Part shown: positions 1-64,000 of the stretch, piece by piece
Numbering within the stretch: the stretch's first letter is position 1
Layout of the letters: the number at the start of each line of letters is the position of its first letter
Source of the DNA: Candidatus Omnitrophota bacterium
GTDB taxonomy: Bacteria; Omnitrophota; Gorgyraeia; Gygaellales; Profunditerraquicolaceae
Direction of reading: 5' to 3'
Length of the DNA stretch: 64,000 nt
Assembly (NCBI GenBank): GCA_049517335.1
Contig: JBEKSD010000001.1
Location: 92,776-156,775 of the forward strand
Translations under genes and position numbers: made by a program
Notes under the pieces: model-generated
What the model was told of the DNA's origin: nothing
The model's input: the letters and a program-made list of their open reading frames with translations, nothing else
Database searches by the model: none

Positions 1-606
1 CAGGGGACATTCCTTGACATTGATTTCGGGACTTATCCATTTGTTACGTCATCATCCGCAACCAGCGGCGGAGCTTGTATAGGGACGGGCGTATCACCGG
101 TAAAAATAGATAAAGTTATCGGCGTAGCCAAGGCCTATACTACGAGGGTGGGAGAAGGGCCGTTTCCCACCGAGTTTGGGCCGGGATTCAGTAAAATAAT
201 GCGCGGAAGAGGAAAGGAATTCGGCTCTACCACAGGAAGGCCGCGCAGATGCGGCTGGTTTGACAGCCTTATGGTAAAAGAAGCAGTCATGCTAAACGGC
301 ATCACTGAGCTGGCGATTATGAAAATGGATGTTTTAGGCGGCTTGAAAACCATTAAGTTCTGCACTGCCTATAAATATAAAGGAAAGCTTTTTAAAGAAT
401 ACCCGCAGGATTTTGAAGTTTTGATGAAGGCGCAGCCTGTTTATAAGGAAATGAAAGGATGGGGGGTGAGCGTAAATAAACCCAGTAGTTACCGTCAGTT
501 ACAAGCCTGCGCGAAGGTTTATTTATCGACTTTAGAGGATATCCTTAAAACGAAAATTACCATGGTATCGGTCGGCTCGGGCCGCGAGGATACTATTTTT
601 ATATAA
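1..606 (+). CDS. purA: adenylosuccinate synthetase, C-terminal part (5' end outside window)
   Basis: The frame open from base 1 reads QGTFLDIDFGTYPFVTSS..GGACIGTG..KAYTTRVGEGPFPTEF..GSTTGRPRRCGWFD, which are hallmark PurA motifs. The ORF track only shows the 148..606 portion from its first Met. Confidence 0.9.
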   Translation, partial: QGTFLDIDFGTYPFVTSSSATSGGACIGTGVSPVKIDKVIGVAKAYTTRVGEGPFPTEFGPGFSKIMRGRGKEFGSTTGRPRRCGWFDSLMVKEAVMLNGITELAIMKMDVLGGLKTIKFCTAYKYKGKLFKEYPQDFEVLMKAQPVYKEMKGWGVSVNKPSSYRQLQACAKVYLSTLEDILKTKITMVSVGSGREDTIFI

Positions 607-611
607 AATCC

Positions 612-640
612 TTGACTATAAATTTTGCTTGTGTTATAGT
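612..640 (+). promoter_or_regulatory. sigma70-like promoter, TTGACT-17nt-TATAGT
   Basis: TTGACT at 612-617, a 17-nt spacer, then TATAGT at 635-640. The RBS AAAGGAG and the ATG at 669 follow. Confidence 0.55.
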
Positions 641-668
641 AAAATCTCAAGAAAAAAGGAGAAGTAAA

Positions 669-1328
669 ATGAAAAACAAAATCTTTAAAATGACTTTAGC
701 CGCCTTATTGACTTTAAGTTTAGCCGGCTGCACCTTTATTTTTCAGACAGGCAGGAGATCGGATACGGAGAAGATTAAGCAATTATCAAACCAGCTTGAT
801 GATTTAGCTCAGGCTAAAAAATTACTGGAAGAGCGCTTAAGCGGTGAAATTCAGGATAAACAGGTAAAATTACAGATGATGGAAAAGGGCCTGGTTATCA
901 CTGTCGTAGGAGACCTGTTGTTTAATTCAGGCAAGGCTAAGATACGACCCGAAGCTTATCCTCTGCTTAATAAAGTCGCAGCAGTCTTAAAAGAAAATAT
1001 GGCGCAGTTTCAGGTAGGCATTGAAGGCCACACCGACAATGTCCCTATTAAGCACTCTGCGTGGAAATCCAATTGGGAACTTTCCAGCGCCAGGGCTTTA
1101 AGCGTTTTACATTACCTTATTAATAAAGAAGATATTTCTCCGGATCGCCTTTCCGCAATCGGTTACGGAGAATTCCAGTCCGTGGCACCAAATGATACAA
1201 AAGAAGGCAGACAGTTGAATCGCAGGGTTGAAATAGTAATCCTGCCTCGGGCTACAAAAGTAAAAAACCCGGTCACGCCGCAACCGGCTGAGAGAGGCTT
1301 TTCAGTACCGCAGGAAAATTTAAAATAA
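669..1328 (+). CDS. OmpA/MotB-family lipoprotein with a coiled-coil linker
   Basis: A lipobox signal peptide (LTLSLAGC) follows the Met at 669. The C-terminal domain has OmpA-like motifs, NRRVEIVI and GYGE. The upstream Met at 612 lies inside the promoter. Confidence 0.75.
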   Translation: MKNKIFKMTLAALLTLSLAGCTFIFQTGRRSDTEKIKQLSNQLDDLAQAKKLLEERLSGEIQDKQVKLQMMEKGLVITVVGDLLFNSGKAKIRPEAYPLLNKVAAVLKENMAQFQVGIEGHTDNVPIKHSAWKSNWELSSARALSVLHYLINKEDISPDRLSAIGYGEFQSVAPNDTKEGRQLNRRVEIVILPRATKVKNPVTPQPAERGFSVPQENLK

Positions 1329-1346
1329 CAGAAAAAGGATATTTTA

Positions 1347-1730
1347 ATGGAAGAAAAAGTTAAGAATAAACTCATCTTCATATTGGCTGTTGTTTGCGTA
1401 TTGTTTTTAGTTCTCGCGGTAAGCTCCTGTAACGGCGCTTCGCGCCAAAAACTTGCCCGGGATAAAGAAGTGGCCGCCCGTTTTAATCTGGAAGAGAAAA
1501 TGAGTAAATTTAGTCAGGAAAAAGCGGGCTTGGATGCAGAAATCAGAGCGAAAGAAAAGGAGCTCTCCGAAGCGCGCTCTGAATTGGATGCCGTAAAAAA
1601 AGCTCTCCAGCAGGAACAGATGGTAAGCTCAAGCCTGAAAGATGAGCTTGCCACGGTTGTAAAAGTTAAGGAAGGCCTGGAAGCGGAGCTGGAAAATGTC
1701 CGGGCTAAGAATAAGAAGACTACAAGATGA
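1347..1730 (+). CDS. hypothetical coiled-coil lipoprotein
   Basis: N-terminal hydrophobic segment ending VSSC (lipobox-like), followed by a charged coiled-coil-like repeat sequence. Confidence 0.5.
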   Translation: MEEKVKNKLIFILAVVCVLFLVLAVSSCNGASRQKLARDKEVAARFNLEEKMSKFSQEKAGLDAEIRAKEKELSEARSELDAVKKALQQEQMVSSSLKDELATVVKVKEGLEAELENVRAKNKKTTR

Positions 1731-1779
1731 CTTAAAACGCACAAGGGGGAAAAAGAACGGATGAAGTAAGTTCTTTTCT

Positions 1780-1806
1780 AAGGGGGATAACAATCCCCTT
1801 TTTTAT
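1780..1806 (+). terminator. probable intrinsic terminator
   Basis: AGGGGGATAACAATCCCCT hairpin followed by TTTTTTATT, directly after the 1347..1730 ORF. Confidence 0.5.
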
Positions 1807-1822
1807 TGGCAAGGAGGAACCC

Positions 1823-2572
1823 ATGAGGGTAAAAAAAATGCTTAAGAAAAAGAAAACGGCTAAGACTAACAAGGCGCTCAGAAACAGGAAGGCAATAAAA
1901 CGCACCCATAAGAGCCGTAAGGTTCAGCTTAAAAGAAGAAAACAAATATCTCTTGTCGCAGATGAACTTACGGTTGAAAAAGCTAAATTCTTTCCGCCTC
2001 AGCCTGAGGCGCAACCTCCGAAAAAAGATTTATCCAGCGAGCTTCCTTTTAAATACGGGCAGGATAAGATTACGCTTATGGTCAGGGACCCTTCATGGTT
2101 ATACGTATGGTGGGAAGTAAAGGATTCTACTGTAGCCGGATTTGAGACGAAGTTTAAGGATATTTTCTGGCAGGCCAAAAAAGTATTGCGTGTTTACGAC
2201 GTCACTGACATTAATTTTAACGGCCGTAATGCCCACAGGTATTTTGACATTGAAGTAGGCACTTTTATAGGGAACTGGTTTATTGAAATAGGCGGCTCGG
2301 GAAGGTCATGGTGCGTGGATTTAGGGTTATTGTTCCCGGACGGCAGGTTCGTTACTATCCTACGTTCCAATACAGTTGCGACTCCCCCGGATGGTCCATC
2401 GGATGTCCTTGATGAAGAATGGATGATACCTGATTATATGTTTGCCCGTCTATATGGGATGGGTTTCGGTTTCGGAAAAAGCTCTCCTGTGGGCCAGGGC
2501 TGGCAGGAAAGATTCAGACACATCTTAAGCTCAGGGGTAAGTTCCGGAGCATCCAGTATCCTGAAAAAATAG
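1823..2572 (+). CDS. DUF4912-like protein with a lysine/arginine-rich N-terminus
   Basis: The LMVRDPSWLYVWWEV motif resembles DUF4912, which is often found next to GH57 enzymes. Roughly the first 60 residues are K/R-rich. The RBS is GGAGGAA. Confidence 0.5.
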   Translation: MRVKKMLKKKKTAKTNKALRNRKAIKRTHKSRKVQLKRRKQISLVADELTVEKAKFFPPQPEAQPPKKDLSSELPFKYGQDKITLMVRDPSWLYVWWEVKDSTVAGFETKFKDIFWQAKKVLRVYDVTDINFNGRNAHRYFDIEVGTFIGNWFIEIGGSGRSWCVDLGLLFPDGRFVTILRSNTVATPPDGPSDVLDEEWMIPDYMFARLYGMGFGFGKSSPVGQGWQERFRHILSSGVSSGASSILKK

Positions 2573-2576
2573 TACT

Positions 2577-4181
2577 TTGAATATTAAAATGCCGAAAGAT
2601 AATCATAAAGGATATTTATGCATGGTCTTGCACGGCCACCTTCCGTATGTGCGCCATCCGGAGCATGAGAATTTCCTTGAGGAGGATTGGCTGTATGAAG
2701 CAATTACCGAAACTTACATCCCATTGATTTCGGTCTTTGAAAAACTGGTTGAAGAAGGGGTAGACTTTCGTCTTACCATGACCTTAAGCCCGTCGCTTAT
2801 TTCCATGTTAAGCGACCAGCTTTTGGAGGAACGCTACCTTAAGCATATAAACAAATCCATAGAACTTGCGCATAAGGAAGTTGAGCGGACCCATGCGCAG
2901 CCCGAATTTAACCGCTTAAGCTGGATGTACCTTGATAATTTTACTCACGCCCGCAGTACCTTTGAAAAATACAACCGTAACCTAGTCTGGGCGTTCAAGA
3001 AATTCCAGGACCTAGGCAAGCTTGAAATCATTACCTGCGGCGCAACCCACGCTTATTTTCCGCTCATGGATACGCGTAGGGAATCGGTAAGGGCGCAAGT
3101 TAAGGTTGCGGTGGCTCATTACGAGAGCGTCTTCGGTAGAAAGCCTAAAGGCATCTGGCTTCCTGAATGCGGTTATCAGCCGGGGCAGGATGCGATATTA
3201 AAGGAATCCGGGATACGTTATTTCTTTACCGATTCACATGGCATATTACACGGTTCCCCGCGGCCAAAATACGGAGTGTTTGCCCCCGTGTATTGCAAAG
3301 GCACGAATGTCGCCTGCTTCGGCAGGGATCTTGAATCATCAAAACAGGTCTGGTCTTCAATTGAAGGCTACCCCGGAGATTACAATTACCGCGAGTTTTA
3401 CCGGGATATCGGGTTTGACCTTGAATACGAATATATCCGGCCCTATATACACCCCGACGGAGTAAGGATTAATACGGGGATTAAGTATTACCGTATTACC
3501 GGCTCAGGAGACAACAAGCAGCCGTATGTCCCGGAATGGGCGCGTAACAGAACAGGGGAACACGCAGGTAATTTTATGTTCAACCGTCAGAAACAGGTGG
3601 GGTATCTTTATAGCTTTATGGGGAAGAAGCCGATAATTGTTTCTCCTTATGATGCCGAGCTTTTCGGCCACTGGTGGTATGAAGGCCCGCAGTGGCTGGA
3701 TTTCCTTTTCAGGAAGATTGCTTACGATCAGGACGACTTACGTTTGATTACGCCCTCAGAATATCTGGATGAAAATCCGCGTAATCAGGTAATCACGCCG
3801 TCAATGTCAAGCTGGGGATGGAAAGGCTACAGCGAGATGTGGCTGCAGGGGTCAAATGACTGGATATACCGCCATTTACACGTGGCTTCCGATAAGATGA
3901 CCGAGCTGGCAAGGGAGTACACTAGTTGTAACGGCCTACTTAAGAGGGCATTAAACCAGGCATTGCGCGAGCTGCTCCTTGCCCAGAGCTCTGACTGGGC
4001 TTTTATCATGGGCACAGGCACGCATACAGCCTACGCGGTGCAGCGCACCAAGAACCATATTTTAAGGTTTAACCGCCTTTATGAAGATATTAAATCAAAT
4101 TCAATTGACGAACAGTGGTTAGTCGACATTGAATATAAAGACAATATATTCCCCGGAATAGATTACAAAGCACACAGTTAA
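2577..4181 (+). CDS. glycoside hydrolase family 57 (alpha-glucan branching enzyme-like)
   Basis: N-terminus GYLCMVLHGHLPYVRHPE, then EDWLYEAITETYIPLI, at a length typical of GH57 / DUF1957 enzymes. Confidence 0.8.
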   Translation: MNIKMPKDNHKGYLCMVLHGHLPYVRHPEHENFLEEDWLYEAITETYIPLISVFEKLVEEGVDFRLTMTLSPSLISMLSDQLLEERYLKHINKSIELAHKEVERTHAQPEFNRLSWMYLDNFTHARSTFEKYNRNLVWAFKKFQDLGKLEIITCGATHAYFPLMDTRRESVRAQVKVAVAHYESVFGRKPKGIWLPECGYQPGQDAILKESGIRYFFTDSHGILHGSPRPKYGVFAPVYCKGTNVACFGRDLESSKQVWSSIEGYPGDYNYREFYRDIGFDLEYEYIRPYIHPDGVRINTGIKYYRITGSGDNKQPYVPEWARNRTGEHAGNFMFNRQKQVGYLYSFMGKKPIIVSPYDAELFGHWWYEGPQWLDFLFRKIAYDQDDLRLITPSEYLDENPRNQVITPSMSSWGWKGYSEMWLQGSNDWIYRHLHVASDKMTELAREYTSCNGLLKRALNQALRELLLAQSSDWAFIMGTGTHTAYAVQRTKNHILRFNRLYEDIKSNSIDEQWLVDIEYKDNIFPGIDYKAHS

Positions 4182-4183
4182 TA

Positions 4184-4903
4184 ATGCGGCATATTAATAA
4201 AATACCCGGCCACATCGCCATTATTATGGACGGCAACGGCAGATGGGCTAAAGAGAGGCGCCTTCCCCGTACTGCCGGGCACCGCGAGGGCGTAAAAAGG
4301 ATTAAGGAAGTTGTCAAGGCTGCGGGGGATATGGGAATAAAATTCATAACGTTTTTCGCGTTTTCTACCGAAAACTGGGCTCGCTCAAAAAATGAAATAG
4401 ATATGCTGCTGCGTCTTTTGGATAATTTCCTTGAGCGCGAGGTAAAAGAGCTAGATAAGAATAATATACGTTTTCTGGTGATCGGCAGGAAAGAGCCTGT
4501 CCCGGCCGCTTTACAGAAAAAAATAGCGGCGGCGCAGGAAATGACTAAAAATAATTCAGCTATGACCGTAATCCTCGCTTTAAATTACGGCTCGCGCCAG
4601 GAGATTGTGGATGCGGCGAAGGATTTTGCAAGAGACGTAAAGAGCGGCAGGATTAGGATAGAGGATTTAGATGAGAAAGTTTTTTCCGGTTATCTTTATA
4701 CAGCCGGCATTCCGGACCCTGATCTTTTAATACGCACAAGCGGGGAGATACGCATCAGCAATTTTCTTCTCTGGCAGTTATCATATAGTGAACTTTATTT
4801 TCCCGGCATTTATTGGCCGCAGTTTAATAGAAGAGAACTTTTGAAAGCAATAAGGGAGTTTCAGGCTAGGGAGAGGAGATTTGGAAAGGCCGATGCTGTT
4901 TAA
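4184..4903 (+). CDS. uppS: undecaprenyl diphosphate synthase
   Basis: HIAIIMDGNGRWAKERRLPRTAGHREG and FSTENWARS are signature UPPS motifs. Confidence 0.9.
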   Translation: MRHINKIPGHIAIIMDGNGRWAKERRLPRTAGHREGVKRIKEVVKAAGDMGIKFITFFAFSTENWARSKNEIDMLLRLLDNFLEREVKELDKNNIRFLVIGRKEPVPAALQKKIAAAQEMTKNNSAMTVILALNYGSRQEIVDAAKDFARDVKSGRIRIEDLDEKVFSGYLYTAGIPDPDLLIRTSGEIRISNFLLWQLSYSELYFPGIYWPQFNRRELLKAIREFQARERRFGKADAV

Positions 4904-5687
4904 AAGGATAGTCAGCGCAATATTCCTTATCGGGATAATCATGGGAGTAATTTTCGTAGATTGGCTCTGCGGTTTATTTGTTACCCTTTTTATAATTATC
5001 GGACTTTATGAGTTCTTTAGCATGCTTGAAAAGAAGGGGGTCACTACCTACAAGTATGTCGGTATAGGCATGGGTATAATTATACCTCTTTCAATTGCTT
5101 TCCATTTTGAGCCGACAAAGAGCTGGGAATTGTTATTTATAGTTTTGGCCCTTCTTTTTTTAATACTCATGCAGTTTCGCAGAAGGGCAAATGACGGCGT
5201 TATTGTGGATATTTCAACCACTCTTTTCGGTATACTTTATGTTTCCTGGTTTTTTAGTTTTTTGATTAAAATAAGGTATTTACCCGGCGGACTGGGGATC
5301 CTGGGGGCGTTGTTATTAATTACGAAATTCGGGGATATAGGCGCATTTTTAGTGGGTATTTCCGTAGGGAAAACCCCGTTAATCCCGCGCATAAGCCCTA
5401 AAAAGACAGTGGAAGGGGCTTTGGGAGGAATGATTTTTAGTATTATAGCTGCGATAGCAAGCAAGCCTATGTTGCATTTTAGCTATATACATTTAATCCT
5501 GCTTGCTATCGGCTTAAGTATACTCGGCCAGTTGGGAGACCTTTCCGAATCGCTGATTAAGCGCGATTGCGGGATTAAAGATTCAGGTAAACTCCTGCCG
5601 GGCATGGGCGGTATCCTGGATGAAATTGACAGCTTGTTATTTACTGCTCCGGTGTTTTATTTCTACATGAGTATTTTTAACAGATGA
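4881..5687 (+). CDS. cdsA: phosphatidate cytidylyltransferase
   Basis: Multi-TM protein carrying the CdsA signature KKTVEGALGG..SLIKRDCGIKDSGKLLPGMGGILD. Confidence 0.85.
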   Translation: MERPMLFKRIVSAIFLIGIIMGVIFVDWLCGLFVTLFIIIGLYEFFSMLEKKGVTTYKYVGIGMGIIIPLSIAFHFEPTKSWELLFIVLALLFLILMQFRRRANDGVIVDISTTLFGILYVSWFFSFLIKIRYLPGGLGILGALLLITKFGDIGAFLVGISVGKTPLIPRISPKKTVEGALGGMIFSIIAAIASKPMLHFSYIHLILLAIGLSILGQLGDLSESLIKRDCGIKDSGKLLPGMGGILDEIDSLLFTAPVFYFYMSIFNR

Positions 5688-6838
5688 AAAATATCGCCAT
5701 ACTCGGCTCAACCGGTTCAATCGGCAGAAATGCTTTGGAAGTCATTAGGAATTTCCGGAGTGAATTCAAGGTAACGGCCTTAAGCGCGAATTCCGACGTA
5801 GATGCGCTCTATAAGCAGGCCAAAGAATTTAAGCCTAAATTTATCTGCGTAAGCGATAACTCCGCGGCCGTAAAACTAAGCTCAAGGCTGGGCTCAAGGT
5901 TTAAGGTTTTTACGGGAGAAGAAGGCTTAAAAGAGCTGGTTAAGGAAAAAATTATTGAACAGGTCTTAATCGCTATAAGCGGAAGCAGTGCGCTTATGCC
6001 CTTGCTTTCGGCTTTGGATAGCGGAAAACAAATAGCTTTAGCCAACAAAGAAGCGCTGGTTATGGCGGGAGCAATAGTCATGGAGCGCGCAAAGAAACAT
6101 AAAGCGGAAATCCTGCCGATAGACAGCGAGCAGTCGGCAATATGGCAGTGCCTGGAGGGGGAGGATAAGAATCGCTTGAGAAGCATTTATCTGACTGCTT
6201 CAGGAGGGCCTTTCAGGAAAACAGCGGAAAAAAATTTAAAGCGCATTTCCATAAGAGAGGTCTTAAAGCATCCGCGCTGGAAGATGGGTAGGAAAATTAC
6301 GGTTGATTCGGCAACCCTGATGAATAAAGGTCTAGAGCTACTGGAGGCGATGTTCCTTTTTAATATTCCGGCGGAGAAGATCAGGATACTGATTCATCCT
6401 GAGGCTATAGTGCACTCCATGGTTGAATTTAGCGACGGCGTGGTCCTAGCGCAGCTTTCAAATACCGATATGCGCATACCCATTCAATATGCGCTCACTT
6501 ACCCAAAGCGGCTTAAGAATTCTTTACCGGGGGTGAATTTTTTTAAGTTGAAAGCATTGAATTTTGAGAAACCCGATTTTAAGAAATTTCCCTGTTTGGG
6601 GTTGGCATATAAGGTAGCGGATGAACTGGGCACGGCCCCTGCGGTCATGAATGCTGCCAATGAAGCAAGCGTTGATGAGTTCCTGAAAAGGCGGCTTGCC
6701 TTTACAAAAATAAGCGTAGTCATTGAGAAGGTGCTTTCTAGGCACAAGAATGTCTCGTGCCCAGGTCTTCGTGATATACTTGAAGCAGATAAATGGGCAA
6801 GGCACGAAGCGTATAAAATCATAGGCAGTCTGAATTAA
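5684..6838 (+). CDS. dxr: 1-deoxy-D-xylulose 5-phosphate reductoisomerase
   Basis: ILGSTGSIG NADPH-binding start; ANKEALV; LPIDSEQSAIWQCL. Confidence 0.9.
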   Translation: MKNIAILGSTGSIGRNALEVIRNFRSEFKVTALSANSDVDALYKQAKEFKPKFICVSDNSAAVKLSSRLGSRFKVFTGEEGLKELVKEKIIEQVLIAISGSSALMPLLSALDSGKQIALANKEALVMAGAIVMERAKKHKAEILPIDSEQSAIWQCLEGEDKNRLRSIYLTASGGPFRKTAEKNLKRISIREVLKHPRWKMGRKITVDSATLMNKGLELLEAMFLFNIPAEKIRILIHPEAIVHSMVEFSDGVVLAQLSNTDMRIPIQYALTYPKRLKNSLPGVNFFKLKALNFEKPDFKKFPCLGLAYKVADELGTAPAVMNAANEASVDEFLKRRLAFTKISVVIEKVLSRHKNVSCPGLRDILEADKWARHEAYKIIGSLN

Positions 6839-6842
6839 ATTT

Positions 6843-7922
6843 ATGTTCACTTTACTTATTTTCATTATTATTTTAAGCGTACTTATCATAGCCCATGAAT
6901 TCGGCCATTTTTATGCCGCAAAAAGGGTGGGGGTAAGGGTAGAAAAATTTTCTTTGGGGTTCGGGCCGCAGCTGTTCAGGAAGAAAAAAGGCGATACGGA
7001 ATATAGCATTTCAGCCATTCCTTTAGGTGGGTTCGTAAAATTAGCTGGGGATAATTTGGAAGAGTATAAAGGAAAACAGGATGAGTATTTTTATAAAACT
7101 CCGGGTGAACGTTGTCAGATTATATTTGCCGGCCCTTTTCTTAATTATGTCTTGGGCTTTTTGGTTTTCTGGCTTATATTTGTTTCAGGGTACCCCACGC
7201 TAACTGCTAAGGTGGGCAGCGTGCTTGACGGCTACGGCGCAAAGGAAGCCGGGATTGAAGCAGGCGATAAAATAATGTCTGTTGACGGGGTCAATGTGGA
7301 TTATTGGGAAGATGTGCAGAGGCAGGTAGCTAACAGGCAAGCTGCTGACAAAGTAAAACTTATTATTAAACGCAACGAGCAGGTTATGTCACTGGAGGTC
7401 AAAATTAAAGAGAAAGAAGTCAGTGACCAGTTGGGCTCCAAGCGTTCAATTGGGCTAATCGGGATTACGCCTTATGATGAAATAGTCAGGGTTAGGCACG
7501 GTTTATTTTCTTCATTAATTTTAAGCACAAAGCAGGTCTGGAATATAACTTTGAGCACTTATAAGGGCCTCTGGTTCCTGATAACGGGGAAAATTTCTGT
7601 GCGTGATTCGGTAACCGGGCCTTTAGGCATATTCCTTATTACTTCAAAAGCAGCAAATATGGGTCTGGTTGCGTTGTTGCATCTGGTTGCGGTTTTAAAC
7701 ATAAGCTTGGGACTGTTTAACCTTCTGCCCTTACCGGTACTGGATGGCGGGCATATAATCTTATTGGGCATTGAGAAGATAAGGAAAAGAGCCTTGAGCC
7801 TTAAGGCTGAGGAGATAATTACAAAAATTGGACTCTCGTTGATTATCACGCTTGTGGTTTTTGTTACCTATAACGATATTTTAAGGATTTTCGGGGATAA
7901 GTTCAATAAATTCATAAAATGA
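6843..7922 (+). CDS. rseP: RIP metalloprotease RseP (site-2 protease)
   Basis: HEFGHF zinc motif, a PDZ-like middle region, and the LPLPVLDGGH motif. Confidence 0.85.
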   Translation: MFTLLIFIIILSVLIIAHEFGHFYAAKRVGVRVEKFSLGFGPQLFRKKKGDTEYSISAIPLGGFVKLAGDNLEEYKGKQDEYFYKTPGERCQIIFAGPFLNYVLGFLVFWLIFVSGYPTLTAKVGSVLDGYGAKEAGIEAGDKIMSVDGVNVDYWEDVQRQVANRQAADKVKLIIKRNEQVMSLEVKIKEKEVSDQLGSKRSIGLIGITPYDEIVRVRHGLFSSLILSTKQVWNITLSTYKGLWFLITGKISVRDSVTGPLGIFLITSKAANMGLVALLHLVAVLNISLGLFNLLPLPVLDGGHIILLGIEKIRKRALSLKAEEIITKIGLSLIITLVVFVTYNDILRIFGDKFNKFIK

Positions 7923-8977
7923 TTCGGCCAAGGCATAAGACAAGGGTAGTCAGGATAGGCAATGTTCTAATCGGAGGGAATAATCCGGTAGCCATCCAGT
8001 CTATGGCTAAGTTTAAGACCTCTGATGCCATAAGGACGCTAAAGCAAATTAAGGAGCTGGAAAACGCAGGGTGCGAAATTATCCGGGTTGCCGTTAAAGA
8101 CAGCGAAGACGCGCGTGCGATAAAGCAATTGAAACGGCAGGTAAGGATACCGATAGTCGCGGATATTCATTTTAGCTGGAAATTGGCCATTGAGTCAATT
8201 GAAAACGGCGCGGATAAAATAAGGTTGAATCCGGGTAATATCCAAAAAGAAAAAGAGGTAAAGCAGATAGTCAGCGCTTTAAAAACCGCTAAGATACCTT
8301 TGCGCATAGGCCTTAACTCAGGTTCCGTTAAAGGTGCGGGCTCAAAAAAACTTTCTATGAGCGATAAGCTTATAGAGCGCGCGCTTAGCTACATTAAAAG
8401 AATAGAGAGGTTAAAATTCCACAATCTAGTTATTTCGCTAAAGGCTAATAATGTAATGGATACGGTTGAGGCGTATAGAAAGATTTCCAAACTTTGCAAT
8501 TATCCTTTGCATCTTGGAGTTACTGCTACCGGTTCTCCCTCTAAAGGCATCATTAAGTCCAGTATTGCCTTAGGGGCTTTATTATTGGAAGGTATAGGGA
8601 ATACAATAAGGGTATCTCTTACGGAAGATCCGGTAAAAGAAGTGGAAGCTGCGCGTTGCATATTGGAAGCAGTGGGTTTAAGGAGATTCGGGCCGGATAT
8701 CGTCAGTTGTCCTACCTGCGGTAGATGCGAGGTGGATCTGGCGAAAATAGTAAGAGAATTAGAGAATTCGTTATCCGGTTCTACCAGCAAACCGATAAAA
8801 TTGGCAGTCATGGGGTGCGTTGTCAACGGCCCCGGAGAAGCAATGGAGGCGGATATCGGAGTTGCTTTCGGAAAAAAAGAAGGCATGCTTTTTAAAAAGG
8901 GCAGGGCCGTAGCTAAAGTTTCATTCGAGAACTGCGCAAAAGTCCTGCTTAGCGAAATGGAGAAGCTCAATGGTTAG
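7919..8977 (+). CDS. ispG: 4-hydroxy-3-methylbut-2-enyl diphosphate synthase
   Basis: VRIGNVLIGG start, the RINPGN motif, and the CPTCGRC [4Fe-4S] motif. Confidence 0.9.
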   Translation: MIRPRHKTRVVRIGNVLIGGNNPVAIQSMAKFKTSDAIRTLKQIKELENAGCEIIRVAVKDSEDARAIKQLKRQVRIPIVADIHFSWKLAIESIENGADKIRLNPGNIQKEKEVKQIVSALKTAKIPLRIGLNSGSVKGAGSKKLSMSDKLIERALSYIKRIERLKFHNLVISLKANNVMDTVEAYRKISKLCNYPLHLGVTATGSPSKGIIKSSIALGALLLEGIGNTIRVSLTEDPVKEVEAARCILEAVGLRRFGPDIVSCPTCGRCEVDLAKIVRELENSLSGSTSKPIKLAVMGCVVNGPGEAMEADIGVAFGKKEGMLFKKGRAVAKVSFENCAKVLLSEMEKLNG

Positions 8978-10229
8978 AATAATCAAAGACAAAATCCGTA
9001 AACAGTTTATCGCAAAGCATTCCAGCCTATTCGTTGATGAGAAGGCTGATTCGGGAGAGATAAGGAATGCGATAGCTTATTTGTTGGATGATACGATAAT
9101 GCGCGAGCATATGAAGGTGTCCGAAGAAGATAAAATGAGGGTTATTAACGAGCTAAGCGATGAATTTAGCGGCTTAGGCCCGATAGAGAACCTCGTAAAA
9201 GACCCAGATATAACTGAAATCATGATTAACGGTCCGCAGAAAGTTTACATTGAAAAACACGGGGAGACGAAATTATCAGAGGTGACTTTTGATAATGAAC
9301 AGCAGTTGATGGCCCTTATATATAAAATACTTGCTCCGACAAGGCGCAGGGTAGATGAATCATACCCTTACACGGATGTTTCAATGAAGGACGGCTCCCG
9401 CGTTAATATCATTATCCCTCCTTTGGCATTAAACGGGCCGACTGTCACAATCAGGAAGTTTTCCAAAGAGATACGTACGGTGGAAGATTTGGTAAAACTC
9501 AACACCATGGATAAGCGCATGGCTGATTTTATGGTTAATTGTATCAAGGCTAAAGCAAATATAATTTTTTCCGGCGCAACCGGCTCAGGTAAAACTACTA
9601 CTGTCGGGGTCCTCTCAGCTTATATCGAAGAGAAAGAGCGTATCGTTACCATTGAGGACACTGCGGAGCTTCATTTTAATCAGGAGCACGTAGTCCGGCT
9701 TGAGGCGCGCACTCCGAATATAGAAGGTAAAGGCGAAGTTACCATCAGGGATTTGTTCAAAAACTGTTTACGTATGCGGCCGGAAAGGATTATTTTGGGG
9801 GAAATCAGAAGCTCGGAAGCATTGGATATGCTGCAGGCGATTTGTTCCGGGCACACCGGCTCATTAGCGGTTTTACACGCTAATTCCCCGCAGGAAGTAA
9901 TCTACCGGCTTGAGACCATGATTTTATCTTCAGGGGTACCCATTAGTTTAGCGGCAATCCACCGCCAGATTGCCGCCGCAGTACATTTAATCATCCAGCA
10001 GGAACAGCTCATTGACGGGATAAGAAAAATAACCCATATTACTCAGGTCAACGGCTTAAAGGACGGGCAGGCTAATTTGGAGGATTTATTCTTATATGAT
10101 ATTGAAAGCATAGACGATAAGGGAAAAGTGAAAGGCAGATGGAGGGCAACCGGAGTAAAGCCCGTTTTCATGGGGATATTCAAAAAAGCAGGGATTAATT
10201 TAGGGGAGGAAATCTTTAAAAAGGATTAA
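8970..10229 (+). CDS. CpaF/TadA-family type II/IV secretion ATPase
   Basis: Walker A FSGATGSGKTTT, Asp/His boxes (ERIILGEIR, SGHTGSLAVLHANS), and the overall architecture of Flp-pilus assembly ATPases. It overlaps the ispG stop by 8 nt. Confidence 0.8.
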   Translation: MVRIIKDKIRKQFIAKHSSLFVDEKADSGEIRNAIAYLLDDTIMREHMKVSEEDKMRVINELSDEFSGLGPIENLVKDPDITEIMINGPQKVYIEKHGETKLSEVTFDNEQQLMALIYKILAPTRRRVDESYPYTDVSMKDGSRVNIIIPPLALNGPTVTIRKFSKEIRTVEDLVKLNTMDKRMADFMVNCIKAKANIIFSGATGSGKTTTVGVLSAYIEEKERIVTIEDTAELHFNQEHVVRLEARTPNIEGKGEVTIRDLFKNCLRMRPERIILGEIRSSEALDMLQAICSGHTGSLAVLHANSPQEVIYRLETMILSSGVPISLAAIHRQIAAAVHLIIQQEQLIDGIRKITHITQVNGLKDGQANLEDLFLYDIESIDDKGKVKGRWRATGVKPVFMGIFKKAGINLGEEIFKKD

Positions 10230-10230
10230 T

Positions 10231-11496
10231 ATGCGCTGGAGAAAAACTTTCATACCCACATTAAAAGAAGTACCGCAGGAAGCGGAGTCAGTCAGTCATC
10301 AGTTGTTGTTGCGCGCGGGCCTCATACGTATGCTTATGGCAGGCAGTTATTCTTACCTGCCGCTGGGCCTTAAGGTATTGAGCAACGTTGAGATGATTAT
10401 CAGGCAGGAAATGCAGGCAATAGGAGCTGCTGAGCTGCTCCTGCCGGCATTGCAGCCTTTGGAATTGTGGCAAAAAACAGGCCGGGATAAGGATATCGGA
10501 GAAGTAATGTTTAAGCTTAAAGACCGGCGGGGAAGGAACGTCTGTCTTGGGCCGACACACGAAGAAATCATTACGGAATTAATAAAAAACCATATTTCAA
10601 GTTACCGCCAGCTGCCGCTTGTCCTCTACCAGATACAGACAAAATTCCGCGACGAAATCCGGCCGCGTTTCGGGTTAATCAGGGCCTGCGAATTTATTAT
10701 GAAGGACGCCTATAGTTTTGATTCTGATGAAGCGGGGCTGGATAAGAATTATGAGTTAATGTTTAAAGCTTATAAGAGGATTTTTAAAAGGTGTGGGCTT
10801 CATGTTTTAATCACCGAAGCTGATTCTGGGGTTATGGGAGGCAAGGTCTCCCATGAATTTATGGTTGCGGCCAAAGACGGAGAAGACAGGGTTTTGCTTT
10901 GCTCGGCCTGTTCTACCGTGGTAGCTTTTAAGGAAGGCCAGAACGAAACCTGCCCTAAATGCCGGAAAAAGGCGGATATAGTAAACGCAATTGAGGTAGG
11001 CCATATTTTTAAGTTAGGTGTAAAATACAGTAACGCCTTGGCTGCAAAGTTCCTGGACGCGCAGGGCAAGCAGCGCGATTGTATTATGGGGTGTTACGGT
11101 ATAGGGGTCTCACGCATGATTTCAGCCATAATTGAACAGAATAATGACCCGTCCGGAATTATCTGGCCCCAAGAGGTGGCTCCTTATAAAGTAATAATTA
11201 TAGCCCTTGACGTCACGGAAAAGAAGATTATTGAGAGCGCGGAATCTTTTTACAGGGAACTGGAAGAAAACAATATTGAGACTCTGTTTGATGACCGCGA
11301 TGAAAGGGCGGGGGTTAAATTCAAAGACGCCGATTTGCTCGGTATCCCGCTCCAGCTCATTATCGGCAAATCTTCGCTTAAAGACGACACGTTGGAATTA
11401 AAATTACGTAAGGATGGAAAAAAAATAGTCAAAACAAAAACGGAGATATTGGATGTAATAAAGGGATATATCCATGGACAGGCAGGCGGTTATTGA
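10231..11496 (+). CDS. proS: prolyl-tRNA synthetase (short form, no insertion/editing domain)
   Basis: Class II aaRS motifs (FRDEIRPRFGLIRACEF, GCYGIGVSRM) plus a C-terminal anticodon-binding domain. Confidence 0.85.
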   Translation: MRWRKTFIPTLKEVPQEAESVSHQLLLRAGLIRMLMAGSYSYLPLGLKVLSNVEMIIRQEMQAIGAAELLLPALQPLELWQKTGRDKDIGEVMFKLKDRRGRNVCLGPTHEEIITELIKNHISSYRQLPLVLYQIQTKFRDEIRPRFGLIRACEFIMKDAYSFDSDEAGLDKNYELMFKAYKRIFKRCGLHVLITEADSGVMGGKVSHEFMVAAKDGEDRVLLCSACSTVVAFKEGQNETCPKCRKKADIVNAIEVGHIFKLGVKYSNALAAKFLDAQGKQRDCIMGCYGIGVSRMISAIIEQNNDPSGIIWPQEVAPYKVIIIALDVTEKKIIESAESFYRELEENNIETLFDDRDERAGVKFKDADLLGIPLQLIIGKSSLKDDTLELKLRKDGKKIVKTKTEILDVIKGYIHGQAGGY

Positions 11497-11932
11497 AGAA
11501 CTGAAACTAATCATTGAAGGGTACTTAAAGGAAAATAATCTTGAGTTGGTGGATTTTGTTTACCGTTATGAAGGCAGGAACCTTATATTAAGGGTTATAG
11601 CAGACCGGCCCGAAGGCGGGATAACTATGGATGAATGCGCTCAACTGAACAGGCAGATAGGCGCCATATTAGACCAAAAAGACATTATTCAGGCAAAATA
11701 TATTCTGGAAGTTTCTTCCCCTGGGCTTGACAGGCCTCTGAAGAGTAAAAACGACTTTGCCCGCTACCTAAACAGGAAGGTCAAATTTTTCTTAAATGAT
11801 TTCATAAACGGTAAGCTTGAGTGGGACGGCGTAATCATCCGAACGGATGACAAATCGGTATACGTCGATATAGAAGGCAGTATTGTTGAGATATCTTATG
11901 CGAAAATAGCCAAAGCAAAACAGGTAATTTAG
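11474..11932 (+). CDS. rimP: ribosome maturation factor RimP
   Basis: LEVSSPGLDRPL motif, and the conserved rimP-nusA-infB order. Confidence 0.8.
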   Translation: MDRQAVIEELKLIIEGYLKENNLELVDFVYRYEGRNLILRVIADRPEGGITMDECAQLNRQIGAILDQKDIIQAKYILEVSSPGLDRPLKSKNDFARYLNRKVKFFLNDFINGKLEWDGVIIRTDDKSVYVDIEGSIVEISYAKIAKAKQVI

Positions 11933-11947
11933 GATTGGAGAAAAAAT

Positions 11948-13192
11948 ATGAGTCAGGAATTACTCGCAATTATTGAACAGATTGAAAGAGAAAAAGGGAT
12001 AAAAAAAGAAGTCTTAATACAGGCGGTTGAAAGTGCTTTATTGAGCGCGGCAAAAAAAGTTATTGATTTAAAACCTGAAGAGGAATTTAAAGTTGAACTT
12101 AATCCGGCAACAGGCAATATTAAAGCCTTCCGTAATAATGAAGAAGTGACTTCCATTGATTTCGGCCGCATTGCCGCCTCAACCGCGCGGCAGGTCATTA
12201 TCCAGAAAATGCGCGAAGCTGAGAAAGACGTGGTTTTTAACGAATTTCAGGGTCGGGTGGGGGAAATTGTCAGCGGTATGGTTTACCGTTTTGAAAAAGG
12301 AAATATCATCGTTGACCTTTTAGGTAAAGCCGAAGGCCTGTTGCTTAAAAGAGAACAATCGCCGAAAGAAGAGTTCAAGCAGGGACAGCGTATGCGCGCT
12401 TTTGTTTTGGAGGTAAAGAAAGAAGCACGGGGGGCGCAGATTATCCTTTCCCGCGCGCACCCTAATTTCGTCAGGAAATTATTTGAACTTGAAGTTCCTG
12501 AAATTTACGAAGGTATCGTGGAAATTAAATCTATATCCCGTCAGGCGGGCGAACGCACGAAGATCGCGGTTGCGTCCAAGAACGATAAAGTTGACTCGGT
12601 TGGCGCCTGCGTGGGGATGCGCGGTAACCGCGTGAGGAATATCGTCAATGAAGTGCAGGGGGAAAAAATAGATATTGTCCGTTACAGCGAGGATATCCGG
12701 GAATATATCAAAGCCGCGCTTTCGCCGGCAAAAGTAGCCGAGATAAAAATGGATAAAGAGAACAATAAAGCGGTAGTCATCGTAGAAGACGACCAGTTGT
12801 CTCTGGCAATAGGTAAGCACGGCCAGAATGTCCGTCTTGCTTCGCGTTTAGTGGGATGGGAACTGGATATACGCACTAAGACCGCTGCTAAAGAAGAAGC
12901 CGAGAAACAGGCGGCTTTGGCAGAAGTAGCTACGGCTAAAGAAACGCAGGAGCGGGAAGAAGTTCCTGTTGAAAAGCCGAAGGCTAAGGAGAAAAAAAAG
13001 AAAAAGAAAGCAGAAGCCGGTTTGCCGGAGTTACCCGGTATAGGAGAGAAGACCCTGGAAAGCTTAAAAGGTGCAGGTTATAAAAACGTAAATGATATCG
13101 TTAATGCGACTATTGAGGATTTGACCAAAATAAAAGGCATCGGCGAGAAGAAAGCGGAAAAGATTATCGCTGAAGCTAAGAAATTAAAATAA
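11948..13192 (+). CDS. nusA: transcription termination/antitermination factor NusA
   Basis: S1 and KH domains (GMRGNRVRNI, LAIGKHGQNVRLAS) and a C-terminal HhH region. The lysine-rich linker contains an A8 run. Confidence 0.9.
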   Translation: MSQELLAIIEQIEREKGIKKEVLIQAVESALLSAAKKVIDLKPEEEFKVELNPATGNIKAFRNNEEVTSIDFGRIAASTARQVIIQKMREAEKDVVFNEFQGRVGEIVSGMVYRFEKGNIIVDLLGKAEGLLLKREQSPKEEFKQGQRMRAFVLEVKKEARGAQIILSRAHPNFVRKLFELEVPEIYEGIVEIKSISRQAGERTKIAVASKNDKVDSVGACVGMRGNRVRNIVNEVQGEKIDIVRYSEDIREYIKAALSPAKVAEIKMDKENNKAVVIVEDDQLSLAIGKHGQNVRLASRLVGWELDIRTKTAAKEEAEKQAALAEVATAKETQEREEVPVEKPKAKEKKKKKKAEAGLPELPGIGEKTLESLKGAGYKNVNDIVNATIEDLTKIKGIGEKKAEKIIAEAKKLK

Positions 13193-13211
13193 AGTTGAAA
13201 GGCGAATTATT

Positions 13212-15344
13212 ATGGTGAAAGAAAAGAAAGAGAAACTTAAGGCCGTTAAAAAAACGCCTGCTGCGGTAAAGATGAAGAAGGCGCAAAGTGCCGCTAAGGC
13301 TATCAAGCCGAAGGCTAAACCTAAGGCTCATCCTGCAGAAAAGCCTAAGGTTAAGAAAGCCGCGATTTTAAAAGTGAAAGCGGTAAAGGCAAAAGAAGCG
13401 ATAGTAAAGTCGGCTCCGGTTCCGGTTAAAGTAGAGCCGCCAAAGCTTCAGGTAAAAGTTACACCCAAAGTTGAAATCAAGCCCCAGCCTAAAGTTGAAG
13501 CTAAGCCTCAAGTAAAAGTTGAAGCCAGGCCTCCTCAACCGGTCCCCGCTCCTGTTCCTATTACTGTTGTGCCTGAGCAGGAGACATTATGGGAACTGGA
13601 AATCCAACTGCCGGTAACCGTAAAAGATTTGGCAGTAAAACTACAGGAAAAACCCTCCGTTATTATCAAACATCTTATGGCTATGAAGGTAATGGCAGGG
13701 ATAAATCAGAATGTTGACGAAGAAACCGCAGCAAAAATTTGCCGGAAATTTGGCTGTAAAATAAAGAAAGCTCTTGGCAAAGAAGAGCAACTGTTGGGAG
13801 CGCATGAAGAGGAAGACAAGGCGAAAGATTTACTCGCGCGAGCACCCATAGTAACTTTTATGGGCCACGTTGACCACGGCAAAACATCGTTGCTGGATGC
13901 GATAAGAAAAACCAAGGTTGCCGATTCTGAGCACGGAGGCATTACCCAGCATATCGGCGCCTATCGCGTTAAACTTACGCACGGAGAAATTACTTTCCTT
14001 GATACACCCGGCCATGAAGCGTTTACCGCCATGCGTGCAAGGGGTGCTAGGATAACCGATATCGTAGTTTTGGTCGTAGCTGCGGATGACGGGGTAATGC
14101 CCCAGACTCAGGAAGCAATTGACCATGCCCGGGCCGCGGGAGTGCCGATAATCGTTGCCATGAATAAAATAGACAAACCTTCGGCAAACCTTGATAAAGT
14201 TAAGAAACAATTGCAGGCGGTTGACCTTACTCCGGAAGAATGGAACGGCAAGACCATTACCGTTGGTGTTTCGGCAAAGACAGGGGAAGGTATTGACAAT
14301 TTGCTTGAAATGATCCTGCTTGAAGCGCAGATGCTCGAGCTGAAAGCAAACCCGAAGCGCCTTGCAAAAGGAGTGGTAGTTGAAGCAAGAATGTCCAAAG
14401 GCAGGGGGCCGGTGGCAACGTTGCTTATAGAGAATGGTACCCTACATCTTAATGAGAATATCATCGTAGGCAATTTATACGGCAAGATCCGCGCTATGTT
14501 TAATGACCACGGTCAGTCGGTAACAAGTGCTGGCCCCGGGTTTCCGGTTGAAGTCTTAGGCATAAGCGGTGTCCCGGAAGCCGGTGAGCAATTCTTTGTT
14601 ATAGCTGATGAGAAAGAAGCCAAAGAACTGGCGCAAGCGCGCCTTGAAAAAGAGAGGCAGCAGCAGGTAAAGACGGCAAAGAAAATAAGCCTTGAAGATT
14701 TGCACGCTGAAATTATAGCCGGTAAAATTAAGGAATTAAAAATTATCATCAAGTCCGACGTTCAGGGTTCACTGGAAGCGATAAGAGATACGTTAGCTAA
14801 GTTGAACGTTTCGGAAATAAAAGTTGAAGTAATTCACACCGGGGTGGGCAATGTTAACAGTTCGGACGTAATATTAGCCATTGCCTCAAACGCTTTAATC
14901 GTCGGTTTCAATATTGAAGCGGATGAGCGGGCCAAGGAATTAATATCCAAAGAAGGGATTGACTTTAGGACGTATAATATTATTTATGAGCTGGCCAATG
15001 ACATCAAAGCGGCGGTTGAAGGGATGCTTGCGCCTAAATTAAAGAGGGTATTTTTAGGCAGGGCTGAAGTGAGAAAAGTATTTAAGCTTTCCCGTTCCGG
15101 AACTATTGCCGGCTGCTATATCACTAAAGGTAAGATTAACCGCAACAGTTTAGTTAACCTTATCAGGAACGGCGAAGTGGTTTTTGAAGGAAAACTTTCA
15201 TCCTTAAAGCGCTTCAAAGACGATGTCCGCGATGTGGCGGAAGGCTTTGAATGCGGTATGAGTTTAGGCGGTTACGACCAGATGATGGAAGGCGACATTA
15301 TTGAGGCGTACGAGATAGAAAAGATAGCCAGAAAACTGGAGTGA
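13212..15344 (+). CDS. infB: translation initiation factor IF-2
   Basis: Low-complexity KPKAKPKA N-terminus. G-domain motifs [20 protein letters not shown] and NKIDK. Confidence 0.9.
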
Positions 15345-16327
15345 TTATGACGAAGCGAATTTTAAGCGGGATGCGGCCCACGGGAAAACTTCATTTGGGC
15401 CACCTTGTGGGTGCTTTAGAGAATTGGAAAAAACTGCAGGATGAATATGAATGTTTCTTTATGCTGGCCGACTGGCACGCGTTGATGTCCGAATACGAAA
15501 ACCCGAAAGATTTAAAAGAAAATATGATTGATAATGCCGTGGATTGGTTTGCTTGCGGCATTGACCCTAAAAAGGCCACTATATTCATCCAGTCGCAGAT
15601 TAAAGAACACCTTGAGCTGCATATGGTTTTTTCGGTGATTACTCCTTTGGGCTTATTGGAGCGCTGCCCGACTTACAAAGAGCAACTGCGCGAAATCACA
15701 AATAGGGATTTAAGCACTTATGGTTTTCTGGGTTATCCGGTGCTTCAGGCAGCAGATATCGCTCTTTATAAGGCGGAACTCGTTCCGGTAGGCGAGGACC
15801 AGCTTCCGCATTTGGAGCTTACCCGTCAGATTATCAGGAAATTCAGCCATATTTATAAGGAAGATATTTTCCCCGAGCCTCAGGCGCTCCTGACAAAAGA
15901 GAAACGCCTGCTCGGGCTTGACGGAAGAAAGATGAGCAAGAGTTACAATAATTTTATCGCTCTTTCTGACGAAGCAGGGGTAATCCGTAAAAAGGTTCAG
16001 AGTATGTTTACTGACCCTCAACGTATCAGGGTGAGCGACCGCGGGCATCCTGAAAAATGCAATGTTTACGCTTATTATTCTATATTTGCGCCGGAGCAGA
16101 AAAAAGAAATTGACGAAGCCTGCCGCGCTTGCCGCATCGGCTGCACCGAGTGTAAAAAAAGATTGGGGGAGATATTGGTTAAATTCCTGGAGCCGATTGG
16201 TGAGAAAAGAAGAGAACTGCTTAAAAGCAAAAAAGATATAAAGGAAATACTGGAAGAAGGCTGCAGAAAAGCGCAAGCAGCCGCTCAAAGCACCATTTTG
16301 GAAGTAAAAAAAACAATCGGTATTTAA
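15341..16327 (+). CDS. trpS: tryptophanyl-tRNA synthetase
   Basis: Class I HIGH-like motif (KLHLGHLVGAL) and KMSKS. Confidence 0.9.
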   Translation: MIMTKRILSGMRPTGKLHLGHLVGALENWKKLQDEYECFFMLADWHALMSEYENPKDLKENMIDNAVDWFACGIDPKKATIFIQSQIKEHLELHMVFSVITPLGLLERCPTYKEQLREITNRDLSTYGFLGYPVLQAADIALYKAELVPVGEDQLPHLELTRQIIRKFSHIYKEDIFPEPQALLTKEKRLLGLDGRKMSKSYNNFIALSDEAGVIRKKVQSMFTDPQRIRVSDRGHPEKCNVYAYYSIFAPEQKKEIDEACRACRIGCTECKKRLGEILVKFLEPIGEKRRELLKSKKDIKEILEEGCRKAQAAAQSTILEVKKTIGI

Positions 16328-16330
16328 AGA

Positions 16331-17092
16331 ATGGTTTATAAAATAAAATTACAGATGTTTGAAGGCCCGCTTGACCTGCTCTTATATCTGGTCAAGAAAG
16401 ACCACCTTAATATCTATGATATCCCTATCGCCAAAGTGACCGAACAATACCTAGATTATATAAATTTAATGCAGCTTATGGATTTGAATATCGCCGGAGA
16501 ATTTATGGTCATGGCCGCTACGCTGATGCAGATAAAATCCAAAATGCTCCTTCCTGCGGAGCCTGTTGAGCAAGCAGAGGTGCAGGAAGACCCGCGCGCA
16601 GAACTCGTCAAGCGCCTGCTGGAATATGAAAAATTCAAGGAGATTGCCGAGAATTTAAGGAAACGCGAAGAAGGCCAGCGGGAAGTATTTAAGCGCCCGA
16701 ATACGGAAACGGAAAAAGAATTGAATAAGGATGATAAACCGGTTTATTTTGAAGCGAGCATATTTGATTTGATTAATGCTTTTTCAAGGGCGTTAAAGGA
16801 CGTGCCGAGAGAAGTTTTTTATGAAGTGATAAAAGATGAGTTTACCATTGAAGAAAAAGTACACTCTATATTGCACCTTTTACTGGTTGAGCCTTCGGAG
16901 CGCGTATCGGCATTATTCAAGAAGGCAAAGAACAAACTTGAAATAATCGTGACATTTTTAGCCATTCTGGAATTAATACGTATGAAGGAAATAGTTGCTG
17001 TCCAGTCAAATATGTTTGAGGATATAGAAATAACCAGGAACAAGGAGAATATTATACCTTATGAGCGAAGAGATCAGGCAGACACTGCTTAA
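16331..17092 (+). CDS. scpA: segregation and condensation protein A
   Basis: N-terminal FEGPLDLLLYLVKKDHLNIYDIPIAKVTEQYL is typical of ScpA. No scpB follows. Confidence 0.75.
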   Translation: MVYKIKLQMFEGPLDLLLYLVKKDHLNIYDIPIAKVTEQYLDYINLMQLMDLNIAGEFMVMAATLMQIKSKMLLPAEPVEQAEVQEDPRAELVKRLLEYEKFKEIAENLRKREEGQREVFKRPNTETEKELNKDDKPVYFEASIFDLINAFSRALKDVPREVFYEVIKDEFTIEEKVHSILHLLLVEPSERVSALFKKAKNKLEIIVTFLAILELIRMKEIVAVQSNMFEDIEITRNKENIIPYERRDQADTA

Positions 17093-18110
17093 GGGAAGCC
17101 CTCTAGTTAACTCTCAGGCGCAGGAACCGGAAGAGGACGTGGTTTTGAATATCTCTCTTAGGCCGAAGAATTTAGTTGAGTTCGTCGGCCACAAGGAGAT
17201 AGTTGATAACTTAAAGATTGCGGTACAGGCGGCAAAACAGAGAAAAGAGCCGCTTGAGCATGTGCTTCTTAGCGGGCCTCCGGGCTTAGGCAAGACTTCC
17301 CTCTCTCATATTATCGCCCATGAAATGAGCGCTAAGATTACCGCAACCAGCGGCCCGGCGATTGAAAGGGCAGGGGATTTAATCGGGATACTCACTAACC
17401 TTGAGAAGGGTGACATTCTTTTTATTGACGAGATCCACCGGCTTTCCAAGGTGGTTGAAGAATTTTTGTATCCGGCTATGGAGAATTTCCAGATAGATTT
17501 TGTCATTGATAAGGGTCCGTATGCTAAGACTATAAAATTTAACCTGAAACCCTTTACGCTTGTGGGTGCTACCACCCGTTCCGGCCTGCTTGCGGCACCG
17601 CTACGCGGAAGGTTCGGGATATTTTATAACCTTGATTTTTACAAGGTAGAGGATTTGGCAAAGATAATTAAACATTCCGCAAAAACTTTAGGCGTGGAAA
17701 TTGAGCCGGATGCGGCGGATGAAATTGCCAGGCGTGCCCGCGGAACGCCGCGTATTGCCAACAGGCTGCTAAAGCGGGTGCGCGATTATGCGCAGGTGGC
17801 TAAAATTGAAAAAATTAACCTTAAGGCAGCGGTGAAAGCGCTGGATGACCTTGGGATTGATAAGGCGGGCCTTGATGATTTAGACCGCAAGGTTTTGAAG
17901 TTAATTATAAATTCTTATGGTGGCGGGCCGGTTGGCGTTGAGGCAGTGGCTGCCAGCCTCAATGAGGAAGTGGATACGTTAGAGGATACAGTGGAGCCGT
18001 ATCTTTTGAAAGCCGGATATTTAAAGCGCACTTCGCGGGGTAGAGTTGCTACGCGGCTTACCTTTGACCATTTCGGATTAAAATACGACAAACAAGAAGA
18101 ATTGTTCTAG
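17061..18110 (+). CDS. ruvB: Holliday junction branch migration helicase RuvB
   Basis: LRPKNLVEFVGH, Walker A GPPGLGKTSL, DEIHRL, and the arginine finger region. Confidence 0.9.
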   Translation: MSEEIRQTLLKGSPLVNSQAQEPEEDVVLNISLRPKNLVEFVGHKEIVDNLKIAVQAAKQRKEPLEHVLLSGPPGLGKTSLSHIIAHEMSAKITATSGPAIERAGDLIGILTNLEKGDILFIDEIHRLSKVVEEFLYPAMENFQIDFVIDKGPYAKTIKFNLKPFTLVGATTRSGLLAAPLRGRFGIFYNLDFYKVEDLAKIIKHSAKTLGVEIEPDAADEIARRARGTPRIANRLLKRVRDYAQVAKIEKINLKAAVKALDDLGIDKAGLDDLDRKVLKLIINSYGGGPVGVEAVAASLNEEVDTLEDTVEPYLLKAGYLKRTSRGRVATRLTFDHFGLKYDKQEELF

Positions 18111-18207
18111 GGATTAATTATTTCTAATTTTGCTTCGGGTTTGTTCGCGCACAAAATTTTAATGTGTGCTTCACAAACCTTGCGCAAAATTATTTCAATA
18201 GCTGAAT

Positions 18208-18747
18208 ATGAAAATATTACTACATACCTGTTGCGCGCCGTGTTTGATTTATCCTTTAGCGCAGTTAAAGGATAATGGATTTGAGGTGGAGGGGTTATTT
18301 TATAACCCCAATATCCATCCGTTTACCGAATACAAAAACAGAAAACAGGCGATCGCTGACTTAAATAAAGATATTAAAGTAACTTTTCCGGATTATGAGC
18401 CGGCAGAATTTTTTCAGGCAATAAACGAGAAAGAATACGGCGGCCAGAGGTGCGCGATTTGCTGGAAGCTGCGCCTTAAAAAAACCGCAGAAGAAGCAAA
18501 AAAGAGCGGTTTCACTCATTTTACTACCACGCTTTTAGTCAGCCCATATCAAGATCAGGAACTGCTTAAAAAAATAGGGAATGAAACAGCTGCGGAAACA
18601 GGAGTTAAATTTTATTATGAAGATTTCCGGCCTGGTTTTCGCAAAGCGCACAATGAAGCAAAGCAGAAAGGCATCTACTGTCAGAAATATTGCGGGTGTA
18701 TTTATTCAGAAGTAGAGAGGTTTAAGAAAAATGCAGGAAATCGGTAA
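18208..18747 (+). CDS. queH: epoxyqueuosine reductase QueH (DUF208)
   Basis: MKILLHTCCAPC N-terminus and the Cys pattern CAICW..C..C are typical of QueH. queA and tgt lie downstream. Confidence 0.8.
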   Translation: MKILLHTCCAPCLIYPLAQLKDNGFEVEGLFYNPNIHPFTEYKNRKQAIADLNKDIKVTFPDYEPAEFFQAINEKEYGGQRCAICWKLRLKKTAEEAKKSGFTHFTTTLLVSPYQDQELLKKIGNETAAETGVKFYYEDFRPGFRKAHNEAKQKGIYCQKYCGCIYSEVERFKKNAGNR

Positions 18748-18946
18748 AATCCTGATACTATTCGGAATTATTTTAATCGGCGTAGGGTTACTTTTAACGT
18801 TTTATAACAAGATTCCCCTTATCGGCAAGCTTCCCGGGGATATCTTGATACAGAAGAAAAATTTTACTTTTTATTTTCCGCTGGCAACATCAATCCTTTT
18901 AAGCATTATTCTTTCTCTAATATTCTGGATATTTAACCGGAAATGA
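18731..18946 (+). CDS. DUF2905-like small membrane protein
   Basis: 71 aa with two TM segments and a GKLPGDILIQKKNFTFYFPLATSI motif. Confidence 0.6.
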   Translation: MQEIGKILILFGIILIGVGLLLTFYNKIPLIGKLPGDILIQKKNFTFYFPLATSILLSIILSLIFWIFNRK

Positions 18947-20082
18947 AAATCCTCAAGCATTTTTTTCTAGTCTTAGTAATAGTTAACAATTACGGGTTAC
19001 TGGTTACTGAATCTAAGGCCCAGCCCCAGGATACGATCCGTGTGGCAATAACCCAGGATATTTCTACATTGAATATAAAGGTTTCAGGCCCTTACGAAGT
19101 AACCAACCCGGATACTCACGAAGTTTTATATCAGGGAAGAAACCTAAAAACGACAGTAACAACTTATAAAAACGGAATCCTTATCGGCGAAAAAAGTTTT
19201 AATCGCGACAGGATATTAATTATTCCCAAAGATGAGGGCATAGTTATTATGAATGACCGCACCTTCCGCGGAAGCATCCTGATTATAAAAGATAAAAACG
19301 GCCTGCTTAGCGCGATTAACCGCATAGGGCTGGAAGATTATATCCGCGGCATCCTTTATCATGAGGTTTCGCATTACTGGCCCATGGAAGTATTAAAAGC
19401 TCAGGCCATCGTATCGCGCACCTATGCTCGCTATTCCATGCAGGTGAATAAACTTCAAGAGTTTGACCTGACAAACGATATTTATTCGCAAGTCTACGGC
19501 GGGAGCAGATCCGAACGTTTCCGCACTAATCAGGCAGTTGAGGAAACTGTAGGACGCGTGATTACATTTGAAGGTAAAATAATCCCGGCGTATTTTCACG
19601 CCACCTGTGGAGGACATACGGAAGATGCGTCTTTGCTTTGGAATATAAATATTCCGCCCTTAAAGGGAGTAGCCTGCGGGTTCTGCAAGGATTCCCCGCA
19701 TTTTAACTGGCATGAGGTTATTTTTACCGGAGAGATCAGGCAGGCTCTGGTAAATGCTGGGTACAAAATAGGGGTTATAAAAAAGATATTCCCCTTATCT
19801 AGGGATACCTCGGGAAGAATCAGTGATTTAAAGATAATAAATACCAAAAATGACCTCGTTATTCCGGCCAAGGATTTCAGGAATATCATCGGCCCTAATT
19901 TGATAAGGAGCACGAATTTTAAAGTGAATATCGTAGGGACGGACGCGGTATTTGAAGGTATTGGCTGGGGCCACGGCGTTGGCCTCTGCCAGTGGGGCGC
20001 ATATTTTATGGCGAAGAACGGTTCAAGCGCCGAAGAAATAATCAGATATTATTATCCTAAAACTGATGTGCAAGCTTTCTGA
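18943..20082 (+). CDS. SpoIID/LytB-domain protein
   Basis: Signal peptide plus the YHEVSHYWPMEVLKAQAIVSRTYA and CGGHTE motifs of the SpoIID amidase-enhancer family. Confidence 0.7.
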   Translation: MKILKHFFLVLVIVNNYGLLVTESKAQPQDTIRVAITQDISTLNIKVSGPYEVTNPDTHEVLYQGRNLKTTVTTYKNGILIGEKSFNRDRILIIPKDEGIVIMNDRTFRGSILIIKDKNGLLSAINRIGLEDYIRGILYHEVSHYWPMEVLKAQAIVSRTYARYSMQVNKLQEFDLTNDIYSQVYGGSRSERFRTNQAVEETVGRVITFEGKIIPAYFHATCGGHTEDASLLWNINIPPLKGVACGFCKDSPHFNWHEVIFTGEIRQALVNAGYKIGVIKKIFPLSRDTSGRISDLKIINTKNDLVIPAKDFRNIIGPNLIRSTNFKVNIVGTDAVFEGIGWGHGVGLCQWGAYFMAKNGSSAEEIIRYYYPKTDVQAF

Positions 20083-21058
20083 CTTTGATTATATTCTTCC
20101 CAAAGAATTAATCGCCCAGCATCCTTTAAATGAGCGTGACAGCGCCCGCCTCTTAGTGGTAGAGCGTAAGAGCGGGAATATTAAACATTGTATTTTTAAG
20201 GATTTAACCGGTTTCTTTAAGCCCAATGACCTCCTGGTCCTAAACAACACGAAAGTCATGCCTTGCCGCCTGAAAGGTAAAAGGCGCAGCGGAGGTAAAG
20301 TTGAAGTATTTTTGCTGAAGCAAAAGGAAGGTAAAACTTTTGAAGCCCTGCTTAAGCCGACAAGATTAAAATTAGGGGAGAAGATTAATTTTAACGCTTC
20401 GCCTGTTTACGCCGAGATTTTATCCAGAAATGAAGTGGCATTTAATACGCAGGACTTAAATAAGATTTACGGGCTTGGGGCTATGCCTTTACCGCCTTAT
20501 ATAAAAAGAGAAGCACAAGATTTAGATAATATTTATTATCAGACTATTTATGCTAAAGAGAATGGAGCAGTGGCATCTCCCACAGCCGGCCTGCATTTTA
20601 CGGAAGAACTGCTTAAAAAGATTAATAAAAACGACACAGCTATTTCTTACGTTACTTTGCATGTAGGCTTGGGGACTTTTAAGCCGGTAAAATCCGAAGA
20701 CATTACGCAACATAAAATGGAAAAGGAATATTTTAAGGTTCCGGATGAAACAATAAATGCCGTTACCAAGGCTCGCAAGTTTTTAGGCCGGGTTATTGCC
20801 GTTGGGACCACTAGCTTACGCGCTTTAGAGTCCTTTGCCTTAGGTAAAAAAGAAGGCGAGACGGATTTATTTATTTATCCGGGTTTTGATTTTAAGGTTA
20901 CCGACTGCCTGCTCACTAATTTTCATCTTCCGCGCACCACGCTTTTTATGCTGGTGTGCGCTTTTGCCGGATGCGATTTAATGAAAAAAGCATACCGGGA
21001 AGCAATAGACAATAAATACCGTTTTTACAGCTATGGCGATGCCATGCTTATAATTTAA
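20066..21058 (+). CDS. queA: S-adenosylmethionine:tRNA ribosyltransferase-isomerase
   Basis: FDYILPKELIAQHP start, the LHFTEELL motif, and the C-terminal VGTTSLRALES motif. Confidence 0.9.
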   Translation: MCKLSDFDYILPKELIAQHPLNERDSARLLVVERKSGNIKHCIFKDLTGFFKPNDLLVLNNTKVMPCRLKGKRRSGGKVEVFLLKQKEGKTFEALLKPTRLKLGEKINFNASPVYAEILSRNEVAFNTQDLNKIYGLGAMPLPPYIKREAQDLDNIYYQTIYAKENGAVASPTAGLHFTEELLKKINKNDTAISYVTLHVGLGTFKPVKSEDITQHKMEKEYFKVPDETINAVTKARKFLGRVIAVGTTSLRALESFALGKKEGETDLFIYPGFDFKVTDCLLTNFHLPRTTLFMLVCAFAGCDLMKKAYREAIDNKYRFYSYGDAMLII

Positions 21059-21059
21059 T

Positions 21060-22166
21060 ATGCCTTATACGCTACTACATAAAGATAAAACCGGCAGGGC
21101 GCGTCTCGGCAAACTTAAAACCGCTCACGGAGAAATCAATACTCCCTGTTTTATGCCCGTAGGCACGCACGCTACGGTCAAGGGTATCACCATCCGGCAA
21201 CTGGAAGAATGCGGGGCTGAGATTATGCTTTCCAATGCCTACCACGTATTTTTGCGCCCCGGTTTAGAGATAATCAGGAAAGCAGGCGGGTTGCATAATT
21301 TTATGTCATGGCAGAAGCCGGTTTTGACTGACAGCGGCGGGTATCAGATATTCAGTTTAGCGCTGCTAAGGAAACTGAATGACAAGGGAGTAGAATTCCA
21401 GTCGCATATTGACGGTAAGAAGTATTTTCTTACTCCTGAAGATGTCATTGAAATACAGAATGGCTTGGGTTCGGATATCATCATGCCTCTGGATGAGTGC
21501 GCGCATTACCCCTGCTCAAAAGACCACGCACTTGTAGCAATGGAGAGGACCCTGCTTTGGGCAAAGCGCTCAAAAGCGGTACATAAGAAAAAAGAGCAAC
21601 TCTTATTCGGCATTATTCAGGGCGCAACCTATGAGGACCTGCGCTATGAATGCGCCAAGCAAATCATTGATATGGATTTTGACGGCTTAGCAATAGGCGG
21701 GGTTTCCGTTGGCGAGCCGGGTGATTTGATATATAATATCATTAATACAGTCGTTTCCATATTGCCTGAAGAGAAGGCGCGGTATGTCATGGGCGTAGGC
21801 TACCCTCAGGACATCATTGAAGCTGTGGACAGGGGCGTTGACATGTTTGACTGCGTCGCGCCCACGCGTTTAGGAAGAAACGGCACTGCTTTTACCAGCA
21901 GGGGAAAAATCATCATCAGGAATTCTCCTTTTCAGGATGATTTCCGGCCTTTGGATGAAAAATGCGGCTGTTATGTCTGTAAAACATTTAACCGCGCGTA
22001 CCTGCGCCATTTATTCAACGCCGAAGAGATGCTCGGGTTGATTCTGCTTTCGTATCACAATATTTATTTCTTCCTTGATATGATGCGTAAAGCAAGAAGC
22101 TCAATAGCGCAGGACAGCTTCGCTGAATTTAAGAAAGATTTCCTCAGCAGTTATAATTCAAAGTAA
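21060..22166 (+). CDS. tgt: queuine tRNA-ribosyltransferase
   Basis: [33 protein letters not shown], and the zinc site CGCYVC. Confidence 0.9.
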
Positions 22167-22168
22167 AG

Positions 22169-22879
22169 ATGAAAATAGACATTATTACAATTTTTCCTAA
22201 GATGTTCTCAACTGTTTTAAATGAATCTATCATTAAAAGAGCGCAGGCTAAGGGAAAAGTAAAGTTATGCGTGCATGATTTAAGGGGCTACACTTCTGAT
22301 AAGCACAGAAAGGTAGATGACCGGCCCTTTGGCGGAGGCTCAGGCATGGTCATGGCACCTCAACCCATATTTAATGCACTCAAGGCTTTAACCGGAAACC
22401 GGAAACCGGAAACCGGTAAGCCGTTAGTTATACTGCTTGCGCCTCAAGGCAAAAAACTTAATCATAATCTGGCGAAGAAATTATCCAGACATAAGCACCT
22501 TATATTAATCTGCGGCCATTACGAGGGTATTGATGAACGGGTAAAAGAGGCTTTGGCAGACGAAGTGATTTCTATCGGGGATTATGTCTTAACCGGAGGG
22601 GAACTTCCGGCAATGGTTCTGGTGGACGCTATAGTCAGGCTTATCCCTGGAGTCTTAGGAGACAAAAATTCCTTGAATTTTGAGTCATTTGAAGGTAACC
22701 TATTAGAATATCCTCACTATACAAGGCCTGCCATTTTTAAGGGAATGAGCGTTCCGGCTGTTCTCTTGTCAGGCGATCATAAGAAAATTGAGGCCTGGAG
22801 AAGGAAAGAAGCGCTGAAATTAACCAAACAAAGAAGGCCGGATTTACTTAAAAAATTAAAGGAGAAAAGAAATGGATAA
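22169..22879 (+). CDS. trmD: tRNA (guanine37-N1)-methyltransferase
   Basis: [10 protein letters not shown] start and the [13 protein letters not shown] motif. It contains an in-frame AACCGGA x3 heptamer repeat at 22391-22414. Confidence 0.9.
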
Positions 22880-23228
22880 GCTGAAATTAATTGAAGCCGG
22901 TTTAGTAAGAAAAGATCTGTCGAAACTTAACGTGGGAGATACGGTGAAAGTCATGGTTAAGATTCCCGAAGGCCCGGATAAGATTAGGCTGCACCCTTTT
23001 GAGGGCGTGGTCATTTCCAGAGACGGCTCAGGCATAAGGGAAAGCTTTACAGTGAGGAAAGTATCTTACGGCGAAGGCATTGAGCGTGTTTTCCCAGTTA
23101 ATTCACCCAGCATAGACAGTATTGAAATTGTACGTTCGGGAAAGGTAAGACGGGCTAAACTTTACTATTTAAGAAGCAAGGTCGGCAAGCGCGCAACGAA
23201 GATAGAAGAAAAAGAAACAAAAGAATAA
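22872..23228 (+). CDS. rplS: 50S ribosomal protein L19
   Basis: [21 protein letters not shown] and the conserved trmD-rplS linkage. Confidence 0.9.
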
Positions 23229-23241
23229 GGCCGTAACCGCT

Positions 23242-23850
23242 GTGTTTACTTACGAACGCCTGCTTAAAAAACACGGATTTGATATCATCATTGGAGTAGA
23301 TGAAGCAGGGCGCGGCCCGTTAGCCGGACCGGTTGTGGCAGCGGCAGTAAGGCTGATTTCGCACCGTTTTAATAACCGCATAGACGATTCCAAAAAATTA
23401 TCAGCCGCAAAAAGAGAAAGAGCCTATTTAGAGATCATTGATAAATGCATTTTTGGCATAGGCATAGTAGATGAAAAGGAGATTGACGCCATCAATATCC
23501 TGGAAGCATCTCGCCTAGCCATGCAGAAAGCAGTTCTTTTGTTAATTGATAAGCTCGGCGAAAATTGCGATTATAAGCGCGTCTTTATTATAGCCGACGG
23601 AAATATGTCTTTAAATATAAGCCTTCCTGTTTTAAGTATTATAAAAGGGGATTGCAAATCCATAAGCATCGCATCTGCTTCTATAATCGCAAAAGTTACC
23701 CGCGACCGCATCATGAAATTATACGACAGGGCTTATCCTCAATATGGATTCTTAAAACATAAAGGCTATCCTACGGCTGAGCACAGGAAATGCTTAAAGG
23801 ATATTGGGCCTTCTCCGATACACAGAAAGAGCTTTAGCTTTGCCTGTTAA
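23242..23850 (+). CDS. rnhB: ribonuclease HII
   Basis: IGVDEAGRGPLAGPVVAAAV and the DDSKKL motif. Confidence 0.85.
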   Translation: MFTYERLLKKHGFDIIIGVDEAGRGPLAGPVVAAAVRLISHRFNNRIDDSKKLSAAKRERAYLEIIDKCIFGIGIVDEKEIDAINILEASRLAMQKAVLLLIDKLGENCDYKRVFIIADGNMSLNISLPVLSIIKGDCKSISIASASIIAKVTRDRIMKLYDRAYPQYGFLKHKGYPTAEHRKCLKDIGPSPIHRKSFSFAC

Positions 23851-23860
23851 AATCATATAC

Positions 23861-23889
23861 TTGTGGAAAATAAAATTAGGTTGTATACT
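23861..23889 (+). promoter_or_regulatory. sigma70-like promoter, TTGTGG-17nt-TATACT
   Basis: Hexamers at 23861-66 and 23884-89, in the 68-bp gap before the fchA-like/folD pair. Confidence 0.4.
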
Positions 23890-23918
23890 AAAACCCAACT
23901 TATTCGCAGAAAAAAACT

Positions 23919-24482
23919 ATGAGCTATAAAAACGAGACTTTAAGAAAATACCTTGATGATTTAGCGGCTAAACTTCCTGCTCCCGGAGGTGGTTCAGCGT
24001 TGGCAATGAACGCGGCTTTAGGCGCGAGCTTAATCACTATGGTTATAAATTTCACCCTCGGCAAGCCAAAATACGCTAAATATGAAACGGAGCTGAAAAA
24101 AGATTTGATAAAATCCGAGAAATTAAGGGATGAATTTCTGCACTTGGTAGATTTGGATATCGCAGCTTATAATAGTAAGGATGCGCGTAAAGCGCTGAAT
24201 GTCCCTTTTATGGTTAGCCGCCTTTGTTTTGAGGGCATAAAACTTTGCCCTGAGCTGGTAAAGAAGGGTAACGTTAATTTAATCAGCGATGTGGTGGTAG
24301 CGGCCATACTTTTAGAAAGCGCTTTTGTGAGCGCGTATTTTAACGTTGAAATAAACTTAAAAATTTTAGAGGATAAGGAATTAAGCAGGACAATAAGAAA
24401 AGAACTGGCGATAAAGAGGAAAGAAATTACTAAAATCAGGCTAAAAACGGAGGAAAAAGTTGGCGAAATTATTAGAGGGTAA
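23919..24482 (+). CDS. cyclodeaminase/cyclohydrolase-family protein (FchA-like methenyl-THF cyclohydrolase)
   Basis: The LPAPGGGSALAMNAALGASL motif of the formiminotransferase-cyclodeaminase domain. It overlaps folD downstream. Confidence 0.65.
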   Translation: MSYKNETLRKYLDDLAAKLPAPGGGSALAMNAALGASLITMVINFTLGKPKYAKYETELKKDLIKSEKLRDEFLHLVDLDIAAYNSKDARKALNVPFMVSRLCFEGIKLCPELVKKGNVNLISDVVVAAILLESAFVSAYFNVEINLKILEDKELSRTIRKELAIKRKEITKIRLKTEEKVGEIIRG

Positions 24483-25302
24483 ACCCATTGCGGAAAAAAT
24501 AAAGGAAGAAATACGCTCGGAAGTTGCCGCATTAAAGATACGCCCGGTTTTAGCATCCATACAAATCGGAGAGAATGCCGGAGCCGCTGCTTACGTAAAA
24601 TCGCAGGCTAAAGTTGCCGAGAGTTTAGGCATTGAATACCAATTGCATAAATTGGCAGCGGAAACAGCCGAAACGCATTTAATTGATTTTATCCAGAAAT
24701 TAAATCTGAATAAATCAGTGCACGGAATAATCGTGCAGATGCCCCTTCCCGCGGGAATAGATTATAAAAAAATAAGCCAGTATATTGAGCCGAAGAAGGA
24801 CGTAGAAGGGATGCATCCGGCTAATATCGGTAAGCTTATTTTCGGCAAGGCAAAGTTAGCCCCTTGCACCGCAGCTTCGGTAATGGAATTAATAAACTCA
24901 ACCGGCGTTGATTTATACGGAAAAGAAGTTGTTATCGTAGGCCACAGCGAGATAGTAGGTAAACCGCTTGCTCTTTTATTGCTTGAAAAGTTTGCCACGG
25001 TTACAGTCTGTCATATCGGCACCAGCAAAGCAGGCAAACTTGAGGAGCATGTTAAAAAAGCTGAGGTCCTAATCGTGGCAGTGGGTAAAGCCGGCCTGAT
25101 TAAAGGGAATTTAGTTAAAGAAGGTGCTATCGTTATTGATGTCGGTATTAACCGCGTTGCGGATAAAATAGTCGGGGATGTGGAGTTTGAGGAGGCAGAG
25201 AAGCGTGTCTCCTATATTACGCCGGTTCCCAGAGGCGTCGGCCCGCTGACCGTGACTATGTTGATGCGCAATTTAGTTGAGACAGCCAAGTTGCAACAAT
25301 AG
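24460..25302 (+). CDS. folD: bifunctional methylene-THF dehydrogenase / methenyl-THF cyclohydrolase
   Basis: Rossmann motif VVIVGHSEIVGKPLALLL, and the PVPRGVGPLTVTMLMRN C-terminus. Confidence 0.9.
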   Translation: MAKLLEGKPIAEKIKEEIRSEVAALKIRPVLASIQIGENAGAAAYVKSQAKVAESLGIEYQLHKLAAETAETHLIDFIQKLNLNKSVHGIIVQMPLPAGIDYKKISQYIEPKKDVEGMHPANIGKLIFGKAKLAPCTAASVMELINSTGVDLYGKEVVIVGHSEIVGKPLALLLLEKFATVTVCHIGTSKAGKLEEHVKKAEVLIVAVGKAGLIKGNLVKEGAIVIDVGINRVADKIVGDVEFEEAEKRVSYITPVPRGVGPLTVTMLMRNLVETAKLQQ

Positions 25303-25632
25303 ATGAAAACCATAGCTTTATTGACCATATCCAATGTCTTTATGACATTTGCTTGGTACGGTCATTTGAAGTTTAAGAATTCACCCCTATGGATTGTAGT
25401 TTTAGTAAGCTGGGGAATCGCGCTTTTTGAGTATTGTTTTCAGGTGCCGGCAAACCGCATCGGCCACTACCGTTATTCCGCAGCCCAGCTTAAGACCATT
25501 CAGGAAGTTATTACGCTGGTAGTTTTCAGCGTCTTTTCAATATTATACCTCAAGGAAGAATTCCGCTGGAACTACGCGGTTGGTTTCTTATGTATCTTAG
25601 CGGCAGTATTTTTTATCTTTAAAAAGTGGTAA
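25303..25632 (+). CDS. DMT-superfamily small membrane protein (DUF486-like)
   Basis: 109 aa with about three TM segments and a FEYCFQVPANRIG motif. Confidence 0.55.
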   Translation: MKTIALLTISNVFMTFAWYGHLKFKNSPLWIVVLVSWGIALFEYCFQVPANRIGHYRYSAAQLKTIQEVITLVVFSVFSILYLKEEFRWNYAVGFLCILAAVFFIFKKW

Positions 25633-25850
25633 ATTTTTGCGGGTCCTGTCGAGTCGCATTTTCGCAGGATTCGTTTAGATTTTTCCTCCGCTTTGCGGGG
25701 TCGGCAAAGACTTTTCGTATTTTTGGCGGCTGCGGAACTCGCGCCTCGAGCTCTGGCTCTCGGCGCCCAAACATCCTCACCGTTCCGGTGTTGTCGCTTC
25801 GCTCCACCGGGATTCCCAAAAATACTCAAGTTCTTTGCCTAAGAATCTAA
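25633..25850. other. GC-rich non-coding block, candidate structured RNA of unassigned family
   Basis: About 220 nt visibly richer in G+C than the flanks, with many short hairpins (CCGCTTTGCGG, CACCGTTCCGGTG, GGCGCC/GAGCTC palindromes). The only ORFs are Arg-rich reads of GC-rich sequence. I could not recognise a tRNA, tmRNA, SRP or RNase P signature. Confidence 0.25.
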
Positions 25851-25930
25851 ATTCGCTCGAAATCACGACAGATTCATTAAGGATATTTGTTCTGAATTAG
25901 GTATCGTGTCTCTGGAATTATGTTGGAAAC

Positions 25931-25952
25931 CTATAAACTACACGGCAGATAG
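25931..25952 (+). repeat. 22-bp direct repeat, left copy (CTATAAACTACACGGCAGATAG)
   Basis: 19/22 identical to the copy at 26446-26467. It ends 6 bp before the ATG of the PIN-like ORF. Confidence 0.6.
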
Positions 25953-25958
25953 ACTATT

Positions 25959-26445
25959 ATGGCTTTAAAAATAACATTAGATACAAATTGTCTTTTTGAT
26001 TATTTTGAACGTAATCCTCAATATATTGAAAAGTTAATAGAGTTTCAGAACGAGGGTAAAATAGAACTTGCAATTACAACAAGAGTTCAAGCTGACACTT
26101 TCGGTAAAAGAGAAGATAGCCCTATTTGGCAGAAAAATAAAATCCTTTCCCTGTATTACAATTGGGAGTATTGGAAGGCACGATGTTTCTTATTATGATA
26201 GTGGTGATGTTTATGCAGGCGACGATGATAATTTGCAGGATTTAATTCAATCTTGCATAGGGAATGACGTAAAAAGAATCATCGATGTCGACCATCTGAT
26301 TGCTCACATTATTAATAAGAGAGATATTTTTGTAACGAGCGATACTGACGATTTTATAAAACACAGAGATTGTTTGGAGCAAAAGTGTAGTATCAAGATT
26401 ATGACTCCAGAAGAATGTATCAATTTTCTGAAAAGTCAAACATAG
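25959..26445 (+). pseudogene. PIN-like nuclease gene split by a frameshift
   Basis: Frame A (25959..26198) begins MALKITLDTNCLFDYF..ELAITT, which gives PIN N-terminal Asp and Glu positions. Frame B (to 26445) carries DVDHLIAHIINKRDIFVTSDTDDF, a PIN C-terminal acidic motif. The frames can be joined by a 1-nt slip in the A-run GCAGAAAAATAAAAT near 26130-26145. The islet is locally AT-rich. Confidence 0.55.
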
Positions 26446-26467
26446 CTATAAACTATACGGCACGTAG
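26446..26467 (+). repeat. 22-bp direct repeat, right copy (CTATAAACTATACGGCACGTAG)
   Basis: Begins 1 bp after the stop of the PIN-like ORF. It pairs with the 25931-25952 copy. Confidence 0.6.
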
Positions 26468-26515
26468 CCCAAAGGTTAGTGGTTATTTTATAAAATTTTA
26501 GGAGTTTTGGCTTGA

Positions 26516-26538
26516 GCGTGCGTTAAAATTTTTGGCAC
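26516..26538. promoter_or_regulatory. palindromic operator-like site GCGTGCgttAAAATTTTTgGCAC (site 1)
   Basis: Dyad-symmetric GTGC..AAAATTTTT..GCAC. A second near-identical copy lies about 112 bp downstream. Confidence 0.35.
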
Positions 26539-26632
26539 AGCTATTAAAACACAGTCTGCAAGGATTTACGACGAGCTAAGGCGTGAGAATGCGATAGTCT
26601 AATCGAAAGCGAGGAGTAAACCGCGGCAGACG

Positions 26633-26653
26633 GCAAAAATTTTTAGCACGCGG
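26633..26653. promoter_or_regulatory. operator-like site GCAAAAATTTTTaGCACGCgg (site 2), 35 bp upstream of the prepilin-like ORF
   Basis: Shares the AAAATTTTT(G/A)GCAC core with site 1, and the GCGTGC/GCACGC ends are mutually inverted. It sits where a promoter for the 26688 ORF would lie. Confidence 0.35.
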
Positions 26654-26687
26654 AAGACAAAACGCCTAAAAGGAAAATAAGACAAAG

Positions 26688-26933
26688 ATGAAGAAGATTA
26701 AAACTGGTTTTATGCTTATAGAGTTCTTGTTGGTTCTGGTGATAATTATGTTTGTTGTATTCAAGGTATGGGATATTTATTTTAAGAAGCCGGCCTTGAA
26801 CAAAGAGACCCAAAAAGTTATGACTGAGCAAGGCGTAGACACTACAAATTATAAAACAATTAGTGATAGCATCAAAAATAAGGTAGAGGATATTCAAAGT
26901 CAGCATATTAATGAGCTGATGAAAATACAATAG
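26688..26933 (+). CDS. prepilin-like small protein (type IV pilin N-terminal cleavage/methylation motif)
   Basis: MKKIKTG|FMLIEFLLVLVIIMFVV matches the class III signal G/F-x-x-x-E followed by a hydrophobic helix. Only 81 aa. No other pilus genes are adjacent. Confidence 0.5.
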   Translation: MKKIKTGFMLIEFLLVLVIIMFVVFKVWDIYFKKPALNKETQKVMTEQGVDTTNYKTISDSIKNKVEDIQSQHINELMKIQ

Positions 26934-26980
26934 AGCGGAAATACCCTTGCAGCTTTAGATATTTATGGTAAAATTTTGCA

Positions 26981-27850
26981 ATGACCTTTAAAGAAAAATT
27001 ATTAGCAGGAAAATTCGTAGTTACCTCGGAAATCGGCCCGCCAAAGGGTATTGAAACCCATAAATTATTGGAAGACGCCGAGCTTGTGCGCGGTAGGGTT
27101 GACGGAATCAATGTCACGGACCTACAGAGTTCAGTGATGCGGCTTGGATCGCTTGTTGTCTGCAGCCTCTTAAAACAAAAAGGCTTTGAGCCGATATTCC
27201 AGATTACCTGCCGCGACAGGAACCGCTTGGCGCTGCAATCTGATATTTTATCCGCAGCTGCCTTAGGTATAGAAAATTTGTTGATTTTAACCGGCGACCA
27301 TACCACCATGGGCGACCATCCTGAGGCAAAGCCGGTATTTGATTTGGATTCGGTGCAGCTTTTAGAGGTGGTGCGTAAACTCCAGGCAGGCACAGATATG
27401 AAAGGTAATAAACTGGAAGGCGCTGCGCCGAAATTTTGCGTGGGCGCGGTAGTCAATCCGGGCGCAGACCCTATTGAGCCGCAGATTCTTAAAATGGAGA
27501 AAAAAATAGAAGCCGGAGCGCAATTTTTTCAGACCCAGGCCATTTATGATATAAGAATATTTGAAAATTTTTTAAGCAAAGTCAAACATCTTAAAGTCCC
27601 CATTTTGGGCGGGATAGTATTATTGAAGTCCGCGGGTATGGCGCGTTTCATGAATAAAAATGTTGCCGGCGTAAGCGTGCCGGATAATTTGATTAAAGAA
27701 ATGGAAGAAACAAAAGATAAAGTTGCAAAATCCGTTGATATTGCCTCAAGGCTGATTAAAGAATTAAAACCCCTCTGTCAGGGCATACATATTATGCCCA
27801 TAGGCTGGGATACAAAAGTACCGTTAGTGTTAGACGCATCAGGATTGTAA
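26981..27850 (+). CDS. metF: methylenetetrahydrofolate reductase (MetF-family)
   Basis: FVVTSEIGPPKG, INVTD, and the overall MTHFR TIM-barrel pattern. It ends 2 bp before acsB. Confidence 0.75.
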   Translation: MTFKEKLLAGKFVVTSEIGPPKGIETHKLLEDAELVRGRVDGINVTDLQSSVMRLGSLVVCSLLKQKGFEPIFQITCRDRNRLALQSDILSAAALGIENLLILTGDHTTMGDHPEAKPVFDLDSVQLLEVVRKLQAGTDMKGNKLEGAAPKFCVGAVVNPGADPIEPQILKMEKKIEAGAQFFQTQAIYDIRIFENFLSKVKHLKVPILGGIVLLKSAGMARFMNKNVAGVSVPDNLIKEMEETKDKVAKSVDIASRLIKELKPLCQGIHIMPIGWDTKVPLVLDASGL

Positions 27851-27852
27851 TT

Positions 27853-30396
27853 ATGTCTCCCTTACCGCAAATTCCCGGAGCAAAGAAAAAAGGCGTATTG
27901 TTATTAAGCTCTAAGGAAGACTTTAATAAATTAGATAGTTTTCTTATTAACGATACTGTTTGTATCAGCGGTCCGGCGAAGTCTGCGTTTGATTTAGCCC
28001 GGTCCATAAATGAAAAATATAAAGTTGAAGTTAAGCTCGTAGCTGAGGGTAAATTGGAAGAAACGCTGCCTGTCGGTATTGAAGTAATGAGCAGCCCTAT
28101 TCAGGAAATTGTCGGCGAAGGCAGGGCAGAGGCGGTTAAATTCAAGGACGGGAAAGCCGTCGGTGCTTGTTTAGTTTTATTTACTGAAGACATAATTCAG
28201 GATAAAGGAGAAAATATGGCTGACTTACTTATACAACTGGGGACAAAAGGCACGGACGCGGTATTGAACCTTGCCAAGGATACGTTAAAAAAACAGATTG
28301 CTGAAAAAGGAAAAGATTCTAATATTTCTTTTCCGGAAACGAATTATTATTTTCCGCTTATCAATGCTTTGCTTAATATTGAAGTAAAGACGCTTCAGGA
28401 CTGCGAAAATGCCCTTATCCAGGCGGAAGGCTTAAGCAGTAATAAGCCGGCTAAGAGCGGGTTGAATATCGCTCCTCTTGGGGGGATATTGAATAAAGGG
28501 GTGGCTACATTAATTGCCGAAGAAATACTCGCTGCTTTATTTACTGCCAATAGCGCACATCCTAAGGGCGGGATCGGCTTTATTCCGGATAAGATTTTAC
28601 GTTCTTTAGGTTTACAGTTAGTTGACGGCAGGATTACCGGTATCGCCGTAATCTTAGGCCCGGCAAAAGATGCAGACGCTGCTGCAGATTTAATCCGCGA
28701 TTTCCAGTCTAAGAGCATTGTCAGCCTACTTGCCGGGAATATTAACGGCAATACCTTTCAGAAGCAACTGGAGAGTAAAGGCATTGAAATCGGCTTGGAT
28801 AATTATATTGTTCCACTGGGCGAAGATTACCTGTCGGCGATTTACGCGGTGAACTTCGCGGTAAGGGCGCCGTTAATATACGGAGGCTTTAAGCCCGGGC
28901 AGTGGGAAGGGGTTGCTGATTATATCCGCAACCGTGTGCCTGCGTTCGTTTTACTCTTAGGCCATGTTGATGAAATAATTGTTGCCACTGGTTTGGGTGT
29001 TTTAGCTTTCGGTTTACCGATTATTACGGATTTGGATATTCCTCAATTGGGGAAAATTGATACGACATTATTTGAGGCGCTGGTAACTGAAAAAGATTAT
29101 AAAAAACTGCCTTCAAAATGTATTTTGGCCAGAGGCATTAAAGTTAAAATGGCTGAAGTTGCAATTCCTATTCTTTATGCTGCGGCATTTGAAGGTGAGA
29201 GAGTAAGAAAAGAGCAGCTTTATGTGGAGTTCGGGGGAAAAGCCAGCAGCGCACTTGAGTTCTTAACCGCAAAAAAAGAAGAGGAAGTGGATGACGGCAA
29301 AATTGAATTGATCGGAGCGGACATTGATAAACTGCCACCTGGGAAAAAATCAATGCCTTTGGCAATTGTGGTTGATGTTTTTGGCCGCAAAATGCAAAAG
29401 GATTTTGAGCCGATTTTGGAACGCCAGATACACCGTTTTGTAAATTACGCTATGGGTATTATGCATATGGGCCAGCGCGATATGATCTGGGTGAGAATCA
29501 GCAGGGATGCCTTTAATAAAAGTTTCAGGCTAAAACATCTCGGAGTGGTATTGCACGCGATGCTGCATCAGGAATATAGCGCCATTGTGGATAAAGTGGG
29601 AGTAAAACTTTATACCAATCAGGCGGATGTGGAAAGATTATTAGCTGTCGCCAAGAAAACTTTTGATGAGCGCGATGAGCGTTTAGGCGGGATGACTGAT
29701 GAAAGCGTGGATACCTATTATTCCTGCCTTCTTTGCCAGTCATTTGCCCCGAACCACGTCTGTATTATTACTCCAGAACGCTTGGGGCTTTGCGGTGCCT
29801 ATTCGTGGCTTGACGGAAAAGCTTCTTATGAAATTATGCCTACCGGGCCGAACCAGCCGGTTAAAAAAGGAGCAGTGCTTGATGAGCGGCTGGGTCAGTG
29901 GGAAAACGTCAATGCTTTTGTTAAGGAAAAATCCAATAAGACTATTGATAAAGTAAGCATGTATTCGATGATGGATGGGCCGCAGTCTTCCTGCGGGTGT
30001 TTTGAATGCATCTTGGCGATAATCCCTGAAGCTAACGGAGTAATGATTGTTAACCGCGATTATTCCGGGATGACCCCTAGCGGAATGACCTTTACCACTT
30101 TGGCAGGGTCAGTCGGAGGAGGTGTACAGATACCAGGTTTCCTTGGAGTGGGGAAGTTTTATCTTTTGAGCAGGAAATTTATTTTCGCTGAAGGCGGCTT
30201 AAAGCGCTTAGTCTGGATGCCCAAAGAATTAAAAGAACTTTTAGGGGACAAATTGACCAACCGCGCCAAAGAAATAGGGGAGCCGGATTTAATTGATAAA
30301 ATAGCTGATGAGACTGTTGCCACGACATCCGATGAGCTCCTCAATCATTTACAAAAGGTTAGGCACCCTGCGCTTACGCTGGAGCCGTTGATGTAG
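27853..30396 (+). CDS. acsB: acetyl-CoA synthase catalytic subunit (AcsB/CdhC-type), with an N-terminal extension
   Basis: CLLCQSFAPNHVCIITPERLGLCGA gives the C-x2-C-x8-C-x9-C spacing of the A-cluster [4Fe-4S] ligands. SSCGCFECI gives the Cys-Gly-Cys Ni-binding motif. An N-terminal NYYFPLI region resembles ACS. About 120 in-frame residues precede an internal RBS and ATG at 28216. Confidence 0.75.
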   Translation: MSPLPQIPGAKKKGVLLLSSKEDFNKLDSFLINDTVCISGPAKSAFDLARSINEKYKVEVKLVAEGKLEETLPVGIEVMSSPIQEIVGEGRAEAVKFKDGKAVGACLVLFTEDIIQDKGENMADLLIQLGTKGTDAVLNLAKDTLKKQIAEKGKDSNISFPETNYYFPLINALLNIEVKTLQDCENALIQAEGLSSNKPAKSGLNIAPLGGILNKGVATLIAEEILAALFTANSAHPKGGIGFIPDKILRSLGLQLVDGRITGIAVILGPAKDADAAADLIRDFQSKSIVSLLAGNINGNTFQKQLESKGIEIGLDNYIVPLGEDYLSAIYAVNFAVRAPLIYGGFKPGQWEGVADYIRNRVPAFVLLLGHVDEIIVATGLGVLAFGLPIITDLDIPQLGKIDTTLFEALVTEKDYKKLPSKCILARGIKVKMAEVAIPILYAAAFEGERVRKEQLYVEFGGKASSALEFLTAKKEEEVDDGKIELIGADIDKLPPGKKSMPLAIVVDVFGRKMQKDFEPILERQIHRFVNYAMGIMHMGQRDMIWVRISRDAFNKSFRLKHLGVVLHAMLHQEYSAIVDKVGVKLYTNQADVERLLAVAKKTFDERDERLGGMTDESVDTYYSCLLCQSFAPNHVCIITPERLGLCGAYSWLDGKASYEIMPTGPNQPVKKGAVLDERLGQWENVNAFVKEKSNKTIDKVSMYSMMDGPQSSCGCFECILAIIPEANGVMIVNRDYSGMTPSGMTFTTLAGSVGGGVQIPGFLGVGKFYLLSRKFIFAEGGLKRLVWMPKELKELLGDKLTNRAKEIGEPDLIDKIADETVATTSDELLNHLQKVRHPALTLEPLM

Positions 30397-30421
30397 AGGA
30401 GATTAATCCTTTAAAATCTTC

Positions 30422-30449
30422 TTGACGAAGAACAAACTATATGTATAAT
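30422..30449 (+). promoter_or_regulatory. sigma70-like promoter, TTGACG-16nt-TATAAT
   Basis: Hexamers at 30422-27 and 30444-49, upstream of the TPR gene. Confidence 0.45.
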
Positions 30450-30465
30450 AATACCAACAACTAAT

Positions 30466-31251
30466 ATGCCTAAATCCCGCCAAATAGTTAAAATTACGAA
30501 AATAATACTTGCAATTGGATTTGTATTTTTTATTTTACGCCCTGTTCAGGCTGCCAATGTTTCATCTGCTTCCAATAATGGCGATAAAATTACTGCGCAG
30601 GCAAATGAGACACCTCCCCAGCTGCAAGATATGGCTAGGGGTTACCGTGATCAGGGGCTGACAGCCCAGAATTCCGGGGATATAAATACGGCGATGAAGT
30701 ATTACCAGAAAGCGATTGAGCTTGACTCTTATTATGCCGCGCCTTACAATGATTTAGGGGTTCTTTATGAAGCAGGCGGTTCCATTGACCGGGCAGAGCA
30801 GAGTTACCTTAAAGCCATTGAGATAAATCCGGATTATTTAAGTGCCTACACAAACTTAGCACTGTTCTATGAAAATAAACGCGATTTGAACAAAGCAGGT
30901 TATTATTGGCAAAAAAGGGCGCAATTGGGCCAGCCTGATGATTTCTGGACCCAAAAAGCAAGCCAGCGTGCCGAAGATTTACGCGTAGTCATGTCGGCAA
31001 CGCCGATTAAGGATGCCCGCGAACAGGAAGTCCTTGGGCTTATGAAGGATATTTCCGCTAATAGGTCTTTATTAAATCAGGATAACACTGCTTTAGCAAA
31101 CGACCATTTCCAGAAAGCCAAGAGGTATTATAATAAGGGGGACCTGGCTTCGGCATTTAAGGAAGCGTTAGACGCCCAGTATCTCGACCAGAATAACAGC
31201 GAAATTGAAGAATTCCTGGATAAAATTCAGGAAAGAGCATTATCAAAGTAA
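30466..31251 (+). CDS. secreted TPR-repeat protein
   Basis: Signal peptide (ILAIGFVFFILRPVQA) followed by tetratricopeptide repeats (AMKYYQKAIELD, YLKAIEINPDYLSAY). Confidence 0.7.
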   Translation: MPKSRQIVKITKIILAIGFVFFILRPVQAANVSSASNNGDKITAQANETPPQLQDMARGYRDQGLTAQNSGDINTAMKYYQKAIELDSYYAAPYNDLGVLYEAGGSIDRAEQSYLKAIEINPDYLSAYTNLALFYENKRDLNKAGYYWQKRAQLGQPDDFWTQKASQRAEDLRVVMSATPIKDAREQEVLGLMKDISANRSLLNQDNTALANDHFQKAKRYYNKGDLASAFKEALDAQYLDQNNSEIEEFLDKIQERALSK

Positions 31252-31322
31252 GTTACCACAATCTTTTAGTTTCCTCCCCATAAATCAAGAAAATCGTACG
31301 TGAAAAATTCCGTTAGATAATA

Positions 31323-33776
31323 ATGAGCGATAAGAGATTGTATCTAATTGACGCGACCGCATTCTGCTACCGGGCTTTTTATGCGCTCCCCGGTTTAACA
31401 ACGTCTTCAGGCCAGCCGACGAACGCAGTTTATGGCTTTCTAAATATTCTCAATAAGGTTTTAAAAGAAAAAAAACCGCAATATCTGGCGGTTTGTTTTG
31501 ACGTGTCGCGTAAGACCTTTCGTTCTAAAAAATTTGCCGAATATAAAATCCAGCGCCAGCCGATGCCGGATGACTTGATTAGCCAGATACCCCTGATTAA
31601 AGAGCTGGTTTCTGCTTACGGCCTGCCTTTATTTGAAAAAGAAGGCTTTGAAGCGGACGACATTATCGCGACCTTGGCTAAATCAGCTAAAGCCGAAGGG
31701 CTATTGGTAACGATAGTGAGCAATGATAAGGATATATTACAGCTTGTGGATGACAAAGTTGAAGTCTTCAGCCCTTATAAAGATACGGGGGTAATTTATG
31801 ATATTGAGAAAGTGCGCGAACGTTTCGACGTGTCTCCCGGCCAGATAGCCGATATTATCGCCCTAATGGGCGACAGCGTGGATAATATCCCGGGAGTTAA
31901 GGGAGTGGGCGAAAAGACAGCAAGTTCTTTAATCGCGCAATTTGGTAGCGTTGAAAAACTGCTTGAGCATCCTGAAAAAATAAAACAGGATAAATTAAAA
32001 AGCCTTATTCTTGAAAATATAGAAATGATAAAATTGAACCGCGAGCTTGCGGTTTTATACGCCGATGTTGATATAGAATTTTCACTTGATAAAATTAAAA
32101 TAGGCAGGCCCGATACAAAAGCACTCTATAGGATATTCAAAGCTTTGGAGTTCAGGAAGCTGCTTAAAGAATTCTCTCCTGAGCAGGGATTTGAACCGGC
32201 TGCCGCGGTAAAGCTTAAAGAAGACGAATTAATCATACTTGCAGAGGAAATAAAAAATTATAATAAAGGTATTCTGAAAGATCCCAAGGTTAAAAAGATA
32301 GGCCATGATTTAAAAAAAATAAAGGTGAGCCTTGGGCAAGAGGGAGTAGCTTTTGAGGGTTTGTATTTTGATATTATGATCGCAGCATACCTCCTTAATC
32401 CTTCCCGGATGAGTTATTCATTGGAGGACGTGGCTTTTGATTATCTTAATGCATCCCCTATGGCAGCGCCAGACAGCAAGGCAGCTGAAAACATTATCGC
32501 CCGGTTAAAACCAGTATTGGAAAAAGAGCTTATTGAAAAGGATTTATTTAAGCTTTTCTGCGAACTTGAGATGCCCCTTGTTGGAGTATTATCTGAAATG
32601 GAGCTTTACGGCATAAAGATTGATACGGATTTATTAAAGGATCTTTCTTCGCAGTTAGAGAAGAGGTTGATTAAACTGATTGAAGGCGTTTATGATTTGA
32701 GCGGGACGCAGTTTAATATAAATTCCCCCAAACAGTTAAGGGAGATCCTTTTTGAAAGATTGAAACTCCCCGTTATCAAGAAAACAAAGACCGGGCCGTC
32801 TACGGATGAAGAAGTCTTAAACAGGCTTGCTCATAAGCATAAGCTTCCCGCCCTGCTTTTGGAGTACCGCCAGTTGACTAAATTAAAGAATACCTATATT
32901 GACGCGCTGCCGGCACTTATTGATAAACGCACTGGTAGGATCCATACGTCTTTTAATCAAACCGGCACTGAAACCGGAAGGCTCAGTTCCAGTAACCCTA
33001 ACCTCCAGAATATCCCGGTTAAAACTGATATCGGCAGGAACATTAGGAAAGCAATTGTTGCCGAAGGGAAAGATTATTATCTTATATCAAGCGATTATTC
33101 GCAGGTTGAGCTGAGGATATTGGCCCATCTGTCCAGAGATGAAAAACTGATAACTGCATTCAGGGAGGACAAAGATATTCATAAGGCTACCGCAGCCTCC
33201 CTATACGATGTAGGCGAGCCGGAGGTTGATGACTCAATGCGCGAGACAGCCAAGCGGGTCAATTTCGGGCTTATTTACGGCCAGACTTCTTACGGTTTAA
33301 GCCGGGATTTAAAGATAAGCCCGCCTGATGCGCAAAATTTTATTGACGCTTATTTTATAAAATATCCCCGGGTTCGGGAATATATCAATGCACAGATAGC
33401 CACAGCAGAGGAGCGCGGTTTTGTCACTACTATCCTCGGCCGGCGTAGGTACCTGCCGGAAATTAATAATAAGAATGCAAACATCCGCGCCTTTGCCCAG
33501 CGCCAGGCCGTGAATACTCCGATTCAGGGCTCGGCTGCGGATATGATAAAGCTGGCAATGATCCGTATCCAGGATGAAATAAGGGCGAATAACCTTAAGT
33601 CGCGCCTGGTTATGCAAATTCACGACGAGCTGGTTTTTGAAGCGCCTAAAGATGAACTGAAAGAATTAACCTGCCTTGTGCGCCTTAAGATGGAGAATGT
33701 TTTTAAATTGAATGTTCCGATCAGGGTTGATATAAAACAGGGTAGGAATTGGCTGGAGATGGAGGCAGTCCGATAA
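31323..33776 (+). CDS. polA: DNA polymerase I
   Basis: 5'-nuclease N-terminus (LYLIDATAFCYRAFYAL) and polymerase motifs A, B and C (DYSQVELRILAHLS, RRYLPEINN..RQAVNTPIQGSAAD, QIHDELVFE). Confidence 0.9.
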   Translation: MSDKRLYLIDATAFCYRAFYALPGLTTSSGQPTNAVYGFLNILNKVLKEKKPQYLAVCFDVSRKTFRSKKFAEYKIQRQPMPDDLISQIPLIKELVSAYGLPLFEKEGFEADDIIATLAKSAKAEGLLVTIVSNDKDILQLVDDKVEVFSPYKDTGVIYDIEKVRERFDVSPGQIADIIALMGDSVDNIPGVKGVGEKTASSLIAQFGSVEKLLEHPEKIKQDKLKSLILENIEMIKLNRELAVLYADVDIEFSLDKIKIGRPDTKALYRIFKALEFRKLLKEFSPEQGFEPAAAVKLKEDELIILAEEIKNYNKGILKDPKVKKIGHDLKKIKVSLGQEGVAFEGLYFDIMIAAYLLNPSRMSYSLEDVAFDYLNASPMAAPDSKAAENIIARLKPVLEKELIEKDLFKLFCELEMPLVGVLSEMELYGIKIDTDLLKDLSSQLEKRLIKLIEGVYDLSGTQFNINSPKQLREILFERLKLPVIKKTKTGPSTDEEVLNRLAHKHKLPALLLEYRQLTKLKNTYIDALPALIDKRTGRIHTSFNQTGTETGRLSSSNPNLQNIPVKTDIGRNIRKAIVAEGKDYYLISSDYSQVELRILAHLSRDEKLITAFREDKDIHKATAASLYDVGEPEVDDSMRETAKRVNFGLIYGQTSYGLSRDLKISPPDAQNFIDAYFIKYPRVREYINAQIATAEERGFVTTILGRRRYLPEINNKNANIRAFAQRQAVNTPIQGSAADMIKLAMIRIQDEIRANNLKSRLVMQIHDELVFEAPKDELKELTCLVRLKMENVFKLNVPIRVDIKQGRNWLEMEAVR

Positions 33777-33779
33777 TAA

Positions 33780-35165
33780 ATGAAAATAGCACTCTGCGCT
33801 TCTGAAGTCGTCCCATATGCTAAAACCGGCGGGCTTGCCGATGTGGCAGGAGCTCTTCCGCAGGCATTGGAAAAAGAAGGCGAGGATGTGATAATCATCA
33901 TGCCCAAATATAAAGGCATAGAGGAGCATTTTAAACTCACTAAAGTTTCGGATAATACAGTTTATACTTTACTTGGGAAACAAATAAAAGTTTATTTTAT
34001 TGAAAACGAAGCTTATTTTAACCGCGACGCGCTTTATGGCACAAAAACGGGAGATTATGAAGACAACCTGGAGAGGTTCTCATATTACTCACGAAAGGCG
34101 CTTGCGCTGTTAAAAGAGATAAAGTTTAAAGCCGATATCATTCATGTCCATGACTGGCAGGTCAGCCTGATCCCGGTATATTTAAAGGCTGATTTGGCAA
34201 AAGACTCCTTTTACAGGAATATGCGCACGCTCCTGACAATACACAATATGGGTTATCAGGGGCTTTTTGAGAAAGATGAGTTCCCTAAGCTCGGGCTTAA
34301 CTGGGATTTGTTCAGTATGGAAGGCCTGGAGTTCTTCGGCAGGGTGAATGTTTTAAAGGGTGGGATTATTTTTTCGGATATCATCAATACCGTCAGCCCT
34401 ACTTACAGTAAAGAAATCCGTACTAAGCGTTTCGGGTTTGGCTTGGAGGGCGTATTAAACGAGCGCAAGGATTCTCTCTTTGGAATTTTAAACGGTCTTG
34501 ATTATTCTATCTGGAATCCGGAGCAGGATAGGTTCATTGCCGGGGCATTCTCAGCCAAGAATCCGGAGGAAAAGCTTAAAAATAAAGAAGCCTTGCAAAA
34601 AATCTGCTCGCTCCCGGTTAACAAAGATATCCCTATTATCGGTATGGTTTCCCGCCTTGCGGAGCCTAAGGGTTTTGACATTATTTGCGAAGCTATTGGC
34701 GAAATATGCAGGATGAAGGCCCAAATGGTAATCCTTGGCACGGGAGACCAGAAGTATCATGAGATATTGACACGCATCTCCGGAAAATACCCCAAATCTA
34801 TCTCGTTGAATCTGAAATTCGATGATCCTCTTGCCCATAAGATTTACGCCGGCTCGGACATATTCCTTATGCCTTCCAATTATGAACCGTGCGGCTTAGG
34901 GCAGTTGATTGCCTTTAAATACGGCAGCATACCGCTGGTTTTCAAGACCGGAGGTTTAGCCGACACCGTAAAAAAAGAAAACGGGTTTATTTTTGAAGAT
35001 TATAATAAAGATGCTTTGATTAAAACCATCAAACAGGCGCTGGATTTATTTAAAGATAAGCCGGTATGGGGTTCACTGGTTAGAAAAGCGATGCAGCTTG
35101 ATTTTTCATGGGAAAAGTCAGCGAAGAAGTATCAGGAATTATATGCCAAGGCAAAAGCAAGGTAA
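33780..35165 (+). CDS. glgA: glycogen synthase
   Basis: SEVVPYAKTGGLADV N-terminal motif and GT-B fold C-terminal motifs. Confidence 0.9.
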   Translation: MKIALCASEVVPYAKTGGLADVAGALPQALEKEGEDVIIIMPKYKGIEEHFKLTKVSDNTVYTLLGKQIKVYFIENEAYFNRDALYGTKTGDYEDNLERFSYYSRKALALLKEIKFKADIIHVHDWQVSLIPVYLKADLAKDSFYRNMRTLLTIHNMGYQGLFEKDEFPKLGLNWDLFSMEGLEFFGRVNVLKGGIIFSDIINTVSPTYSKEIRTKRFGFGLEGVLNERKDSLFGILNGLDYSIWNPEQDRFIAGAFSAKNPEEKLKNKEALQKICSLPVNKDIPIIGMVSRLAEPKGFDIICEAIGEICRMKAQMVILGTGDQKYHEILTRISGKYPKSISLNLKFDDPLAHKIYAGSDIFLMPSNYEPCGLGQLIAFKYGSIPLVFKTGGLADTVKKENGFIFEDYNKDALIKTIKQALDLFKDKPVWGSLVRKAMQLDFSWEKSAKKYQELYAKAKAR

Positions 35166-35769
35166 GCCGCTAATCATCGGCATAACCGGTAACTTAGGAT
35201 GCGGGAAAAGCACGGTTGCGCGCTTATTCAGGAAGTCGGGCGCGGAACTTATTGACGCTGATAAACTGGCCCACGATGCAATCAGCTTAAACGGGCCCTG
35301 CTATAAGAAAGTGGTTAAAGTTTTCGGGAACGCGATTCTAACCAAGGGCAAACGTATTGACCGCAGGAAACTGGGGAAGAAAGTATTTGAAGATAAAAGA
35401 CTGCTGTTGCAGCTTAATCGCATAATTCATCCAGAAGTCATCAGGCAGATAAAATTCAAAATAATGGAATCAAGAAAACAAGTAGTCGTCCTTGATGTCC
35501 CTCTTTTGATAGAATCTGGTTTAGATAAAATTGTGGATAAAGTCATAGTGGTTAAAACTGACTTACGACATCAATTGATACGGATAAAAAATAAGCTTTC
35601 GTTGAGTGAATCCGAAGTATCTAAGCGGCTGAACTTCCAGCTGCCTCTTAGAGAAAAGGTTCGTTTGGCGGATTTTGTAATAGATAACAACGGTACGATA
35701 GGAAAAACTAAAAAACACTTTGGAGATATTTTGATATCCTTACTCCACCGGAAGCGGAGTAAGGATTAA
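35143..35769 (+). CDS. coaE: dephospho-CoA kinase
   Basis: IIGITGNLGCGKSTV P-loop. The start is taken at the Met just before this motif; the track's 35098 start would overlap glgA. Confidence 0.85.
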   Translation: MPRQKQGKPLIIGITGNLGCGKSTVARLFRKSGAELIDADKLAHDAISLNGPCYKKVVKVFGNAILTKGKRIDRRKLGKKVFEDKRLLLQLNRIIHPEVIRQIKFKIMESRKQVVVLDVPLLIESGLDKIVDKVIVVKTDLRHQLIRIKNKLSLSESEVSKRLNFQLPLREKVRLADFVIDNNGTIGKTKKHFGDILISLLHRKRSKD

Positions 35770-35814
35770 TTCGCACATCGGTTTACTCTCCGCCTGCGGC
35801 GGCTCGTAAGCCAA

Positions 35815-37092
35815 GTGCTCATTAAGGAGGAAGTAGTGGAAAAGCTGGATATAAAGAATCTGAAACAAATGAAAATCAATGAATTAAACAAGGTGGCTAA
35901 AGAATTGAATGTCAACGGAGTCAGCGGCCTTAAAAAACAGGATCTCATTTTCAAGATCCTTCAGGGCCAAGCGGAAAAAGAAGGGCTGATGTTCGGGGAA
36001 GGCGTACTTGAAATACTGCCGGAAGGGTTCGGGTTCTTACGTTCGCCAAATTACAATTACCTGCCTTGCCCCGATGATATCTATATTTCGCCTTCGCAGA
36101 TACGCAAGTTTGATTTAAGGACAGGGGATACTGTAAGTGGCCAGATTAGGCCTCCGAAGGAGGGAGAGAAATATTTTGCTCTGCTTAAAGTTGAGGCGGT
36201 TAATTTTGAGAATCCGGAAGACGTAAAGGAGAAGGTGCTTTTTGATAATCTTACTCCCGTATATCCTAACCAGCCGTTTATTATGGAGACAAAACCCGAA
36301 GAAATCTCCATGCGCATAATGAGTTTGCTTACCCCCATCGGCAAGGGGCAGCGCGCGCTGATTGTTGCTCAGCCATATAGCGGTAAGACCGTGCTCTTAC
36401 AGAAAATAGCCAACTCTATCACGACGAACCATCCTGACGCGATATTGATTGTTCTCTTAATTGATGAGCGTCCGGAGGAAGTTACGGACATGCAAAGGAA
36501 CGTCAAGGGCGAGGTTATCTCGTCCACTTTTGACGAGCCGCCGGAAAGGCACGTGCAGGTAGCGGAAATTGTCCTTGAAAAAGCAAAGAGGCTGGTAGAG
36601 CATAAGCGTGACGTAATTATCCTGCTTGACTCTATTACCCGCCTGGCGCGCGCTTACAACTCGGTTGTGCCTCACAGCGGCAAGGTCTTATCAGGAGGTA
36701 TTGACTCAAATGCCCTGCAGAAACCAAAGAGGTTTTTCGGAGCTGCTAGAGCAGTGGATGAAGGAGGAAGCCTGACAATTATTGCTACTGCTTTAGTTGA
36801 TACCGGAAGTCGTATGGATGAAGTTATCTTTGAGGAATTCAAAGGCACGGGTAACATGGAAATCCAGCTTGACCGTAACCTTTTCCAACGCAGGATTTAC
36901 CCGGCAATTGATATCAAGCGCTCCAATACCCGGCATGAAGAACTTTTGGTCAAGCCTGATGTCTTGCAGAAGACATGGATTTTAAGGAAAGTTTTGAATG
37001 AATTAAACAACGTTGAAGCAATGGAACTGCTAATTGAGAAATTAGGAAAAACTAAAAATAATGAGGAATTTTTGGCCAGTATGAACCAATAA
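35815..37092 (+). CDS. rho: transcription termination factor Rho
   Basis: [47 protein letters not shown], and the RecA-like ATPase core. An alternative GTG start at 35836 sits right after AGGAGG. Confidence 0.9.
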
Positions 37093-37118
37093 TTTAGTAC
37101 TCAGAAGGAGGAATCAAA

Positions 37119-37319
37119 ATGAAAGAAAAGATACATCCTAACTACAAGGAAAGTACGGTTATATGCGCCTGCGGAGAGACAATCCATACCCGTTCTACAA
37201 AGCCGAGCATAAGAGTGGAGATCTGCTCTAAATGCCATCCTTTTTTTACCGGGAAGCAGAAATTCGTTGATTCGGCGGGCCGCGTGGACAAGTTTATGAA
37301 AAAATACGGGAAAAAATAA
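37119..37319 (+). CDS. rpmE: 50S ribosomal protein L31
   Basis: MKEKIHPNY..Cx[13 protein letters not shown]. Confidence 0.9.
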
Positions 37320-37327
37320 TTAGCTAT

Positions 37328-38395
37328 ATGTTAGATAAGCTGAGTAAATTTGAAGCCCGCCATAAGGAGATTGAGGAGCAGCTTTCGCTTCCCGAGATAT
37401 CTTCTGATATCGACAAATCCACCAAGCTTGCCAAGGAACTTGCGGAGCTAAGGGGGCCGGTTATGCTTGCGCGTTCTTACAGACAGGTCTTAAAAGAGAT
37501 TGAAGACCTACAGGGTGTTTTAAAAGAAAAACACGATAAGGATTTTCTGGAGTTGGTAAAAATAGAAGAACGCGATTTGGGGATAAGAAAACAGGAATTA
37601 GAAACTGCCATAAAAAAATATCTGGCAGGCGATGATAAAGACGCAGGCCGGGATATTATCGTGGAGGTTCGGCCGGGAACAGGAGGGGATGAGGCAGGTA
37701 TTTTTGCCGCTGACCTTTACCGTATGTATACTAAATACGCGGCTAAAAAGGGCTGGCAAGTTGAAGAGATGGGGGGCAGTTTTAATGAAGCCGGCGGCGT
37801 AAAGGAGGTAATTTTCAGCGTAAAAGGCTCTGACGCTTATAGGCGTCTGAAATTTGAAAGCGGCGTGCATAGGGTGCAGCGCGTACCGGTAACCGAAGCG
37901 CAGGGTAGGGTGCATACTTCTACTGCTTCCGTCGTTGTTTACGTTGAGCCTCAGGAAGTTGATTTAGTGATTGAGCCGAAAGATCTACGGATTGATACTT
38001 ACCGCTCAAGCGGCCCCGGCGGCCAGCATATGCAAAAGACGGATTCAGCGGTGCGCATCACGCATATCCCATCAGGGGTTGTGGTCGCTTGCCAGGATGA
38101 ACGCTCGCAGTTAAAAAATAAAAATAAGGCAATGAGGATCCTTGCCGCAAAGCTCCTGGACAGAAAGAAAGAAGATGAAGCCAAGAAGCTTTCTACTGCC
38201 CGTAAGACCCAGATTGGGACAGGAGACAGAAGCGAAAAAATACGCACTTATAATTTTCCGGATAGAAGGGTTACCGACCACCGTATTAATTATACCTCTC
38301 ATCAGCTGGAATCTATTCTGGAAGGAGATTTGGATGAATTTACCGAAGCCCTGATTAAAGCTGAACAGGAGAAAAGAGAGCAGACAGGTGAATGA
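37328..38395 (+). CDS. prfA: peptide chain release factor 1
   Basis: SGPGGQHMQKTDSAVRITHIPSG (GGQ motif) and the RF1-type domain layout. Confidence 0.9.
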   Translation: MLDKLSKFEARHKEIEEQLSLPEISSDIDKSTKLAKELAELRGPVMLARSYRQVLKEIEDLQGVLKEKHDKDFLELVKIEERDLGIRKQELETAIKKYLAGDDKDAGRDIIVEVRPGTGGDEAGIFAADLYRMYTKYAAKKGWQVEEMGGSFNEAGGVKEVIFSVKGSDAYRRLKFESGVHRVQRVPVTEAQGRVHTSTASVVVYVEPQEVDLVIEPKDLRIDTYRSSGPGGQHMQKTDSAVRITHIPSGVVVACQDERSQLKNKNKAMRILAAKLLDRKKEDEAKKLSTARKTQIGTGDRSEKIRTYNFPDRRVTDHRINYTSHQLESILEGDLDEFTEALIKAEQEKREQTGE

Positions 38396-39188
38396 AGTAG
38401 AATTATTATTTACTAAAGTTTTAAACTGTAACAGGAACTCGCTTTACCTACGTAGAGATATAGTCCTAGATAAAGAAAAGCAGCTTATGATTTCATCCGC
38501 CCTGAAGAGGCGCATCAGTGGTGAACCCATTCAGTATATTTTGGGCGAGTCGGAATTTATGGGATTGAATTTTAAGGTTAACAGGGATGTATTGATACCC
38601 CGGCCGGAAACGGAAATCCTTGTTGAAACAGCCGTCAAAATAGCTAATGCATATGGCAAAGCACGAGAGAATAGATGGATATCAATATTGGATCTGGGGA
38701 CAGGTTCGGGATGCATAGCTGTATCGCTGGCTCAACTGTTATCCAGCGTTGAAATTACCGCTGTGGATATCTCCAAAGAGGCGCTCGCTGTGGCAAAACA
38801 AAATGCAATTATTAATAATGTTTCGGATAAAATTAAATTCCTAAAGAGCGATTTATTCAATGCCGTGATACCCGGTATGCGATATGACATATGCGTCAGT
38901 AACCCGCCTTATATATGTTCTTCGCAGATTGATAAACTTATGCCTGAAATACAATTTGAGCCGCGGGTTGCTTTTGACGCAGGAGAAGACGGCCTGGGTT
39001 TTTATCGCGAAATAATTAACAAAACTCCTGTGTATCTTAAGAGGAAAGGTTATTTAATTTTAGAGGCGGGCTTTAATCAAGGCGCAGATATAAGAAAAAT
39101 CCTTCAAAATTCCTTAAACTTTGAGATAATAGAAGTGGTAAAGGATTACAACAGTATAGATAGGGTCATTGTTGCAAAGAACGGATAA
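38388..39188 (+). CDS. prmC: release factor glutamine methyltransferase
   Basis: DLGTGSGCIA SAM-binding motif, the NPPY motif, and conserved prfA-prmC linkage. Confidence 0.85.
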   Translation: MNEVELLFTKVLNCNRNSLYLRRDIVLDKEKQLMISSALKRRISGEPIQYILGESEFMGLNFKVNRDVLIPRPETEILVETAVKIANAYGKARENRWISILDLGTGSGCIAVSLAQLLSSVEITAVDISKEALAVAKQNAIINNVSDKIKFLKSDLFNAVIPGMRYDICVSNPPYICSSQIDKLMPEIQFEPRVAFDAGEDGLGFYREIINKTPVYLKRKGYLILEAGFNQGADIRKILQNSLNFEIIEVVKDYNSIDRVIVAKNG

Positions 39189-39193
39189 AAAAT

Positions 39194-40456
39194 ATGGATA
39201 AACTGGTTATTGAAGGCGGGGTAAAACTTGAAGGGGAAGTAACGGTATCAGGCGCTAAGAATTCGGTGCTGCCGATTATGGCAGCTACTTTGCTCACTGA
39301 TAATGCCTGCATTATTAAAGGCGTTCCGGAACTGCGCGATACCAACACTATGATTAAAATATTGCGTTCTCTGGGTAAGAACGCAGAATTGCAGAAAGGC
39401 GTAGCTACAATTACAACGGCCAAGACAGGTAATTATATCGCCGATTATAAATTAGTTTCTACCATGCGCGCTTCTTTCTGTGTCTTAGGCCCGCTTTTGG
39501 GCAAATTAAAAAAAGCCAAAGTTTCCTTGCCCGGAGGCTGCATTATCGGCGTACGTCCAGTGGACCTGCATTTAAAGGGATTAAAAGCATTGGGCGTTGA
39601 GCTGGATATTAACTCCGGCTACGTATCGGCAAAAGCCGACAAGTTAAAAGGTGCTCAAATGTACCTGGGAGGGGTATACGGCTCATCCGTATTGGCTACG
39701 GATAACGTAATGATGTGCGCAGTCCTGGCTAAGGGTAAAACAATAATTGAATGCGCCGCATGTGAGCCGGAAGTTGCGGATTTAGCTGAGTTTCTGATTA
39801 AAATGGGCGCAAAAATTAAAGGCCACGGCACTCCCGTCATTGAAATTGAAGGAGTCACCCGCCTTCACGGAGCAACTCACACTATTATCCCCGACAGGAT
39901 TGAAGCGGGCACGCTTATGCTCGCGTCTTTAATTACTAATGGCGATATTTTGATTAATAATGTTTTAGCCAGCCATATAGGCGCGTTAATTGATAAATTG
40001 CAGGAAGCGGGCGCTGTGGTTATCAAGGCGGATAATTCGGTGCGCGTGCGCCGTAGGGGCAAGTTAAAAGCAGTCAACGTCACAACCCTGCCTTATCCGG
40101 GTTTTCCCACTGATATGCAGGCGCAGATGATGGCGCTTATGACGGTAACGCCCGGCATAAGCGTCGTGACCGAGAAGATTTACCCGGACAGGTTTATGCA
40201 TGTTTCCGAGCTCAACCGTATGGGCGCTAATATCCAAAGGGAAGGCCCGCACGCCATAGTTTCCGGTATTAAGAATTTATCCGGAGCTTCGGTCATGGCT
40301 TCGGATCTGCGTGCGTCCGCGTGTTTAGTGTTAGCTGGGCTTGCGGCGAAGGGTGAGACTTCAATTTCAAGGATTTATCACCTTGAGCGCGGATATGAAA
40401 ACATTGAGACAAAGTTAGAAAAATTGGGAGCGAAAATCCACAGGGAAAGGGAATAA
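39194..40456 (+). CDS. murA: UDP-N-acetylglucosamine 1-carboxyvinyltransferase
   Basis: [20 protein letters not shown] start and the catalytic Cys loop [15 protein letters not shown]. Confidence 0.9.
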
Positions 40457-40458
40457 AA

Positions 40459-41022
40459 ATGGTATTAATGCTTGATAATTACGATTCTTTTACCTATAAC
40501 CTTGTCCAGTATCTGGGAGCATTGGGCGAAGAGGTGAAGGTATTCCGTAATGACAAGATAACTATACCCAAAATCAGGAAGTTGAGGCCTGAAAAAATCG
40601 TTATTTCTCCCGGTCCGGGAAGGCCTGAGGATGCGGGCATCTCCTGTGAGTTAATTGGTGAGTTCGCAGGAAAAATCCCTATTTTAGGCGTCTGCCTCGG
40701 CCATCAGGCTATCGGGTATGTTTTCGGTGGACGTATAATAAATGCCAGAAATTTAATGCACGGGAAAACTTCTTTGATATACCATACCGGAGAAACCATA
40801 TTTAAAGGCATACCCAATCCTTTTGAGGCAACCCGGTATCATTCATTGCTGGTTGATTCCAAAAATCTCCCCGCGTGCCTTAAGGTTATTGCCTGGACTA
40901 AGAATAAAGAAATAATGGGCTTGAAACACAAGTCGTATCCGTTATGGGGAGTGCAGTTTCATCCGGAGTCCGTGCTTACAAAAAGCGGCATGGATATTTT
41001 GGCTAACTTTCTGAAGCAATGA
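40459..41022 (+). CDS. trpG: anthranilate synthase glutamine amidotransferase component (TrpG/PabA-type)
   Basis: ILGVCLGHQ catalytic Cys and the WGVQFHPES motif. Confidence 0.8.
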
Positions 41023-42032
41023 TAGATGAAGCGATAAAAATCGTTCAAGGGGGTGCGGATCTTTCTGAAAAACAGATGTCCTGCGTTATGGAAGAGATTT
41101 TAACCGGGCGAGCATTGACTGCGCAGATAGTTTCTTTCCTTTGTGTCTTAAATGACAAAGGCGAGAGCATTGAAGAAGTGAGCGCAGCGGTAAAAGTGAT
41201 GCGCACCCATGCAACGCAGGTCCATACAAAACAGGATGTTATTCTGGACACCTGCGGTACGGGCGGGGACAGCAAAGAGACTTTTAATATCTCAACTACC
41301 GTTGCTTTTGTGGCGGCTGCAAGCGGCGTGGCAGTTGCCAAGCACGGTAATCGTTCGGTATCCAGTGCATCCGGAAGCGCGGATATACTGGAAGCATTAG
41401 GGGTAAATATAAATTTAAGCAAAGAGAAATTAGGCGAGTGCCTTGATCAGGCCGGCATTGCTTTTTTATTCGCGCAGAGCCTGCATCCGGCGATGAAATA
41501 TGCGATGGAAGCCAGAAAGAAAATCGGAAGGCGCACGATTTTTAATATTATCGGTCCCTTAAGTAACCCTGCGCATGCGACCCATCAGTTGGTGGGGGTT
41601 TTTGCCGCGCATTGGGTGTCTTTCTTAGCGCAGGTTTTAGCAAGGCTCGGGACAAGGCACGCCTTAGTCGTGCATGGGCAAGACGGCCTGGATGAGGTAA
41701 CTACGACTGCGAAGACCATGATTTCCGAAGTGAAAGACGGTAAAGTCAGGAATTATGAAATATTCCCCGATGAATTTGGGATAAAAAAAGCAAGGCTTGA
41801 GGATTTATCCGGAGCAAGTCCGCGGGAAAACGCACTTATACTCCTTGATATTTTAAAAGGTAAAAAAAGCGCAGGTAGGGATATCGTGATATTGAATTCC
41901 GCGGCGGCAATATATGCGGCAGATAAAGTGAAAAGCATTAAAGAGGGGATAATTGCGGCAGAAGAAGCGATTGATTCTGGAAAAGCGCTGGAGAAGCTGG
42001 AAATGCTCAAGGAGTTTACGTCGAGAAATTAA
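41019..42032 (+). CDS. trpD: anthranilate phosphoribosyltransferase
   Basis: DTCGTGGD and KHGNRSVSS motifs. Confidence 0.9.
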
Positions 42033-42034
42033 AC

Positions 42035-42826
42035 ATGGCAAAGACAGACATCTTGAAGGACATCATCGCAAAAAAAAGAGAAAAGATACTTTTAGCCAAA
42101 CAACTCCTGCCCGAAGAGGAATTAAAAGCAAAAATCAGTACACTTCCGGCGGTAAGGCCGTTCATTGAGGCAATAAAAAAACCGCGCCAGATTTCCCTTA
42201 TCGCCGAAATCAAAAAGGCATCCCCGTCTTTGGGGGTAATTAAGGAAGATTTTAACCATATTGAGATAGCCAGAGTTTATCAGGAAGCAAGAGTGCAGGC
42301 GATATCTGTTTTAACCGAAAGCGATTATTTTCAAGGAGAGATAAATTTTATCAATGAGGTTAAAGCGGTAACGGAAGCCCCAGTTTTAAGGAAAGATTTT
42401 ATTTTAGAGCCTTATCAGGTTTATGAATCGCGTTATTTCGGGGCCGATGCCATACTTTTAATTGCCGATATATTGACGCAGGAGGAAATATCCGAATTAT
42501 CAACGCTCGCTTCCGGTTTAGGGCTTGCCTGTTTGGTTGAGGTGCATACGGAAAAAGAGTTAAAGAAAATATTAAAATTAAAAGATATCCCTTTAATCGG
42601 CATTAATAACCGTTCTCTGCGCACGCTTGAGGTTGACCCAAAAACAGTGGAAAAGCTTTATACTCTCATCCCTAAAAATAAGGTAGTGGTGGTTGAAAGT
42701 GGGATAAAAAGCTATCAGGACGTTCTGTTCCTGAAAATACTGGGCGTCAATGCCGTTCTCATCGGTACTGCTTTTATGCAGGCTAAGGATATACGCCGCG
42801 CCATTGACGAAATAATGGGATGGTGA
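42035..42826 (+). CDS. trpC: indole-3-glycerol phosphate synthase
   Basis: AEIKKASPS, LRKDFI and LVEVH motifs. Confidence 0.9.
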   Translation: MAKTDILKDIIAKKREKILLAKQLLPEEELKAKISTLPAVRPFIEAIKKPRQISLIAEIKKASPSLGVIKEDFNHIEIARVYQEARVQAISVLTESDYFQGEINFINEVKAVTEAPVLRKDFILEPYQVYESRYFGADAILLIADILTQEEISELSTLASGLGLACLVEVHTEKELKKILKLKDIPLIGINNRSLRTLEVDPKTVEKLYTLIPKNKVVVVESGIKSYQDVLFLKILGVNAVLIGTAFMQAKDIRRAIDEIMGW

Positions 42827-42827
42827 A

Positions 42828-43445
42828 GTGGTTAAGGTAAAGATTTGCGGCATTACCAATTTGAAAGATGCGTTCTTATGTATAGATGCCGGAGCGGATG
42901 CTTTAGGATTTGTGTTTTACAAAAAAAGCAGCCGTTATATTCCTCCGGAAAAAGCCTGTCTTATAATCCTCCGGCTTCCGGAGAAGGTAATAAAAGTAGG
43001 GATTTTCGTTAATGAAAAAGAGAAAGAAATACGCAGGATAGCCGAATCTTGCCTGCTTGATATGCTGCAGTTTCACGGCAATGAAACGCCGGAATTCTGC
43101 CAAAGGTTTAAGGATTTAAAAGTAATAAAGGCATTCCGGGTGAGGGATTGTATAGACAAAAAGAAGATCGCAAAATATAATACATTCGCTTATCTTTTTG
43201 ATACTTTTGCGCAAGATAAGGCCGGCGGCACAGGCAAGACATTCAACTGGCAATTTATTAGGCGCTTAGGCGGATTAAAAAAGCCGGTATTCTTGTCCGG
43301 AGGATTGAACGCAAGGAATGTCTTAGGCGCCATAAGATGTGTAACCCCAAGCTGGGTTGACGCGTCCAGTTCAGTGGAAAAAGCAGCAGGTAAGAAGGAT
43401 AGAAATAAGTTAAAGAATTTCATAAAAGAGGCAAAACGAGGGTAA
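42828..43445 (+). CDS. trpF: phosphoribosylanthranilate isomerase
   Basis: VKVKICGIT start and FLSGGLN. It begins at a GTG one base after the trpC stop. Confidence 0.85.
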
Positions 43446-43447
43446 AT

Positions 43448-44629
43448 ATGTTACCGGATAAAAAAGGGCATTTTAACGGGTTTGGCGGCAGGTTTGTCCC
43501 TGAGACGCTGATTTATGCTTTGGATGAGTTGGAGAAAGAATACGCAAAGGCAAAACACGACCCAAAGTTTATCGCTGAATTTGATTATTATCTAAAAGAA
43601 TACGCCGGGAGGCCGACGCCGTTATACCTTGCGAAGAACCTAAGTAAATACCTGGGCTTAAAAAAGGTTTACCTGAAGCGCGAGGACCTTTTGCATACGG
43701 GAGCGCATAAAATAAACAATACTTTAGGGCAGATACTGCTTGCCGTGCGCATGAATAAGAAACGCATTATCGCCGAGACCGGAGCAGGCCAGCACGGAGT
43801 GGCTACTGCGACTGTGGCGGCGATGTTCGGATTGTCCTGCGATGTTTATATGGGTTCAGAAGATATTGAAAGACAGAAGCTCAATGTTTTCCGTATGAAA
43901 TTGCTGGGGGCGCGGGTAATACCGGTTAGAAGCGGGACTAAGACTTTAAAAGACGCGATGACTGAGGCGTTACGTGACTGGGTAACTAATGTGCGCGATA
44001 CCCATTATATTATCGGGACCGTTGCCGGGCCTCATCCGTACCCAGCTATGGTGCGCGATTTCCAGTCAATAATAGGCCGTGAAGCAAGAAAACAGATAAT
44101 CAAAAAGGAAAATAGGCTTCCGGATTATCTTCTTGCCTGCGTAGGAGGCGGAAGCAACTCTATCGGATTGTTTTATCCTTTTTTTAATGATAAAGGGGTA
44201 AAATTTATCGGCGTGGAAGCAGCGGGTTTGGGATTAAAATCCGGAAAACATTCCGCGAGCCTCGTAGCTGGAAAACCCGGCGTATTGCATGGTTCAAAAT
44301 CCAGTCTGCTGCAGGATAAATTCGGGCAGGTTCAGAATGCCCATTCCATTGCCGCAGGCCTTGATTATCCCGGGGTTGGGCCGGAGCACGCGTATTATAA
44401 AAAAATTAAACGCGCTGAATATGTGGCAATAACCGATAAAGAAGCGCTGGAAGGGTTTAAATTACTGGCAGAAACAGAAGGTATAATTCCCGCGCTTGAG
44501 CCTTCACACGCAATTGCATACTTAAAAAAATTACAAAACAAAATTAACAGGAATTCGATTATAATATTGTGTTTATCAGGCAGGGGGGATAAGGATACGC
44601 ATACAGTAGCGGAAAAATTAAAATTATGA
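43448..44629 (+). CDS. trpB: tryptophan synthase beta chain
   Basis: [16 protein letters not shown], and [11 protein letters not shown]-site motifs. Confidence 0.9.
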
Positions 44630-45414
44630 ACCGTATTGAAGCCAAATTCAAACAGTTAAGTAAGAACAGGAAGAAGGCGTTTATTGCTTTTGTCACAGCC
44701 GGATATCCTGATTTACGCACTACGGAAAGGTTGATTTTAGGGTTCTCAAGGATTGAGGTGGATATCATAGAGCTGGGCGTACCTTTTTCCGATCCTATGG
44801 CTGATGGGCCCGTGATTCAGGAAGCGTCATTTGAGTCTTTGAAAAAAGGAACGCGGTTAATTGACATCTTGAACCTCGTAAAAAGAGCCCGTAGGTCGAC
44901 ACAGAGTCCTATTTGCCTGATGACTTACTACAACCCGGTTTTCAGTTTCGGGGATGAAAAATTTGCCAAAGCCGCCGTAGCCTGCGGGGTTGACGGCGTA
45001 ATCATACCAGACCTGCCTCCGGACGAGGGGACTGTGTTTATTAAAATATGCAATAAATACAAGTTGGATGTAATTTCTTTTATTGCCCCTACTACTTCAA
45101 GGGAGAGGATGAAGTTTATCTCCAAGGTTACAAAAGGTTTTATTTATTATGTTTCATTGACCGGAGTTACGGGAGAACGTAGTAATCTTCCCAAAGACCT
45201 GATAACTAATGTAAAGACAGTCAGGAAGATAGCTAAAAATCCGGTCTGTGTGGGGTTTGGTATCTCAAGCAGAAGCCAGGTTGCTCAAGTCAATAAGGTT
45301 GCCGACGGAGCTATCGTGGGTAGTGCGATTGTTAAGTGCATAAAAGAAAATATCAACAAGCCGGATTTAGTCAGGCGTGTTGTTGATTTTGTTTACAGGC
45401 TAAAAAATGTATAA
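44626..45414 (+). CDS. trpA: tryptophan synthase alpha chain
   Basis: [15 protein letters not shown] and [10 protein letters not shown] motifs. Confidence 0.9.
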
Positions 45415-46675
45415 AAAGATAAAACTTGATAACGGCTTAAGAGTCTTAAGCCACCGTATGCCGAATATGCAGTCGGTGGCATTGGGGATATGGATTAAGG
45501 TCGGGGGAAGGTATGAATTTGATAAGAATCAAGGCATCTCGCATTTCCTAGAGCATCTTGTGTTTAAAGGGACGAAAAAATATTCCTGCAGGAAGCTGAA
45601 AGAATCAATTGAAGGCGTAGGCGGCTCATTAAACGGGTTTACTTCCGAGGAACTTACCTGTTATCTGGTAAAGACGCCGGCGCGGCATTTGGCAACTGCA
45701 TTGGATGTCTTAGCGGATATGGTAATAAATCCGCTAATCCCACCTGTTGAGGTTGAGAAGGAGAAGACCGTCATTTTAGAAGAGATAAAGATGTATCGGG
45801 ACCAGCCGCAGAGCTATGTTTATGAATTGCTTGATGAGCTTATGTGGCCGAAACAACAGCTGGGAAGGCCTGTAATCGGCACAGCCGAATCTGTCAGGCG
45901 GATTAATAGAAAAGAGCTGGCTGATTTTAAGGATAAATATTACAGCGCATCCAGTATTCTGGTAAACGGGGTTGGCTTGTTTAAGCCGGATGAATTCAAT
46001 AAACGCGTGGGACATTTATTTTCACGTCTCGGGCATAAACCAATGAATACTTTTGAGAAGGCTCGGGAAGCGCAGGTTAAGCCGCAATTAAAGGTGCATA
46101 ATAAAGACACGGAACAAACGCATATGGCATTGGGATTCCATGCTTTTAAACGCGACCATCATTTGCGCCATGCGTTGGCCATATTGCATATAGTGCTCGG
46201 TGGGAATATGTCCAGCAGGCTTTTTGAAGAGGTGCGGGAGAAGAAAGGCCTGGCTTATGAGATCGGCACTTCGCTGAAACGTTTTAGCGACACAGGGGCA
46301 TTTATCGTGCATGCCGGTATTGATAATGGCAAGCTTATTGAAGCGGTATCTTTAATTCTAAAAGAGCTGAGGCGGGCTAAAGACAGCGTTGTCAGTGATG
46401 ATGAATTTATACGCGCCAAGGAGTTCTATCGCGGCCAGATGATGCTGGCTTTAGAAGATACCATGGATTATATGCTTTGGCTGGGCGAGACAAGTGCAGT
46501 TTTGGATAAGGAATATACTTTTGATGAGTTGATGAAAGAAGTGGACAGGGTTAAAAGGAAGGATTTGAAGGAAGCAGCAAAGACGATTATTACTGATAAT
46601 AGAATGAGCTTGGCCCTCATTAGTCCCTTAAAGGGTAAAGAGGATGAGATTTATAAACTGTTAAAGGTGAATTAA
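45407..46675 (+). CDS. M16-family zinc peptidase (insulinase-like)
   Basis: HFLEHLVFKGT inverted zinc-binding motif in the N-terminal domain. Confidence 0.75.
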   Translation: MYKKIKLDNGLRVLSHRMPNMQSVALGIWIKVGGRYEFDKNQGISHFLEHLVFKGTKKYSCRKLKESIEGVGGSLNGFTSEELTCYLVKTPARHLATALDVLADMVINPLIPPVEVEKEKTVILEEIKMYRDQPQSYVYELLDELMWPKQQLGRPVIGTAESVRRINRKELADFKDKYYSASSILVNGVGLFKPDEFNKRVGHLFSRLGHKPMNTFEKAREAQVKPQLKVHNKDTEQTHMALGFHAFKRDHHLRHALAILHIVLGGNMSSRLFEEVREKKGLAYEIGTSLKRFSDTGAFIVHAGIDNGKLIEAVSLILKELRRAKDSVVSDDEFIRAKEFYRGQMMLALEDTMDYMLWLGETSAVLDKEYTFDELMKEVDRVKRKDLKEAAKTIITDNRMSLALISPLKGKEDEIYKLLKVN

Positions 46676-47700
46676 TGAGTATGCATCCTGTGTTTTCCTG
46701 GCCGATTACGATAATTTTATTATTAATTTTGGCGATTATTTCTTTTATTTTTTCAGCATCAGAAACTTCCGTTATTGCTTTAAGCAGGATACGACTGCGC
46801 CATATGCTTTCCCGCGGTATTAAGCGCGCCCAGAATATCCAGCGTTTAATTTCCAAAATGGATAAATTCATTACGGCAATATTGGTCGGTAATAACTTCG
46901 TAAATATCGCGATCTCCGCCATCGTAACCGGGTTAGGCATAATATATTTTGGTTACAAATGGGGCATTATCATTGCTACTTTAGTCGCCGCATTCTTTAT
47001 AGTCATTATTTGTGAAATAACGCCCAAGGTCATTGCAATAAAACATACAGAACGGGTGGCATTGGCAATTGCTCCGTTAATGGAAGCCTTCATTAAAGTG
47101 TTTACTCCGGTCATCGCTTTGTTCAGCTGGGCAAGCAATCTGATTATTAAAATGTTGGGCATTAAACCGGCGAAGAAATCGCCCTTGATTACGGAAGAAG
47201 AATTGCGCCTTATGATTGAAATGGGCAAGGAGGAAGGCTTCTTAAGCGACGAAAAGGGGAAAATGTTACACCGGATATTTGAATTTGGCAATATCAAAGC
47301 CGCTGATACCATGGTACCGCTTGCTAAAATGGTGTCGGTCAGCATGAATATTACCCCGGAGGAGCTTTTGAATATCTTTGTTGAGGAAGGCCATGCCCGT
47401 CTTCCTGTGTATAAAGATTCAAAAGACCATATTGTCGGGATTATTTATGCGCGCGACCTGCTTTATATATTAAGAGATAAAGGTCTATTCCTTCTTCAGG
47501 ACTTAATCCATGAGGCTTACTACGTTCCCGCGCACATGCCGGTTAATGAACTTTTAATGAGATTCCAGTCCGACCATATCCAGATTGCCATAATCGTAGA
47601 CGAGCAAAAGCGGGCAATCGGACTTGTTACCTTGGAAGACCTGATTGAAGAGATAGTAGGTGAAATTGAGGAAAAACGCACCAACCGGCGCAAGATTTAA
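46675..47700 (+). CDS. CNNM/DUF21-CBS domain membrane protein (hemolysin-related)
   Basis: N-terminal multi-TM DUF21 region followed by a CBS pair. The C-terminal CorC/HlyC domain appears to be absent. Confidence 0.7.
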   Translation: MSMHPVFSWPITIILLLILAIISFIFSASETSVIALSRIRLRHMLSRGIKRAQNIQRLISKMDKFITAILVGNNFVNIAISAIVTGLGIIYFGYKWGIIIATLVAAFFIVIICEITPKVIAIKHTERVALAIAPLMEAFIKVFTPVIALFSWASNLIIKMLGIKPAKKSPLITEEELRLMIEMGKEEGFLSDEKGKMLHRIFEFGNIKAADTMVPLAKMVSVSMNITPEELLNIFVEEGHARLPVYKDSKDHIVGIIYARDLLYILRDKGLFLLQDLIHEAYYVPAHMPVNELLMRFQSDHIQIAIIVDEQKRAIGLVTLEDLIEEIVGEIEEKRTNRRKI

Positions 47701-47707
47701 GATTACA

Positions 47708-47736
47708 TTGACAGGCATTTTAAGGTATGATACTAT
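47708..47736 (+). promoter_or_regulatory. sigma70-like promoter, TTGACA-17nt-TACTAT
   Basis: Hexamers at 47708-13 and 47731-36. A perfect RBS AAGGAGG follows, before the ATG at 47783. Confidence 0.5.
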
Positions 47737-47782
47737 TATAAAAATTAGTAAACTATTTACTTAACAACATAAGGAGGAAAAG

Positions 47783-47932
47783 ATGGCAGAAACAGGATAT
47801 TGCGTAAAATGCAAAGCTAAAAAAGAAATGAAAGATGAGCAGAAAGTTACTATGAAGAATAAGCGGCAGGCTATGAAGGGTAAATGCTCAACCTGCGGGA
47901 CTGGCATGTATAAGATTTTAGGGAAAAAATAA
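47783..47932 (+). CDS. small zinc-ribbon protein (DUF5679-like), not in the ORF track (49 aa)
   Basis: ATG at 47783 six nt after AAGGAGG. It translates to MAETGYCVKCKAKKEMKDEQKVTMKNKRQAMKGKCSTCGTGMYKILGKK and ends at TAA 47930-32. The CxxC..CxxCG layout is typical of DUF5679. Confidence 0.6.
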   Translation: MAETGYCVKCKAKKEMKDEQKVTMKNKRQAMKGKCSTCGTGMYKILGKK

Positions 47933-48013
47933 GGAGCCAGTAAAATAGAAACAAAAAAAATAGCATTACGCGTTGCTTCTATTGCTAAATCCAAAAAAGC
48001 GCAGAAAGTCACC

Positions 48014-48295
48014 GTGTTTGATATGCGCAAAGTCGCCGGTTTTTGCGATTATTTCGTAATTGCAAGCGGGACATCCCTAAGGCAGGTAAACGCTATAGCA
48101 GAGGCAATTGATGAGGATTTAGCCAAAGACAGGATAAAATCTCTCTCGGAGGTCCCATCTAATGATGAATCAGGGTGGGTGGTTTTGGATTACATGTCCG
48201 TAATTGTGCATATTTTTCATAAACCGATGAGAGAGTTTTATTCTTTGGAGCGCCTTTGGTCAGACGCCAAAAAAGTCAGAATTACGAAGGCATAA
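48014..48295 (+). CDS. rsfS: ribosomal silencing factor RsfS; the true start is probably upstream at a non-ATG codon
   Basis: The Iojap-family body is recognisable. The in-frame upstream sequence SKIETKKIALRVASIAKSKKAQKVTVFD resembles the missing RsfS N-terminus, but the only in-frame starts there are GTG (48005) or ATA/ATT. Confidence 0.75.
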   Translation: MFDMRKVAGFCDYFVIASGTSLRQVNAIAEAIDEDLAKDRIKSLSEVPSNDESGWVVLDYMSVIVHIFHKPMREFYSLERLWSDAKKVRITKA

Positions 48296-48367
48296 GAATT
48301 AACGACCATCCGAATACGCCAAGATTACCCCGGCATCATTCACCAGAGTTAATTTATCACTTAGGAT

Positions 48368-50005
48368 ATGAAAAAAAGCATTGAAAGCCTCCTCCTGAGG
48401 CTAATCAAGGATGCATTAAAGGATTTATCCTTTGAGCAGGTTTATCAAGAGGAGATTTATCTTGATTTTCCTACCGATACCCGCTTCGGTGATTTCACCA
48501 CGAATATCGCCCTAAAATTAAGCAAGCTCCTTAAAAGGCCGCCTTACGAAGTGGCAAAAGGACTCATCTCTGCGATTAATAACAACCTCCAGAAAAGCGA
48601 TTTAAAAGATTGCTTAAAAGAAGTCAGGGTTGAGGGCGCCGGCTTTATCAATTTCTATTTAACCGACAAATATTTCTATGAACAGTTAAAAGACCTGCTC
48701 GTCTACGGGCAGGAGGCGTTAAAGCAGGATTTGGGGGGTAGAAAGAAGGTATTAATAGAATTTGTCAGCGCAAACCCAACGGGTGCGCTCTCAATTGCCC
48801 ACGCCCGGCAGGCGGCAGTAGGGGATGTTCTGGCAAACCTTATGGATTTCCTGAATTTTAAGGTTAAACGGGAATATTATCTTAATGACGAAGGCAACCA
48901 GATAAATATATTGGGTTCTTCGGTTAAACTAAGGATGCGGGAATTAGACGGAGAAATGCTGGATTTTCCTGAGAATTATTATCAGGGCGAGTATATTTAT
49001 GATATTGCCAAAGCGGCCAAAACGGCAGGCGTCAAGAAAGAGGAATTGGGGGATTTTGCCGCCGGGTATATTCTGGATATTATCAAAAAAGAGCTTGATG
49101 ATTTCGGGGTCAGGTTTGATGTTTGGTATAGCCAGAAGGAATTAGACAGGTCGGGAAAAATAGAAAAGTATTTTGAAGAATTAAAAAAGAAAAGTTATCT
49201 TTATGAACAGGAAGGCGCTTTGTGGTTTAAGTCCTCCAGCTTCGGCGACGATAAGGATAGGGTGGTAGTCAAATCCGATAAATCCTATACGTACCTGGCT
49301 CCGGATATAGCATACCATCAGGAGAAATTCCGCAGGGGTTTTGAATGGCTGATTAACCTCTGGGGTCCGGACCATCACGGTTATATCAACCGCCTGAAAG
49401 CTTCCGTGGAGGCCTTCGGCCATAAGCCCGAGAGCCTATCAATAATCATCGTGCAACTGGCTACTATTTTCCGGGAGGGTAAACCCGTGCAGATGTCTAC
49501 GCGCAGGGGCCAGTACATTACTTTAAGGGAAGTTTTGGATGAGGTGGGCAAAGACGCTTCAAGATTTTTCTTTCTTATGCGCCGCACTTCAAGCCACCTT
49601 GATTTTGACCTTGATGTGGCAAAAAAGCAGACCTCGGAAAACCCGGTCTATTACGTGCAATACGCTCATGCCCGGATTTGCAGCATCCTACGTTCTGCCG
49701 GGATAAAAGTAAAGAAAGACGCTCCCCTCTTCATCTTAAAGGAAAAAGAGGAGCTGACGCTTGTAAAAAAGATCCTCCAGTTTCCTTCAGTATTAAATAT
49801 CTGCCTGATTACGCTTGATCCATATATGCTCACCGTTTATTTACAGACATTGGCAGAGAGTTTTCATAAATTTTATGACCTACACCGCGTGTTAGGCACG
49901 GACAGTTCCCTTAGCCTTGCGCGCCTTGCTTTAATTGAAGCAACCAGGACAGCTTTAGCCACAGGCCTTGATATTTTAGGTGTCTCTAAACCGGAAAAGA
50001 TGTAA
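48368..50005 (+). CDS. argS: arginyl-tRNA synthetase
   Basis: Class I HIGH-region equivalent (SANPTGALSIAHAR), and the C-terminal DALR anticodon-binding domain. Confidence 0.9.
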   Translation: MKKSIESLLLRLIKDALKDLSFEQVYQEEIYLDFPTDTRFGDFTTNIALKLSKLLKRPPYEVAKGLISAINNNLQKSDLKDCLKEVRVEGAGFINFYLTDKYFYEQLKDLLVYGQEALKQDLGGRKKVLIEFVSANPTGALSIAHARQAAVGDVLANLMDFLNFKVKREYYLNDEGNQINILGSSVKLRMRELDGEMLDFPENYYQGEYIYDIAKAAKTAGVKKEELGDFAAGYILDIIKKELDDFGVRFDVWYSQKELDRSGKIEKYFEELKKKSYLYEQEGALWFKSSSFGDDKDRVVVKSDKSYTYLAPDIAYHQEKFRRGFEWLINLWGPDHHGYINRLKASVEAFGHKPESLSIIIVQLATIFREGKPVQMSTRRGQYITLREVLDEVGKDASRFFFLMRRTSSHLDFDLDVAKKQTSENPVYYVQYAHARICSILRSAGIKVKKDAPLFILKEKEELTLVKKILQFPSVLNICLITLDPYMLTVYLQTLAESFHKFYDLHRVLGTDSSLSLARLALIEATRTALATGLDILGVSKPEKM

Positions 50006-50020
50006 GCAAGTGCCCATTAA

Positions 50021-51709
50021 ATGCAAAACCACAAAATCTTAAAAGTTGCAATTCCACACCCCCATATCCAGAATGCTTTTCATAAAGAGCTTGGTATTTC
50101 CAAGGTACTTGCTCAGGTTTTGGCCAACCGCGGCGTAACTAATATTAAGGAAGCGGAAAAATTCCTGAATGTAAAACTGGAGCATCTGCTCAACCCGAAT
50201 TTGTTTTCCGATATGCCCAAGGCGGTAGGCCTGATAAAAAAAGCAGCACAGGCAAAAGAGAGGGTAATGGTATTTGGCGATTATGACGCCGACGGCATTA
50301 CTGCTTTAGCCCTCCTTAAGGGCACACTTCAAAAATTGGGCATAGATGTGCTTCATTATCTACCCAACCGCCTTACTCAGGGTTACGGCTTAACTAAAGG
50401 TATAGCCGAATTTTTAAAGAAGAACAGCGTAAAGTTACTGATTACGGTTGATTGCGGCATAACCAACTACAAAGAGATAGAAGAATTGAGGCGCAACAAT
50501 ATAGAAGTAATCGTCACCGACCATCATGAGCCTCAAGCGGATATTATGCCCCCAGCCTCCTGCATTATTAACCCAAAGGTTAAAAACTCGGGTTATAAAT
50601 TCCGCGAGCTCGCCGGCGTAGGTGTAGCTTACAAATTATGCCAGGCGTTGACCGGCTCAACCTTAAGCGAAGAACTGGACCTGGTTTCTTTGGGTACAAT
50701 CGCGGATAGTGTACCTCTTATGGGGGAGAACCGGGTCATAGCAAAGGAGGGCTTGAGTTATCTGCCTAATACCCGGAAAGCAGGATTACAGGTTTTAATG
50801 GATAATGCCGGTATAAGAAATAAAAAATTTACTTCCACTTTCGTAAGTTTTATTCTAGCACCGCGCATTAATGCCTGCGGCCGTATGGATACAGCTGAAG
50901 TATCATTATCGCTTTTAATGAGCGAAAATACCGAAGAGGCTATTGGTTTGGCAAAGATAGTTGAGTCGCACAACCGCCAGCGCCAGAAGATAGAAGGTAA
51001 AATATTACAGGAGGCAGAGGATTTAATCAACAAGGAAGTCAACTTCAAGGAGCATAAGGTTATTGTTATTGCCAAAGAAGACTGGCACCACGGCGTCCTT
51101 GGAATTGTGGCCTCAAAAATAGCCGACAGGTTTTACCGGCCGGCTATCGTCATTTCATTGAGCGATAATATCTGCAAAGGCTCGGGACGTTCGATTAAGA
51201 ATTTTCATTTATTTGAAGCTCTCCTTGAATGCAAGGACCTGCTGGATTCATTCGGGGGCCATGCCCATGCCGTAGGGCTTGTCATTACCCGTGACAGCAT
51301 TAATGATTTTCGCCGTAATATCAACCGCCTGGCGCATGAGAAATTATCAATTGAAGATTTACTTCCGGGTTTAGATATTGATATGGAATTGCCTCTTGAG
51401 CAGGTAAGCGAGGATCTGGCAAGGGAACTTGAAAGTTTAGAGCCGTATGGCGCAGGTAACCCTGAACCTCTATTTTATACGCGGGGATTAAAATTAAAGG
51501 GTGAGCCGCAGGTATTAAGCCGTGAGACCTTGAAGTTTTGGGTTAGCGACGGCATGTTTACTATTCAGGCCATTGGTTTCGGGATGAGCAGCTTTAACGA
51601 AAGCTTAAAGAATGCATCTTCCCTGGATCTGGTTTATACTCCGAAAATAGACAATTGGCGCGATGAGCCAAGTCTTATTCTGGAAGCGCGGAACATATTT
51701 TTTAAATGA
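50021..51709 (+). CDS. recJ: single-stranded-DNA-specific exonuclease RecJ
   Basis: DHH motifs (VFGDYDADG, ITVDCG, VTDHH) and the DHHA1 domain. Confidence 0.9.
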   Translation: MQNHKILKVAIPHPHIQNAFHKELGISKVLAQVLANRGVTNIKEAEKFLNVKLEHLLNPNLFSDMPKAVGLIKKAAQAKERVMVFGDYDADGITALALLKGTLQKLGIDVLHYLPNRLTQGYGLTKGIAEFLKKNSVKLLITVDCGITNYKEIEELRRNNIEVIVTDHHEPQADIMPPASCIINPKVKNSGYKFRELAGVGVAYKLCQALTGSTLSEELDLVSLGTIADSVPLMGENRVIAKEGLSYLPNTRKAGLQVLMDNAGIRNKKFTSTFVSFILAPRINACGRMDTAEVSLSLLMSENTEEAIGLAKIVESHNRQRQKIEGKILQEAEDLINKEVNFKEHKVIVIAKEDWHHGVLGIVASKIADRFYRPAIVISLSDNICKGSGRSIKNFHLFEALLECKDLLDSFGGHAHAVGLVITRDSINDFRRNINRLAHEKLSIEDLLPGLDIDMELPLEQVSEDLARELESLEPYGAGNPEPLFYTRGLKLKGEPQVLSRETLKFWVSDGMFTIQAIGFGMSSFNESLKNASSLDLVYTPKIDNWRDEPSLILEARNIFFK

Positions 51710-51731
51710 ATGAGGACATCCGCCCTAAAGC

Positions 51732-51962
51732 TTATTTAGCTTTTAGGAAATCGCCTTTTTTGATGCATTTGGTGCAGACGTAAACCTGTTTAGGGTGGCC
51801 ATTAACCATGATACGCATTTTTTGCAGGTTAGGCAGAAATTTACGCATTGTCCAGCGGGTAATCTTGGAGCCGGTACCGCCTTTAGCCTTATATTGGCCT
51901 TTACGGGAAACAGATTTTCCGGTAAGTTCGCCCTTACCACAAAGTATACATTTTTTAAACAT
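51732..51962 (-). CDS. rpmB: 50S ribosomal protein L28
   Basis: CxxC..KFLPNLQ..CTKC pattern typical of L28. It is the only minus-strand gene in the window. Confidence 0.8.
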   Translation of the reverse strand: MFKKCILCGKGELTGKSVSRKGQYKAKGGTGSKITRWTMRKFLPNLQKMRIMVNGHPKQVYVCTKCIKKGDFLKAK

Positions 51963-52036
51963 GTTCTTTACTCCTGTTTGTTAGAGCAGCTTTGTGTAAT
52001 GGGGGATAATTTAACATAAAAAGGCTGCCGGGTCAA

Positions 52037-54952
52037 GTGCTTATGAATAAAGTTTTGGAAGGTTTAAATAACGAGCAGGTTAAGGCAGTAACCCATAAAG
52101 AGGGACCGCTTCTTATAATCGCCGGCGCAGGTACAGGTAAAACCTCGGTTATTACCCGTAGGATTTCTTGGCTTATTTCAGAAGGGTTTGCCAAGACTGA
52201 GGAAATTTTAGCGCTTACCTTTACGGATAAAGCCGCGAAAGAGATGCAGGAGCGAGTGGATATCCTGCTTCCTTATGGTTATACGGATATATGGATTTCT
52301 ACGTTTCACGCTTTCGGAGACAGGCTACTGCGTGAAAACGCGCTGCTTTACGGATTAAGTCCCGATTTTAAGATTTTGACCCAGTCGGAAGCCGCGGTTT
52401 TTTTCCGCGAGCATTTGTTTGAATTCAATTTATCATACTTTCGGCCCCTCTCTGAACCTACCCGTTTCATTGAAGCCCTTATTTCATTTTTCAGTCGCGC
52501 CAAAGATGAAGATATCTCACCAAAAGATTATCTGAAATATGCTCAGGATTTTATGATTCAGGCGAAGAATAATTCAGGCGATGCGGCTTTGCAGGAAGAA
52601 GCAGAGCTTCAGATGGAGGTAGCCCTGGCTTACCTAAAATATCAGGAACTTTTAACAAAAGAGGGGTTGTTAGATTTTGGAAACCAGTTTTATCTTGCTT
52701 TACAGCTTTTGCGCGAGCACCCGATGGCATTAAAGAGATACCAGGATCAGTTTAAATATATCTTAGTTGATGAATTTCAGGATACTAATTTTGCGCAGTA
52801 TCAATTGGCGCGCCTGCTTGCCGGGGGCTACAATAATATAACCGTGACAGGGGATGATGATCAGTGTATTTACCGTTTCCGCGGAGCGGCTTATTCCAAC
52901 CTTTTAAGTTTTATGCAGGATTTTCCCAAAGCGTCCAAGGTGAGCTTAATCCAGAACTACCGCTCAACTCAAAGTATCCTTGATTCAGCTTACCGCTTAA
53001 TTCAGCAGAATAATCCGGAGCGTTTTGAGGCCAAGGCTGGCATAGACAAGCGTCTGATTAGCATCTTTAAAGAAGGAAAAACGCCGGAGCATTTACATTT
53101 TGATACGCGCTCCACCGAAGCGGATAATGTCGCCCGTATAATTAAGGAAAAAGTATCAGTGGCAAAATATAAATTCCGTGATTTCGCTATCCTCGTGCGT
53201 TCTAATTCAGACGCGGATAGTTTCCTGCAAGCATTGAACATACAGGATATCCCTTGGCAGTTTAGTGGCAATCAAGGTCTGTACGCAAGGGAAGAGGTGA
53301 AGCTTTGCATAAATTTCCTGCGCGTTATCGCTAACCCTTCCGATTCATTGAGCCTTTATTATTTGGCAAGCTCTGAGGTCTATCCGATTGAGCTTTCGGA
53401 TCTTGTTATTTGTAATCATTATGCCCGCCGCCGCAATAAAACTTTATATGCGGTACTAAGGGAGCTGCAAACTATTCCTGATTTATCCGGCGTATGTGAG
53501 GAATCAAAAAAGAAAATAGAGGGACTCATCGGTGATATTGATAAATACCTTAAAATCGCCCGCGAAGAGACGACAGGACGGCTGCTTTATTCATTTTTGA
53601 CCGAATCTAGTTATTTAAAGAAGCTGACCAAAGAACAAACTTTGGAGAGTGAAAGCAAGATTCTGAATCTTGCTAAGTTTTTTAACCATGTGCGCGATTT
53701 TGAGCTGGTGGCAAAAGAAGACAGGGTATTCTGTTTTGTGAATTACCTCAATCTCCTGATTGAAGCCGGAGATGATCCTCCTACGGTAGAAGCTGATTTG
53801 GATTCTGACGCGGTTAATGTGCTCACGATACATAAGGCTAAAGGTCTTGAATTCAGGGTAGTATTCATGGTCAGCCTTGTTCAGGGTCGCTTTCCTTGGC
53901 CGCGCAGGGCGCAGTCAATTGAACTGCCTAATTCCTTAATCAAGGAAGTCTTGCCTATGGGTGATTTCCATATTCAAGAAGAAAGACGCCTGTTTTACGT
54001 GGGTATGACGCGTGCAAAAGAAGAGCTCTATCTAACCAGTGCCGAAGATTACGGCGGAAAGCGCCTGAAGCGGATAAGCCAGTTTGTTTTTGAGGCCTTG
54101 GGAACAGAGAATAAAGAAAAAGAAAAAAAGAAAGCAAGCGCGCTTGAAGCGATAGAGCGGTTTGCCTTTAAGAAAGAACCGGTAAAATCAAATCTTAAAT
54201 CCGCATCCGTAGATAAACCGCTTTCATTAAGTTATTACCAGATTGATGATTATCTTACCTGTCCCCTAAAATACAAATATGTAAATATTCTGCGCGTGCC
54301 CATTACGGAGCACCATACGGTAATTTACGGACGGGCAATGCATGATGCGGTGAGTAGTTATTTCCAGTATAAAATGGCGGGTCGAGAAATTACCGTTGCC
54401 GGGCTATTGGGATTATTTAGAGAGAGTTTTGACCCTCAGGGGTTTCTGGATTTGAAGCATCAGGAGGAACGGCTCAGGGTGGGCGAGCAGGCATTAATCC
54501 GTTTTTTTAACGATGAAAAAGTGCGTAACGCTAAGCCGAAATTCATTGAAAAGGAATTTTCTTTTCACCTTGGAGAGATAAAGATCTCGGGAAGGTTTGA
54601 CCGGGTGGATGAGGATAAAGAAGGAGTAGTTATTATTGACTTTAAGACCTCGGATATTAAAACCCAGAAGGACGCGGATAAACGGTTTAAAGAAAATAAG
54701 CAGCTTATCCTTTACTCGCTTGCTTATAGAAATATATTCAGTTTACTGCCTGCGAAAGTTGAGCTTTTTTTCCTTGAATCGGGCCTGACTGCCGGCAGGG
54801 GGGTAGCAGAAGAAGATTTTGCAGCGGTAATTGAAGAAATTGAAGCAGTTGCTTCGGGCATACGGAGTGAAAATTTCAGAGCTACTCCCTCCTATAACAA
54901 TTGCAATTATTGCGCTTATAACCAGATCTGTCCTTTTGTGTTGGTGAGGTAG
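52037..54952 (+). CDS. UvrD/PcrA-family helicase fused to a C-terminal Cas4/RecB-like Fe-S PD-(D/E)XK nuclease
   Basis: Walker A AGAGTGKTS and helicase motifs through about residue 650. The C-terminal roughly 250 aa carry the four-Cys pattern CPLKY..CNYCAYNQIC, plus acidic/Lys nuclease motifs (IIDFKTSD). Confidence 0.8.
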   Translation: MLMNKVLEGLNNEQVKAVTHKEGPLLIIAGAGTGKTSVITRRISWLISEGFAKTEEILALTFTDKAAKEMQERVDILLPYGYTDIWISTFHAFGDRLLRENALLYGLSPDFKILTQSEAAVFFREHLFEFNLSYFRPLSEPTRFIEALISFFSRAKDEDISPKDYLKYAQDFMIQAKNNSGDAALQEEAELQMEVALAYLKYQELLTKEGLLDFGNQFYLALQLLREHPMALKRYQDQFKYILVDEFQDTNFAQYQLARLLAGGYNNITVTGDDDQCIYRFRGAAYSNLLSFMQDFPKASKVSLIQNYRSTQSILDSAYRLIQQNNPERFEAKAGIDKRLISIFKEGKTPEHLHFDTRSTEADNVARIIKEKVSVAKYKFRDFAILVRSNSDADSFLQALNIQDIPWQFSGNQGLYAREEVKLCINFLRVIANPSDSLSLYYLASSEVYPIELSDLVICNHYARRRNKTLYAVLRELQTIPDLSGVCEESKKKIEGLIGDIDKYLKIAREETTGRLLYSFLTESSYLKKLTKEQTLESESKILNLAKFFNHVRDFELVAKEDRVFCFVNYLNLLIEAGDDPPTVEADLDSDAVNVLTIHKAKGLEFRVVFMVSLVQGRFPWPRRAQSIELPNSLIKEVLPMGDFHIQEERRLFYVGMTRAKEELYLTSAEDYGGKRLKRISQFVFEALGTENKEKEKKKASALEAIERFAFKKEPVKSNLKSASVDKPLSLSYYQIDDYLTCPLKYKYVNILRVPITEHHTVIYGRAMHDAVSSYFQYKMAGREITVAGLLGLFRESFDPQGFLDLKHQEERLRVGEQALIRFFNDEKVRNAKPKFIEKEFSFHLGEIKISGRFDRVDEDKEGVVIIDFKTSDIKTQKDADKRFKENKQLILYSLAYRNIFSLLPAKVELFFLESGLTAGRGVAEEDFAAVIEEIEAVASGIRSENFRATPSYNNCNYCAYNQICPFVLVR

Positions 54953-54954
54953 TT

Positions 54955-55128
54955 ATGGAAGCAAAGATTGGGCATTTGAAGGTGTCTATATTTAAGATAA
55001 AAAACCGCTGCGGTTATGCTACGGTGTGTTTTGACCATCTTACCGAAGGAGAAACTCCTCAGGTTGCATACGAGCGTATGGTCAAGGCGCTGCGCAGGAC
55101 AAACAAAGAAGAAACGGGTAAAAAATGA
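54955..55128 (+). CDS. unannotated 57-aa ORF coupled between the helicase-nuclease and the deaminase
   Basis: ATG at 54955 lies 3 nt after the helicase TAG, with GGTGAGG as RBS. It translates to MEAKIGHLKVSIFKIKNRCGYATVCFDHLTEGETPQVAYERMVKALRRTNKEETGKK. Its TGA stop (55126-28) overlaps the deaminase ATG (55125) as ATGA. It falls below the track's 60-aa cutoff. Confidence 0.45.
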   Translation: MEAKIGHLKVSIFKIKNRCGYATVCFDHLTEGETPQVAYERMVKALRRTNKEETGKK

Positions 55129-55595
55129 TGCAGAAAAAATATATGTGCCTTGCTATAAAAGAAGCAGAGCTCAACTTAAAAAATATAGACGGAGGGCCTT
55201 TCGGCGCCTGCATTGTAAAGGGGAATAAAATTTTGGCTGTCGCCCGCAGCACCGTATTAAAAAATGACGCCACCTCGCACGCTGAAATTAACGCGATACG
55301 CAAGGCTTCTAAAAAGATAAGGAATTTTGATTTAAGCGGCGCGGTACTATATTCAACGACTGAGCCCTGCCCCATGTGTTTTAGCGCTACTCACTGGGCG
55401 CGTATCTCAACCATTGTTTATGGGACAAATATATCCGATGCCAAAAGAATCGGCTTTAACGAACTCAAAATCAGTAATTTCAAGATTAAGCGTATGGGAA
55501 AGAGTAAGATTAAGATAGTTAAGGGTTTTATGCTCAAGGAGTGCCGGAAACTCTTTGAGGACTGGGGCTCACTGGAGAATAAAAGGCTCTATTAA
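55125..55595 (+). CDS. CDA-family nucleoside/nucleotide deaminase (guanine deaminase GuaD / TadA-like)
   Basis: GGPFGACIVKGN, HAEINAI, PCPMC zinc-binding motifs, at about 156 aa length. Confidence 0.7.
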   Translation: MMQKKYMCLAIKEAELNLKNIDGGPFGACIVKGNKILAVARSTVLKNDATSHAEINAIRKASKKIRNFDLSGAVLYSTTEPCPMCFSATHWARISTIVYGTNISDAKRIGFNELKISNFKIKRMGKSKIKIVKGFMLKECRKLFEDWGSLENKRLY

Positions 55596-55599
55596 AAAA

Positions 55600-56679
55600 A
55601 TGGTAAAATCTATGCAAAGAATAATGAAAATTCTGATATGGTTTCTGGCGTTGTTTATCCTTATTTTTATCATCGCCACCGTGATTATCGCGCTTTACGG
55701 TAAGAAAATAGTTGAAATTCAGATTGAAAAGAATTTGAAGATGGAAACGCATCTGGACAGTATGTCTTTAAATTTTCCCTTTACAGTTAATTTGAATAAT
55801 TTAGAGGTGGGGAAACTTTTTAAGGCGGATAAGATTTCAATTTCTCCGAATATATTCAGTTTATTTCCCAAAAAACTGGTTTTAGGCACAGTCGTATTGG
55901 TCAGGCCGCTCGTCAGCCTCGAGCAGGCTGAGGACGGTTCTTTGAATATCCCTAAATTTGAGCAGAAGGGCGCACGGCCGCCGGTACTCATAACCGGGTT
56001 AGTTATTAAGGGGGGCAGGTTTATTTTTATTGACCACAAGGTCAGGAAAGAAGGGTTTAAAGTACTGTTAAATAATATTAATGCTAGCATTTCAAAAGTT
56101 ACCTTCCCTTTAAACTCACTAAGCGTAAATTTTAGATTGTCGGTAGATATTATGGACAGTGATTACAAAATAATAGGAAGCGCTGTTTCCGGTGGTCATA
56201 TTGATTTTACGCGTAAGAATATGGATGTGAATATGAAGATTAAGGATCTGGATATAACCTATTTTTCTTCTTATTACGGGACTTTCATATCAAAGAGAAA
56301 ACTCTTATCCGCGAAGCTTAATTTTAATTCCAAACTAGAGGCAGAAAATAATGATTTGAATATTAATTCCAAGCTTAGGCTTTCAAACCTTATATATGCC
56401 GAAACCGCTCAAGTAGAGGGAGAGCTGCCTGAACTTAACCTGGCAAAGGATGCGCTAGATCTTTTTACGGATGAAAACGGCAATCTAGACCTTGAATTTG
56501 AAATTAAGACAAAATTGGATAATCCGTCCTTAAGTGTGGAGCAATTGAAGAAAGTAATACTTAAAGCCGCCGCTAAGAACTTAATGAGCTCTAATCCCGT
56601 AACGCTAATTGAAAAGATACAGCAAAAACTTGACCAATATAAAGGACTCGGTGAGCAGTTCAAGAAGATATTTAGATAA
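55600..56679 (+). CDS. hypothetical membrane-anchored protein (AsmA-like / DUF748-like)
   Basis: A single N-terminal TM (ILIWFLALFILIFIIATVIIALY) then a long beta-rich periplasmic-looking region. The ATG at 55600 follows the deaminase stop. Confidence 0.45.
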   Translation: MVKSMQRIMKILIWFLALFILIFIIATVIIALYGKKIVEIQIEKNLKMETHLDSMSLNFPFTVNLNNLEVGKLFKADKISISPNIFSLFPKKLVLGTVVLVRPLVSLEQAEDGSLNIPKFEQKGARPPVLITGLVIKGGRFIFIDHKVRKEGFKVLLNNINASISKVTFPLNSLSVNFRLSVDIMDSDYKIIGSAVSGGHIDFTRKNMDVNMKIKDLDITYFSSYYGTFISKRKLLSAKLNFNSKLEAENNDLNINSKLRLSNLIYAETAQVEGELPELNLAKDALDLFTDENGNLDLEFEIKTKLDNPSLSVEQLKKVILKAAAKNLMSSNPVTLIEKIQQKLDQYKGLGEQFKKIFR

Positions 56680-56747
56680 GGAAAACTTAAAGAAAGTTTG
56701 GTTCTTAGGGTGTATTTAAGTTTAGGTATTAAAAGTAAAAATTTATT

Positions 56748-56774
56748 TTGACAAAACTGTAGTTCGTGTATAAT
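56748..56774 (+). promoter_or_regulatory. sigma70-like promoter, TTGACA-15nt-TATAAT, almost abutting the start codon
   Basis: TTGACA at 56748-53 and TATAAT at 56769-74. The ATG of the decarboxylase is at 56784, so the transcript would be leaderless or nearly so. Confidence 0.4.
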
Positions 56775-56783
56775 AAATACGAT

Positions 56784-57227
56784 ATGGCAGTCAACAGAAT
56801 ACTACAGATTGAACCTGAAGCGCTGAAGAAGCCGGAATCTATCAAGAAAAACGCGCGGATATTCGGTTACGAGTTATTGCTTGATCTTTATGATTGTAAG
56901 CCGGGGGTTTGCGACGACTTGGCGCTTTGCTACAGGTTTTTGGATGAATTCGTGGATTACCTGGGGATGGAGAAGCAGTCTCCCCCGAGCATATTTTTTA
57001 CGGATGCCAAGCGTTTCCCGGACAAAGCAGGGCTTTCCGGCTGGGCCCCTCTGGTTGAAAGCTCCATTGTGATACATACTTTAAGCGTAACGAATTTTAT
57101 TTCCATAGATGTTTATTGCTGTAAAGAATTTGATACCAGTAAAGCCAAATTATTCGTGCAAAAGTTTTTCTCGCCCAAGCGCATGGATGAGCAGTTCCTT
57201 CTGCGCGGAGTTGATTACTATAAATAA
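56784..57227 (+). CDS. speH: pyruvoyl-dependent S-adenosylmethionine decarboxylase family proenzyme (SpeH-like)
   Basis: GYELLLDLYDC N-terminal motif, the VESSIVIHT processing-site region, and ISIDVYCC. The track's 56766 GTG start lies inside the -10 box. Confidence 0.7.
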   Translation: MAVNRILQIEPEALKKPESIKKNARIFGYELLLDLYDCKPGVCDDLALCYRFLDEFVDYLGMEKQSPPSIFFTDAKRFPDKAGLSGWAPLVESSIVIHTLSVTNFISIDVYCCKEFDTSKAKLFVQKFFSPKRMDEQFLLRGVDYYK

Positions 57228-57235
57228 ATCCCCAT

Positions 57236-57598
57236 ATGAAAAAAATTGATTGTAACAAATGCTCACAGATGAGCCATTGCTGCCAGACAGGTTCTTGGGC
57301 CGACCTTGAAGAAGCTAAAAAAATCCTGGAGCTGGGCCTTAAGGGGGAGTTTTATCATTTGGAAAAAGACCCTGATTTTCCTTCTGGCTATAGAATCGGC
57401 ACCTGTATCGGATGCAGCCCTTGTACATTCTTGACCCCGGACGGGCTTTGTTCCATTCATATAGTTGATTATAATTTAAAGCCCGCAATGTGCAAGGAGT
57501 TCCCCTATGAAAAGGGTAAGCTTGCGCCTTTTGTTAATGAGTTATGCATAATGCATAAGAAGGATAAGAAAAAGAAGAGTAAAAAAACTTCTAGGTAA
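57236..57598 (+). CDS. YkgJ/UPF0153-family Cys-rich (putative Zn/Fe-chelating) protein
   Basis: CNKCSQMSHCCQ start and a second Cys cluster GTCIGCSPC..GLCSIH. Confidence 0.6.
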   Translation: MKKIDCNKCSQMSHCCQTGSWADLEEAKKILELGLKGEFYHLEKDPDFPSGYRIGTCIGCSPCTFLTPDGLCSIHIVDYNLKPAMCKEFPYEKGKLAPFVNELCIMHKKDKKKKSKKTSR

Positions 57599-57630
57599 TC
57601 CTTTCGTTTCTCAGTAAATATCCATTCTTA

Positions 57631-57726
57631 AATTGTAATTGGTAAATGGTAAGCGGTAAATAGTAATTCAGGAAGTAATTACGGATGATTTAAAATTACC
57701 AATTACGAATTACCAGTTACTTTTTT
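57631..57726 (+). terminator. long repeat-rich dyad followed by T6 (probable terminator / structured element)
   Basis: AATTGTAATTGGTAA (57631-45) pairs with TTACCAATTACGAATT (57696-712). The arms are built from GGTAA/TTACC units. TTTTTT is at 57721-26. Confidence 0.4.
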
Positions 57727-57746
57727 ACAATTATTCAGGAGGCAGT

Positions 57747-58697
57747 ATGTTTAGAGAGAAAATAAAAGTTTTGGATTGCACTATCCGTGACGGGGGCCTG
57801 ATCAATAACCATGATTTTGATTTTAAGTTTGTGAAGGCGGTTTACGCGGCACTTTCCGCAGCAGGCATAGATTATATGGAAATAGGCTATAAGAATTCCA
57901 AAAGGTTGTTTTCTCCCAAGGACTTCGGTATCTGGAAATTCTGCGACGACGAGGATATCAGGAAAGTAACGGAAGGGATAAAGTCAGGTACTAAAATATC
58001 CGTAATGGTGGACGTAGATAGGGTTGACATTGAAGACATCAAGCCGCGGAAATTAAGTCCCGTATCCATGATCAGGGTCGCTTCATACGTTAAGGATATC
58101 GATAAGGCGATATTTTTGGCAAATCATTTTTCGGATAAGGGCTATGAAACAACGGTGAACATTATGGCTATTTCAAGGGCTTTGGACAATGAACTAAACG
58201 AATGCCTGCACCAGTTGGAAGAAGAATGTAAAGCGCAGGTTATTTACATTGTGGATAGTTTCGGCTCGCTTTACCAGGAAACAACGGAATTCCTCATCAA
58301 AAAAGCAAAGAGTATACTTAAAAGTAAGGAAGTAGGGATGCATGCGCATAACAATCAGCAGCTTGGGTTTTCCAATACCATTGAGGCAATAATCCATGAC
58401 GCTAACTATGTTGACGCGACTGTCTATGGCTTAGGCAGGGCTGCCGGGAATTGCCCCTTGGAGTTGGTTTTAGGGTTCCTTAAGAACCCTAAGTTTGATA
58501 TCCGCCCGGTTTTAGATTTGATTTCCAAAGAATTCATTCTTCTGCGTAATAAGCTTGAGTGGGGATACCTTATTCCTTATGCCATCACCGGGATGTTTGA
58601 TGAACATCCCCGCGCGGCAATAGCTTTGCGCGAAAGCGAAAATAAAGAAAATTACCGCGAATTTTATGAGAGTTTAGCCGGAGGGGATGAGGAATAA
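57747..58697 (+). CDS. HMGL-like (DRE-TIM metallolyase) aldolase, 4-hydroxy-2-oxovalerate-aldolase-like
   Basis: The VLDCTIRDGG substrate-site motif at the N-terminus is typical of pyruvate carboxyltransferase-fold enzymes. Length is about 316 aa. Confidence 0.55.
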   Translation: MFREKIKVLDCTIRDGGLINNHDFDFKFVKAVYAALSAAGIDYMEIGYKNSKRLFSPKDFGIWKFCDDEDIRKVTEGIKSGTKISVMVDVDRVDIEDIKPRKLSPVSMIRVASYVKDIDKAIFLANHFSDKGYETTVNIMAISRALDNELNECLHQLEEECKAQVIYIVDSFGSLYQETTEFLIKKAKSILKSKEVGMHAHNNQQLGFSNTIEAIIHDANYVDATVYGLGRAAGNCPLELVLGFLKNPKFDIRPVLDLISKEFILLRNKLEWGYLIPYAITGMFDEHPRAAIALRESENKENYREFYESLAGGDEE

Positions 58698-59327
58698 ATG
58701 AATGTAGCTGATTTTAAAAAACTGCCTATTTTAGGTATTTTACGCGGTATTGAATTACCCTCAGTTGAACCTCTCGTAGAAACCATTATTTCCAGCGGCT
58801 TAAAAACCATTGAAATTACCATGAATACGGTTGATGCGCCGGAGTTAATCAGGAAAACAGTTAGCGTTGCAGCAGGCCGCCTGACTATCGGAGCAGGGAC
58901 GGTGCTTAATTTGAAGGATTTAGAGAAGGCGCTTTCCTCCGGCGCCAGTTTTATTGTTTCGCCGGTTTTAGTGGATAGCGTTATGGAATATTGCGTAAAG
59001 AATAGAGTGCCGGTTTTCCCCGGAGCGCTTACTCCTTCGGAAATATACAAGGCTTGGCTTGCGGGCGCCACTATGGTAAAGGTCTTTCCGGCAAAGTTTT
59101 TCGGTCCTGATTATTTCAGGGAAATTAAAGGCCCTTTTTCCGATATTGAACTTTTAGTCTGTGCCGGTGTGACTGCGCAAAATATGCACGAGTACTTATC
59201 AACCGGCGCTTCGGCTATTACTTTCGGCGCGAGCGTCTTTAAGAAGGAATGGCTGCAAAATAAGGATTACGAAAAGATAGGTGGTGCAATTAGGGAATTT
59301 GTCCGGAAATTCAAAGGGGGAAGATGA
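58698..59327 (+). CDS. KDPG/KHG (Eda-family) aldolase
   Basis: LPILGILRGI, TIEITMNT, GAGTVL, and the KVFPA Schiff-base lysine region. Confidence 0.7.
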   Translation: MNVADFKKLPILGILRGIELPSVEPLVETIISSGLKTIEITMNTVDAPELIRKTVSVAAGRLTIGAGTVLNLKDLEKALSSGASFIVSPVLVDSVMEYCVKNRVPVFPGALTPSEIYKAWLAGATMVKVFPAKFFGPDYFREIKGPFSDIELLVCAGVTAQNMHEYLSTGASAITFGASVFKKEWLQNKDYEKIGGAIREFVRKFKGGR

Positions 59328-59333
59328 AATAAA

Positions 59334-59975
59334 ATGACTAGATCTTTGAATAATATTGAACAGAAAATGAAAGATTTGGATATTGGCTCGTTACGGTATC
59401 ATATCCTGGAGAATGCCAAAAATTTTAAGGTCTCTTGGGTAGAGTTAGGCAGATCTTTATACACCGTATGGAAAGAAAAGCTTTATAAGGATTGGGGATA
59501 TAGCACTCTTGACGCTTATGCGGGAAAGGAAATCGGTATCCGCAAGCAGACCGCGATGAAACTGCTTAAGTCTTATTATTTTCTGGAAAAAGAAGAGCCG
59601 CAATATTTAAAGCAGGAGTATATACAAAACGCGCAGGCGTCACGTGTCCCGAGTTATGAATCGGTAGACCTCCTGCGTAAGGCTAAATCCAAAAAAACTC
59701 TTGATACGCAGGATTACGCGGATATTAAAAAAGGGGTGTTTGAGAACGGCAAAGACGCGCAGGAAATCAGGAAGGACCTTACCGCGCTCATCAGGCAGAG
59801 GCAGGAACTTGAACCTGAAGAAGCCTATGAAAGAAAAAGGCTTGCTACGGTGCGCAGGTTCCTGGGGACTTTAAAGGCGCTTAAGAAAGAAGTTGAAATA
59901 GCCAAGCTCTTGCCCGGCCCCCTGATTGAGGAGATAAATGCGTTGGTAAGTAAGCTTGAGGAAGAATTAAGGTAA
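59334..59975 (+). CDS. hypothetical protein with an HTH-like segment
   Basis: No family recognised. LDAYAGKEIGIRKQTAMKLLKS looks like a helix-turn-helix. The C-terminus is a charged helical region. The stop is followed by an AGGTAAAGGA x2 tandem. Confidence 0.4.
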   Translation: MTRSLNNIEQKMKDLDIGSLRYHILENAKNFKVSWVELGRSLYTVWKEKLYKDWGYSTLDAYAGKEIGIRKQTAMKLLKSYYFLEKEEPQYLKQEYIQNAQASRVPSYESVDLLRKAKSKKTLDTQDYADIKKGVFENGKDAQEIRKDLTALIRQRQELEPEEAYERKRLATVRRFLGTLKALKKEVEIAKLLPGPLIEEINALVSKLEEELR

Positions 59976-59997
59976 AGGAAGGTAAAGGAAGATTATG

Positions 59998-60026
59998 TTG
60001 ACTTGTGTTGCAAAGTATCGTATAAT
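59998..60026 (+). promoter_or_regulatory. consensus sigma70 promoter, TTGACT-17nt-TATAAT
   Basis: Hexamers at 59998-60003 and 60021-26. AGGAGG at 60045-50 precedes rpsO. Confidence 0.6.
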
Positions 60027-60050
60027 TATTAAATAAATTGACATAAGGAG

Positions 60051-60329
60051 GTGAAGGAATTGGTTTTGGTAAAGGAAAAGAAATTAAAAATCATCGATGA
60101 TTTTAAGACACACGCTCGGGATACCGGCTCAGCCGAGGTCCAGATCGCCATTTTAACCGAGAGAATTAACATTTTAGGTGATCATTTTAAGCTGCATAAA
60201 AAGGATCACCTTTCTCGCCGCGGGCTGCTTACTCTTGTAGGCAAGCGACGCAGACTCCTCAATTATCTCAAATCCAGGGACGTCAAGAAATACGAAGAAG
60301 TCCTGGGTAAGCTTAATTTGAGAAAGTAA
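60051..60329 (+). CDS. rpsO: 30S ribosomal protein S15
   Basis: [31 protein letters not shown]. The GTG at 60051 directly abuts the RBS, so TTG at 60060 is a more plausibly spaced start. Confidence 0.9.
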
Positions 60330-60369
60330 AGCCTTTTTGAGGGTTCAATAACATAAGGAAAATTATTTT

Positions 60370-62448
60370 ATGCAAGGAAATAACCTTAAAGCTAAATTCG
60401 GCAGTAATGATTTAATCCTGGAAACCGGCAGAATAGCCAAGCAGGCTAATGGTTCTGTTACTATTTCTTACGGCGGTACCGTAGTGCTTGTTACCGTCTG
60501 TATGTCCCGCGATATTAAGGAAGGCAGGGATTTTTTCCCTTTGACCGTTGAATATCAGGAGAAGACTTACGCAGCCGGAAGGATACCGGGCGGCTTTTTT
60601 AAAAGGGAAGGCAGGCCGTCTGAAAGCGAAATACTTACTGCCCGTTTAATAGACAGGCCGATAAGGCCTTTATTTGCCAAAGGTTTTTTAAATGAGGTTC
60701 AGATAATGGCCATCGTTTTATCCAGCGACGGGGAAAATGACCCGGATATTTTAGCTCTGATTGGAGCGTCCACGGCTTTATCCATATCCGATATACCTTT
60801 TGACGGCCCGTTGGGAGCCTGCCGCGTAGGCAGGGTGGGCAAAGAAATGATTTTGAATCCTACTTACGCTCAGCTTGAGAGTGCTGATTTGGACGTTGTC
60901 ATAGCCGCCAACAAAAAAGGCGTGGTCATGCTTGAGTCGCGCGCTAGGGAAGTCTCGGAAGAAGATTATTTAGCCGCAGTCAAGTTCGGCTATGAAAATA
61001 TTCAAAGCATAATTGTTTTACAGGAAGAATTTACCCGCCGCTTCGGCAAGCCTAAGGCAGAAATCCAGCTCAAAGTTCTGGACCCGCTTTTAGTCCAGAA
61101 AGTTAAAGACCTCGCCGTGACAAGGCTGAAGGCTGTTTATAAGCTGGATAAAAAGGAAGAGCGCGAGGAAGAGATATGTATTTTAGCGAAAGAACTTGAA
61201 GAGAAACTTACGCTGGAAGGATTTTCTGCGGAAGATATTAAAGCCGCGCTTCATGATGTTGAGCAGGAAGAGATCAGGAGTAAGATTCTCAGCGAGGGCG
61301 TGCGCATGGACGGTCGCGGTTTTAAGGATATCCGCCCGATAACCTGCGAAGTTTCCGTGCTTCCGCGCACCCACGGCTCAAGTTTGTTTACCCGCGGCCA
61401 GACCCAGAGTTTAGCCGTCACTACGTTAGGGACAGGGGAAGACGAACAGATGATTGAGGCGCTTGAGGGGCAGAAATACAAATCTTTTATGTTGCATTAT
61501 ACCTTCCCGCCTTTTAGCGTTGGAGAAACAGGACCGGTACGCGGGCCGGGAAGGCGCGAGATTGGGCACGGCGCTTTGGCAGAACGCGCCTTACTGGCGG
61601 TAATGCCGGCGAAAGATAAATTCCCTTACACGGTAAGGGTTGTTTCCGAAATCCTTGAGTCTAACGGTTCCTCAAGTATGGCTTCGGTGTGCGCAGCGAC
61701 ATTATCCTTAATGGACGCGGGCGTACCCATCAAAGACGCGGTCGGCGGAGTCGCGTTGGGGCTTGTTAAAGAAGGAGAGAAGCTGCGCATATTGACCGAT
61801 ATCGCTGGCCTTGAAGACCATTTCGGCGATATGGATTTTAAAGTTGCCGGCACAAGGGTGGGTATTACCGCTGTGCAGCTGGATTTAAAAATTGACGGGA
61901 TAAGTTTAGACCTTCTTAAAGCCTGCCTTGTGCAGTCAAAAGAAGGCAGGATGTTTATCCTAGATAAGATGAATACTGCTTTAACCGCTCCACGGCAGGA
62001 ACTGTCAACTTATGCCCCGCGCATTGAGGTTCTAAAGATTAATACGGAAAAAATCGGTGGGTTAATCGGACCCGGAGGTAAAACCATTAAAGGGATTATT
62101 GCCGCGACCGGCGCCACCATTGATATTCAGGATGACGGCACGGTTTTAGTGGGGTCTACTGACGCGGGAAAATCCGCTGAGGCCATCCGTATGATTAAAG
62201 CGATTACCGAAGATATAGAAGTGGGCCGTATTTATAACGCGAAAGTAAAGCGGATCACTAACTTTGGGGCATTCTGCGAGATTGCGTCCGGTAAAGACGG
62301 ATTGGTCCATGTTTCAGAGCTTTCCGATAAGTACGTCAAGAACGTGGAAGAAGTCCTTAAGGTGGGAGACGAAATCAAGGTAAAAGTAGTCGGTATAGAT
62401 GAGCTTGGCCGTATAAATTTAAGCAAGAAGCAGGCAGAAGCCGTTTAG
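60370..62448 (+). CDS. pnp: polynucleotide phosphorylase
   Basis: Two RNase PH domains, a KH domain ([13 protein letters not shown]), and an S1 domain ([20 protein letters not shown]). Confidence 0.95.
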
Positions 62449-62453
62449 TTAAG

Positions 62454-64000
62454 GTGAAAGAAAAGAGATTAAACGAAGTTCGCGGTGTTATCCTCATTGC
62501 CGTCGGGCTCATGGTTTTGGCAAGCCTCGTACGTTTTAGCCGTCTTGATTTGGTATTTTATACATCCCATCCCAACTCTCCGCCCCAGAATCTTTTGGGA
62601 ATATTCGGGGCTTATCTGGGAGGTACAATTATATTCCTGCTCGGGCTGCCCACAAGTTTCCTCTTGCCTGTTTTGATACTTTTATTAGGGGTTAAATATT
62701 TCCGTCAGGACGTGCCTTATTTAAGTGGAACCAGATTCCTGGGAATGTTCATACTGCTTGTTTCCATCGCTTCCCTGATTGGCATGTTTAACCTGAAGAA
62801 CGAATATGTGCGTTTTTACACTTCAGGATTATTTGGTGCTTTTATTTCAAATTTTGTCACCGTCTATTTCAGCCGTTTGGGCAGTTTTATTATTTTCATT
62901 ACTTTCATCATTCTCTCCTTAGCCCTTGTTACGGAAATACTTATTTCCTCCTTATTTATCAATACGATTGATAAGACTAAAGCTGTTTTAGGGGTTTTTT
63001 CCCTGTTCTTTAAAAGAGATAAGAAGGCAAAAGCAACGCAGGTTAAAATTAAACCAATAGCCGGCATTGAGAAAGAAAATCCGCTTGTTTCCGAGCCAAA
63101 AATCAGGGCTGTTCTTCCTAACCCTGCGCTACCGGCACCAAAGCTGAAGATTCAGATAAAGAAACAAGAGGCGTTTGAGCCTAAGGTAAAACAGGAGTTA
63201 AAAATCGGGGATTACCATTTGCCTTCTCTGGAGCTGCTTGATGCGCCTCCGCCCCTTGAAGAGCGCCGGATTAAAGAAGATTTGGAAGCAAACGCGAGGA
63301 TTCTCGAAGAAACTCTGGAAGACTTCGGCATATCTGCTAAGGTTACCGATATTGAGCGCGGCCCGATGATTACTCGTTATGAACTGGAGCCGGCTCCTGG
63401 CGTCAAGCTTAACCGTATCGTTAATTTAGGCGACGATATATCGCTGGCAATGAAGGCGCAGTCAGTCAGGATTATCGCGCCTATTCCCGGAAAAGCCCGG
63501 GTGGGCGTAGAAGTACCGAATACGCAAAGCAGTTTCGTTTATTTAAAAGAAGTGCTTTCTTCTGATGAATTCCGGGCTTCTAAATCAAGTATCCCTCTGG
63601 CTTTAGGTAAAGACATCACCGGTAGGCCGATAGTCGCGGACTTAGATGATATGCCCCATATTTTAATCGCGGGGACCACCGGTTCGGGTAAAACCGTTTG
63701 CGTTAACTCGTTAATACTTTCTTTGCTTTATAAATTACCGCCCAATGAATTAAAATTTGTGATGGTAGATCCAAAGATGGTTGAGCTTATGCCTTTTAAC
63801 GACTTGCCCCATCTTTTATGCCCGGTCATAACCGATGCCAAAAAAGCTTCCGTTGCGCTTAATTGGGTGGTCAACGAAATGGAGGAGCGTTATCAGCTTT
63901 TGGCTAAAGTAGGCGTGCGTAACATTGAAGCTTATAATGAGAAGGCAACAGCGGATAAGCTCCCTTATATTGTAGTCGTTATTGATGAATTTGCGGACCT
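62454..64000 (+). CDS. ftsK: DNA translocase FtsK, N-terminal part (runs off the window; absent from the ORF track)
   Basis: GTG at 62454 follows AAGG. The open frame reaches the window end with no stop. It encodes four TM segments, a Pro/Lys linker, then Walker A IAGTTGSGKTVCVNS and the VVVIDEFAD Walker B of the FtsK motor. Confidence 0.85.
   Translation, partial: MKEKRLNEVRGVILIAVGLMVLASLVRFSRLDLVFYTSHPNSPPQNLLGIFGAYLGGTIIFLLGLPTSFLLPVLILLLGVKYFRQDVPYLSGTRFLGMFILLVSIASLIGMFNLKNEYVRFYTSGLFGAFISNFVTVYFSRLGSFIIFITFIILSLALVTEILISSLFINTIDKTKAVLGVFSLFFKRDKKAKATQVKIKPIAGIEKENPLVSEPKIRAVLPNPALPAPKLKIQIKKQEAFEPKVKQELKIGDYHLPSLELLDAPPPLEERRIKEDLEANARILEETLEDFGISAKVTDIERGPMITRYELEPAPGVKLNRIVNLGDDISLAMKAQSVRIIAPIPGKARVGVEVPNTQSSFVYLKEVLSSDEFRASKSSIPLALGKDITGRPIVADLDDMPHILIAGTTGSGKTVCVNSLILSLLYKLPPNELKFVMVDPKMVELMPFNDLPHLLCPVITDAKKASVALNWVVNEMEERYQLLAKVGVRNIEAYNEKATADKLPYIVVVIDEFAD

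Follow-up and report, generated by a model that had tools for sequence, protein, structure and literature searches.

Why would a motor ATPase of the kind that serves Tad/Flp (type IVc) pili, known as CpaF in Caulobacter crescentus and as TadA in Aggregatibacter, be encoded in the middle of an array of essential housekeeping genes, and on which machine would it act? The question is raised by a gene of a Candidatus Omnitrophota bacterium that lies between ispG and proS in the window (the whole stretch of 64,000 nucleotides analysed here), and whose product we designate HK-CpaF, for housekeeping-linked CpaF/TadA-type ATPase. No paper linking an Omnitrophota CpaF with ispG or proS was found, and we found no description of HK-CpaF within the literature searched.

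A CpaF-type ATPase gene within a housekeeping array

The HK-CpaF gene overlaps ispG (7919..8977) by 8 nt (ATGGTTAG) and ends 1 nt before proS, while in the upstream array, from uppS to ispG, neighbouring genes overlap or are separated by gaps of at most 4 nt (Table 1). This geometry, as well as the flanking genes uppS-cdsA-dxr-rseP-ispG-proS assigned by Pfam and NCBIfam, agrees with the original prediction for this locus. A terminator scan gave no candidate between genes inside the array and a promoter scan gave promoter-like sites at chance level (32 found, 32.3 expected), both being weak evidence; an Rfam scan and a tRNA scan of the whole window returned no match and no tRNA, respectively. 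From this spacing, with an overlapping gene on one side, an abutting one on the other and no terminator candidate in between, we infer that HK-CpaF is co-transcribed with the essential genes around it, an idea already put forward in the original prediction and supported by the tight packing. The layout of the ispG overlap suggests, in addition, translational coupling. Expressed in this way together with essential genes, HK-CpaF would be constitutive.

Table 1. Coordinates of the HK-CpaF gene, its motifs and its flanking array, counted from the first letter of the window; fractions are counts among HK-CpaF orthologues.
Feature	Coordinates	Strand	Remarks
Upstream array: uppS 4184, cdsA 4881, dxr 5684, rseP 6843, ispG 7919	4184..8977	+	Pfam, NCBIfam
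ispG/HK-CpaF junction	8959..8977	+	GGAG 8959-8962, 7 nt 5' of ATG at 8970; ispG TAG 8975-8977
HK-CpaF ORF	8970..10229	+	ATG start, 419 aa
N1 domain, three helices (residues 2-21, 28-46, 52-67)	8970..9170	+	DSSP on AF2 model; aligns with CpaF helical NTD1
Hinge 1, G68-L-G70-P71 (Caulobacter G147/G149)	9171..9182	+	G68, G70 117/117; P71 113/117
Loop 8 motif, R125-RRVDE-S131	9342..9362	+	D129 = Caulobacter D208, predicted TadB/C contact
Walker A, G202-ATGSGKT-T210	9573..9599	+	G202, G205, K208, T209, T210 117/117; G207 116/117
Asp box, T227-IEDTAE-L234	9648..9671	+	I228, E229, E233 117/117; D230, T231 116/117; A232 112/117
Central (pore) loop, I251-E-G-K-G-E256	9720..9737	+	E252-G255 = Caulobacter E331-G334, predicted TadB/C contact
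R268 (Caulobacter R347)	9771-9773	+	117/117
Walker B, R273-IILGE-278, and R280 (Caulobacter R359)	9786..9809	+	G277, E278, R280 117/117
His box, S293-G-H295 ... H303	9846..9878	+	Motif read in sequence
P307-Q308 (Caulobacter P386-R387), retraction-face residue	9888..9893	+	Alignment
HK-CpaF/proS junction	10222..10233	+	AGGA 10222-10225; TAA 10227-10229; 1-nt gap; proS ATG 10231
Downstream array: proS (short form), rimP, nusA, infB	10231..15344	+	Pfam, NCBIfam

By sequence, HK-CpaF is a full-length CpaF/TadA-type ATPase and not a member of a known housekeeping ATPase family. It matched Pfam T2SSE (PF00437) at 1.4e-54, and in a sequence search of the PDB the closest solved structure was Caulobacter CpaF (8rkd/9e24; about 50% identity over 379 residues, 23-401; E 2e-103), against 3e-37 for FlaI, 1e-34 for VirB11 and 3.5e-12 for PilT. 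The top NCBIfam model, followed by VirB11 and FlaI, was that of the TadA family (TIGR03819), at 298.7 bits, which is under the membership cutoff of 373.15. The scores for VirB11 (TIGR02788, 216.5 bits; cutoff 249.95), TrbB (187; cutoff 304.55) and PilT/PilU (TIGR01420, 67.8; cutoff 319.1) were also below membership; moreover, Pfam detected no T4SS genes among the 50 larger ORFs of the window, and HK-CpaF possesses an N1 domain. The name given to TIGR03819, "helicase/secretion neighbourhood", presumably refers to a helicase gene beside the ATPase, and no such arrangement was found among the same 50 ORFs. When an AF2 model of moderate confidence (pLDDT 76; below 50 for residues 226-263) was searched with Foldseek, the top match was again CpaF (8rjf, TM 0.74), with FlaI at TM 0.64. 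PINA, the archaeal Holliday-junction ATPase, was among the weak NCBIfam (29 bits) and fold matches. AF2 secondary structure and alignment indicate the presence of the helical N1, the glycine hinge, N2 and the RecA-like CTD with its C-terminal motif, in this order.

Residue conservation was assessed in at least 117 HK-CpaF orthologues of at least 400 aa (64-92% identity), with 44 canonical CpaFs and 105 members of a shorter paralogue, CpaF2, for comparison. Besides the residues given as 117/117 in Table 1, R144 and those of the His box are invariant among 117 orthologues. HK-CpaF is thus apparently a catalytically competent hexameric motor, and its earlier description as a full-length tad-type ATPase with Walker A/B, Asp and His boxes is borne out by the T2SSE match, the similarity to CpaF and the motifs.

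Searches of the 64-kb window for TadB/TadC, CpaE and Flp-like pilins, the absence of which had originally been noted, and for secretins gave nothing. The four negative searches consisted of Pfam on the 50 larger ORFs, which was the one covering CpaE and secretins and to which nine ORFs of at least 100 aa did not belong; a T2SSF profile seeded from Vampirovibrio, run against every stop-to-stop ORF of at least 40 aa; Omnitrophota TadB/TadC queries by tblastn and phmmer; and a regex search of all six frames for motifs of Flp pilins and type IV prepilins. On an identical JGI contig of 30.8 kb (L001), which reaches 10 kb upstream of HK-CpaF, no tad genes were present either, the genome of the window being in this way tad-free from 10 kb upstream to 54 kb downstream of the ATPase.

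The slot across Omnitrophota

In all 25 distinct Omnitrophota loci recovered, with GC contents of 29-56%, the ATPase occupies the same slot in the order uppS-cdsA-dxr-rseP-(ispG)-ATPase-proS-rimP-nusA-infB. These loci come from 22 GTDB species genomes (viewed 10 kb either side of the ATPase; the genome scan took the best 80 of 566 matches), from L003 and from the metagenome contigs L115 and L116. The upstream order is the same in the 19 core loci where the contig allows, plus L024, L115 and L116, and the downstream order proS-rimP-nusA-infB is the same in related loci. In three divergent loci (L026, L031 and L039) ispG is missing and the ATPase is kept; the slot is anchored by proS and rseP, not by ispG.

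Mean identity among 18 core loci was 63.8% for the ATPase, compared with 60.0% for ispG, 57.9% for rseP, 67.9% for proS and 72.7% for nusA. Judged by these values, HK-CpaF is evolving as slowly as its essential neighbours, which it also resembles in GC (43.4%, the window having 43.3%) and GC3. Composition, evolutionary rate and breadth of synteny together indicate that HK-CpaF has resided in the array since ancient times and has been inherited vertically. The gene had been described as inserted between ispG and proS: the position stands and is kept in relatives, whereas the recent event that the word implies does not agree with these data. Actually, a recent horizontal insertion, an assembly chimera or a decaying pseudogene, in favour of which only the unusual position can be invoked, has a practically negligible probability, being refuted by the identical arrangement on a JGI contig and a Logan contig, which were assembled independently, the synteny of the 25 loci, the matching composition, the lack of repeats, integrase or tRNA at the gene ends, and an intact ORF with invariant catalytic residues.

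The neighbourhoods are equally uniform in what they lack, since no T2SSF protein, tad or pilin gene was found within 10 kb of the ATPase in the 22 GTDB species genomes and L003. Among non-Omnitrophota relatives, 43 of 54 have a TadB/TadC pair in the locus (fused in L028), usually directly downstream of the ATPase; HK-CpaF, by contrast, has no tad/cpa locus with tadB/tadC around it. Outside Omnitrophota, too, some CpaF-like genes have no TadBC beside them (L029, L052, L060, L066 and L071).

Three CpaF paralogues and their platform-facing motifs

Elsewhere, Omnitrophota have complete tad clusters, with TadB/TadC and two ATPases, a CpaE~CpaF fusion and the short CpaF2. The latter has about 354 aa, is devoid of N1 and always follows CpaE~CpaF directly within the tad cluster (L035, L058, L086, L087 and L116). 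Walking via TadG located TadB/C some 12 kb downstream of CpaF2; the Vampirovibrio-seeded T2SSF profile detected none within 10 kb of the tad-cluster ATPases. A protein of 472-481 aa encoded after CpaF2 is kept in all tad clusters. Neither TM segments nor a Pfam match were seen in this protein, for which a divergent platform and a transposase had been considered.

The contig L116 carries CpaE~CpaF, CpaF2, pilins, TadG, TadB and TadC, with HK-CpaF 7.6 kb past TadC. Because this cluster has two ATPases in addition to HK-CpaF, the latter is a third CpaF paralogue, one of three in Omnitrophota, rather than the motor that a cluster without ATPases would need. The suggestion that its partners are encoded distally accordingly tells only part of the story; the distant tad clusters exist and are complete, but they are already provided with two ATPases of their own. 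Contig L116 and its low-GC relatives L115 and L117, in which only about 2.8 kb separates the end of the tad cluster from uppS, encoded on the same strand, are also what could be cited in favour of HK-CpaF being simply the ATPase of a tad operon with tadBC and flp just outside the window. This is very improbable: it is contradicted for the genome of the window within the range read (10 kb upstream to 54 kb downstream), the 22 GTDB species genomes show no such operon at up to 10 kb from the gene, and in L116 itself era, greA, uppS, cdsA, dxr, rseP and ispG separate HK-CpaF from a cluster with its own two ATPases.

Neighbour-joining trees, built with Kimura distances only, recovered the bipartition joining HK-CpaF, L029/L052 and CpaF2 with 98-100% bootstrap; monophyly of the HK-CpaF set alone was weak (27-33%, or 41-65% with L029/L052). 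Raw identity of HK-CpaF is 49% to the CpaE~CpaF copy versus 46% to CpaF2. On the basis of the bootstrap values and of three shared signature columns against one, HK-CpaF is probably sister to CpaF2. The HK-CpaF clade, as defined here, comprises proteins of about 415-423 aa encoded in the slot between rseP/ispG and proS, with A203, S293 and SPQ(D/E), which group with CpaF2, and the protein of the window presents all these features. The family appears to be more abundant than CpaF2, since identity is not yet below 64% after more than 120 HK-CpaF clusters (at 90% identity) but is down to 49% among the first 120 CpaF2 matches.

Tad complexes have been reported missing from many Omnitrophota (Seymour et al., PMC10066038). 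In a fragment of the KO assignments of that study, genome 231 has K02283 without K12510/K12511, yet its contig L027 holds tandem tad ATPases, for which reason KO calls are unreliable for Tad co-occurrence. CNNM and UvrD were tried as an orthologue link between tad-cluster genomes and the window and rejected (about 31% identity, not orthologues), and the "longest contig" values of the HK-CpaF and CpaF2 match lists had none in common. A Velamenicoccus proteomics paper did not mention pili.

The paralogues differ markedly in the motifs that would face the pilus platform. In Caulobacter CpaF, the hinge, Loop 8 and central-loop motifs are predicted to contact CpaG/CpaH and are needed in vivo, the G147A/G149A substitution abolishing function, and the same motifs are described as common to type 4 filament motors at large (PMC11300603). 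In HK-CpaF, the Loop 8 residue D129 is present in 117/117 orthologues, as in all 44 canonical CpaFs, but is Ser in 83 of 105 CpaF2; likewise, E252, G253 and G255 of the central loop are found in all 117, while the loop is degenerate in CpaF2 (position 252 being Asp in 57, Glu in 20 and Ala in 7). The CpaE~CpaF copy is canonical-looking, with the same N-face motifs as HK-CpaF. Because the sister CpaF2 has lost them, platform-facing motifs can decay when unneeded. On the opposite side of the argument, the R387A mutation of Caulobacter CpaF impairs retraction (bioRxiv 10.64898/2026.02.24.707734), and the equivalent position 308 is mostly Gln in HK-CpaF (Gln 78, Glu 18, Arg 10) and in CpaF2 (Gln 72), as opposed to Arg in 37 of 44 canonical CpaFs. 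The Walker A residue A203 is common to HK-CpaF and CpaF2, the canonical CpaFs having Gly, and S293 is specific to the HK-CpaF clade, with Thr in the other groups.

Possible functions and comparison with known systems

We favour, with a probability of about 0.5, that HK-CpaF is a constitutively co-expressed, extension-type Tad motor that acts in trans on a platform presumably encoded elsewhere. The putative hexamer would dock by its N-terminal face (hinge, Loop 8 and central loop) on an inner-membrane platform of the TadB/TadC type and, by analogy with CpaF, its ATP hydrolysis would drive Flp/Tad filament assembly. The cluster's two ATPases would in this way be supplemented by HK-CpaF as a constitutive, or an alternative, extension motor. 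The full CpaF architecture, the platform motifs present in 117/117 orthologues and lost in CpaF2, and potential partners in the phylum, and on the same contig in L116, argue for such a role. Against it, a third motor looks redundant, as the cluster-encoded CpaE~CpaF has the same N-face motifs; HK-CpaF is apparently more abundant than CpaF2; the retraction-face Arg is mostly replaced by Gln; and, given the reported Tad absences (PMC10066038), some HK-CpaF carriers may be without any tad cluster. The invariance of the contact motifs could also reflect hexamer mechanics rather than the platform.

A rival reading is that HK-CpaF has been neofunctionalised and serves no pilus, taking part instead in another growth-tied process such as envelope or protein export, or nucleic-acid handling. 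It would be because of this role that the gene is locked in an essential array and evolves like a housekeeping gene. The lack of tad and pilin genes in all the neighbourhoods described above for the 22 GTDB genomes, L003 and the genome of the window, the two ATPases that tad clusters already have, a rate of change equal to that of essential neighbours, and a distribution apparently wider than that of CpaF2 in a phylum where many members are reported to lack Tad (PMC10066038) are all in line with it. So are the CpaF-like genes of other phyla without adjacent TadBC and the existence of non-secretion members in the superfamily, of which PINA, matched very weakly at 29 bits, is an example. We consider a non-pilus role somewhat unlikely, since no alternative partner candidate is conserved adjacent to the gene, the protein retains the full CpaF architecture and is about 50% identical to a functional pilus motor, and the intact contact motifs, lost in CpaF2, argue mildly against it.

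Alternatively, HK-CpaF could be the motor of a second type IV filament-like machine, with another T2SSF or PilC/GspF-type platform. This would explain conserved N-face motifs in a protein whose main cluster already has a canonical-looking ATPase, and type IVa pilus genes were reported in other Omnitrophota classes (Seymour et al., PMC10066038), as were secretion/pilus genes scattered near giant ORFs in a 2026 preprint (10.64898/2026.06.07.730766). However, no second platform was seen in the loci read. To our knowledge, moreover, CpaF-type ATPases are paired only with TadB/TadC-type platforms, and this possibility seems quite unlikely.

A bolder proposal, which we hold to be unlikely, is that of a Tad machine with three motors and division of labour, or else of an HK-CpaF that works off pili. 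The three motors would be the canonical, constitutive HK-CpaF, hard-wired in the uppS-infB array; the cluster-encoded CpaE~CpaF fusion; and the N1-less CpaF2, which, having lost the extension-face motifs, may be a PilT-like retraction or auxiliary motor. Off pili, HK-CpaF would power an essential growth-coupled process in ultra-small cells. Either outcome, if true, would depart from the prevailing idea that a single bifunctional ATPase serves each Tad system (bioRxiv 10.64898/2026.02.24.707734).

Whatever the role of HK-CpaF, three CpaF paralogues that coexist in one phylum, one of them keeping the platform-contact motifs, another having lost them and the third being fused to CpaE, constitute a natural experiment on the question of extension and retraction by a single ATPase. 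Surveys that call Tad from TadB/TadC/RcpA alone (Seymour et al., PMC10066038) would overlook HK-CpaF, and Tad machinery is central to the predatory or parasitic lifestyle proposed for Omnitrophota. As to annotation, "CpaF family protein" in this phylum should not imply a local pilus locus. If HK-CpaF is just a redundant spare motor, the finding amounts to a modest comparative-genomics note.

HK-CpaF is like Caulobacter CpaF in its N1-hinge-N2-CTD organisation, in its catalytic motifs and in its predicted platform motifs (GxG, Loop 8 Asp and EGxG), which are identical. Unlike the latter, it is devoid of the disordered N-terminal extension (its residue 23 corresponds to residue 106 of the 501-aa chain in 9e24), resides outside a tad/cpa locus, is one of three paralogues, has mostly Gln in the place of Arg387 and carries the clade signatures A203, S293 and I192. 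CpaF2, the nearest paralogue, shares with it A203, I192, V301 and SPQ(D/E), but has no N1, and its hinge G70, Loop 8 Asp and central-loop Glu have been lost. In type IVa pili, several paralogous hexameric motors (PilB, PilT and PilU) serve each platform, some being encoded off the main locus; these motors belong to other subfamilies, PilT matching HK-CpaF at E 3.5e-12 only.

The best precedent for a CpaF-type ATPase acting in trans is KilF of the Myxococcus xanthus Kil system, a Tad-like predation apparatus in which the ATPase and the platform proteins KilG/KilH are encoded in different clusters and yet form one machine (PMC8460266). In contrast to HK-CpaF, the KilF gene lies in a tad-like cluster that includes a secretin and a prepilin peptidase; the protein bears an N-terminal FHA domain and is the sole ATPase of its system (PMC8460266), whereas HK-CpaF exists beside two other ATPases. 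Like the owner of the Kil apparatus, Omnitrophota are suspected predators, or else parasites (PMC10066038).

The ATPase gene and its surroundings

In Firmicutes-type gene orders of this cluster, ispG normally runs straight into proS. The original prediction placed a full-length tad-type ATPase between the two, and the reading frame, its overlap with ispG and the minimal gap before proS are as described (see the table). This housekeeping-linked CpaF/TadA-type gene, here HK-CpaF, lies in a co-directional run (uppS, cdsA, dxr, rseP, ispG, HK-CpaF, proS, rimP, nusA, infB, continuing to scpA and ruvB) whose members overlap or are separated by at most 19 nt, with GGAG 7 nt 5' of the HK-CpaF ATG and AGGA 5 nt 5' of the proS ATG. 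Since consensus scans of the array returned promoter-like sites at chance level and no intergenic terminator candidate, it is the spacing that suggests co-transcription of HK-CpaF with its neighbours.

The remaining window encodes housekeeping and central metabolism functions (queuosine genes, trmD, L19, Wood-Ljungdahl genes, polA, rho, prfA, the trp operon, argS, recJ and pnp). Every ORF with a family assignment is on the + strand, three stretches carry none, and scans of the 64 kb for tRNAs and for Rfam families at gathering threshold found nothing. The Wood-Ljungdahl row (FTCD_C-like cyclodeaminase, FolD, DMT_6 (DUF486) membrane protein, MTHFR and an 847-aa ACS/CODH beta subunit) is consistent with acetogenic Omnitrophota. 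Bacterial ProS models match the short window ProS over 1-229 and, separately, over the C-terminal part, and the protein appears to be devoid of the inserted editing domain. Upstream of uppS, an OmpA-like gene is followed by one for a small coiled-coil/TM protein (weak DUF3450 match), an arrangement also found in the NCBI assembly L003; the putative lipoprotein and small TM protein preceding uppS in the metagenome contig L116 are possibly equivalent.

HK-CpaF matches Pfam T2SSE (1.4e-54), and its top NCBIfam model is the TadA-family TIGR03819 (298.7 bits vs a cutoff of 373), followed by VirB11 and FlaI, with no model reaching its cutoff. Among solved structures, Caulobacter CpaF (8rkd, 9e24; E 2e-103, ~50% identity over residues 23-401) is nearest in sequence, matches to FlaI (3e-37), VirB11 (1e-34) and PilT (3.5e-12) being weaker. 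In an AlphaFold2 model (pLDDT 76), three N-terminal helices precede an N2 domain and a RecA-like CTD, and Foldseek ranks CpaF first (TM 0.74). Every sequence and fold test thus agrees that HK-CpaF is a bona fide member of the CpaF family. What it lacks is the tad locus, the family's neighbourhood criterion. Searches of the window for a T2SSF (TadB/TadC) protein with Pfam, with Omnitrophota TadB/TadC queries and with a local T2SSF profile run over all stop-to-stop ORFs were negative, and no frame holds a Flp-like or type IV prepilin motif, so that the claimed absence of TadB/TadC and Flp from the 64 kb stands. The alternative of a tadBC/flp operon immediately outside the window is contradicted by the genome itself, which has no tad gene in the 10 kb before HK-CpaF or in the 54 kb after it.

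Coordinates of the features discussed (window positions unless a locus is named)
Feature	Position	Strand	Remark
HK-CpaF ORF	8970-10229	+	ATG start, 419 aa
ispG	7919-8977	+	8-nt overlap with HK-CpaF ORF
proS	10231-11496	+	starts one base past HK-CpaF stop codon; 421 aa
OmpA-like gene and coiled-coil/TM gene	612-2572	+	
Wood-Ljungdahl row	23919-30396	+	
No family assignment	~25633-26067, 26446-26980, 47701-48367		
Second ATPase, L011	12515-13744		between proS and rimP
Second ATPase, L015	12512-13777		between proS and rimP
CpaF-like gene, L029	5070-6338		
CpaF-like gene, L052	9941-11026		
Tad cluster, L035	5464-20748		
Tad cluster, L086/L089			
Tad cluster, L087			
Tad cluster, L116	66-11679		
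Post-CpaF2 protein, L035	12450-13895		
Post-CpaF2 protein, L086	11185-12603		
Post-CpaF2 protein, L087	12330-13763		
Post-CpaF2 protein, L116	2853-4232		
Tad cluster to uppS region, L116	1-20828		29% GC
Lipoprotein and TM genes, L116	13452-14425		
Degraded cluster, L090	1430747-1451382		CP070807.1

Conservation of the slot

The best protein matches of HK-CpaF are annotated Candidatus Omnitrophota/Omnitrophica, with at least 120 clusters (at 90% identity) being 64-92% identical to it and nearly all 415-423 aa long; a JGI contig and a Logan contig carry the identical arrangement. Among the best 80 of 566 matches, with one genome per GTDB species, 22 Omnitrophota loci have the ATPase in the same slot, as do L003 and the metagenome contigs L115 and L116, meaning that every related Omnitrophota locus recovered keeps it, at GC contents of 29 to 56%. 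Three divergent loci (L026, L031, L039) are missing ispG and retain the ATPase between rseP and proS, which are therefore the stable anchors. The four loci that could be placed through Table S1 of Seymour et al. (PMC10066038) are all from the order Gygaellales of class Velamenicoccia (GTDB Koll11), in the families Profunditerraquicolaceae and UBA12090. Mean identity to the window copy over 18 core loci is 63.8% for the ATPase, 60.0 for ispG, 57.9 for rseP, 60.1 for dxr, 67.9 for proS and 72.7 for nusA, and the GC content of HK-CpaF (43.4%) is that of the window. Judged by these comparisons, HK-CpaF is long established, has been inherited vertically and is constrained as strongly as a housekeeping gene; a recent insertion or an artefact is contradicted by the data. 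Loci L011 and L015, from two species (the latter UBA6253, Profunditerraquicolaceae), have a further fast-evolving CpaF-like gene (38-48% identity, Loop 8 Asp lost), and proS is thus flanked there by two ATPase genes.

Outside Omnitrophota, 43 of 54 relatives (41-53% identity; among the same best 80 of 566 matches) have a TadB/TadC pair within the locus, as detected with profile seeds verified by Pfam. The pair usually lies directly downstream of the ATPase, which is the canonical tad layout, and is fused in the locus L028. Orphan CpaF-like copies are not unique to Omnitrophota, since seven other loci (L029, L052, L060, L066, L071, L043, L047) have no TadB/TadC within 10 kb. The first five come from MAGs of high GC (64-68%) outside Omnitrophota; of these, L029 and L052 group near the HK-CpaF clade and show no similarity to its N1 domain.

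Tad clusters and paralogues

Complete tad clusters occur at the Omnitrophota loci L035, L058, L086/L089, L087 and L116. Their make-up is unusual: genes for a PPIase, RcpC and a secretin with a TonB_C tail precede a CpaE(TadZ)~CpaF fusion of ~722 aa and a second, N1-less ATPase of ~354 aa (CpaF2), followed by a soluble protein without Pfam match, nine to twelve tandem Flp-like pilin genes (..QSxLEY.. motif), TadG and then TadB and TadC, ~12 kb downstream of CpaF2. The soluble protein, directly after CpaF2 in every cluster seen, has 460-480 aa, a basic HTH-like N-terminus and no predicted TM segment; its fixed position is at odds with the behaviour of a transposase. In the complete genome L090 the cluster appears degraded: CpaF2 is truncated to 212 aa, and where the pilin, TadG and TadBC part would lie there is an oppositely oriented ORF of 1809 aa.

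Contig L116 (40 kb, 29% GC), found by a metagenome scan with Omnitrophota TadB, bears a whole tad cluster and the HK-CpaF slot on the same strand, TadC being followed by era, L28 (minus strand), greA, two small genes and uppS, cdsA, dxr, rseP, ispG, HK-CpaF (55% identical to the window's copy) and proS. In this lineage the tad cluster ends ~2.8 kb before uppS, a layout that recurs in part in L115 and L117 and may be the ancestral neighbourhood of HK-CpaF or a coincidence. CpaE~CpaF, CpaF2 and HK-CpaF are thus present together in at least one genome, that of L116. The suggestion that the partners of the window ATPase may be encoded distally is partly right: complete clusters exist elsewhere in Omnitrophota, but these already have two ATPases, which makes HK-CpaF a third paralogue rather than the motor that a cluster without ATPase would need.

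In neighbour-joining trees, the bipartition uniting HK-CpaF copies, L029/L052 and CpaF2 received 100% bootstrap (200 replicates) and 98% (300 replicates, larger set), while CpaE~CpaF copies cluster with canonical TadBC-adjacent CpaFs. Three signature columns favour the HK-CpaF and CpaF2 pairing, against 0 and 1 for the two alternatives. The HK-CpaF copies, kept in every related locus recovered, would represent a distinct clade; bootstrap support for their own monophyly is weak (27-33%).

Motif retention and possible roles

A census of 117 HK-CpaF orthologues, 105 CpaF2 and 44 canonical CpaFs showed the core catalytic residues intact in all three groups (Walker A lysine and flanks, Walker B G-E, Asp-box I-E...E, His box and the equivalents of Caulobacter R223, R347 and R359), extending to the family the boxes previously noted in the window copy. 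Among motifs predicted in Caulobacter to contact the TadB/TadC platform (PMC11300603), HK-CpaF has invariant hinge glycines G68 and G70 (G70 is E/D/K in CpaF2), Loop 8 D129 (Ser in 83/105 CpaF2) and central loop E252, G253 and G255 (position 252 variable in CpaF2: D57/E20/A7); the N1 domain is present in HK-CpaF and absent from CpaF2. At the position of R387, a retraction-face residue of CpaF (Whitfield et al. preprint, bioRxiv 10.64898/2026.02.24.707734), Arg occurs in 37/44 canonical CpaFs and mostly Gln in HK-CpaF and CpaF2. With its core catalytic residues intact and its predicted platform-contact motifs invariant, HK-CpaF has the appearance of a CpaF that is fully competent and engages a platform, and its sister CpaF2 shows that the predicted contact motifs can decay.

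Beyond the observed CpaF identity, conservation, placement, paralogy and motif retention, we give about even odds (0.5) to a model in which HK-CpaF would be made constitutively together with its essential neighbours and would drive a TadB/TadC-type platform in trans, as an extension-type motor. Recruitment to a non-pilus role, the main rival, is less likely; it is favoured by the redundancy of HK-CpaF beside CpaE~CpaF, its housekeeping-like rate of change, a family spread apparently wider than that of CpaF2 (among the matches listed) and the many Omnitrophota reported without Tad complexes (Seymour et al., PMC10066038). That HK-CpaF serves a second platform elsewhere in the genome is more doubtful still.

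Tad systems were called from TadB, TadC and RcpA by Seymour et al. 2023 (PMC10066038), who mention neither tad ATPases nor the ispG-ATPase-proS synteny; the latter is also not mentioned in a 2026 preprint on complete Omnitrophota genomes (10.64898/2026.06.07.730766), and the literature searched yielded no description of the arrangement. The three-ATPase Tad repertoire is the part that specialists would want to follow up. For the in-trans motor, a working precedent is found in the Myxococcus Kil system, whose ATPase is encoded apart from its platform (PMC8460266).

Follow-up and report, generated by a model that had tools for sequence, protein, structure and literature searches.

Two 22-bp direct repeats that bracket a single, frameshifted gene for a PIN-like nuclease raise the question of how such a unit came to lie between the folD/DMT genes and metF of an Omnitrophota genome, and whether the gene is still alive. 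A sequence-only reading had taken the unit for an AT-rich mini-islet, possibly a decayed toxin module or a solo-toxin insertion with target-site-duplication-like ends, and had left room for a programmed or a sequencing-induced frameshift. Here, we examine the gene, its protein family, its insertion site and the repeats in the window, by which we mean the whole 64-kb stretch of DNA that was analysed (positions 1-64000).

A single extra A breaks the gene

The left copy of the repeat, R1 (25931-25952, plus strand, CTATAAACTACACGGCAGATAG), ends 6 nt upstream of the ATG at 25959, and the right copy, R2 (26446-26467, plus strand, CTATAAACTATACGGCACGTAG), follows directly after the TAG stop at 26443-26445; the two copies are identical at 19 of 22 positions. 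Between them, two overlapping ORFs are found on the plus strand, ORF A (25959-26198, 79 amino acids) and ORF B (26068-26445, 125 amino acids, in the +1 frame), and there is no further coding content between the repeats, be it an antitoxin, a recombinase or other cargo. In all these points the sequence-only reading was right.

The N-terminal part of the PIN-like gene (25959-26137, plus strand, frame 0) encodes residues 1 to about 59, including D8, T40, T41, R42 and D46, and ORF A then continues in the wrong frame until a stop at 26196-26198. The C-terminal part (26138-26445, plus strand, +1 frame) extends from IKSFPC to the TAG and contributes R, D, DVDH, H, RD, F, T, D and PEE; ORF B as called starts with a TTG at 26068 and is identical to P0002 (JGI) and P0181 (Logan). 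The two parts meet at an A5 run (26133-26137, plus strand), where CAG AAA ATA AAA TCC is expected from the intact family. Since the junction is spanned by SPIWQ-KI(K/Q)SFP in intact homologues, and the DNA of the closest homologue has CAGCAAATAAAATCG where the window has CAGAAAAATAAAATCC, the defect consists of one extra A, that is A5 for an implied A4. The A-run had been located at about 26130-26145, and the frameshift does lie there, with the position of the extra A corrected by a few bases. Deletion of one A restores an uninterrupted ORF of 162 amino acids, which confirms the split into two frames; none of the catalytic and family-invariant residues has been lost, and a second lesion is not present.

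The A5 run is also present in the JGI contig L001, which is 100% identical over 12,378 bp, in the Logan assembly L097 of run SRR13021960 and in the 224-kb NCBI MAG contig. The assemblies from these three pipelines (NCBI, JGI, Logan) are 100% identical over 4-12 kb and possibly go back to one read set. A contig from another study, L100 (99.76% identical), ends short of the A-run but includes the gene's 3' half together with R2, which is unchanged, and the DNA that follows. In the annotations, NCBI lists the 79-amino-acid fragment, including the tail that is read out of frame, as a hypothetical protein like any other (ABSE81_00580, MGA2774551.1); the ORF called by JGI and Logan is the downstream one of 125 amino acids, and a pseudogene is flagged by none of the three.

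We infer that the extra A arose by mutation and does not stem from a read error. The functional residues all remain and no second lesion has accumulated, which points to a young pseudogene. The same observations would suit a sequencing or assembly artefact, with an intact gene for a 162-amino-acid PIN-like nuclease in the organism: the defect is a single homopolymer base, both halves keep the invariant residues, and the agreeing assemblies perhaps stem from the same library. We consider this improbable, because A5 was obtained with three pipelines, a run of five is short for a systematic short-read error and the protein collection contains no intact version above 73% identity. Still less probable is that the cell decodes the shift, by a low-level +1 slip of tRNA-Lys on A-AAA-A or by polymerase slippage, to make a little full-length nuclease and thereby keep the expression of a dangerous protein very low. 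A tRNA-Lys that re-pairs in +1 from AAA to the overlapping AAA would yield exactly the W-Q-K-I-K-S of the family, and the coding potential is intact in both halves; however, none of the 24 close homologues is shifted at the A-run, and fragmentary family members break elsewhere. Moreover, efficient transcriptional slippage needs A-runs longer than five, no stimulatory element was seen, and AAU, the codon in the A site, is no stop codon and would hardly be rare in an AT-rich gene. A recurrent break at the same codon was looked for in other family members and not seen, which makes a conserved programmed shift unlikely. Thus, of the two kinds of shift that had been considered for a functional gene, the programmed one finds no parallel in the family and the sequencing-induced one is opposed by three agreeing assemblies.

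The gene belongs to an uncurated family of PIN-fold nucleases

The joined sequence was searched against 5.8 billion proteins and retrieved 26 relatives, most of them intact and about 160-190 amino acids long and a few of them shorter fragments. The top match, from a MAG of Candidatus Omnitrophota, shares 73% identity. P0001 is an intact homologue of the repaired protein. The repaired protein adopts an alpha/beta/alpha Rossmann-like fold with a central parallel sheet, as is typical of the PIN fold. PIN domains have four to five conserved acidic residues and a Ser/Thr at the C-terminal ends of the core strands (PMC5499597). In alignment A2 the corresponding positions are D8 (23/23), T40/T41 (25/25), D46 (25/25), D129 (25/25) and E/D153 (23/24), and all of them are kept in the repaired window protein.

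None of the curated PIN sequence models gave a match above threshold: PIN_12 reached 16.7 bits against a cut-off of 32, and NCBIfam yielded nothing. The general PIN model (PF01850) was matched by 6 of 25 members with a best E value of 5e-4, and a sequence-profile search of the PDB gave no relevant match. The membership of the protein in the PIN group is thus based on its fold and active site. Its structural neighbours include 7og5, 8kda, 8ssg, 7qhy and 2hww, among them HARP-type RNase P and the Nmd4/SMG6 PIN domains, and their recovery places the PIN-like domain in the same minimal PIN core. The gene encodes a PIN-fold, VapC-like, standalone predicted nuclease, so that the earlier assignment as PIN-like was correct, and the HMM check proposed along with it did name PIN_12 as the best match, albeit with a score below the cut-off.

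Compared to the VapC-type PIN-domain ribonucleases, the toxins of type II VapBC systems, the family shows an identity of only 9-16%, and the match to Pfam PIN stays below threshold. In addition, it has the invariant residues R42, R73, D83, D110-x-D112-H113, H117 and R122-D123, and an insertion of about 20 residues between strand 3 and the following helix. The best Pfam match is PIN_12/DUF4935 (PF16289), whose first ~40 positions (strand 1, helix 1 and LDTN) are matched by 13 of 25 members of the family described here; a full-length match to this 172-position model was not found, the similarity being confined to profile positions 1-40 and below threshold. DUF4935 proteins are about 350 amino acids long with the PIN-like part at the N-terminus (PMC5499597), whereas the family described here is a standalone domain of 160-190 amino acids.

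The wider PIN-like clade (P0036-P0180; P0121, P0155) comprises about 1,100 clusters at 50% identity and is recognised by no curated model. Some of its members are fused to a GNAT acetyltransferase or to an Eco57I-type restriction-modification methylase, and others, 280-600 amino acids long, carry unrecognised extra domains. In P0112, the N-terminal 40 residues look out-of-frame and are followed by good family sequence, which suggests that frameshifted copies may occur in other lineages as well, at other positions.

Homologues lie in defence-island-like settings

The genes next to homologues in other genomes are varied, and some loci have none of these kinds. A Phd antitoxin and a HEPN/MNT pair are found near the homologue in L002, a LexA/S24-like gene lies 3 nt upstream of the homologue and beside a serine recombinase in L003 and L004, and an FRG-domain gene overlaps the homologue in L006. 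A ThsB-like TIR protein and a type I HsdR are encoded nearby in L095 and L096, a caspase-like peptidase in L091-L094, and convergent HTH and RHH genes in L088-L090. These settings are accessory and resemble defence islands.

Antitoxins of VapBC systems are encoded by small genes (AbrB, RHH, MazE or Phd type) that are adjacent to and co-oriented with the toxin gene, usually upstream and overlapping. In contrast, a VapB-type antitoxin gene is neither adjacent to the PIN-like gene in the window nor consistently present at the homologue loci, where no antitoxin recurs. The window gene is preceded by R1, which ends 6 nt before the ATG, further upstream by a non-coding element (element A, see below), and by no antitoxin gene. 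The family thus has no conserved antitoxin partner, which makes the term toxin module too strong; of the proposed decayed solo-toxin, the solitary, broken and foreign gene remains. PADLOC gave nothing meaningful and a known defence system was rejected; as to a phage origin, no relatives were found in viral contigs and PHROGs returned nothing meaningful.

A foreign gene in a variable junction

The coding sequence has a GC content of 32.6%, lower than that of any other 487-nt stretch in the window (mean 43.3, sd 3.3), in agreement with the lower GC that had been noted for this patch. Its GC3 is 26.5% compared to 47.5 ± 3.0% in 29 long ORFs (z = -7), and its codon usage is farther from that of the host than in 500 of 500 host fragments of equal length. 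Judged by its composition and distribution, the gene can be regarded as foreign, horizontally acquired and lineage-specific.

For the comparison with related genomes we used MetF as an anchor, which gave 80 loci from different Omnitrophota species with MetF proteins 70-89% identical. The order FTCD-folD-(DMT)-metF is conserved among them, and none of the 80 syntenic loci carries the PIN-like gene or p81 (see below). The gap before metF measures at most 100 bp in 42 of 73 loci, and in L011, L023, L026 and L063 about 7-70 bp separate a DMT homologue from metF. That relatives pass directly from folD/DMT to metF, as the sequence-only reading had anticipated, is therefore usually the case. Inserts of more than 500 bp (0.5-3.8 kb) with unrelated ORFs are present at 18 of the 73 loci, which makes the folD/DMT-metF junction an insertion hot spot. 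The insert in L082 contains two prepilin-like ORFs; elsewhere assorted membrane proteins and enzymes are encoded.

In the window, the left conserved flank of the junction is the gene for a small membrane protein of the DMT_6 (DUF486) family (25303-25632, plus strand, Pfam DMT_6 E 2e-50), and the right one is metF, encoding methylenetetrahydrofolate reductase (26981-27850, plus strand, PF02219), the anchor of the 80 syntenic loci. From the DMT stop at 25632 to the metF start at 26981, 1,348 bp (25633-26980) are lineage-specific, and the repeat module is their central part. Thus, the repeat-bounded module of the proposed mini-islet is real, while the lineage-specific DNA is wider than had been assumed.

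Outside the module, this 1.35-kb mosaic contains p81 (26688-26933, plus strand), a lineage-specific gene for a small membrane protein of 81 amino acids. It gave no Pfam match above threshold and has close homologues only; its N-terminus resembles a prepilin signal (KTGFMLIEFLLVLVII). Copies are found in L099 (286-531) and L100 (427-672), and p81 is linked to metF in close relatives only. L099 (86% nucleotide identity) shares p81 and metF, and its homology to the window starts 23 nt before p81, behind a different gene, which shows that the region is a patchwork.

Two conserved structured elements flank the module

Two structured non-coding elements are located on either side of the module. Element A (25698-25883, plus strand) has an outer stem (25703-25726/25816-25839) around two hairpins and, behind it, a conserved 3' tail whose end is CAGATTCATT. 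Homologues were found in L039 (5597-5776), L042 (2367-2598), L034 (5769-5948), L016 (9515-9697) and, partially, L037 (5189-5255). For its 40 pairs, 94.3% of the cells were paired and 14 pairs were changed on both sides, compared to a mean of 5.2 in shuffled alignments (0/500) and at most 3 in slid controls. Element A is about 180 nt long, has highly conserved junction bases and is always on the strand of the Wood-Ljungdahl genes. In L034 and L042 it is directly followed by metF, and in L016 it is flanked by the genes for a cooF-like ferredoxin and an oxidoreductase. The copy in L042 is interrupted by 52 additional nt, which separate the outer stem from the first of the inner hairpins and contain an inverted repeat of their own (ATCCTTCGA...TCGAAGGAT). 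Element A is possibly a cis-regulatory RNA or an operon-internal element.

Element B (26494-26667, plus strand) forms a long, imperfect and conserved hairpin whose interior contains two invariant motifs, CAAGGATTTACGA and AGTAAACCG. Its homologues are located in L039 (5797-5963, plus strand), L012 (1672-1834 and 5362-5525, both minus strand), L020 (4401-4564, minus strand), L006 (4766-4925, minus strand) and L059 (5689-5846, minus strand). Of its 36 pairs, 12 were changed on both sides and 92.7% were paired, with a mean of 6.1 in shuffled alignments (0/500) and at most 2 in slid controls; the samples behind these covariation values are small, with 5 sequences for element A and 7 for element B. 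Element B is about 165-180 nt long and occurs in the folD-metF gap, after a cooF-like gene (L012), after acsB (L020) and beside an insertion with FRG and PIN-like genes (L006).

The two elements are unrelated in sequence and have one copy each in the window. That they are the two ends of one mobile element was considered and rejected: besides being unrelated, they occur independently of each other, and B is found in both orientations. A search of the flanks against Rfam gave no match at E values up to 5, and none reached the gathering score in window 1-64000. A and B are conserved, covarying elements that have no Rfam counterpart and lie inside a carbon-fixation (Wood-Ljungdahl) gene cluster.

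Just upstream of A, at 25634-25667, lies a short GC-rich hairpin-like motif (TTTTGCGGGTCCTGTCGAG...CAGGATTCG) that is 88% identical to a part of the gap in L037 (5040-5074), and gaps in L053 give similar spurious-ORF translations (..RQDPQK..). With this motif, the intergenic repeats may comprise a third family.

The folD-metF gap of L039 contains A and B separated only by a spacer of about 30-45 nt; in the window, 610 nt separate the two elements, and most of this distance is filled by the repeat-PIN-repeat module. This is the best available comparison with an empty site, and it bounds the insertion to 25884-26493. The L039 spacer had also been considered as the homologous empty site, and this was withdrawn, its apparent similarity to the window spacer in alignment A3 having a p of 0.67 in a shuffle test. 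The insertion can therefore be delimited by the ends of A and B, and no more finely.

The 22-bp repeats and their possible origin

The 22-mers are real, discrete and unique to this locus. With up to three mismatches allowed, R1 and R2 are the only copies in the 64-kb window, and two matches were obtained in none of 100 shuffles of the window; in shuffled 150-nt flanks, the best 22-mer match was 18/22 at most and typically 13-15. In 878 kb of related loci there were three matches at up to five mismatches, with about two expected, and nothing comparable to the repeats. A dispersed repeat was rejected, since the copies in the window are R1 and R2 themselves and the lone match in the metagenome collection (L087) lies in unrelated sequence and is at chance level. 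The search for further copies, which the sequence-only reading had recommended, hence did not reveal a common repeat in the window, in the related loci or in the metagenome collection. The flanks of intact homologues in other genomes contain no comparable bracket, and the bracket was therefore rejected as a property of the gene family. Neither a common repeat nor a missing PIN fold nor relatives with the same gene, which that reading had named as grounds for abandoning its picture, were encountered.

The surroundings were inspected for traces of a mobile element. Terminal inverted repeats at the module ends inside the 22-mers were not found, nor recombinase or integrase genes within ~6 kb of the module, where the genes are of the housekeeping kind (queA, tgt, trmD, rplS, rnhB, FTCD, folD, DMT, metF, acsB, TPR and polA). 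There are no tRNA or tmRNA genes in window 1-64000, and a second copy of the module is present neither in the window nor in the 878 kb of related loci. Among the loci examined, an empty site with a single 22-mer was not found; L039, the nearest empty-site-like locus, has no recognisable 22-mer, which is weak evidence as it comes from a different species (MetF 80% identical). The proposed target-site-duplication-like ends are accordingly not established.

From this one instance, with no empty site to compare, we infer that the 22-mers could be an integration scar, either att-like cores or a duplicated target, a reading that we regard as plausible but would not call probable. It fits best because the 22-mers hug the coding sequence and are no farther than 27-53 nt from where the inserted DNA is inferred to begin and end. 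It stays tentative, since an attC-like hairpin, terminal inverted repeats and a nearby recombinase are all missing, and 22 bp are long for a target duplication by a transposase. Rather unlikely, in our view, is that the 22-mers are cis-acting sites, such as paired operator- or promoter-like TATAAA boxes with one copy serving the PIN-like gene and the other standing before element B/p81, or else the remnant of a mostly deleted tandem duplication. Each 22-mer does contain TATAAA and lies upstream of a transcription unit, the 50 nt upstream of R1 marginally and collinearly resemble the 50 nt at the 3' end of the gene, just before R2, and no empty site with one 22-mer is known. However, the 22-mers have no -35-like partner and are not called by a consensus scan. 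A longer duplication was not adopted either: the upstream resemblance has a p of about 0.03-0.06 at 30-50 nt and loses significance at 70 nt (0.58), and downstream the duplication does not extend at all. It also speaks against both variants that intact homologues elsewhere have no bracket and that the 22-mer is otherwise missing from the 878 kb of related DNA.

Chromosomal integron cassettes are small single-ORF units with toxin-type genes among their cargo, and the module resembles them in its size (515 bp), in the promoterless-looking single ORF that fills it, in the tight bracketing of the coding sequence and in its toxin-type cargo. If it were such a cassette, the 22-mers would be parts of attC sites. 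Such sites close a cassette at its 3' end and form imperfect hairpins of ~57-141 nt in which R'' and R' core sites pair. However, segments of 76-78 nt with either 22-mer, taken from both strands and in both directions, fold as single-stranded DNA no better than shuffles; only one has a z below -1 (z = -2.2), and its main stem lies in the 3' end of the gene, outside the repeat. A RYYYAAC/GTTRRRY pair is missing, as are an array of similar sites and, within ~6 kb, an integrase. With no attC-like hairpin on either strand in eight single-stranded segments around R1 and R2, and no pair of core sites, an integron origin was rejected, and we hold it to be extremely improbable.

Discussion

The locus combines a PIN fold, foreignness, absence from relatives, a single-base defect and repeats that are unique and non-random, and these points have been demonstrated. 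The explanation that we prefer, and consider probable, is a lineage-specific foreign insertion of low GC content that carries one PIN gene and was later pseudogenised by an extra A. According to this explanation, low-GC DNA of at most about 610 bp (537 bp from repeat to repeat) would have entered the recombination-prone folD/DMT-metF gap, bringing with it just one gene, which encodes a standalone PIN-domain nuclease of the VapC-like kind. The module would have landed between the older elements A and B, which lie next to each other in one other species or more. The A4 run would then have gained one A by a slippage-type event, and the gene would thereby have become a young pseudogene. The loss of function may have been tolerated or even favoured, since a solitary nuclease that lacks a cognate inhibitor could be a liability; that selection acted against a toxin is an assumption, because the PIN-like family has no conserved antitoxin. 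The 22-mers might have been left by a recombinase acting in trans or by illegitimate recombination.

Orphan and decayed toxin genes are known from genomic islets, and the module shares with them the low GC content, a single small nuclease gene, the variable intergenic hot spot, the flanking direct repeats and the homopolymer frameshift. In contrast to known islets, it lacks an integrase, a tRNA target, terminal inverted repeats and a further copy of the repeat, and its mobilisation mechanism could therefore not be placed in a known class. Insertion sequences, MITEs and transposons have terminal inverted repeats, generate target duplications of 2-15 bp and are present in multiple copies, whereas the module has no terminal inverted repeats, a 22-bp repeat and a single copy. 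An islet mobilised by an integrase would share the direct repeats (the 19/22 bracket); however, an integrase is missing within 6 kb, the window contains neither a tRNA nor a tmRNA gene, and L039 does not show an empty site with one att.

A bolder interpretation, to which we give only a slim chance, is that the 22-mers are the ends of a minimal cassette that is mobilised in trans and carries solitary PIN-like defence nucleases to hairpin-rich intergenic hot spots marked by A and B, of which B also adjoins the insertion with FRG and PIN-like genes in L006. A and B would themselves be new classes of functional structured RNA, or else recombination-prone DNA hairpins, that go with the Wood-Ljungdahl gene cluster of Omnitrophota.

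The islet as such is an ordinary kind of genomic debris, and its repeat bracket and the elements A and B are curiosities. Of these, A and B are more promising leads for new biology than the PIN insert. The uncurated clade of standalone PIN-like proteins, with its extra invariant D-x-D-H...H motif, merits a family model of its own. For the organism, the locus provides a clean and dated example of how a solitary nuclease gene was gained and then decayed in a streamlined uncultured lineage.

Follow-up and report, generated by a model that had tools for sequence, protein, structure and literature searches.

The closest described systems are small repeats known from several other bacterial groups. 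The ERIC or IRU elements of the Enterobacteriaceae are imperfect palindromes of approx. 127 bp and are classed as MITEs (PMC3184786, table 1), and the BOX elements of Streptococcus pneumoniae are modular repeats composed of boxA, boxB and boxC (PMC3184786). REPINs and BIMEs are inverted REP doublets which are mobilised by RAYT transposases (PMC3116915, PMC2817692). Correia elements (CREE/NEMIS) have been described in Neisseria, and pairs of MITEs straddle integrons in Acinetobacter and Enterobacter (PMC3184786). For the Omnitrophota, no report of repeat elements was found in the literature searched. In the attC sites of integrons one strand folds better than the other. The repeat compared with these systems here, family B, has one full copy in the window, by which we mean the whole 64-kb stretch of DNA that was analysed.

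The first-pass annotation of the window had drawn attention to two palindromic operator-like sites, GCGTGCGTTAAAATTTTTGGCAC at 26516-26538 (site 1) and GCAAAAATTTTTAGCACGCGG at 26633-26653 (site 2), which were read either as operators for a dimeric regulator or as the arms of a long hairpin or MITE-like element beside a gene islet. Both strings are present and non-random. The 14-mer AAAATTTTTRGCAC which is common to the two sites starts at 26525 and 26636, 111 nt apart, and is found in the 64-kb window twice exactly and once with one mismatch. These three occurrences at up to one mismatch compare with 0.48 expected and were reached in none of 100 shuffles. The sites are not, however, two equal palindromes as had been proposed, because the full GTGC..AAAATTTTT..GCAC pattern is fitted by site 1 only. 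In the family alignment the GCAC of site 1 is the start of an optional loop insertion (CACAGCTATTAA...), present in some family members only, and does not correspond to the GCAC of site 2. Since AAAATTTT is identical to its own reverse complement, the arms can be read as direct and as inverted repeats. The complementarity which had been noticed between the sites is real but extends much further than was claimed: an inverted-repeat search returned arms of 37 nt, 78% complementary and 102 nt apart, the 5' arm at 26496-26532 (plus strand) including site 1 and the 3' arm at 26635-26671 (plus strand) including most of site 2.

The arms belong to one imperfect palindrome of approx. 180 nt at 26491-26679, a full copy of family B on the plus strand as judged by covariance model, nhmmer and fold. 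It scored 147.8 bits with covariance model R1 (E 4.5e-33), and the nhmmer family profile spans 26494-26670. The fold check suggested for the hairpin alternative returned a single long interrupted hairpin with a minimum free energy of -56.1 kcal/mol (z -4.45) on the plus strand, which is the better-folding one, vs -46.6 kcal/mol (z -4.14) on the minus strand. The hairpin or MITE-like alternative was essentially right. The invariant family core, here GCAAGGATTTACG ... GAGTAAACCGCGGC around a variable apical hairpin, lies at 26567-26628 (plus strand; invariant columns of 66-70 aligned copies). Rfam 15, whose families include 6S, SRP, riboswitches, HEARO and the IS605-orfB motifs, gave no match at gathering thresholds over the 64-kb window and no match overlapping 26491-26679 even at E values up to 10. 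The related repeat which had been reported before queH is also real and is an internally deleted copy of family B (mini-B) at 18123-18195 on the minus strand, recognised by a weak covariance-model match (20.4 bits) and by comparison with the consensus. It has kept both outer arms and lost the whole centre between the two AAAATTTT cores, a shape which fits a putative deletion between these self-complementary cores. The window holds these two B copies and one element of a second family, A.

Using nhmmer and then the covariance model, five further full-length copies were found in 4 of 80 related loci (L008, with two, and L016, L035 and L055), giving six covariance-model matches of 130-180 bits in Omnitrophota genomes, window copy included; the same copies scored just 20-36 bits on the reverse strand. 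A metagenome scan with the core pattern returned 120 stretches, and in the first 80 of these loci approx. 70 full-length copies were confirmed by the covariance model. With the family profile, 107 copies were counted over 1.6 Mb of contigs from Omnitrophota genomes and metagenomes. The copy number per genome, extrapolated from contigs rather than taken from whole-genome scans, is approximately one per 30-150 kb. The named source genomes are all Candidatus Omnitrophota or uncultured Planctomycetales/Planctomycetia, and the metagenome contigs carried no individual taxon assignment. Relatives collected by MTHFR (70-89% identity) were nearly all Candidatus Omnitrophota MAGs or MAGs labelled uncultured Planctomycetales/Planctomycetia. 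With regard to phage association, the IMG/VR viral collection yielded three pattern matches, none of them confirmed by the covariance model.

Family B elements are 170-190 nt long and contain no ORF. The 5' half of the consensus reads outer stem - GAGCGUGC - AUUAG - AAAAUUUUYGGCA - optional 11-14 nt insertion - AAGUGCGC - AA - GGAUUUACG, followed in the centre by tandem G-A or Watson-Crick pairs and then by the variable apical hairpin, and the 3' half reads CGUAAACC - GUA - GCGCAC - GGCRAAAAUUUU - C - AGCACGCG - outer stem. The ends of the family are (AT)ATTTTGCGG / TTTTAGGG ... CCCTAAAA / CCGCAAAATAT. It is the centre and not the termini which is most conserved: a core (GCAAGGAUUUACG ... CGUAAACCGUAGC) is invariant, as are an asymmetric internal loop (CAA / GUAG) and the helix beside it; core conservation is partly inflated because the copies were gathered by a core-motif pattern. 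Tandem G-A mismatches interchange with Watson-Crick pairs, and the apical loops often look GNRA-like (CGUAAG, CGAAAG) as judged by eye on the alignments, not by a count. In the outer stem the sequence is variable and the pairing conserved. The two sites of the first-pass annotation are the two strands of helix 2, AAAAUUUUYGGC / GGCRAAAAUUUU.

Conservation of pairing was measured on 66 non-redundant copies, aligned by MAFFT without reference to any structure. Standard pairs occupied 95.5% of the cells in the stems, vs 34-45% (maximum 44.5%) in controls where the partner was slid by 1-3 columns. Double changes were observed in 20 of 32 pairs (UA 34 / AU 29; UA 32 / CG 31; GC 35 / CG 27; CG 30 / UA 27 are examples) and amounted to 262 cells compared with 81±14 in shuffles, a value which none of 500 shuffles attained. 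Conservation at the level of pairing extends across genomes whose MTHFR proteins are just 70-89% identical. One-sided changes were confined to 17 cells, and wobbles were rare (approx. 1% of cells), GU and UG together (22) being about as common as AC and CA (18), from which we conclude that the pairing is held at the Watson-Crick level, as a DNA palindrome would be. With RNA parameters the nominal strand was the better-folding one in 68 of 71 copies, by a mean of 7.4 kcal/mol, and with DNA parameters in 70 of 71; because it is equally strong with DNA parameters, this asymmetry cannot separate RNA from single-stranded DNA. Unpaired positions on the nominal strand were 46% A and 26% G (73% purine). 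Taken as sequence evidence, the Watson-Crick-only covariation favours pairing which is probably maintained in DNA, and the purine-rich conserved loops and strand preference favour a putative functional single strand, either RNA or single-stranded DNA.

Iterative searches of the flanks of B copies identified two partner families, A (approx. 195-250 nt, 10 full copies) and C (approx. 170 nt, 30 full copies), and the 5' arm of family A, TTTTTGCGGGTCCTGTCGAGTC, matches the 5' ends of family C. The window copy of A (25633-25885, listed on the plus strand) lies directly after the DMT_6 stop codon, where it forms the left border of the islet, and was delimited by an nhmmer profile match at 25682-25878 (E 7.8e-47) and by its fold (z -5.7). 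It includes, at 25851-25880, a terminus of approx. 30 nt which we call t (AATGAATCTGNCG). This terminus resembles a terminal inverted repeat, is common to A and B, and occurred 40 times vs 6 in shuffles; an inverted t pair encloses A (220-232 nt) or B (245-264 nt). The whole B element is itself an inverted repeat, to which some A and B copies add the outer AATGAATCTGNCG...CGNCAGATTCATT, and the window copy of B is without these outer termini. In the DNA searched there was no autonomous element bounded by t termini and no t'..t pair longer than 264 nt.

The arrangement of the partners was strictly polar. Opposite to B, the nominal strand folded better in none of 10 A copies and in 1 of 29 C copies, and DNA parameters agreed. 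Homologues of family A were found in nine other loci, always upstream of B where both occur. Among 92 B copies with enough flanking sequence, 24 had a partner less than 100 nt from the 5' end, and for a further 11 it lay at 100-1500 nt, with 0.4-2 kb between the two hairpins; in 35 of 36 cases the partner (A, C or an inverted B) was on the 5' side and head-to-head, and one partner was on the 3' side. From this layout and the strand preference it follows that the recurring unit is two hairpins with their better-folding strands outward and with genes, or no genes, between them. The window A is likewise head-to-head with B, because it folds better on the minus strand.

The t, A/C and B modules resemble BOX in their fixed order and orientation, stable predicted structure, intergenic position and lack of a self-encoded mobilising enzyme; unlike the short tandem boxes of BOX they are long head-to-head hairpins which can enclose protein-coding cargo. 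As in REPINs, the working unit of A, B and C appears to be an inverted palindrome doublet of which one strand folds better, which would suit recognition as single-stranded DNA. REP sequences, however, are 20-40 nt long and present in hundreds of copies per genome, whereas the halves described here are 170-250 nt, hold genes between them, and were associated with no identified RAYT-like gene.

In simple ORF calls around the copies, B was located between co-directional genes in 44 of 49 cases, antisense to them in 28 and sense in 16. The 3' end is often 0-10 nt from a stop codon, the neighbouring genes are unrelated, and the element is found in either orientation. Most copies are solitary within core operons, for example those flanking cysS in L143. 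When two copies occur in one genome they are 77-85% identical and in four of five cases fall in the 94th-98th percentile of all pairs; as such within-genome copies are old (approx. 80% identity) there is no sign of recent transposition. No consistent or clean target-site duplication was found at 28 inspected unit borders, where the AT-rich palindromic ends (ATAT / TA) are indistinguishable from a TA duplication. The copies examined had neither a transposase nor an integrase beside them, and the search yielded no transposase or recombinase whose ends match those of the repeats.

The genes around the window element are FTCD_C, FolD, DMT_6, MTHFR and acetyl-CoA synthase. In most of 80 relatives the FolD stop codon abuts the MTHFR start and B is absent, and in some (L007, L019) DMT_6 lies between these genes and ends 4-6 nt before the MTHFR ATG; the window therefore holds an inserted block of approx. 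1.34 kb. Approximately 10 of the 80 relatives have A, B or C elements in the FolD-MTHFR gap, differing in family and orientation (L008, L030, L033, L035, L036, L038, L049 and L055, in addition to the window), and some of these junctions hold a gene between two repeats, as in L049 where two C elements face each other across a 213-aa ORF (C > ORF < C). Judging from these comparisons, the FolD-MTHFR junction, which is part of the Wood-Ljungdahl gene cluster, is a hot spot for insertions and not a site of conserved regulation. Presence and absence of elements were observed between L030 (A without B) and L035 (A plus B), between L024 and L008, and between L212 and the window. Exact filled and empty junctions were not obtained, the L035/L030 and L008/L024 pairs being too diverged, and when the junctions of all elements were compared by BLAST no other pair was returned. 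The 1.34-kb block, which extends from the DMT_6 stop to the MTHFR start, has a 14-nt direct repeat (TGGTAAATTTTTGC / TGGTAAAATTTTGC) at its two edges (25627-25640 and 26966-26979), which may be a target duplication or may have arisen by chance in AT-rich DNA.

The contigs L085, L113 and L139, and also L126 and L127, come from related samples; on one side of a B copy their flanks are 100% identical, and on the other side the DNA is unrelated. Recombination, or chimeric assembly, of MAGs thus appears to be brought about by these repeats. An inversion between L126 and L127 was considered and rejected, as the copies sit at opposite ends of a homologous gene.

The interiors of the head-to-head pairs are low in GC (0.30-0.32 vs 0.40-0.42). 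Their genes are unrelated ORFans, genes whose products match PIN or HEPN weakly, and one gene for an ORF6N protein. The Pfam matches of the cargo to PIN and HEPN were all below threshold, one ORF6N domain was found, and PADLOC returned no match for nine cargo proteins. In the window the cargo is a low-GC, PIN-like gene of the 150-160 aa type at 25959-26445 (plus strand), a pseudogene split by frameshift over two overlapping reading frames, with a weak PIN_12 match (E 0.0028) and with intact homologues (P0002-P0005). As A and B bracket this decayed gene, B is the right border of an islet between DMT_6/FolD and MTHFR. One intact homologue (L210, 69% nucleotide identity) also lies between two head-to-head B copies (L210/L211), in a different neighbourhood containing VapBC, BrnT/CopG and Lnt; other homologues of the cargo are without hairpins. 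Two explanations offer themselves, movement of the entire unit or repeated capture of genes of this type by hairpin pairs. The intact 150-160 aa homologues were observed in toxin-antitoxin-rich islets (L206, L210/L211) and, in L207/L208, with a serine recombinase and a LexA-like repressor. A 22-nt direct repeat (25931-25952 and 26446-26467, plus strand; direct-repeat search, 19 of 22 positions or 86% identical) exactly brackets the frameshifted gene. It was found in no other locus searched and is unique to the source genome, and may be the scar of an integration event or else a long duplication of the target.

We consider it probable (approx. 0.6) that B is a MITE/ERIC-like interspersed hairpin repeat bordering an accessory-gene cassette, a reading with which action at either the DNA or the RNA level is compatible. 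Small size, lack of coding capacity, palindromic form, dispersal over intergenic sites, polymorphism, occurrence in both orientations, modularity, deleted derivatives and position at breakpoints are traits of such repeats and are best explained in this way. B resembles ERIC in being a full-length imperfect palindrome at intergenic and mostly co-transcribed positions in either orientation, with a moderate number of old, diverged copies, conservation across wide taxa, and deleted or expanded variants. It differs from ERIC in length (approx. 180 nt, up to 260 nt with the t arms), in the invariant asymmetric core, in the polar head-to-head pairing with a second family, and in the cargo between partners; no TA-flanked termini were seen, the phylum is another one, and there is no sequence similarity. 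With Correia elements and MITE pairs B has in common that small non-coding inverted-repeat elements are located at gene borders and are co-transcribed into stem-loops, and, with MITE pairs, that two elements can flank and possibly move the intervening genes. The 26-bp terminal inverted repeats, TA duplication, promoters and IHF sites of Correia elements were not found here, and pair orientation is strictly polar. The invariant centre, the age of the copies, the lack of a detected target duplication or cognate transposase, and the strict polarity of units which can carry genes set B apart from typical MITEs. In its conserved asymmetric loops, G-A exchange, apparent GNRA apices, purine-rich unpaired positions and strand preference, B resembles a functional single-stranded molecule more closely than it does repeat DNA of a passive kind.

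As MITE/ERIC-like repeats, the hairpins would be DNA elements comparable to MITE, ERIC and BOX, either mobile without being autonomous or prone to recombination, and an enzyme provided in trans may recognise them when folded. Alternatively, they may be fragile palindromes at which foreign genes are captured. Read-through from the host operon would convert them to long stem-loops, which may buffer the cassette from its neighbours. The Omnitrophota are an uncultured phylum. The family is large, and it shows a strict polarity and a link to foreign genes which are not seen in ordinary MITEs. Its members mark assembly breakpoints and islet borders in Omnitrophota MAGs and should be masked before regulatory-motif searches of Omnitrophota genomes.

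It is possible, with perhaps one chance in four, that a new class of structured RNA is represented by B and, on the other strand, by A and C. This would be a small RNA gene present in many copies, or else an RNA module which affects processing, stability or insulation in cis, and the active strand would be the one reading outward from the cassette interior. Such an RNA would be in keeping with the strong covariation, the invariant CAA / GUAG loop, the tandem G-A/Watson-Crick swaps and GNRA-like apices (the latter judged by eye), the A- and G-rich unpaired positions and the better folding of the nominal strand, and in the head-to-head layout read-through from either side would always end on a 'sense' hairpin. 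Against this reading, GU wobbles are no commoner than A-C mismatches, one-sided changes are far fewer than double ones, and the strand asymmetry is equal with DNA parameters. Two thirds of the copies run antisense to the genes around them, neither a promoter nor a terminator signal was detected, and there was no Rfam match even at E 10. If the hairpins are RNAs, they would add a widespread structured RNA class.

A more novel proposal, of rather low probability, is that an undescribed Omnitrophota system for cassette mobilisation has its ends or recombination sites in the head-to-head pairs, in which B is joined by A, C or another B; as a variant, these hairpins may equally be a new structured RNA class. 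In such a system the outward-reading single strand of each end would be recognised when folded. Genes of the PIN-like, HEPN-like and ORFan types would be shuttled into operon junctions such as FolD-MTHFR, and the solitary hairpins would be footprints of the system. If this holds, it would be a new route by which small-genome bacteria gain toxin or defence genes inside essential operons.

That the hairpins are attC-like sites, folded as single-stranded DNA for a site-specific recombinase which inserts and excises small promoterless genes, we regard as unlikely. B has in common with attC an imperfect palindrome whose structure is more conserved than its stem sequence, conserved unpaired bases, a variable apex and a strand-specific fold, and its association with short, low-GC ORFans and toxin-type genes, including weak PIN/HEPN genes, is similar. 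The same cargo family lies between hairpins in two contexts, and the 22-nt and 14-nt direct repeats, which bracket the cargo and the entire block, are of the kind expected after site-specific integration. However, attC sites are 57-141 bp long and form tandem arrays of a single orientation, beside an integron integrase or as clusters, whereas the hairpins are 170-190 nt (up to approx. 260 nt with t ends), are paired head-to-head and are mostly solitary within core operons. On inspection of the sequence the RYYYAAC / GTTRRRY core sites (R''/R') were absent from the ends, and no integrase was seen beside the copies examined.

The other and preferred reading of the first-pass annotation, in which a dimeric regulator binds two operators approx. 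111 bp apart, loops the DNA and controls the promoter of an 81-aa ORF, is now very improbable. This ORF (26688-26933, plus strand; ORF list and homologues) is prepilin-like, with a G|FMLIE motif, and is located just outside B. AAAATTTTT is palindromic and AT-rich, the distance of approx. 35 bp given from the end of site 2 to the ATG at 26688 was measured as 35 nt, and a second homologue of the ORF (L195) also adjoins a B copy, all of which would suit an operator. Against it, the sites covary as the two pairing partners of one helix over 66 copies (UA 34 / AU 29, UA 32 / CG 31), and only site 1 has the full palindrome pattern. The promoter which had been placed at site 2 was not borne out, as no sigma-70-like promoter and no terminator were predicted in or beside the hairpin (26450-26690), and neither was the regulon, the motif being confined to copies of the repeat and the 107 copies having unrelated neighbouring genes. 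L212 keeps the ORF without the sites, and more distant ORF homologues (L213, L214) have no B copy nearby. The hairpin is not a conserved control element of the 81-aa ORF. With more than 100 copies, often head-to-head around small foreign genes, the repeat borders a gene islet and is not a switch for the neighbouring gene.

Four further candidates were set aside: a 6S-RNA-like rod (no central bubble, multi-copy, no Rfam match), a THF or C1 riboswitch suggested by the folate neighbourhood (both orientations, unrelated neighbouring genes), a riboswitch or other RNA regulating the downstream gene in cis (28 copies are antisense and 16 sense to flanking genes of no consistent class, and many begin 0-10 nt after a stop codon), and an invertible promoter (no promoter found, and whole units, not just centres, differ in orientation).

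The 81-aa ORF belongs to the block which is missing from relatives where DMT_6 abuts MTHFR. L212, a close relative, is 86% identical in nucleotide sequence to the window from 26665 onwards, across the 81-aa ORF, MTHFR and ACS, and has no hairpin; an unrelated gene reaches to within 7 nt of the ORF ATG and leaves no free upstream DNA. The homology starts at L212:263 / window 26665 with CCTAAAA, the last 7 nt of B. In this comparison the B end is a rearrangement breakpoint with microhomology. In L195 (3193-3698) a homologue of the ORF is flanked by LeuS and ComEA/ComEC and is immediately downstream from a B copy which has the opposite orientation. The ORF, small and pilin-like, is perhaps a mobile or accessory gene in its own right.

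What the first reader, a model, noticed from the sequence alone, without database searches (positions are those of the whole stretch)
54955..55128. Missed 57-aa ORF translationally coupled on both sides (helicase-nuclease, small ORF, deaminase)
An ATG 3 nt after the helicase stop, preceded by GGTGAGG, opens a 57-codon frame. Its TGA overlaps the deaminase ATG as ATGA, which is classic coupling. The peptide (MEAKIGHLKVSIFKIKNRCGYATVCFDHLTEGETPQVAYERMVKALRRTNKEETGKK) is basic at the C-terminus and matches no family I can name. The ORF track instead shows an out-of-frame Arg/Lys-rich 70-aa ORF (55016..55228) that overlaps the deaminase, which is less plausible. A tightly coupled trio of UvrD-Cas4-like helicase-nuclease, small protein and CDA-family deaminase is an unusual neighbourhood. 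It could be an unrecognised operon linking DNA processing and nucleotide deamination.
Basis: seen in the sequence. Interest (0 to 1): 0.5.

Follow-up and report, generated by a model that had tools for sequence, protein, structure and literature searches.

The report
Conserved small basic protein of Omnitrophota
The 57-codon reading frame is a real gene for a strongly conserved, positively charged small protein of unknown function found in Omnitrophota bacteria, but its tight packing between a helicase-nuclease and a deaminase is a local accident of gene order, not a conserved three-gene system.

Summary
The sequence facts hold. The helicase-nuclease stops at 54950-54952, GGTGAGG lies at 54943-54949, the ATG is at 54955, the frame has 57 codons, and its TGA overlaps the deaminase ATG as ATGA.

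The ORF is a genuine protein-coding gene.
- It is intact in about 80 species-level Omnitrophota genomes.
- pN/pS is 0.18, and variation is concentrated at third codon positions.
- The other two frames are broken by stops. That includes the frame of the rival 70-aa ORF 55016..55228.

It is not missed by public annotation: NCBI and JGI both call it, as a hypothetical protein. No Pfam, NCBIfam, PHROG or PDB sequence family matches it.

The family is strongly basic (pI 9.8-11) and appears once in each of the 80 assemblies sampled.

The helicase/small/deaminase trio occurs only in the window's own lineage. Elsewhere the gene follows GreA, a cytosine deaminase, YchF and many other genes. The window deaminase is of the guanine/guanosine deaminase type, not TadA. 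It lies near the small gene in 25 of 59 main-subfamily loci and in none of 89 divergent loci.

The most likely role is a stand-alone nucleic-acid-binding housekeeping protein. This is an inference. Interest is modest.

The parts
54955..55128 (+). Gene for a 57-aa conserved basic small protein (MEAKIGHLKVSIFKIKNRCGYATVCFDHLTEGETPQVAYERMVKALRRTNKEETGKK). Predicted strands are at residues 2-5, 8-14, 21-25 and 28-32, with a helix at 35-55.
   Evidence: One search finds 141 homologues at 67-91% identity. The ORF is intact in relatives. pN/pS is 0.18 and variation sits at third codon positions. AF2 pLDDT is 90-91.5. NCBI and JGI both call the gene.
54943..54949 (+). Shine-Dalgarno-like GGTGAGG inside the last codons of the helicase gene, 5 nt before the ATG.
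   Evidence: Read directly. In one search about half of the window's genes have no recognisable SD, so this is one of the better matches. Many relatives carry AAGGAGG or GGAGG at the same place.
52037..54952 (+). Upstream gene: a UvrD/PcrA-type SF1 helicase fused to a C-terminal PD-(D/E)XK (Cas4/AddB-like, Cys-rich) nuclease. The longest ORF is 971 aa; JGI aa.
   Evidence: Pfam hits: UvrD-helicase 6e-75, UvrD_C 8e-54, PDDEXK_1 2e-35, and a weak Cas_Cas4 hit. In NCBIfam, PcrA, Rep and UvrD all score below their equivalog cut-offs.
55125..55595 (+). Downstream gene: a 156-aa CDA-fold zinc deaminase of the guanine/guanosine deaminase type. Its start overlaps the small gene's stop as ATGA, and it has no SD of its own.
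   Evidence: Pfam dCMP_cyt_deam_1 8e-23. Best solved relatives are guanosine deaminase 7dbf (2.5e-26) and B. subtilis guanine deaminase 1wkq (1.6e-23), the latter aligned through to the C-terminal Tyr. TadA structures score only about 1e-13. NCBIfam TadA scores 69 bits against a cut-off of 150. No SD is found.
55016..55228 (+). Out-of-frame 70-aa ORF. It is not a gene.
   Evidence: In 79 relatives the two alternative frames of the conserved core carry stops in 73 and 77 loci. Their pN/pS is 1.5-2.0. There is no Pfam hit.

Best explanation
SHOWN. Positions 54955..55128 encode a real small protein under purifying selection. It appears once in each of the 80 assemblies sampled. It belongs to an uncurated family confined, as far as named sources tell, to Omnitrophota and related metagenomic lineages. 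The family core is FKIxNRxGYAA ... LTEGxT ... R(M/L)xKAxRR.

The predicted fold is a four-stranded antiparallel sheet packed against one long C-terminal helix. Its topology is nearest to the beta-beta-beta-alpha part of dsRBD-like folds and to the HicB N-terminal domain.

In the window the gene sits in one + strand run with the helicase-nuclease and a guanine-deaminase-type enzyme. The stop/start spacing is 2 nt upstream and there is a 4-nt overlap downstream. It is therefore most likely translated from the same mRNA, using its own SD inside the helicase 3' end. The SD-less deaminase start would then be served by ribosomes terminating on the small gene.

INFERRED, about 50%. The protein acts as a stand-alone nucleic-acid-binding housekeeping factor. 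It could be ribosome/RNA-associated or nucleoid/DNA-repair-associated. The likely contact surfaces are the conserved basic hairpin (K14, K16, N17, R18) and the basic stripe on the helix (R41, K44, R47, R48). It is probably not a dedicated subunit of either neighbour. The reasons are:
- very high charge (pI 9.8 in the main subfamily; pI 11 and net +13 in the divergent subfamily, which adds Lys/Arg-rich tails);
- conservation on a par with L28 and PNPase;
- one copy per assembly sampled;
- constantly changing neighbours.

The helicase/small/deaminase arrangement is lineage-specific gene order, not a functional module.
For: Real gene:
- One search finds 141 homologues and one search finds relatives in 127 species-level genomes.
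- The ORF is intact at 51-62 aa with the start in register.
- pN/pS is 0.18, codon-position diversity is 0.18/0.12/0.56, and the other frames are broken.

Fold:
- AF2 pLDDT is 90.2 with alignment A1. With the more diverse A3 it is 89-91.5 in all five models, with identical topology.

Charge and conservation:
- In the same loci, identity to the window is 71-81% for the small protein, against 73-79% for PNPase and L28, 57-66% for RecJ and 45-66% for the deaminase.

No fixed partner:
- Neighbours include GreA, an FCY1-type cytosine deaminase, the helicase-nuclease, UbiA, inositol monophosphatase, Smr, PilZ, TruD and M48 peptidase.
- They also include YchF, TrpRS/TyrRS, UDG and AddAB.
- The gene nearly always lies 0-25 nt behind a same-strand gene.

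Co-transcription in the window: no terminator-like site lies between the three genes, and promoter-like sites occur at the chance rate. The deaminase has no SD.
Against: - No binding or expression data exist, so the nucleic-acid-binding role rests only on charge, fold analogy and conservation.
- The canonical dsRBD RNA-binding motifs are absent from the alignment.
- A guanine-deaminase-type gene lies within 2.5 kb in 25 of 59 fully flanked main-subfamily loci. It is directly adjacent in at least four different contexts and in both orders. This is more than a purely stand-alone gene would predict.
- Helicase-nuclease or other DNA-repair genes recur next to the small gene, including next to a very divergent member.
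Confidence: 0.6

Rival explanations
1. The small protein is an accessory, targeting or regulatory partner of the CDA-fold guanine-deaminase-type enzyme. For example, a dsRBD-like module could bring the deaminase to structured RNA or DNA, as a split ADAR-like arrangement. Alternatively it could be a stabilising subunit.
Against: No deaminase lies within 2.5 kb in 34 of 59 main-subfamily loci. None is present in any of 89 divergent-subfamily loci. Most of the 25 positive loci share one ancestral GreA block, so they are not independent. The deaminase's best matches are free-base or nucleoside deaminases, complete with the C-terminal Tyr. The dsRBD sequence motifs are absent.
Confidence: 0.12
2. 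The small protein is an accessory DNA-binding factor of helicase-nuclease or other DNA-repair machinery. This is the 'DNA processing' half of the first reader's idea.
For: A UvrD-PD-(D/E)XK helicase-nuclease lies immediately upstream, at 2-77 nt, in 11-15 of 80 loci, with RecJ nearby. L054 has a PDDEXK_1 protein upstream. A very divergent member (P0139) lies directly after an AddA-like/AddB-like pair. Another (P0125) sits between a Y-family polymerase and a DNA-alkylation repair gene. A UDG-family gene lies downstream in L109 and L129.
Against: Most loci have no repair gene next to the small gene. About 65 of 80 main-subfamily loci lack an upstream helicase, and nearly all divergent loci lack one too. 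The helicase-class loci are close relatives that share one synteny block (ArgRS-RecJ-L28-helicase). Translation-related neighbours (YchF, TrpRS, rpsO, TruD) are about as frequent.
Confidence: 0.12
3. It is an orphan HicB/UPF0150-type antitoxin N-domain, that is, a remnant or solo component of a toxin-antitoxin system.
Against: hhalign probability is only 5-8% (P about 0.004-0.007), whether against the single HicB sequence or a HicB alignment. Pfam HicB families give no hit even at E up to 10 for 120 members. No HicA-like or other constant small partner gene is present. There is no DNA-binding C-terminal domain. The gene appears once per assembly, sits in housekeeping contexts and is under strong purifying selection, which is unlike mobile TA modules.
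Confidence: 0.03
4. It is not a protein gene. The segment would be an intergenic leader, a regulatory upstream ORF or a structured RNA between the helicase and deaminase genes.
For: The ORF is short. Open frames of 57 codons arise by chance in AT-rich DNA.
Against: The amino-acid sequence is conserved in more than 100 genomes across unrelated flanks. pN/pS is 0.18 and variation sits at third positions. A confident folded model is obtained. Rfam finds nothing above chance.
Confidence: 0.02

Closest known systems
HicB antitoxin N-terminal domain / UPF0150 (e.g. PDB 6g1c, 6u0i, 2dsy TTHA0281)
   Different: No significant profile similarity (hhalign probability 5-8%; no Pfam hit). No HicA partner and no DNA-binding domain. 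The small protein is far more basic, appears once per assembly sampled, and is as conserved as a housekeeping gene.
Double-stranded RNA-binding domain (dsRBD; RDE-4, TRBP, Dicer, Staufen, ADAR2 dsRBMs)
   Different: The small protein lacks the N-terminal helix alpha1 and has an extra N-terminal strand instead. The GPxH loop and the KKxAK motif at the helix N-terminus are absent; here the basic residues lie in the second half of the helix. There is no Pfam dsrm hit, and Foldseek is not significant.
Small, highly basic bacterial/archaeal nucleic-acid-binding proteins encoded as single genes (lineage-specific ribosomal proteins, hibernation factor HPF, Sso7d-type chromatin proteins). This is an analogy only.
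   Different: No sequence relation to any of them was found, and no ribosome or nucleoid association has been demonstrated.

Membership tests
dsRBD (Pfam dsrm, PF00035) | alpha1-beta1-beta2-beta3-alpha2 topology | tested here: not met
dsRBD (Pfam dsrm, PF00035) | Profile match and RNA-contact motifs (GPxH loop, KKxAK at the start of alpha2) | tested here: not met
   No Pfam hit for 120 members even at E up to 10. The motifs are absent from alignments A1 and A3.
dsRBD (Pfam dsrm, PF00035) | Binds double-stranded RNA | not testable with these tools
   Needs a gel-shift or filter-binding assay.
HicB / UPF0150 antitoxin (PF15919, PF15970) | Partial dsRBD-like N-domain fold | tested here: inconclusive
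HicB / UPF0150 antitoxin (PF15919, PF15970) | Sequence-profile membership | tested here: not met
   No Pfam HicB hit. hhalign against E. coli HicB (sequence verified as 6hpb_B) and against a HicB alignment gives probability 5-8% over 20-22 columns only.
HicB / UPF0150 antitoxin (PF15919, PF15970) | Adjacent HicA toxin gene and/or a C-terminal DNA-binding domain | tested here: not met
   No constant small partner appears in about 125 loci with flanks. The protein ends after the helix.
CDA-fold guanine/guanosine deaminase (neighbour gene 55125..55595) | H-A-E and P-C-x-x-C zinc motifs, closest relatives GuaD/GSDA, C-terminal Tyr | tested here: met
   SHAEINAI and EPCPMC are read in the translation. 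Matches are 7dbf 2.5e-26 and 1wkq 1.6e-23, the latter aligned to the last residue Y156. Substrate specificity itself was not tested.
tRNA adenosine deaminase TadA (NCBIfam NF008113) | Score at or above the equivalog cut-off | tested here: not met
   69 bits against a cut-off of 150. TadA structures score 1e-13, against 1e-26 for guanosine deaminase.
UvrD/PcrA SF1 helicase fused to PD-(D/E)XK nuclease (neighbour gene 52037..54952) | UvrD-helicase, UvrD_C and PDDEXK_1 domains in one chain | tested here: met
   Pfam E-values are 6e-75, 8e-54 and 2e-35. No PcrA, UvrD, Rep or AddA equivalog cut-off is reached.
Conserved three-gene operon (helicase-nuclease / small protein / deaminase) | Same three genes adjacent in related genomes | tested here: not met
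   The arrangement is found only in L001/L002, which are the window's own lineage, out of 80 species-level loci and 89 further loci.
Translationally coupled gene pair | Stop and start overlapping or within a few nt on one strand, with no intervening terminator | tested here: met
   TAG-TT-ATG upstream and an ATGA overlap downstream. No terminator-like site lies between. Actual coupling of translation cannot be tested here.

The most novel reading that the evidence does not exclude
The small dsRBD-like protein is the nucleic-acid-targeting half of a split, ADAR-like system. It would bind structured RNA (or DNA ends made by the helicase-nuclease) and recruit the adjacent CDA-fold 'guanine-deaminase-type' enzyme to deaminate bases in a polynucleotide. 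That would be a bacterial editing or damage-processing activity not described so far.
Probability: 0.04. Interest if true: 0.8.

Novelty: new variant of a known kind. Interest (0 to 1): 0.3.

Why it matters
If the inference is right, this is an uncurated, phylum-restricted, highly conserved small basic protein. It would be a candidate lineage-specific ribosome-, RNA- or nucleoid-associated factor in Omnitrophota, a phylum known here only from metagenome-assembled genomes. Such proteins are routinely left as 'hypothetical' and lack Pfam models, so defining the family (core FKIxNRxGYAA...LTEGxT...RMxKAxRR) would improve annotation. The recurrent but non-obligatory adjacency to guanine- and cytosine-deaminase-type genes is a small open question. 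For the scan as a whole, the lesson is that tight stop/start overlap in a compact genome does not by itself indicate a functional module.

Tried and rejected
- Known protein families. No hits in Pfam (single protein and 120 members at E up to 10), NCBIfam, PHROGs, or a PDB sequence-profile search.
- RNA element. Rfam at the E-value threshold on the locus, and at gathering threshold on the whole window and on 8 relatives, found nothing. ARAGORN found no tRNA.
- Metal site. H7, C25 and H28 are invariant in the main subfamily but are not conserved in divergent members, so this was rejected.
- HicB homology. hhalign probability is only 5-8%. The HicB homologue search returned mostly E. coli fragments of low diversity.
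- Foldseek against PDB and BFVD. No match at E below 0.06. The afdb50 library was not available.
- First metagenome scan.
- Literature. A search for Omnitrophota, small protein and deaminase found nothing relevant.
- Complex prediction. Small protein plus deaminase, or plus helicase, could not be run because the tool predicts single chains only.

Full report
**Observation**

Reading 54700-55800 confirms every sequence statement.
- The 971-aa ORF 52037..54952 ends in TAG at 54950-54952.
- GGTGAGG occupies 54943-54949.
- After a 2-nt spacer, ATG 54955 opens 57 codons that end in TGA at 55126-55128.
- That TGA overlaps ATG 55125 of a 156-aa ORF as ATGA.

The ORF listing shows both this ORF and the out-of-frame 70-aa ORF 55016..55228. 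Pfam identifies the upstream protein as UvrD-helicase + UvrD_C + PDDEXK_1, with a weak Cas4 match. It identifies the downstream protein as a dCMP_cyt_deam_1/MafB19-type zinc deaminase. Neither small ORF has a Pfam hit.

Every ORF of 120 aa or more that does not overlap a longer one is on the + strand. The L28 gene at 51732..51962 is on the minus strand. The surroundings are housekeeping genes: ArgRS, RecJ, L28, then later AdoMet decarboxylase, rpsO and PNPase.

**Is the ORF a gene?**

Yes.
- A word-indexed search of 5.8 billion proteins returns 141 relatives of 51-70 aa (one of 95 aa) at 67-91% identity. Every named one is from Omnitrophota MAGs.
- The identical protein is already annotated at NCBI as hypothetical protein ABSE81_00715. 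It is also called on a JGI contig whose gene order matches the window. It is therefore not missed by public annotation.
- A scan of one genome per GTDB species finds 127 genomes with a relative. I kept 80, each from a different assembly.
- In those loci the frame is intact, the start is in register and the length is 51-62 aa. The exceptions are one locus interrupted by masked N and one where my simple start rule failed.
- On the 43-codon core of 79 loci, pN/pS is 0.18.
- Nucleotide diversity by codon position is 0.18, 0.12 and 0.56.
- The two other frames have pN/pS of 1.5-2.0 and carry stops in 73 and 77 of 79 loci.

This settles the choice between the 57-aa frame and the 70-aa ORF. It also excludes a leader or RNA reading. 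Rfam finds nothing.

**The family**

Alignment A1 (120 sequences) has 17 invariant positions. An exhaustive HMMER search of 1.84 billion cluster representatives finds only 42 clusters. All are short except one spurious long protein.

The divergent members reduce the core to F13, N17, R18, G20, A22, L29-T30-E31-G32, R41, K44-A45 and R48. H7, C25 and H28 are not kept, so a metal site is unlikely.

A metagenome scan seeded with divergent members finds 457 further stretches. These belong to a subfamily of the form MAKKxLKKLxxxKVxIFKIKNRRGYAAICxNNLTEGRTxxQAxxRMxKAVKRxGYEL. Mean pI is 9.8 (net +6) in the main subfamily and 11.0 (net +13 over 64 aa) in the divergent one.

**Fold**

AlphaFold2 with A1 gives pLDDT 90.2, though two of the five models are high and three are at 62-70. 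With the more diverse A3, all five models reach 89-91.5 and show the same topology. Strands are at residues 2-5, 8-14, 21-25 and 28-32, and the helix is at 35-55.

Foldseek finds nothing significant in PDB or in viral models, and afdb50 was unavailable.

At sequence level there is no Pfam, NCBIfam, PHROG or PDB-profile match. hhalign against E. coli HicB aligns only the strand-to-helix junction. I verified that my recalled HicB sequence equals 6hpb_B. The aligned segment is LTEGETPQVAYERMVKAL against LTQGETVAEAMEAAKDAL, at 5-8% probability.

The protein therefore works like, or at least looks like, a dsRBD-like or HicB-N-like module, but it fails membership tests for both families.

**Neighbourhood**

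The trio is not conserved. Three broad situations occur.
- In 11-15 of 80 loci a helicase-nuclease precedes the small gene, with a gap of 2-77 nt. In most of these, another small ORF, rpsO and pnp follow, and no deaminase lies directly downstream.
- About 36 loci carry XerC-KdtA-GreA-[FCY1-type cytosine deaminase]-[249-aa membrane protein]-small-[141-aa membrane protein]-[UbiA]-GuaD-type deaminase-OsmC/STAS-PilZ.
- The rest have unrelated neighbours. These include inositol monophosphatase, radical SAM, Smr, PAP2, PilZ, TruD, M48, GemA-like, IMPDH/GMP-reductase-like, SIR2, MoxR and Rex.

Divergent members sit after AddA/AddB-like genes, or between a Y-family polymerase and an alkylation-repair gene. 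Others sit after YchF, before TrpRS/TyrRS, before UDG, and so on.

The one constant is that the gene lies 0-25 nt behind a same-strand gene, whatever that gene is.

**The deaminase**

The window enzyme is closest to Arabidopsis guanosine deaminase (2.5e-26) and B. subtilis guanine deaminase (1.6e-23). The latter alignment runs to the C-terminal Tyr. TadA structures score about 1e-13, and the NCBIfam TadA model scores 69 bits against a cut-off of 150. The paralogue found upstream of the small gene in 12 relatives is a full-length match to yeast FCY1 cytosine deaminase (1e-38).

A GuaD-type gene lies within 2.5 kb in 25 of 59 fully flanked main-subfamily loci. It is directly adjacent in at least four different contexts and in both orders. 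No CDA-fold deaminase occurs in any of the 89 divergent-subfamily loci. The link is recurrent but not obligatory. Most positive loci share one ancestral block, so they are not independent.

**Expression in the window**

No terminator-like hairpin lies between the three genes, and promoter-like matches are at the chance rate (13 found, 11.5 expected). About half of the window's genes have no recognisable SD. The small gene has GGTGAGG/GAGGT at a good distance, and the deaminase has none.

This fits co-transcription. The small gene would initiate on its own SD within the helicase 3' end. The deaminase would depend on terminating ribosomes or on SD-independent initiation. This is inference from sequence geometry only.

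**Interpretation**

Shown: a real, strongly constrained, very basic small protein that appears once per assembly sampled, with a confident beta4-alpha model and no fixed genomic partner.

Inferred: it is most likely a stand-alone nucleic-acid-binding housekeeping factor. I cannot decide between RNA/ribosome-associated and DNA/nucleoid- or repair-associated.

The rivals are a deaminase partner (about 0.12), a helicase-nuclease or DNA-repair accessory (about 0.12), an orphan HicB-like antitoxin (about 0.03) and not a gene (about 0.02).

**Novelty and score**

The family is present in databases only as 'hypothetical protein', with no curated model. Its fold class is familiar. I rate it a new variant of a known kind, with modest interest (0.3). 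The proposed 'operon linking DNA processing and nucleotide deamination' is not supported. What remains is an uncharacterised phylum-restricted small protein with an unexplained partial affinity for nucleobase-deaminase genes.

Noticed in passing
L015:6256-6402, L022:6252-6407, L026:6256-6411, L051:5647-5802 and 8 further helicase-class loci (not in the window): Between the small gene and rpsO lies a second conserved small ORF of about 50-54 aa (MVERSEFKGKPVLVIKRDENDQYPFSFGLSKAKLILENIEEIKKFVEE...). It is 83-98% identical across 12 loci and has its own conserved promoter-like TTGTAT...TATACAAT and an AAGGAG SD. There is no Pfam hit. tblastn does not find it in the 64-kb window.
   Followed up: partly
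L010:5560-5997, L034, L035, L039, L040, L043, L045, L049, L061 (2-3 nt upstream of the small gene); L047, L048, L050 (one gene further upstream): A yeast-FCY1-type cytosine deaminase (PDB 1uaq/1ox7, E about 1e-38, full length) sits immediately upstream of the small gene in many relatives. A guanine-deaminase-type paralogue lies 1-2 genes downstream. In these genomes the small gene is therefore bracketed by two different nucleobase deaminases.
   Followed up: partly
L008, L013, L014, L015, L022, L026, L029, L051, L065: about 40-70 nt upstream of rpsO: All nine loci have a textbook TTGACTT-N17-TATAAT promoter and a GGAGGTGA or GGGGGTGA SD in front of rpsO. These Omnitrophota therefore use sigma-70 consensus promoters. 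No Rfam S15 leader is detected.
   Followed up: partly
protein P0154 (92 aa, ENA, 537-nt contig): The N-terminal two thirds look like an HU/IHF-type DNA-binding protein (recognised from memory; P0154 itself was not run through Pfam). At the shared 'FKVKNR' this switches into the small-protein family core. It could be an assembly chimera or a natural fusion. It is a singleton cluster.
   Followed up: partly
window 59334..59975 (+); L094:4067-4717, L099, L101/L102:5433-6065: The 213-aa protein with no Pfam hit, 4.2 kb downstream of the small gene in the window, has 42-44% identical homologues within one or two genes of divergent small-family members in four metagenomic loci.
   Followed up: no
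L005:5613-6026, L030:6167-6550 (and the same cluster at L078): Phage Mu GemA-like proteins (PF06252, E 5e-9 and 2e-10) lie directly next to the small gene in otherwise unrelated contexts.
   Followed up: no
window 1..64000: Every ORF of 120 aa or more that does not overlap a longer one is on the + strand. The short L28 gene at 51732..51962 is on the minus strand. No tRNA gene and no Rfam family at gathering score occur in 64 kb. 19 of the 36 sampled gene starts lack any SD-like motif.
   Followed up: partly
L018:6251-7411: In one relative the gene directly downstream of the small gene is an IMPDH/GMP-reductase-domain protein. This is another purine-metabolism neighbour besides the guanine-deaminase-type genes.
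   Followed up: no
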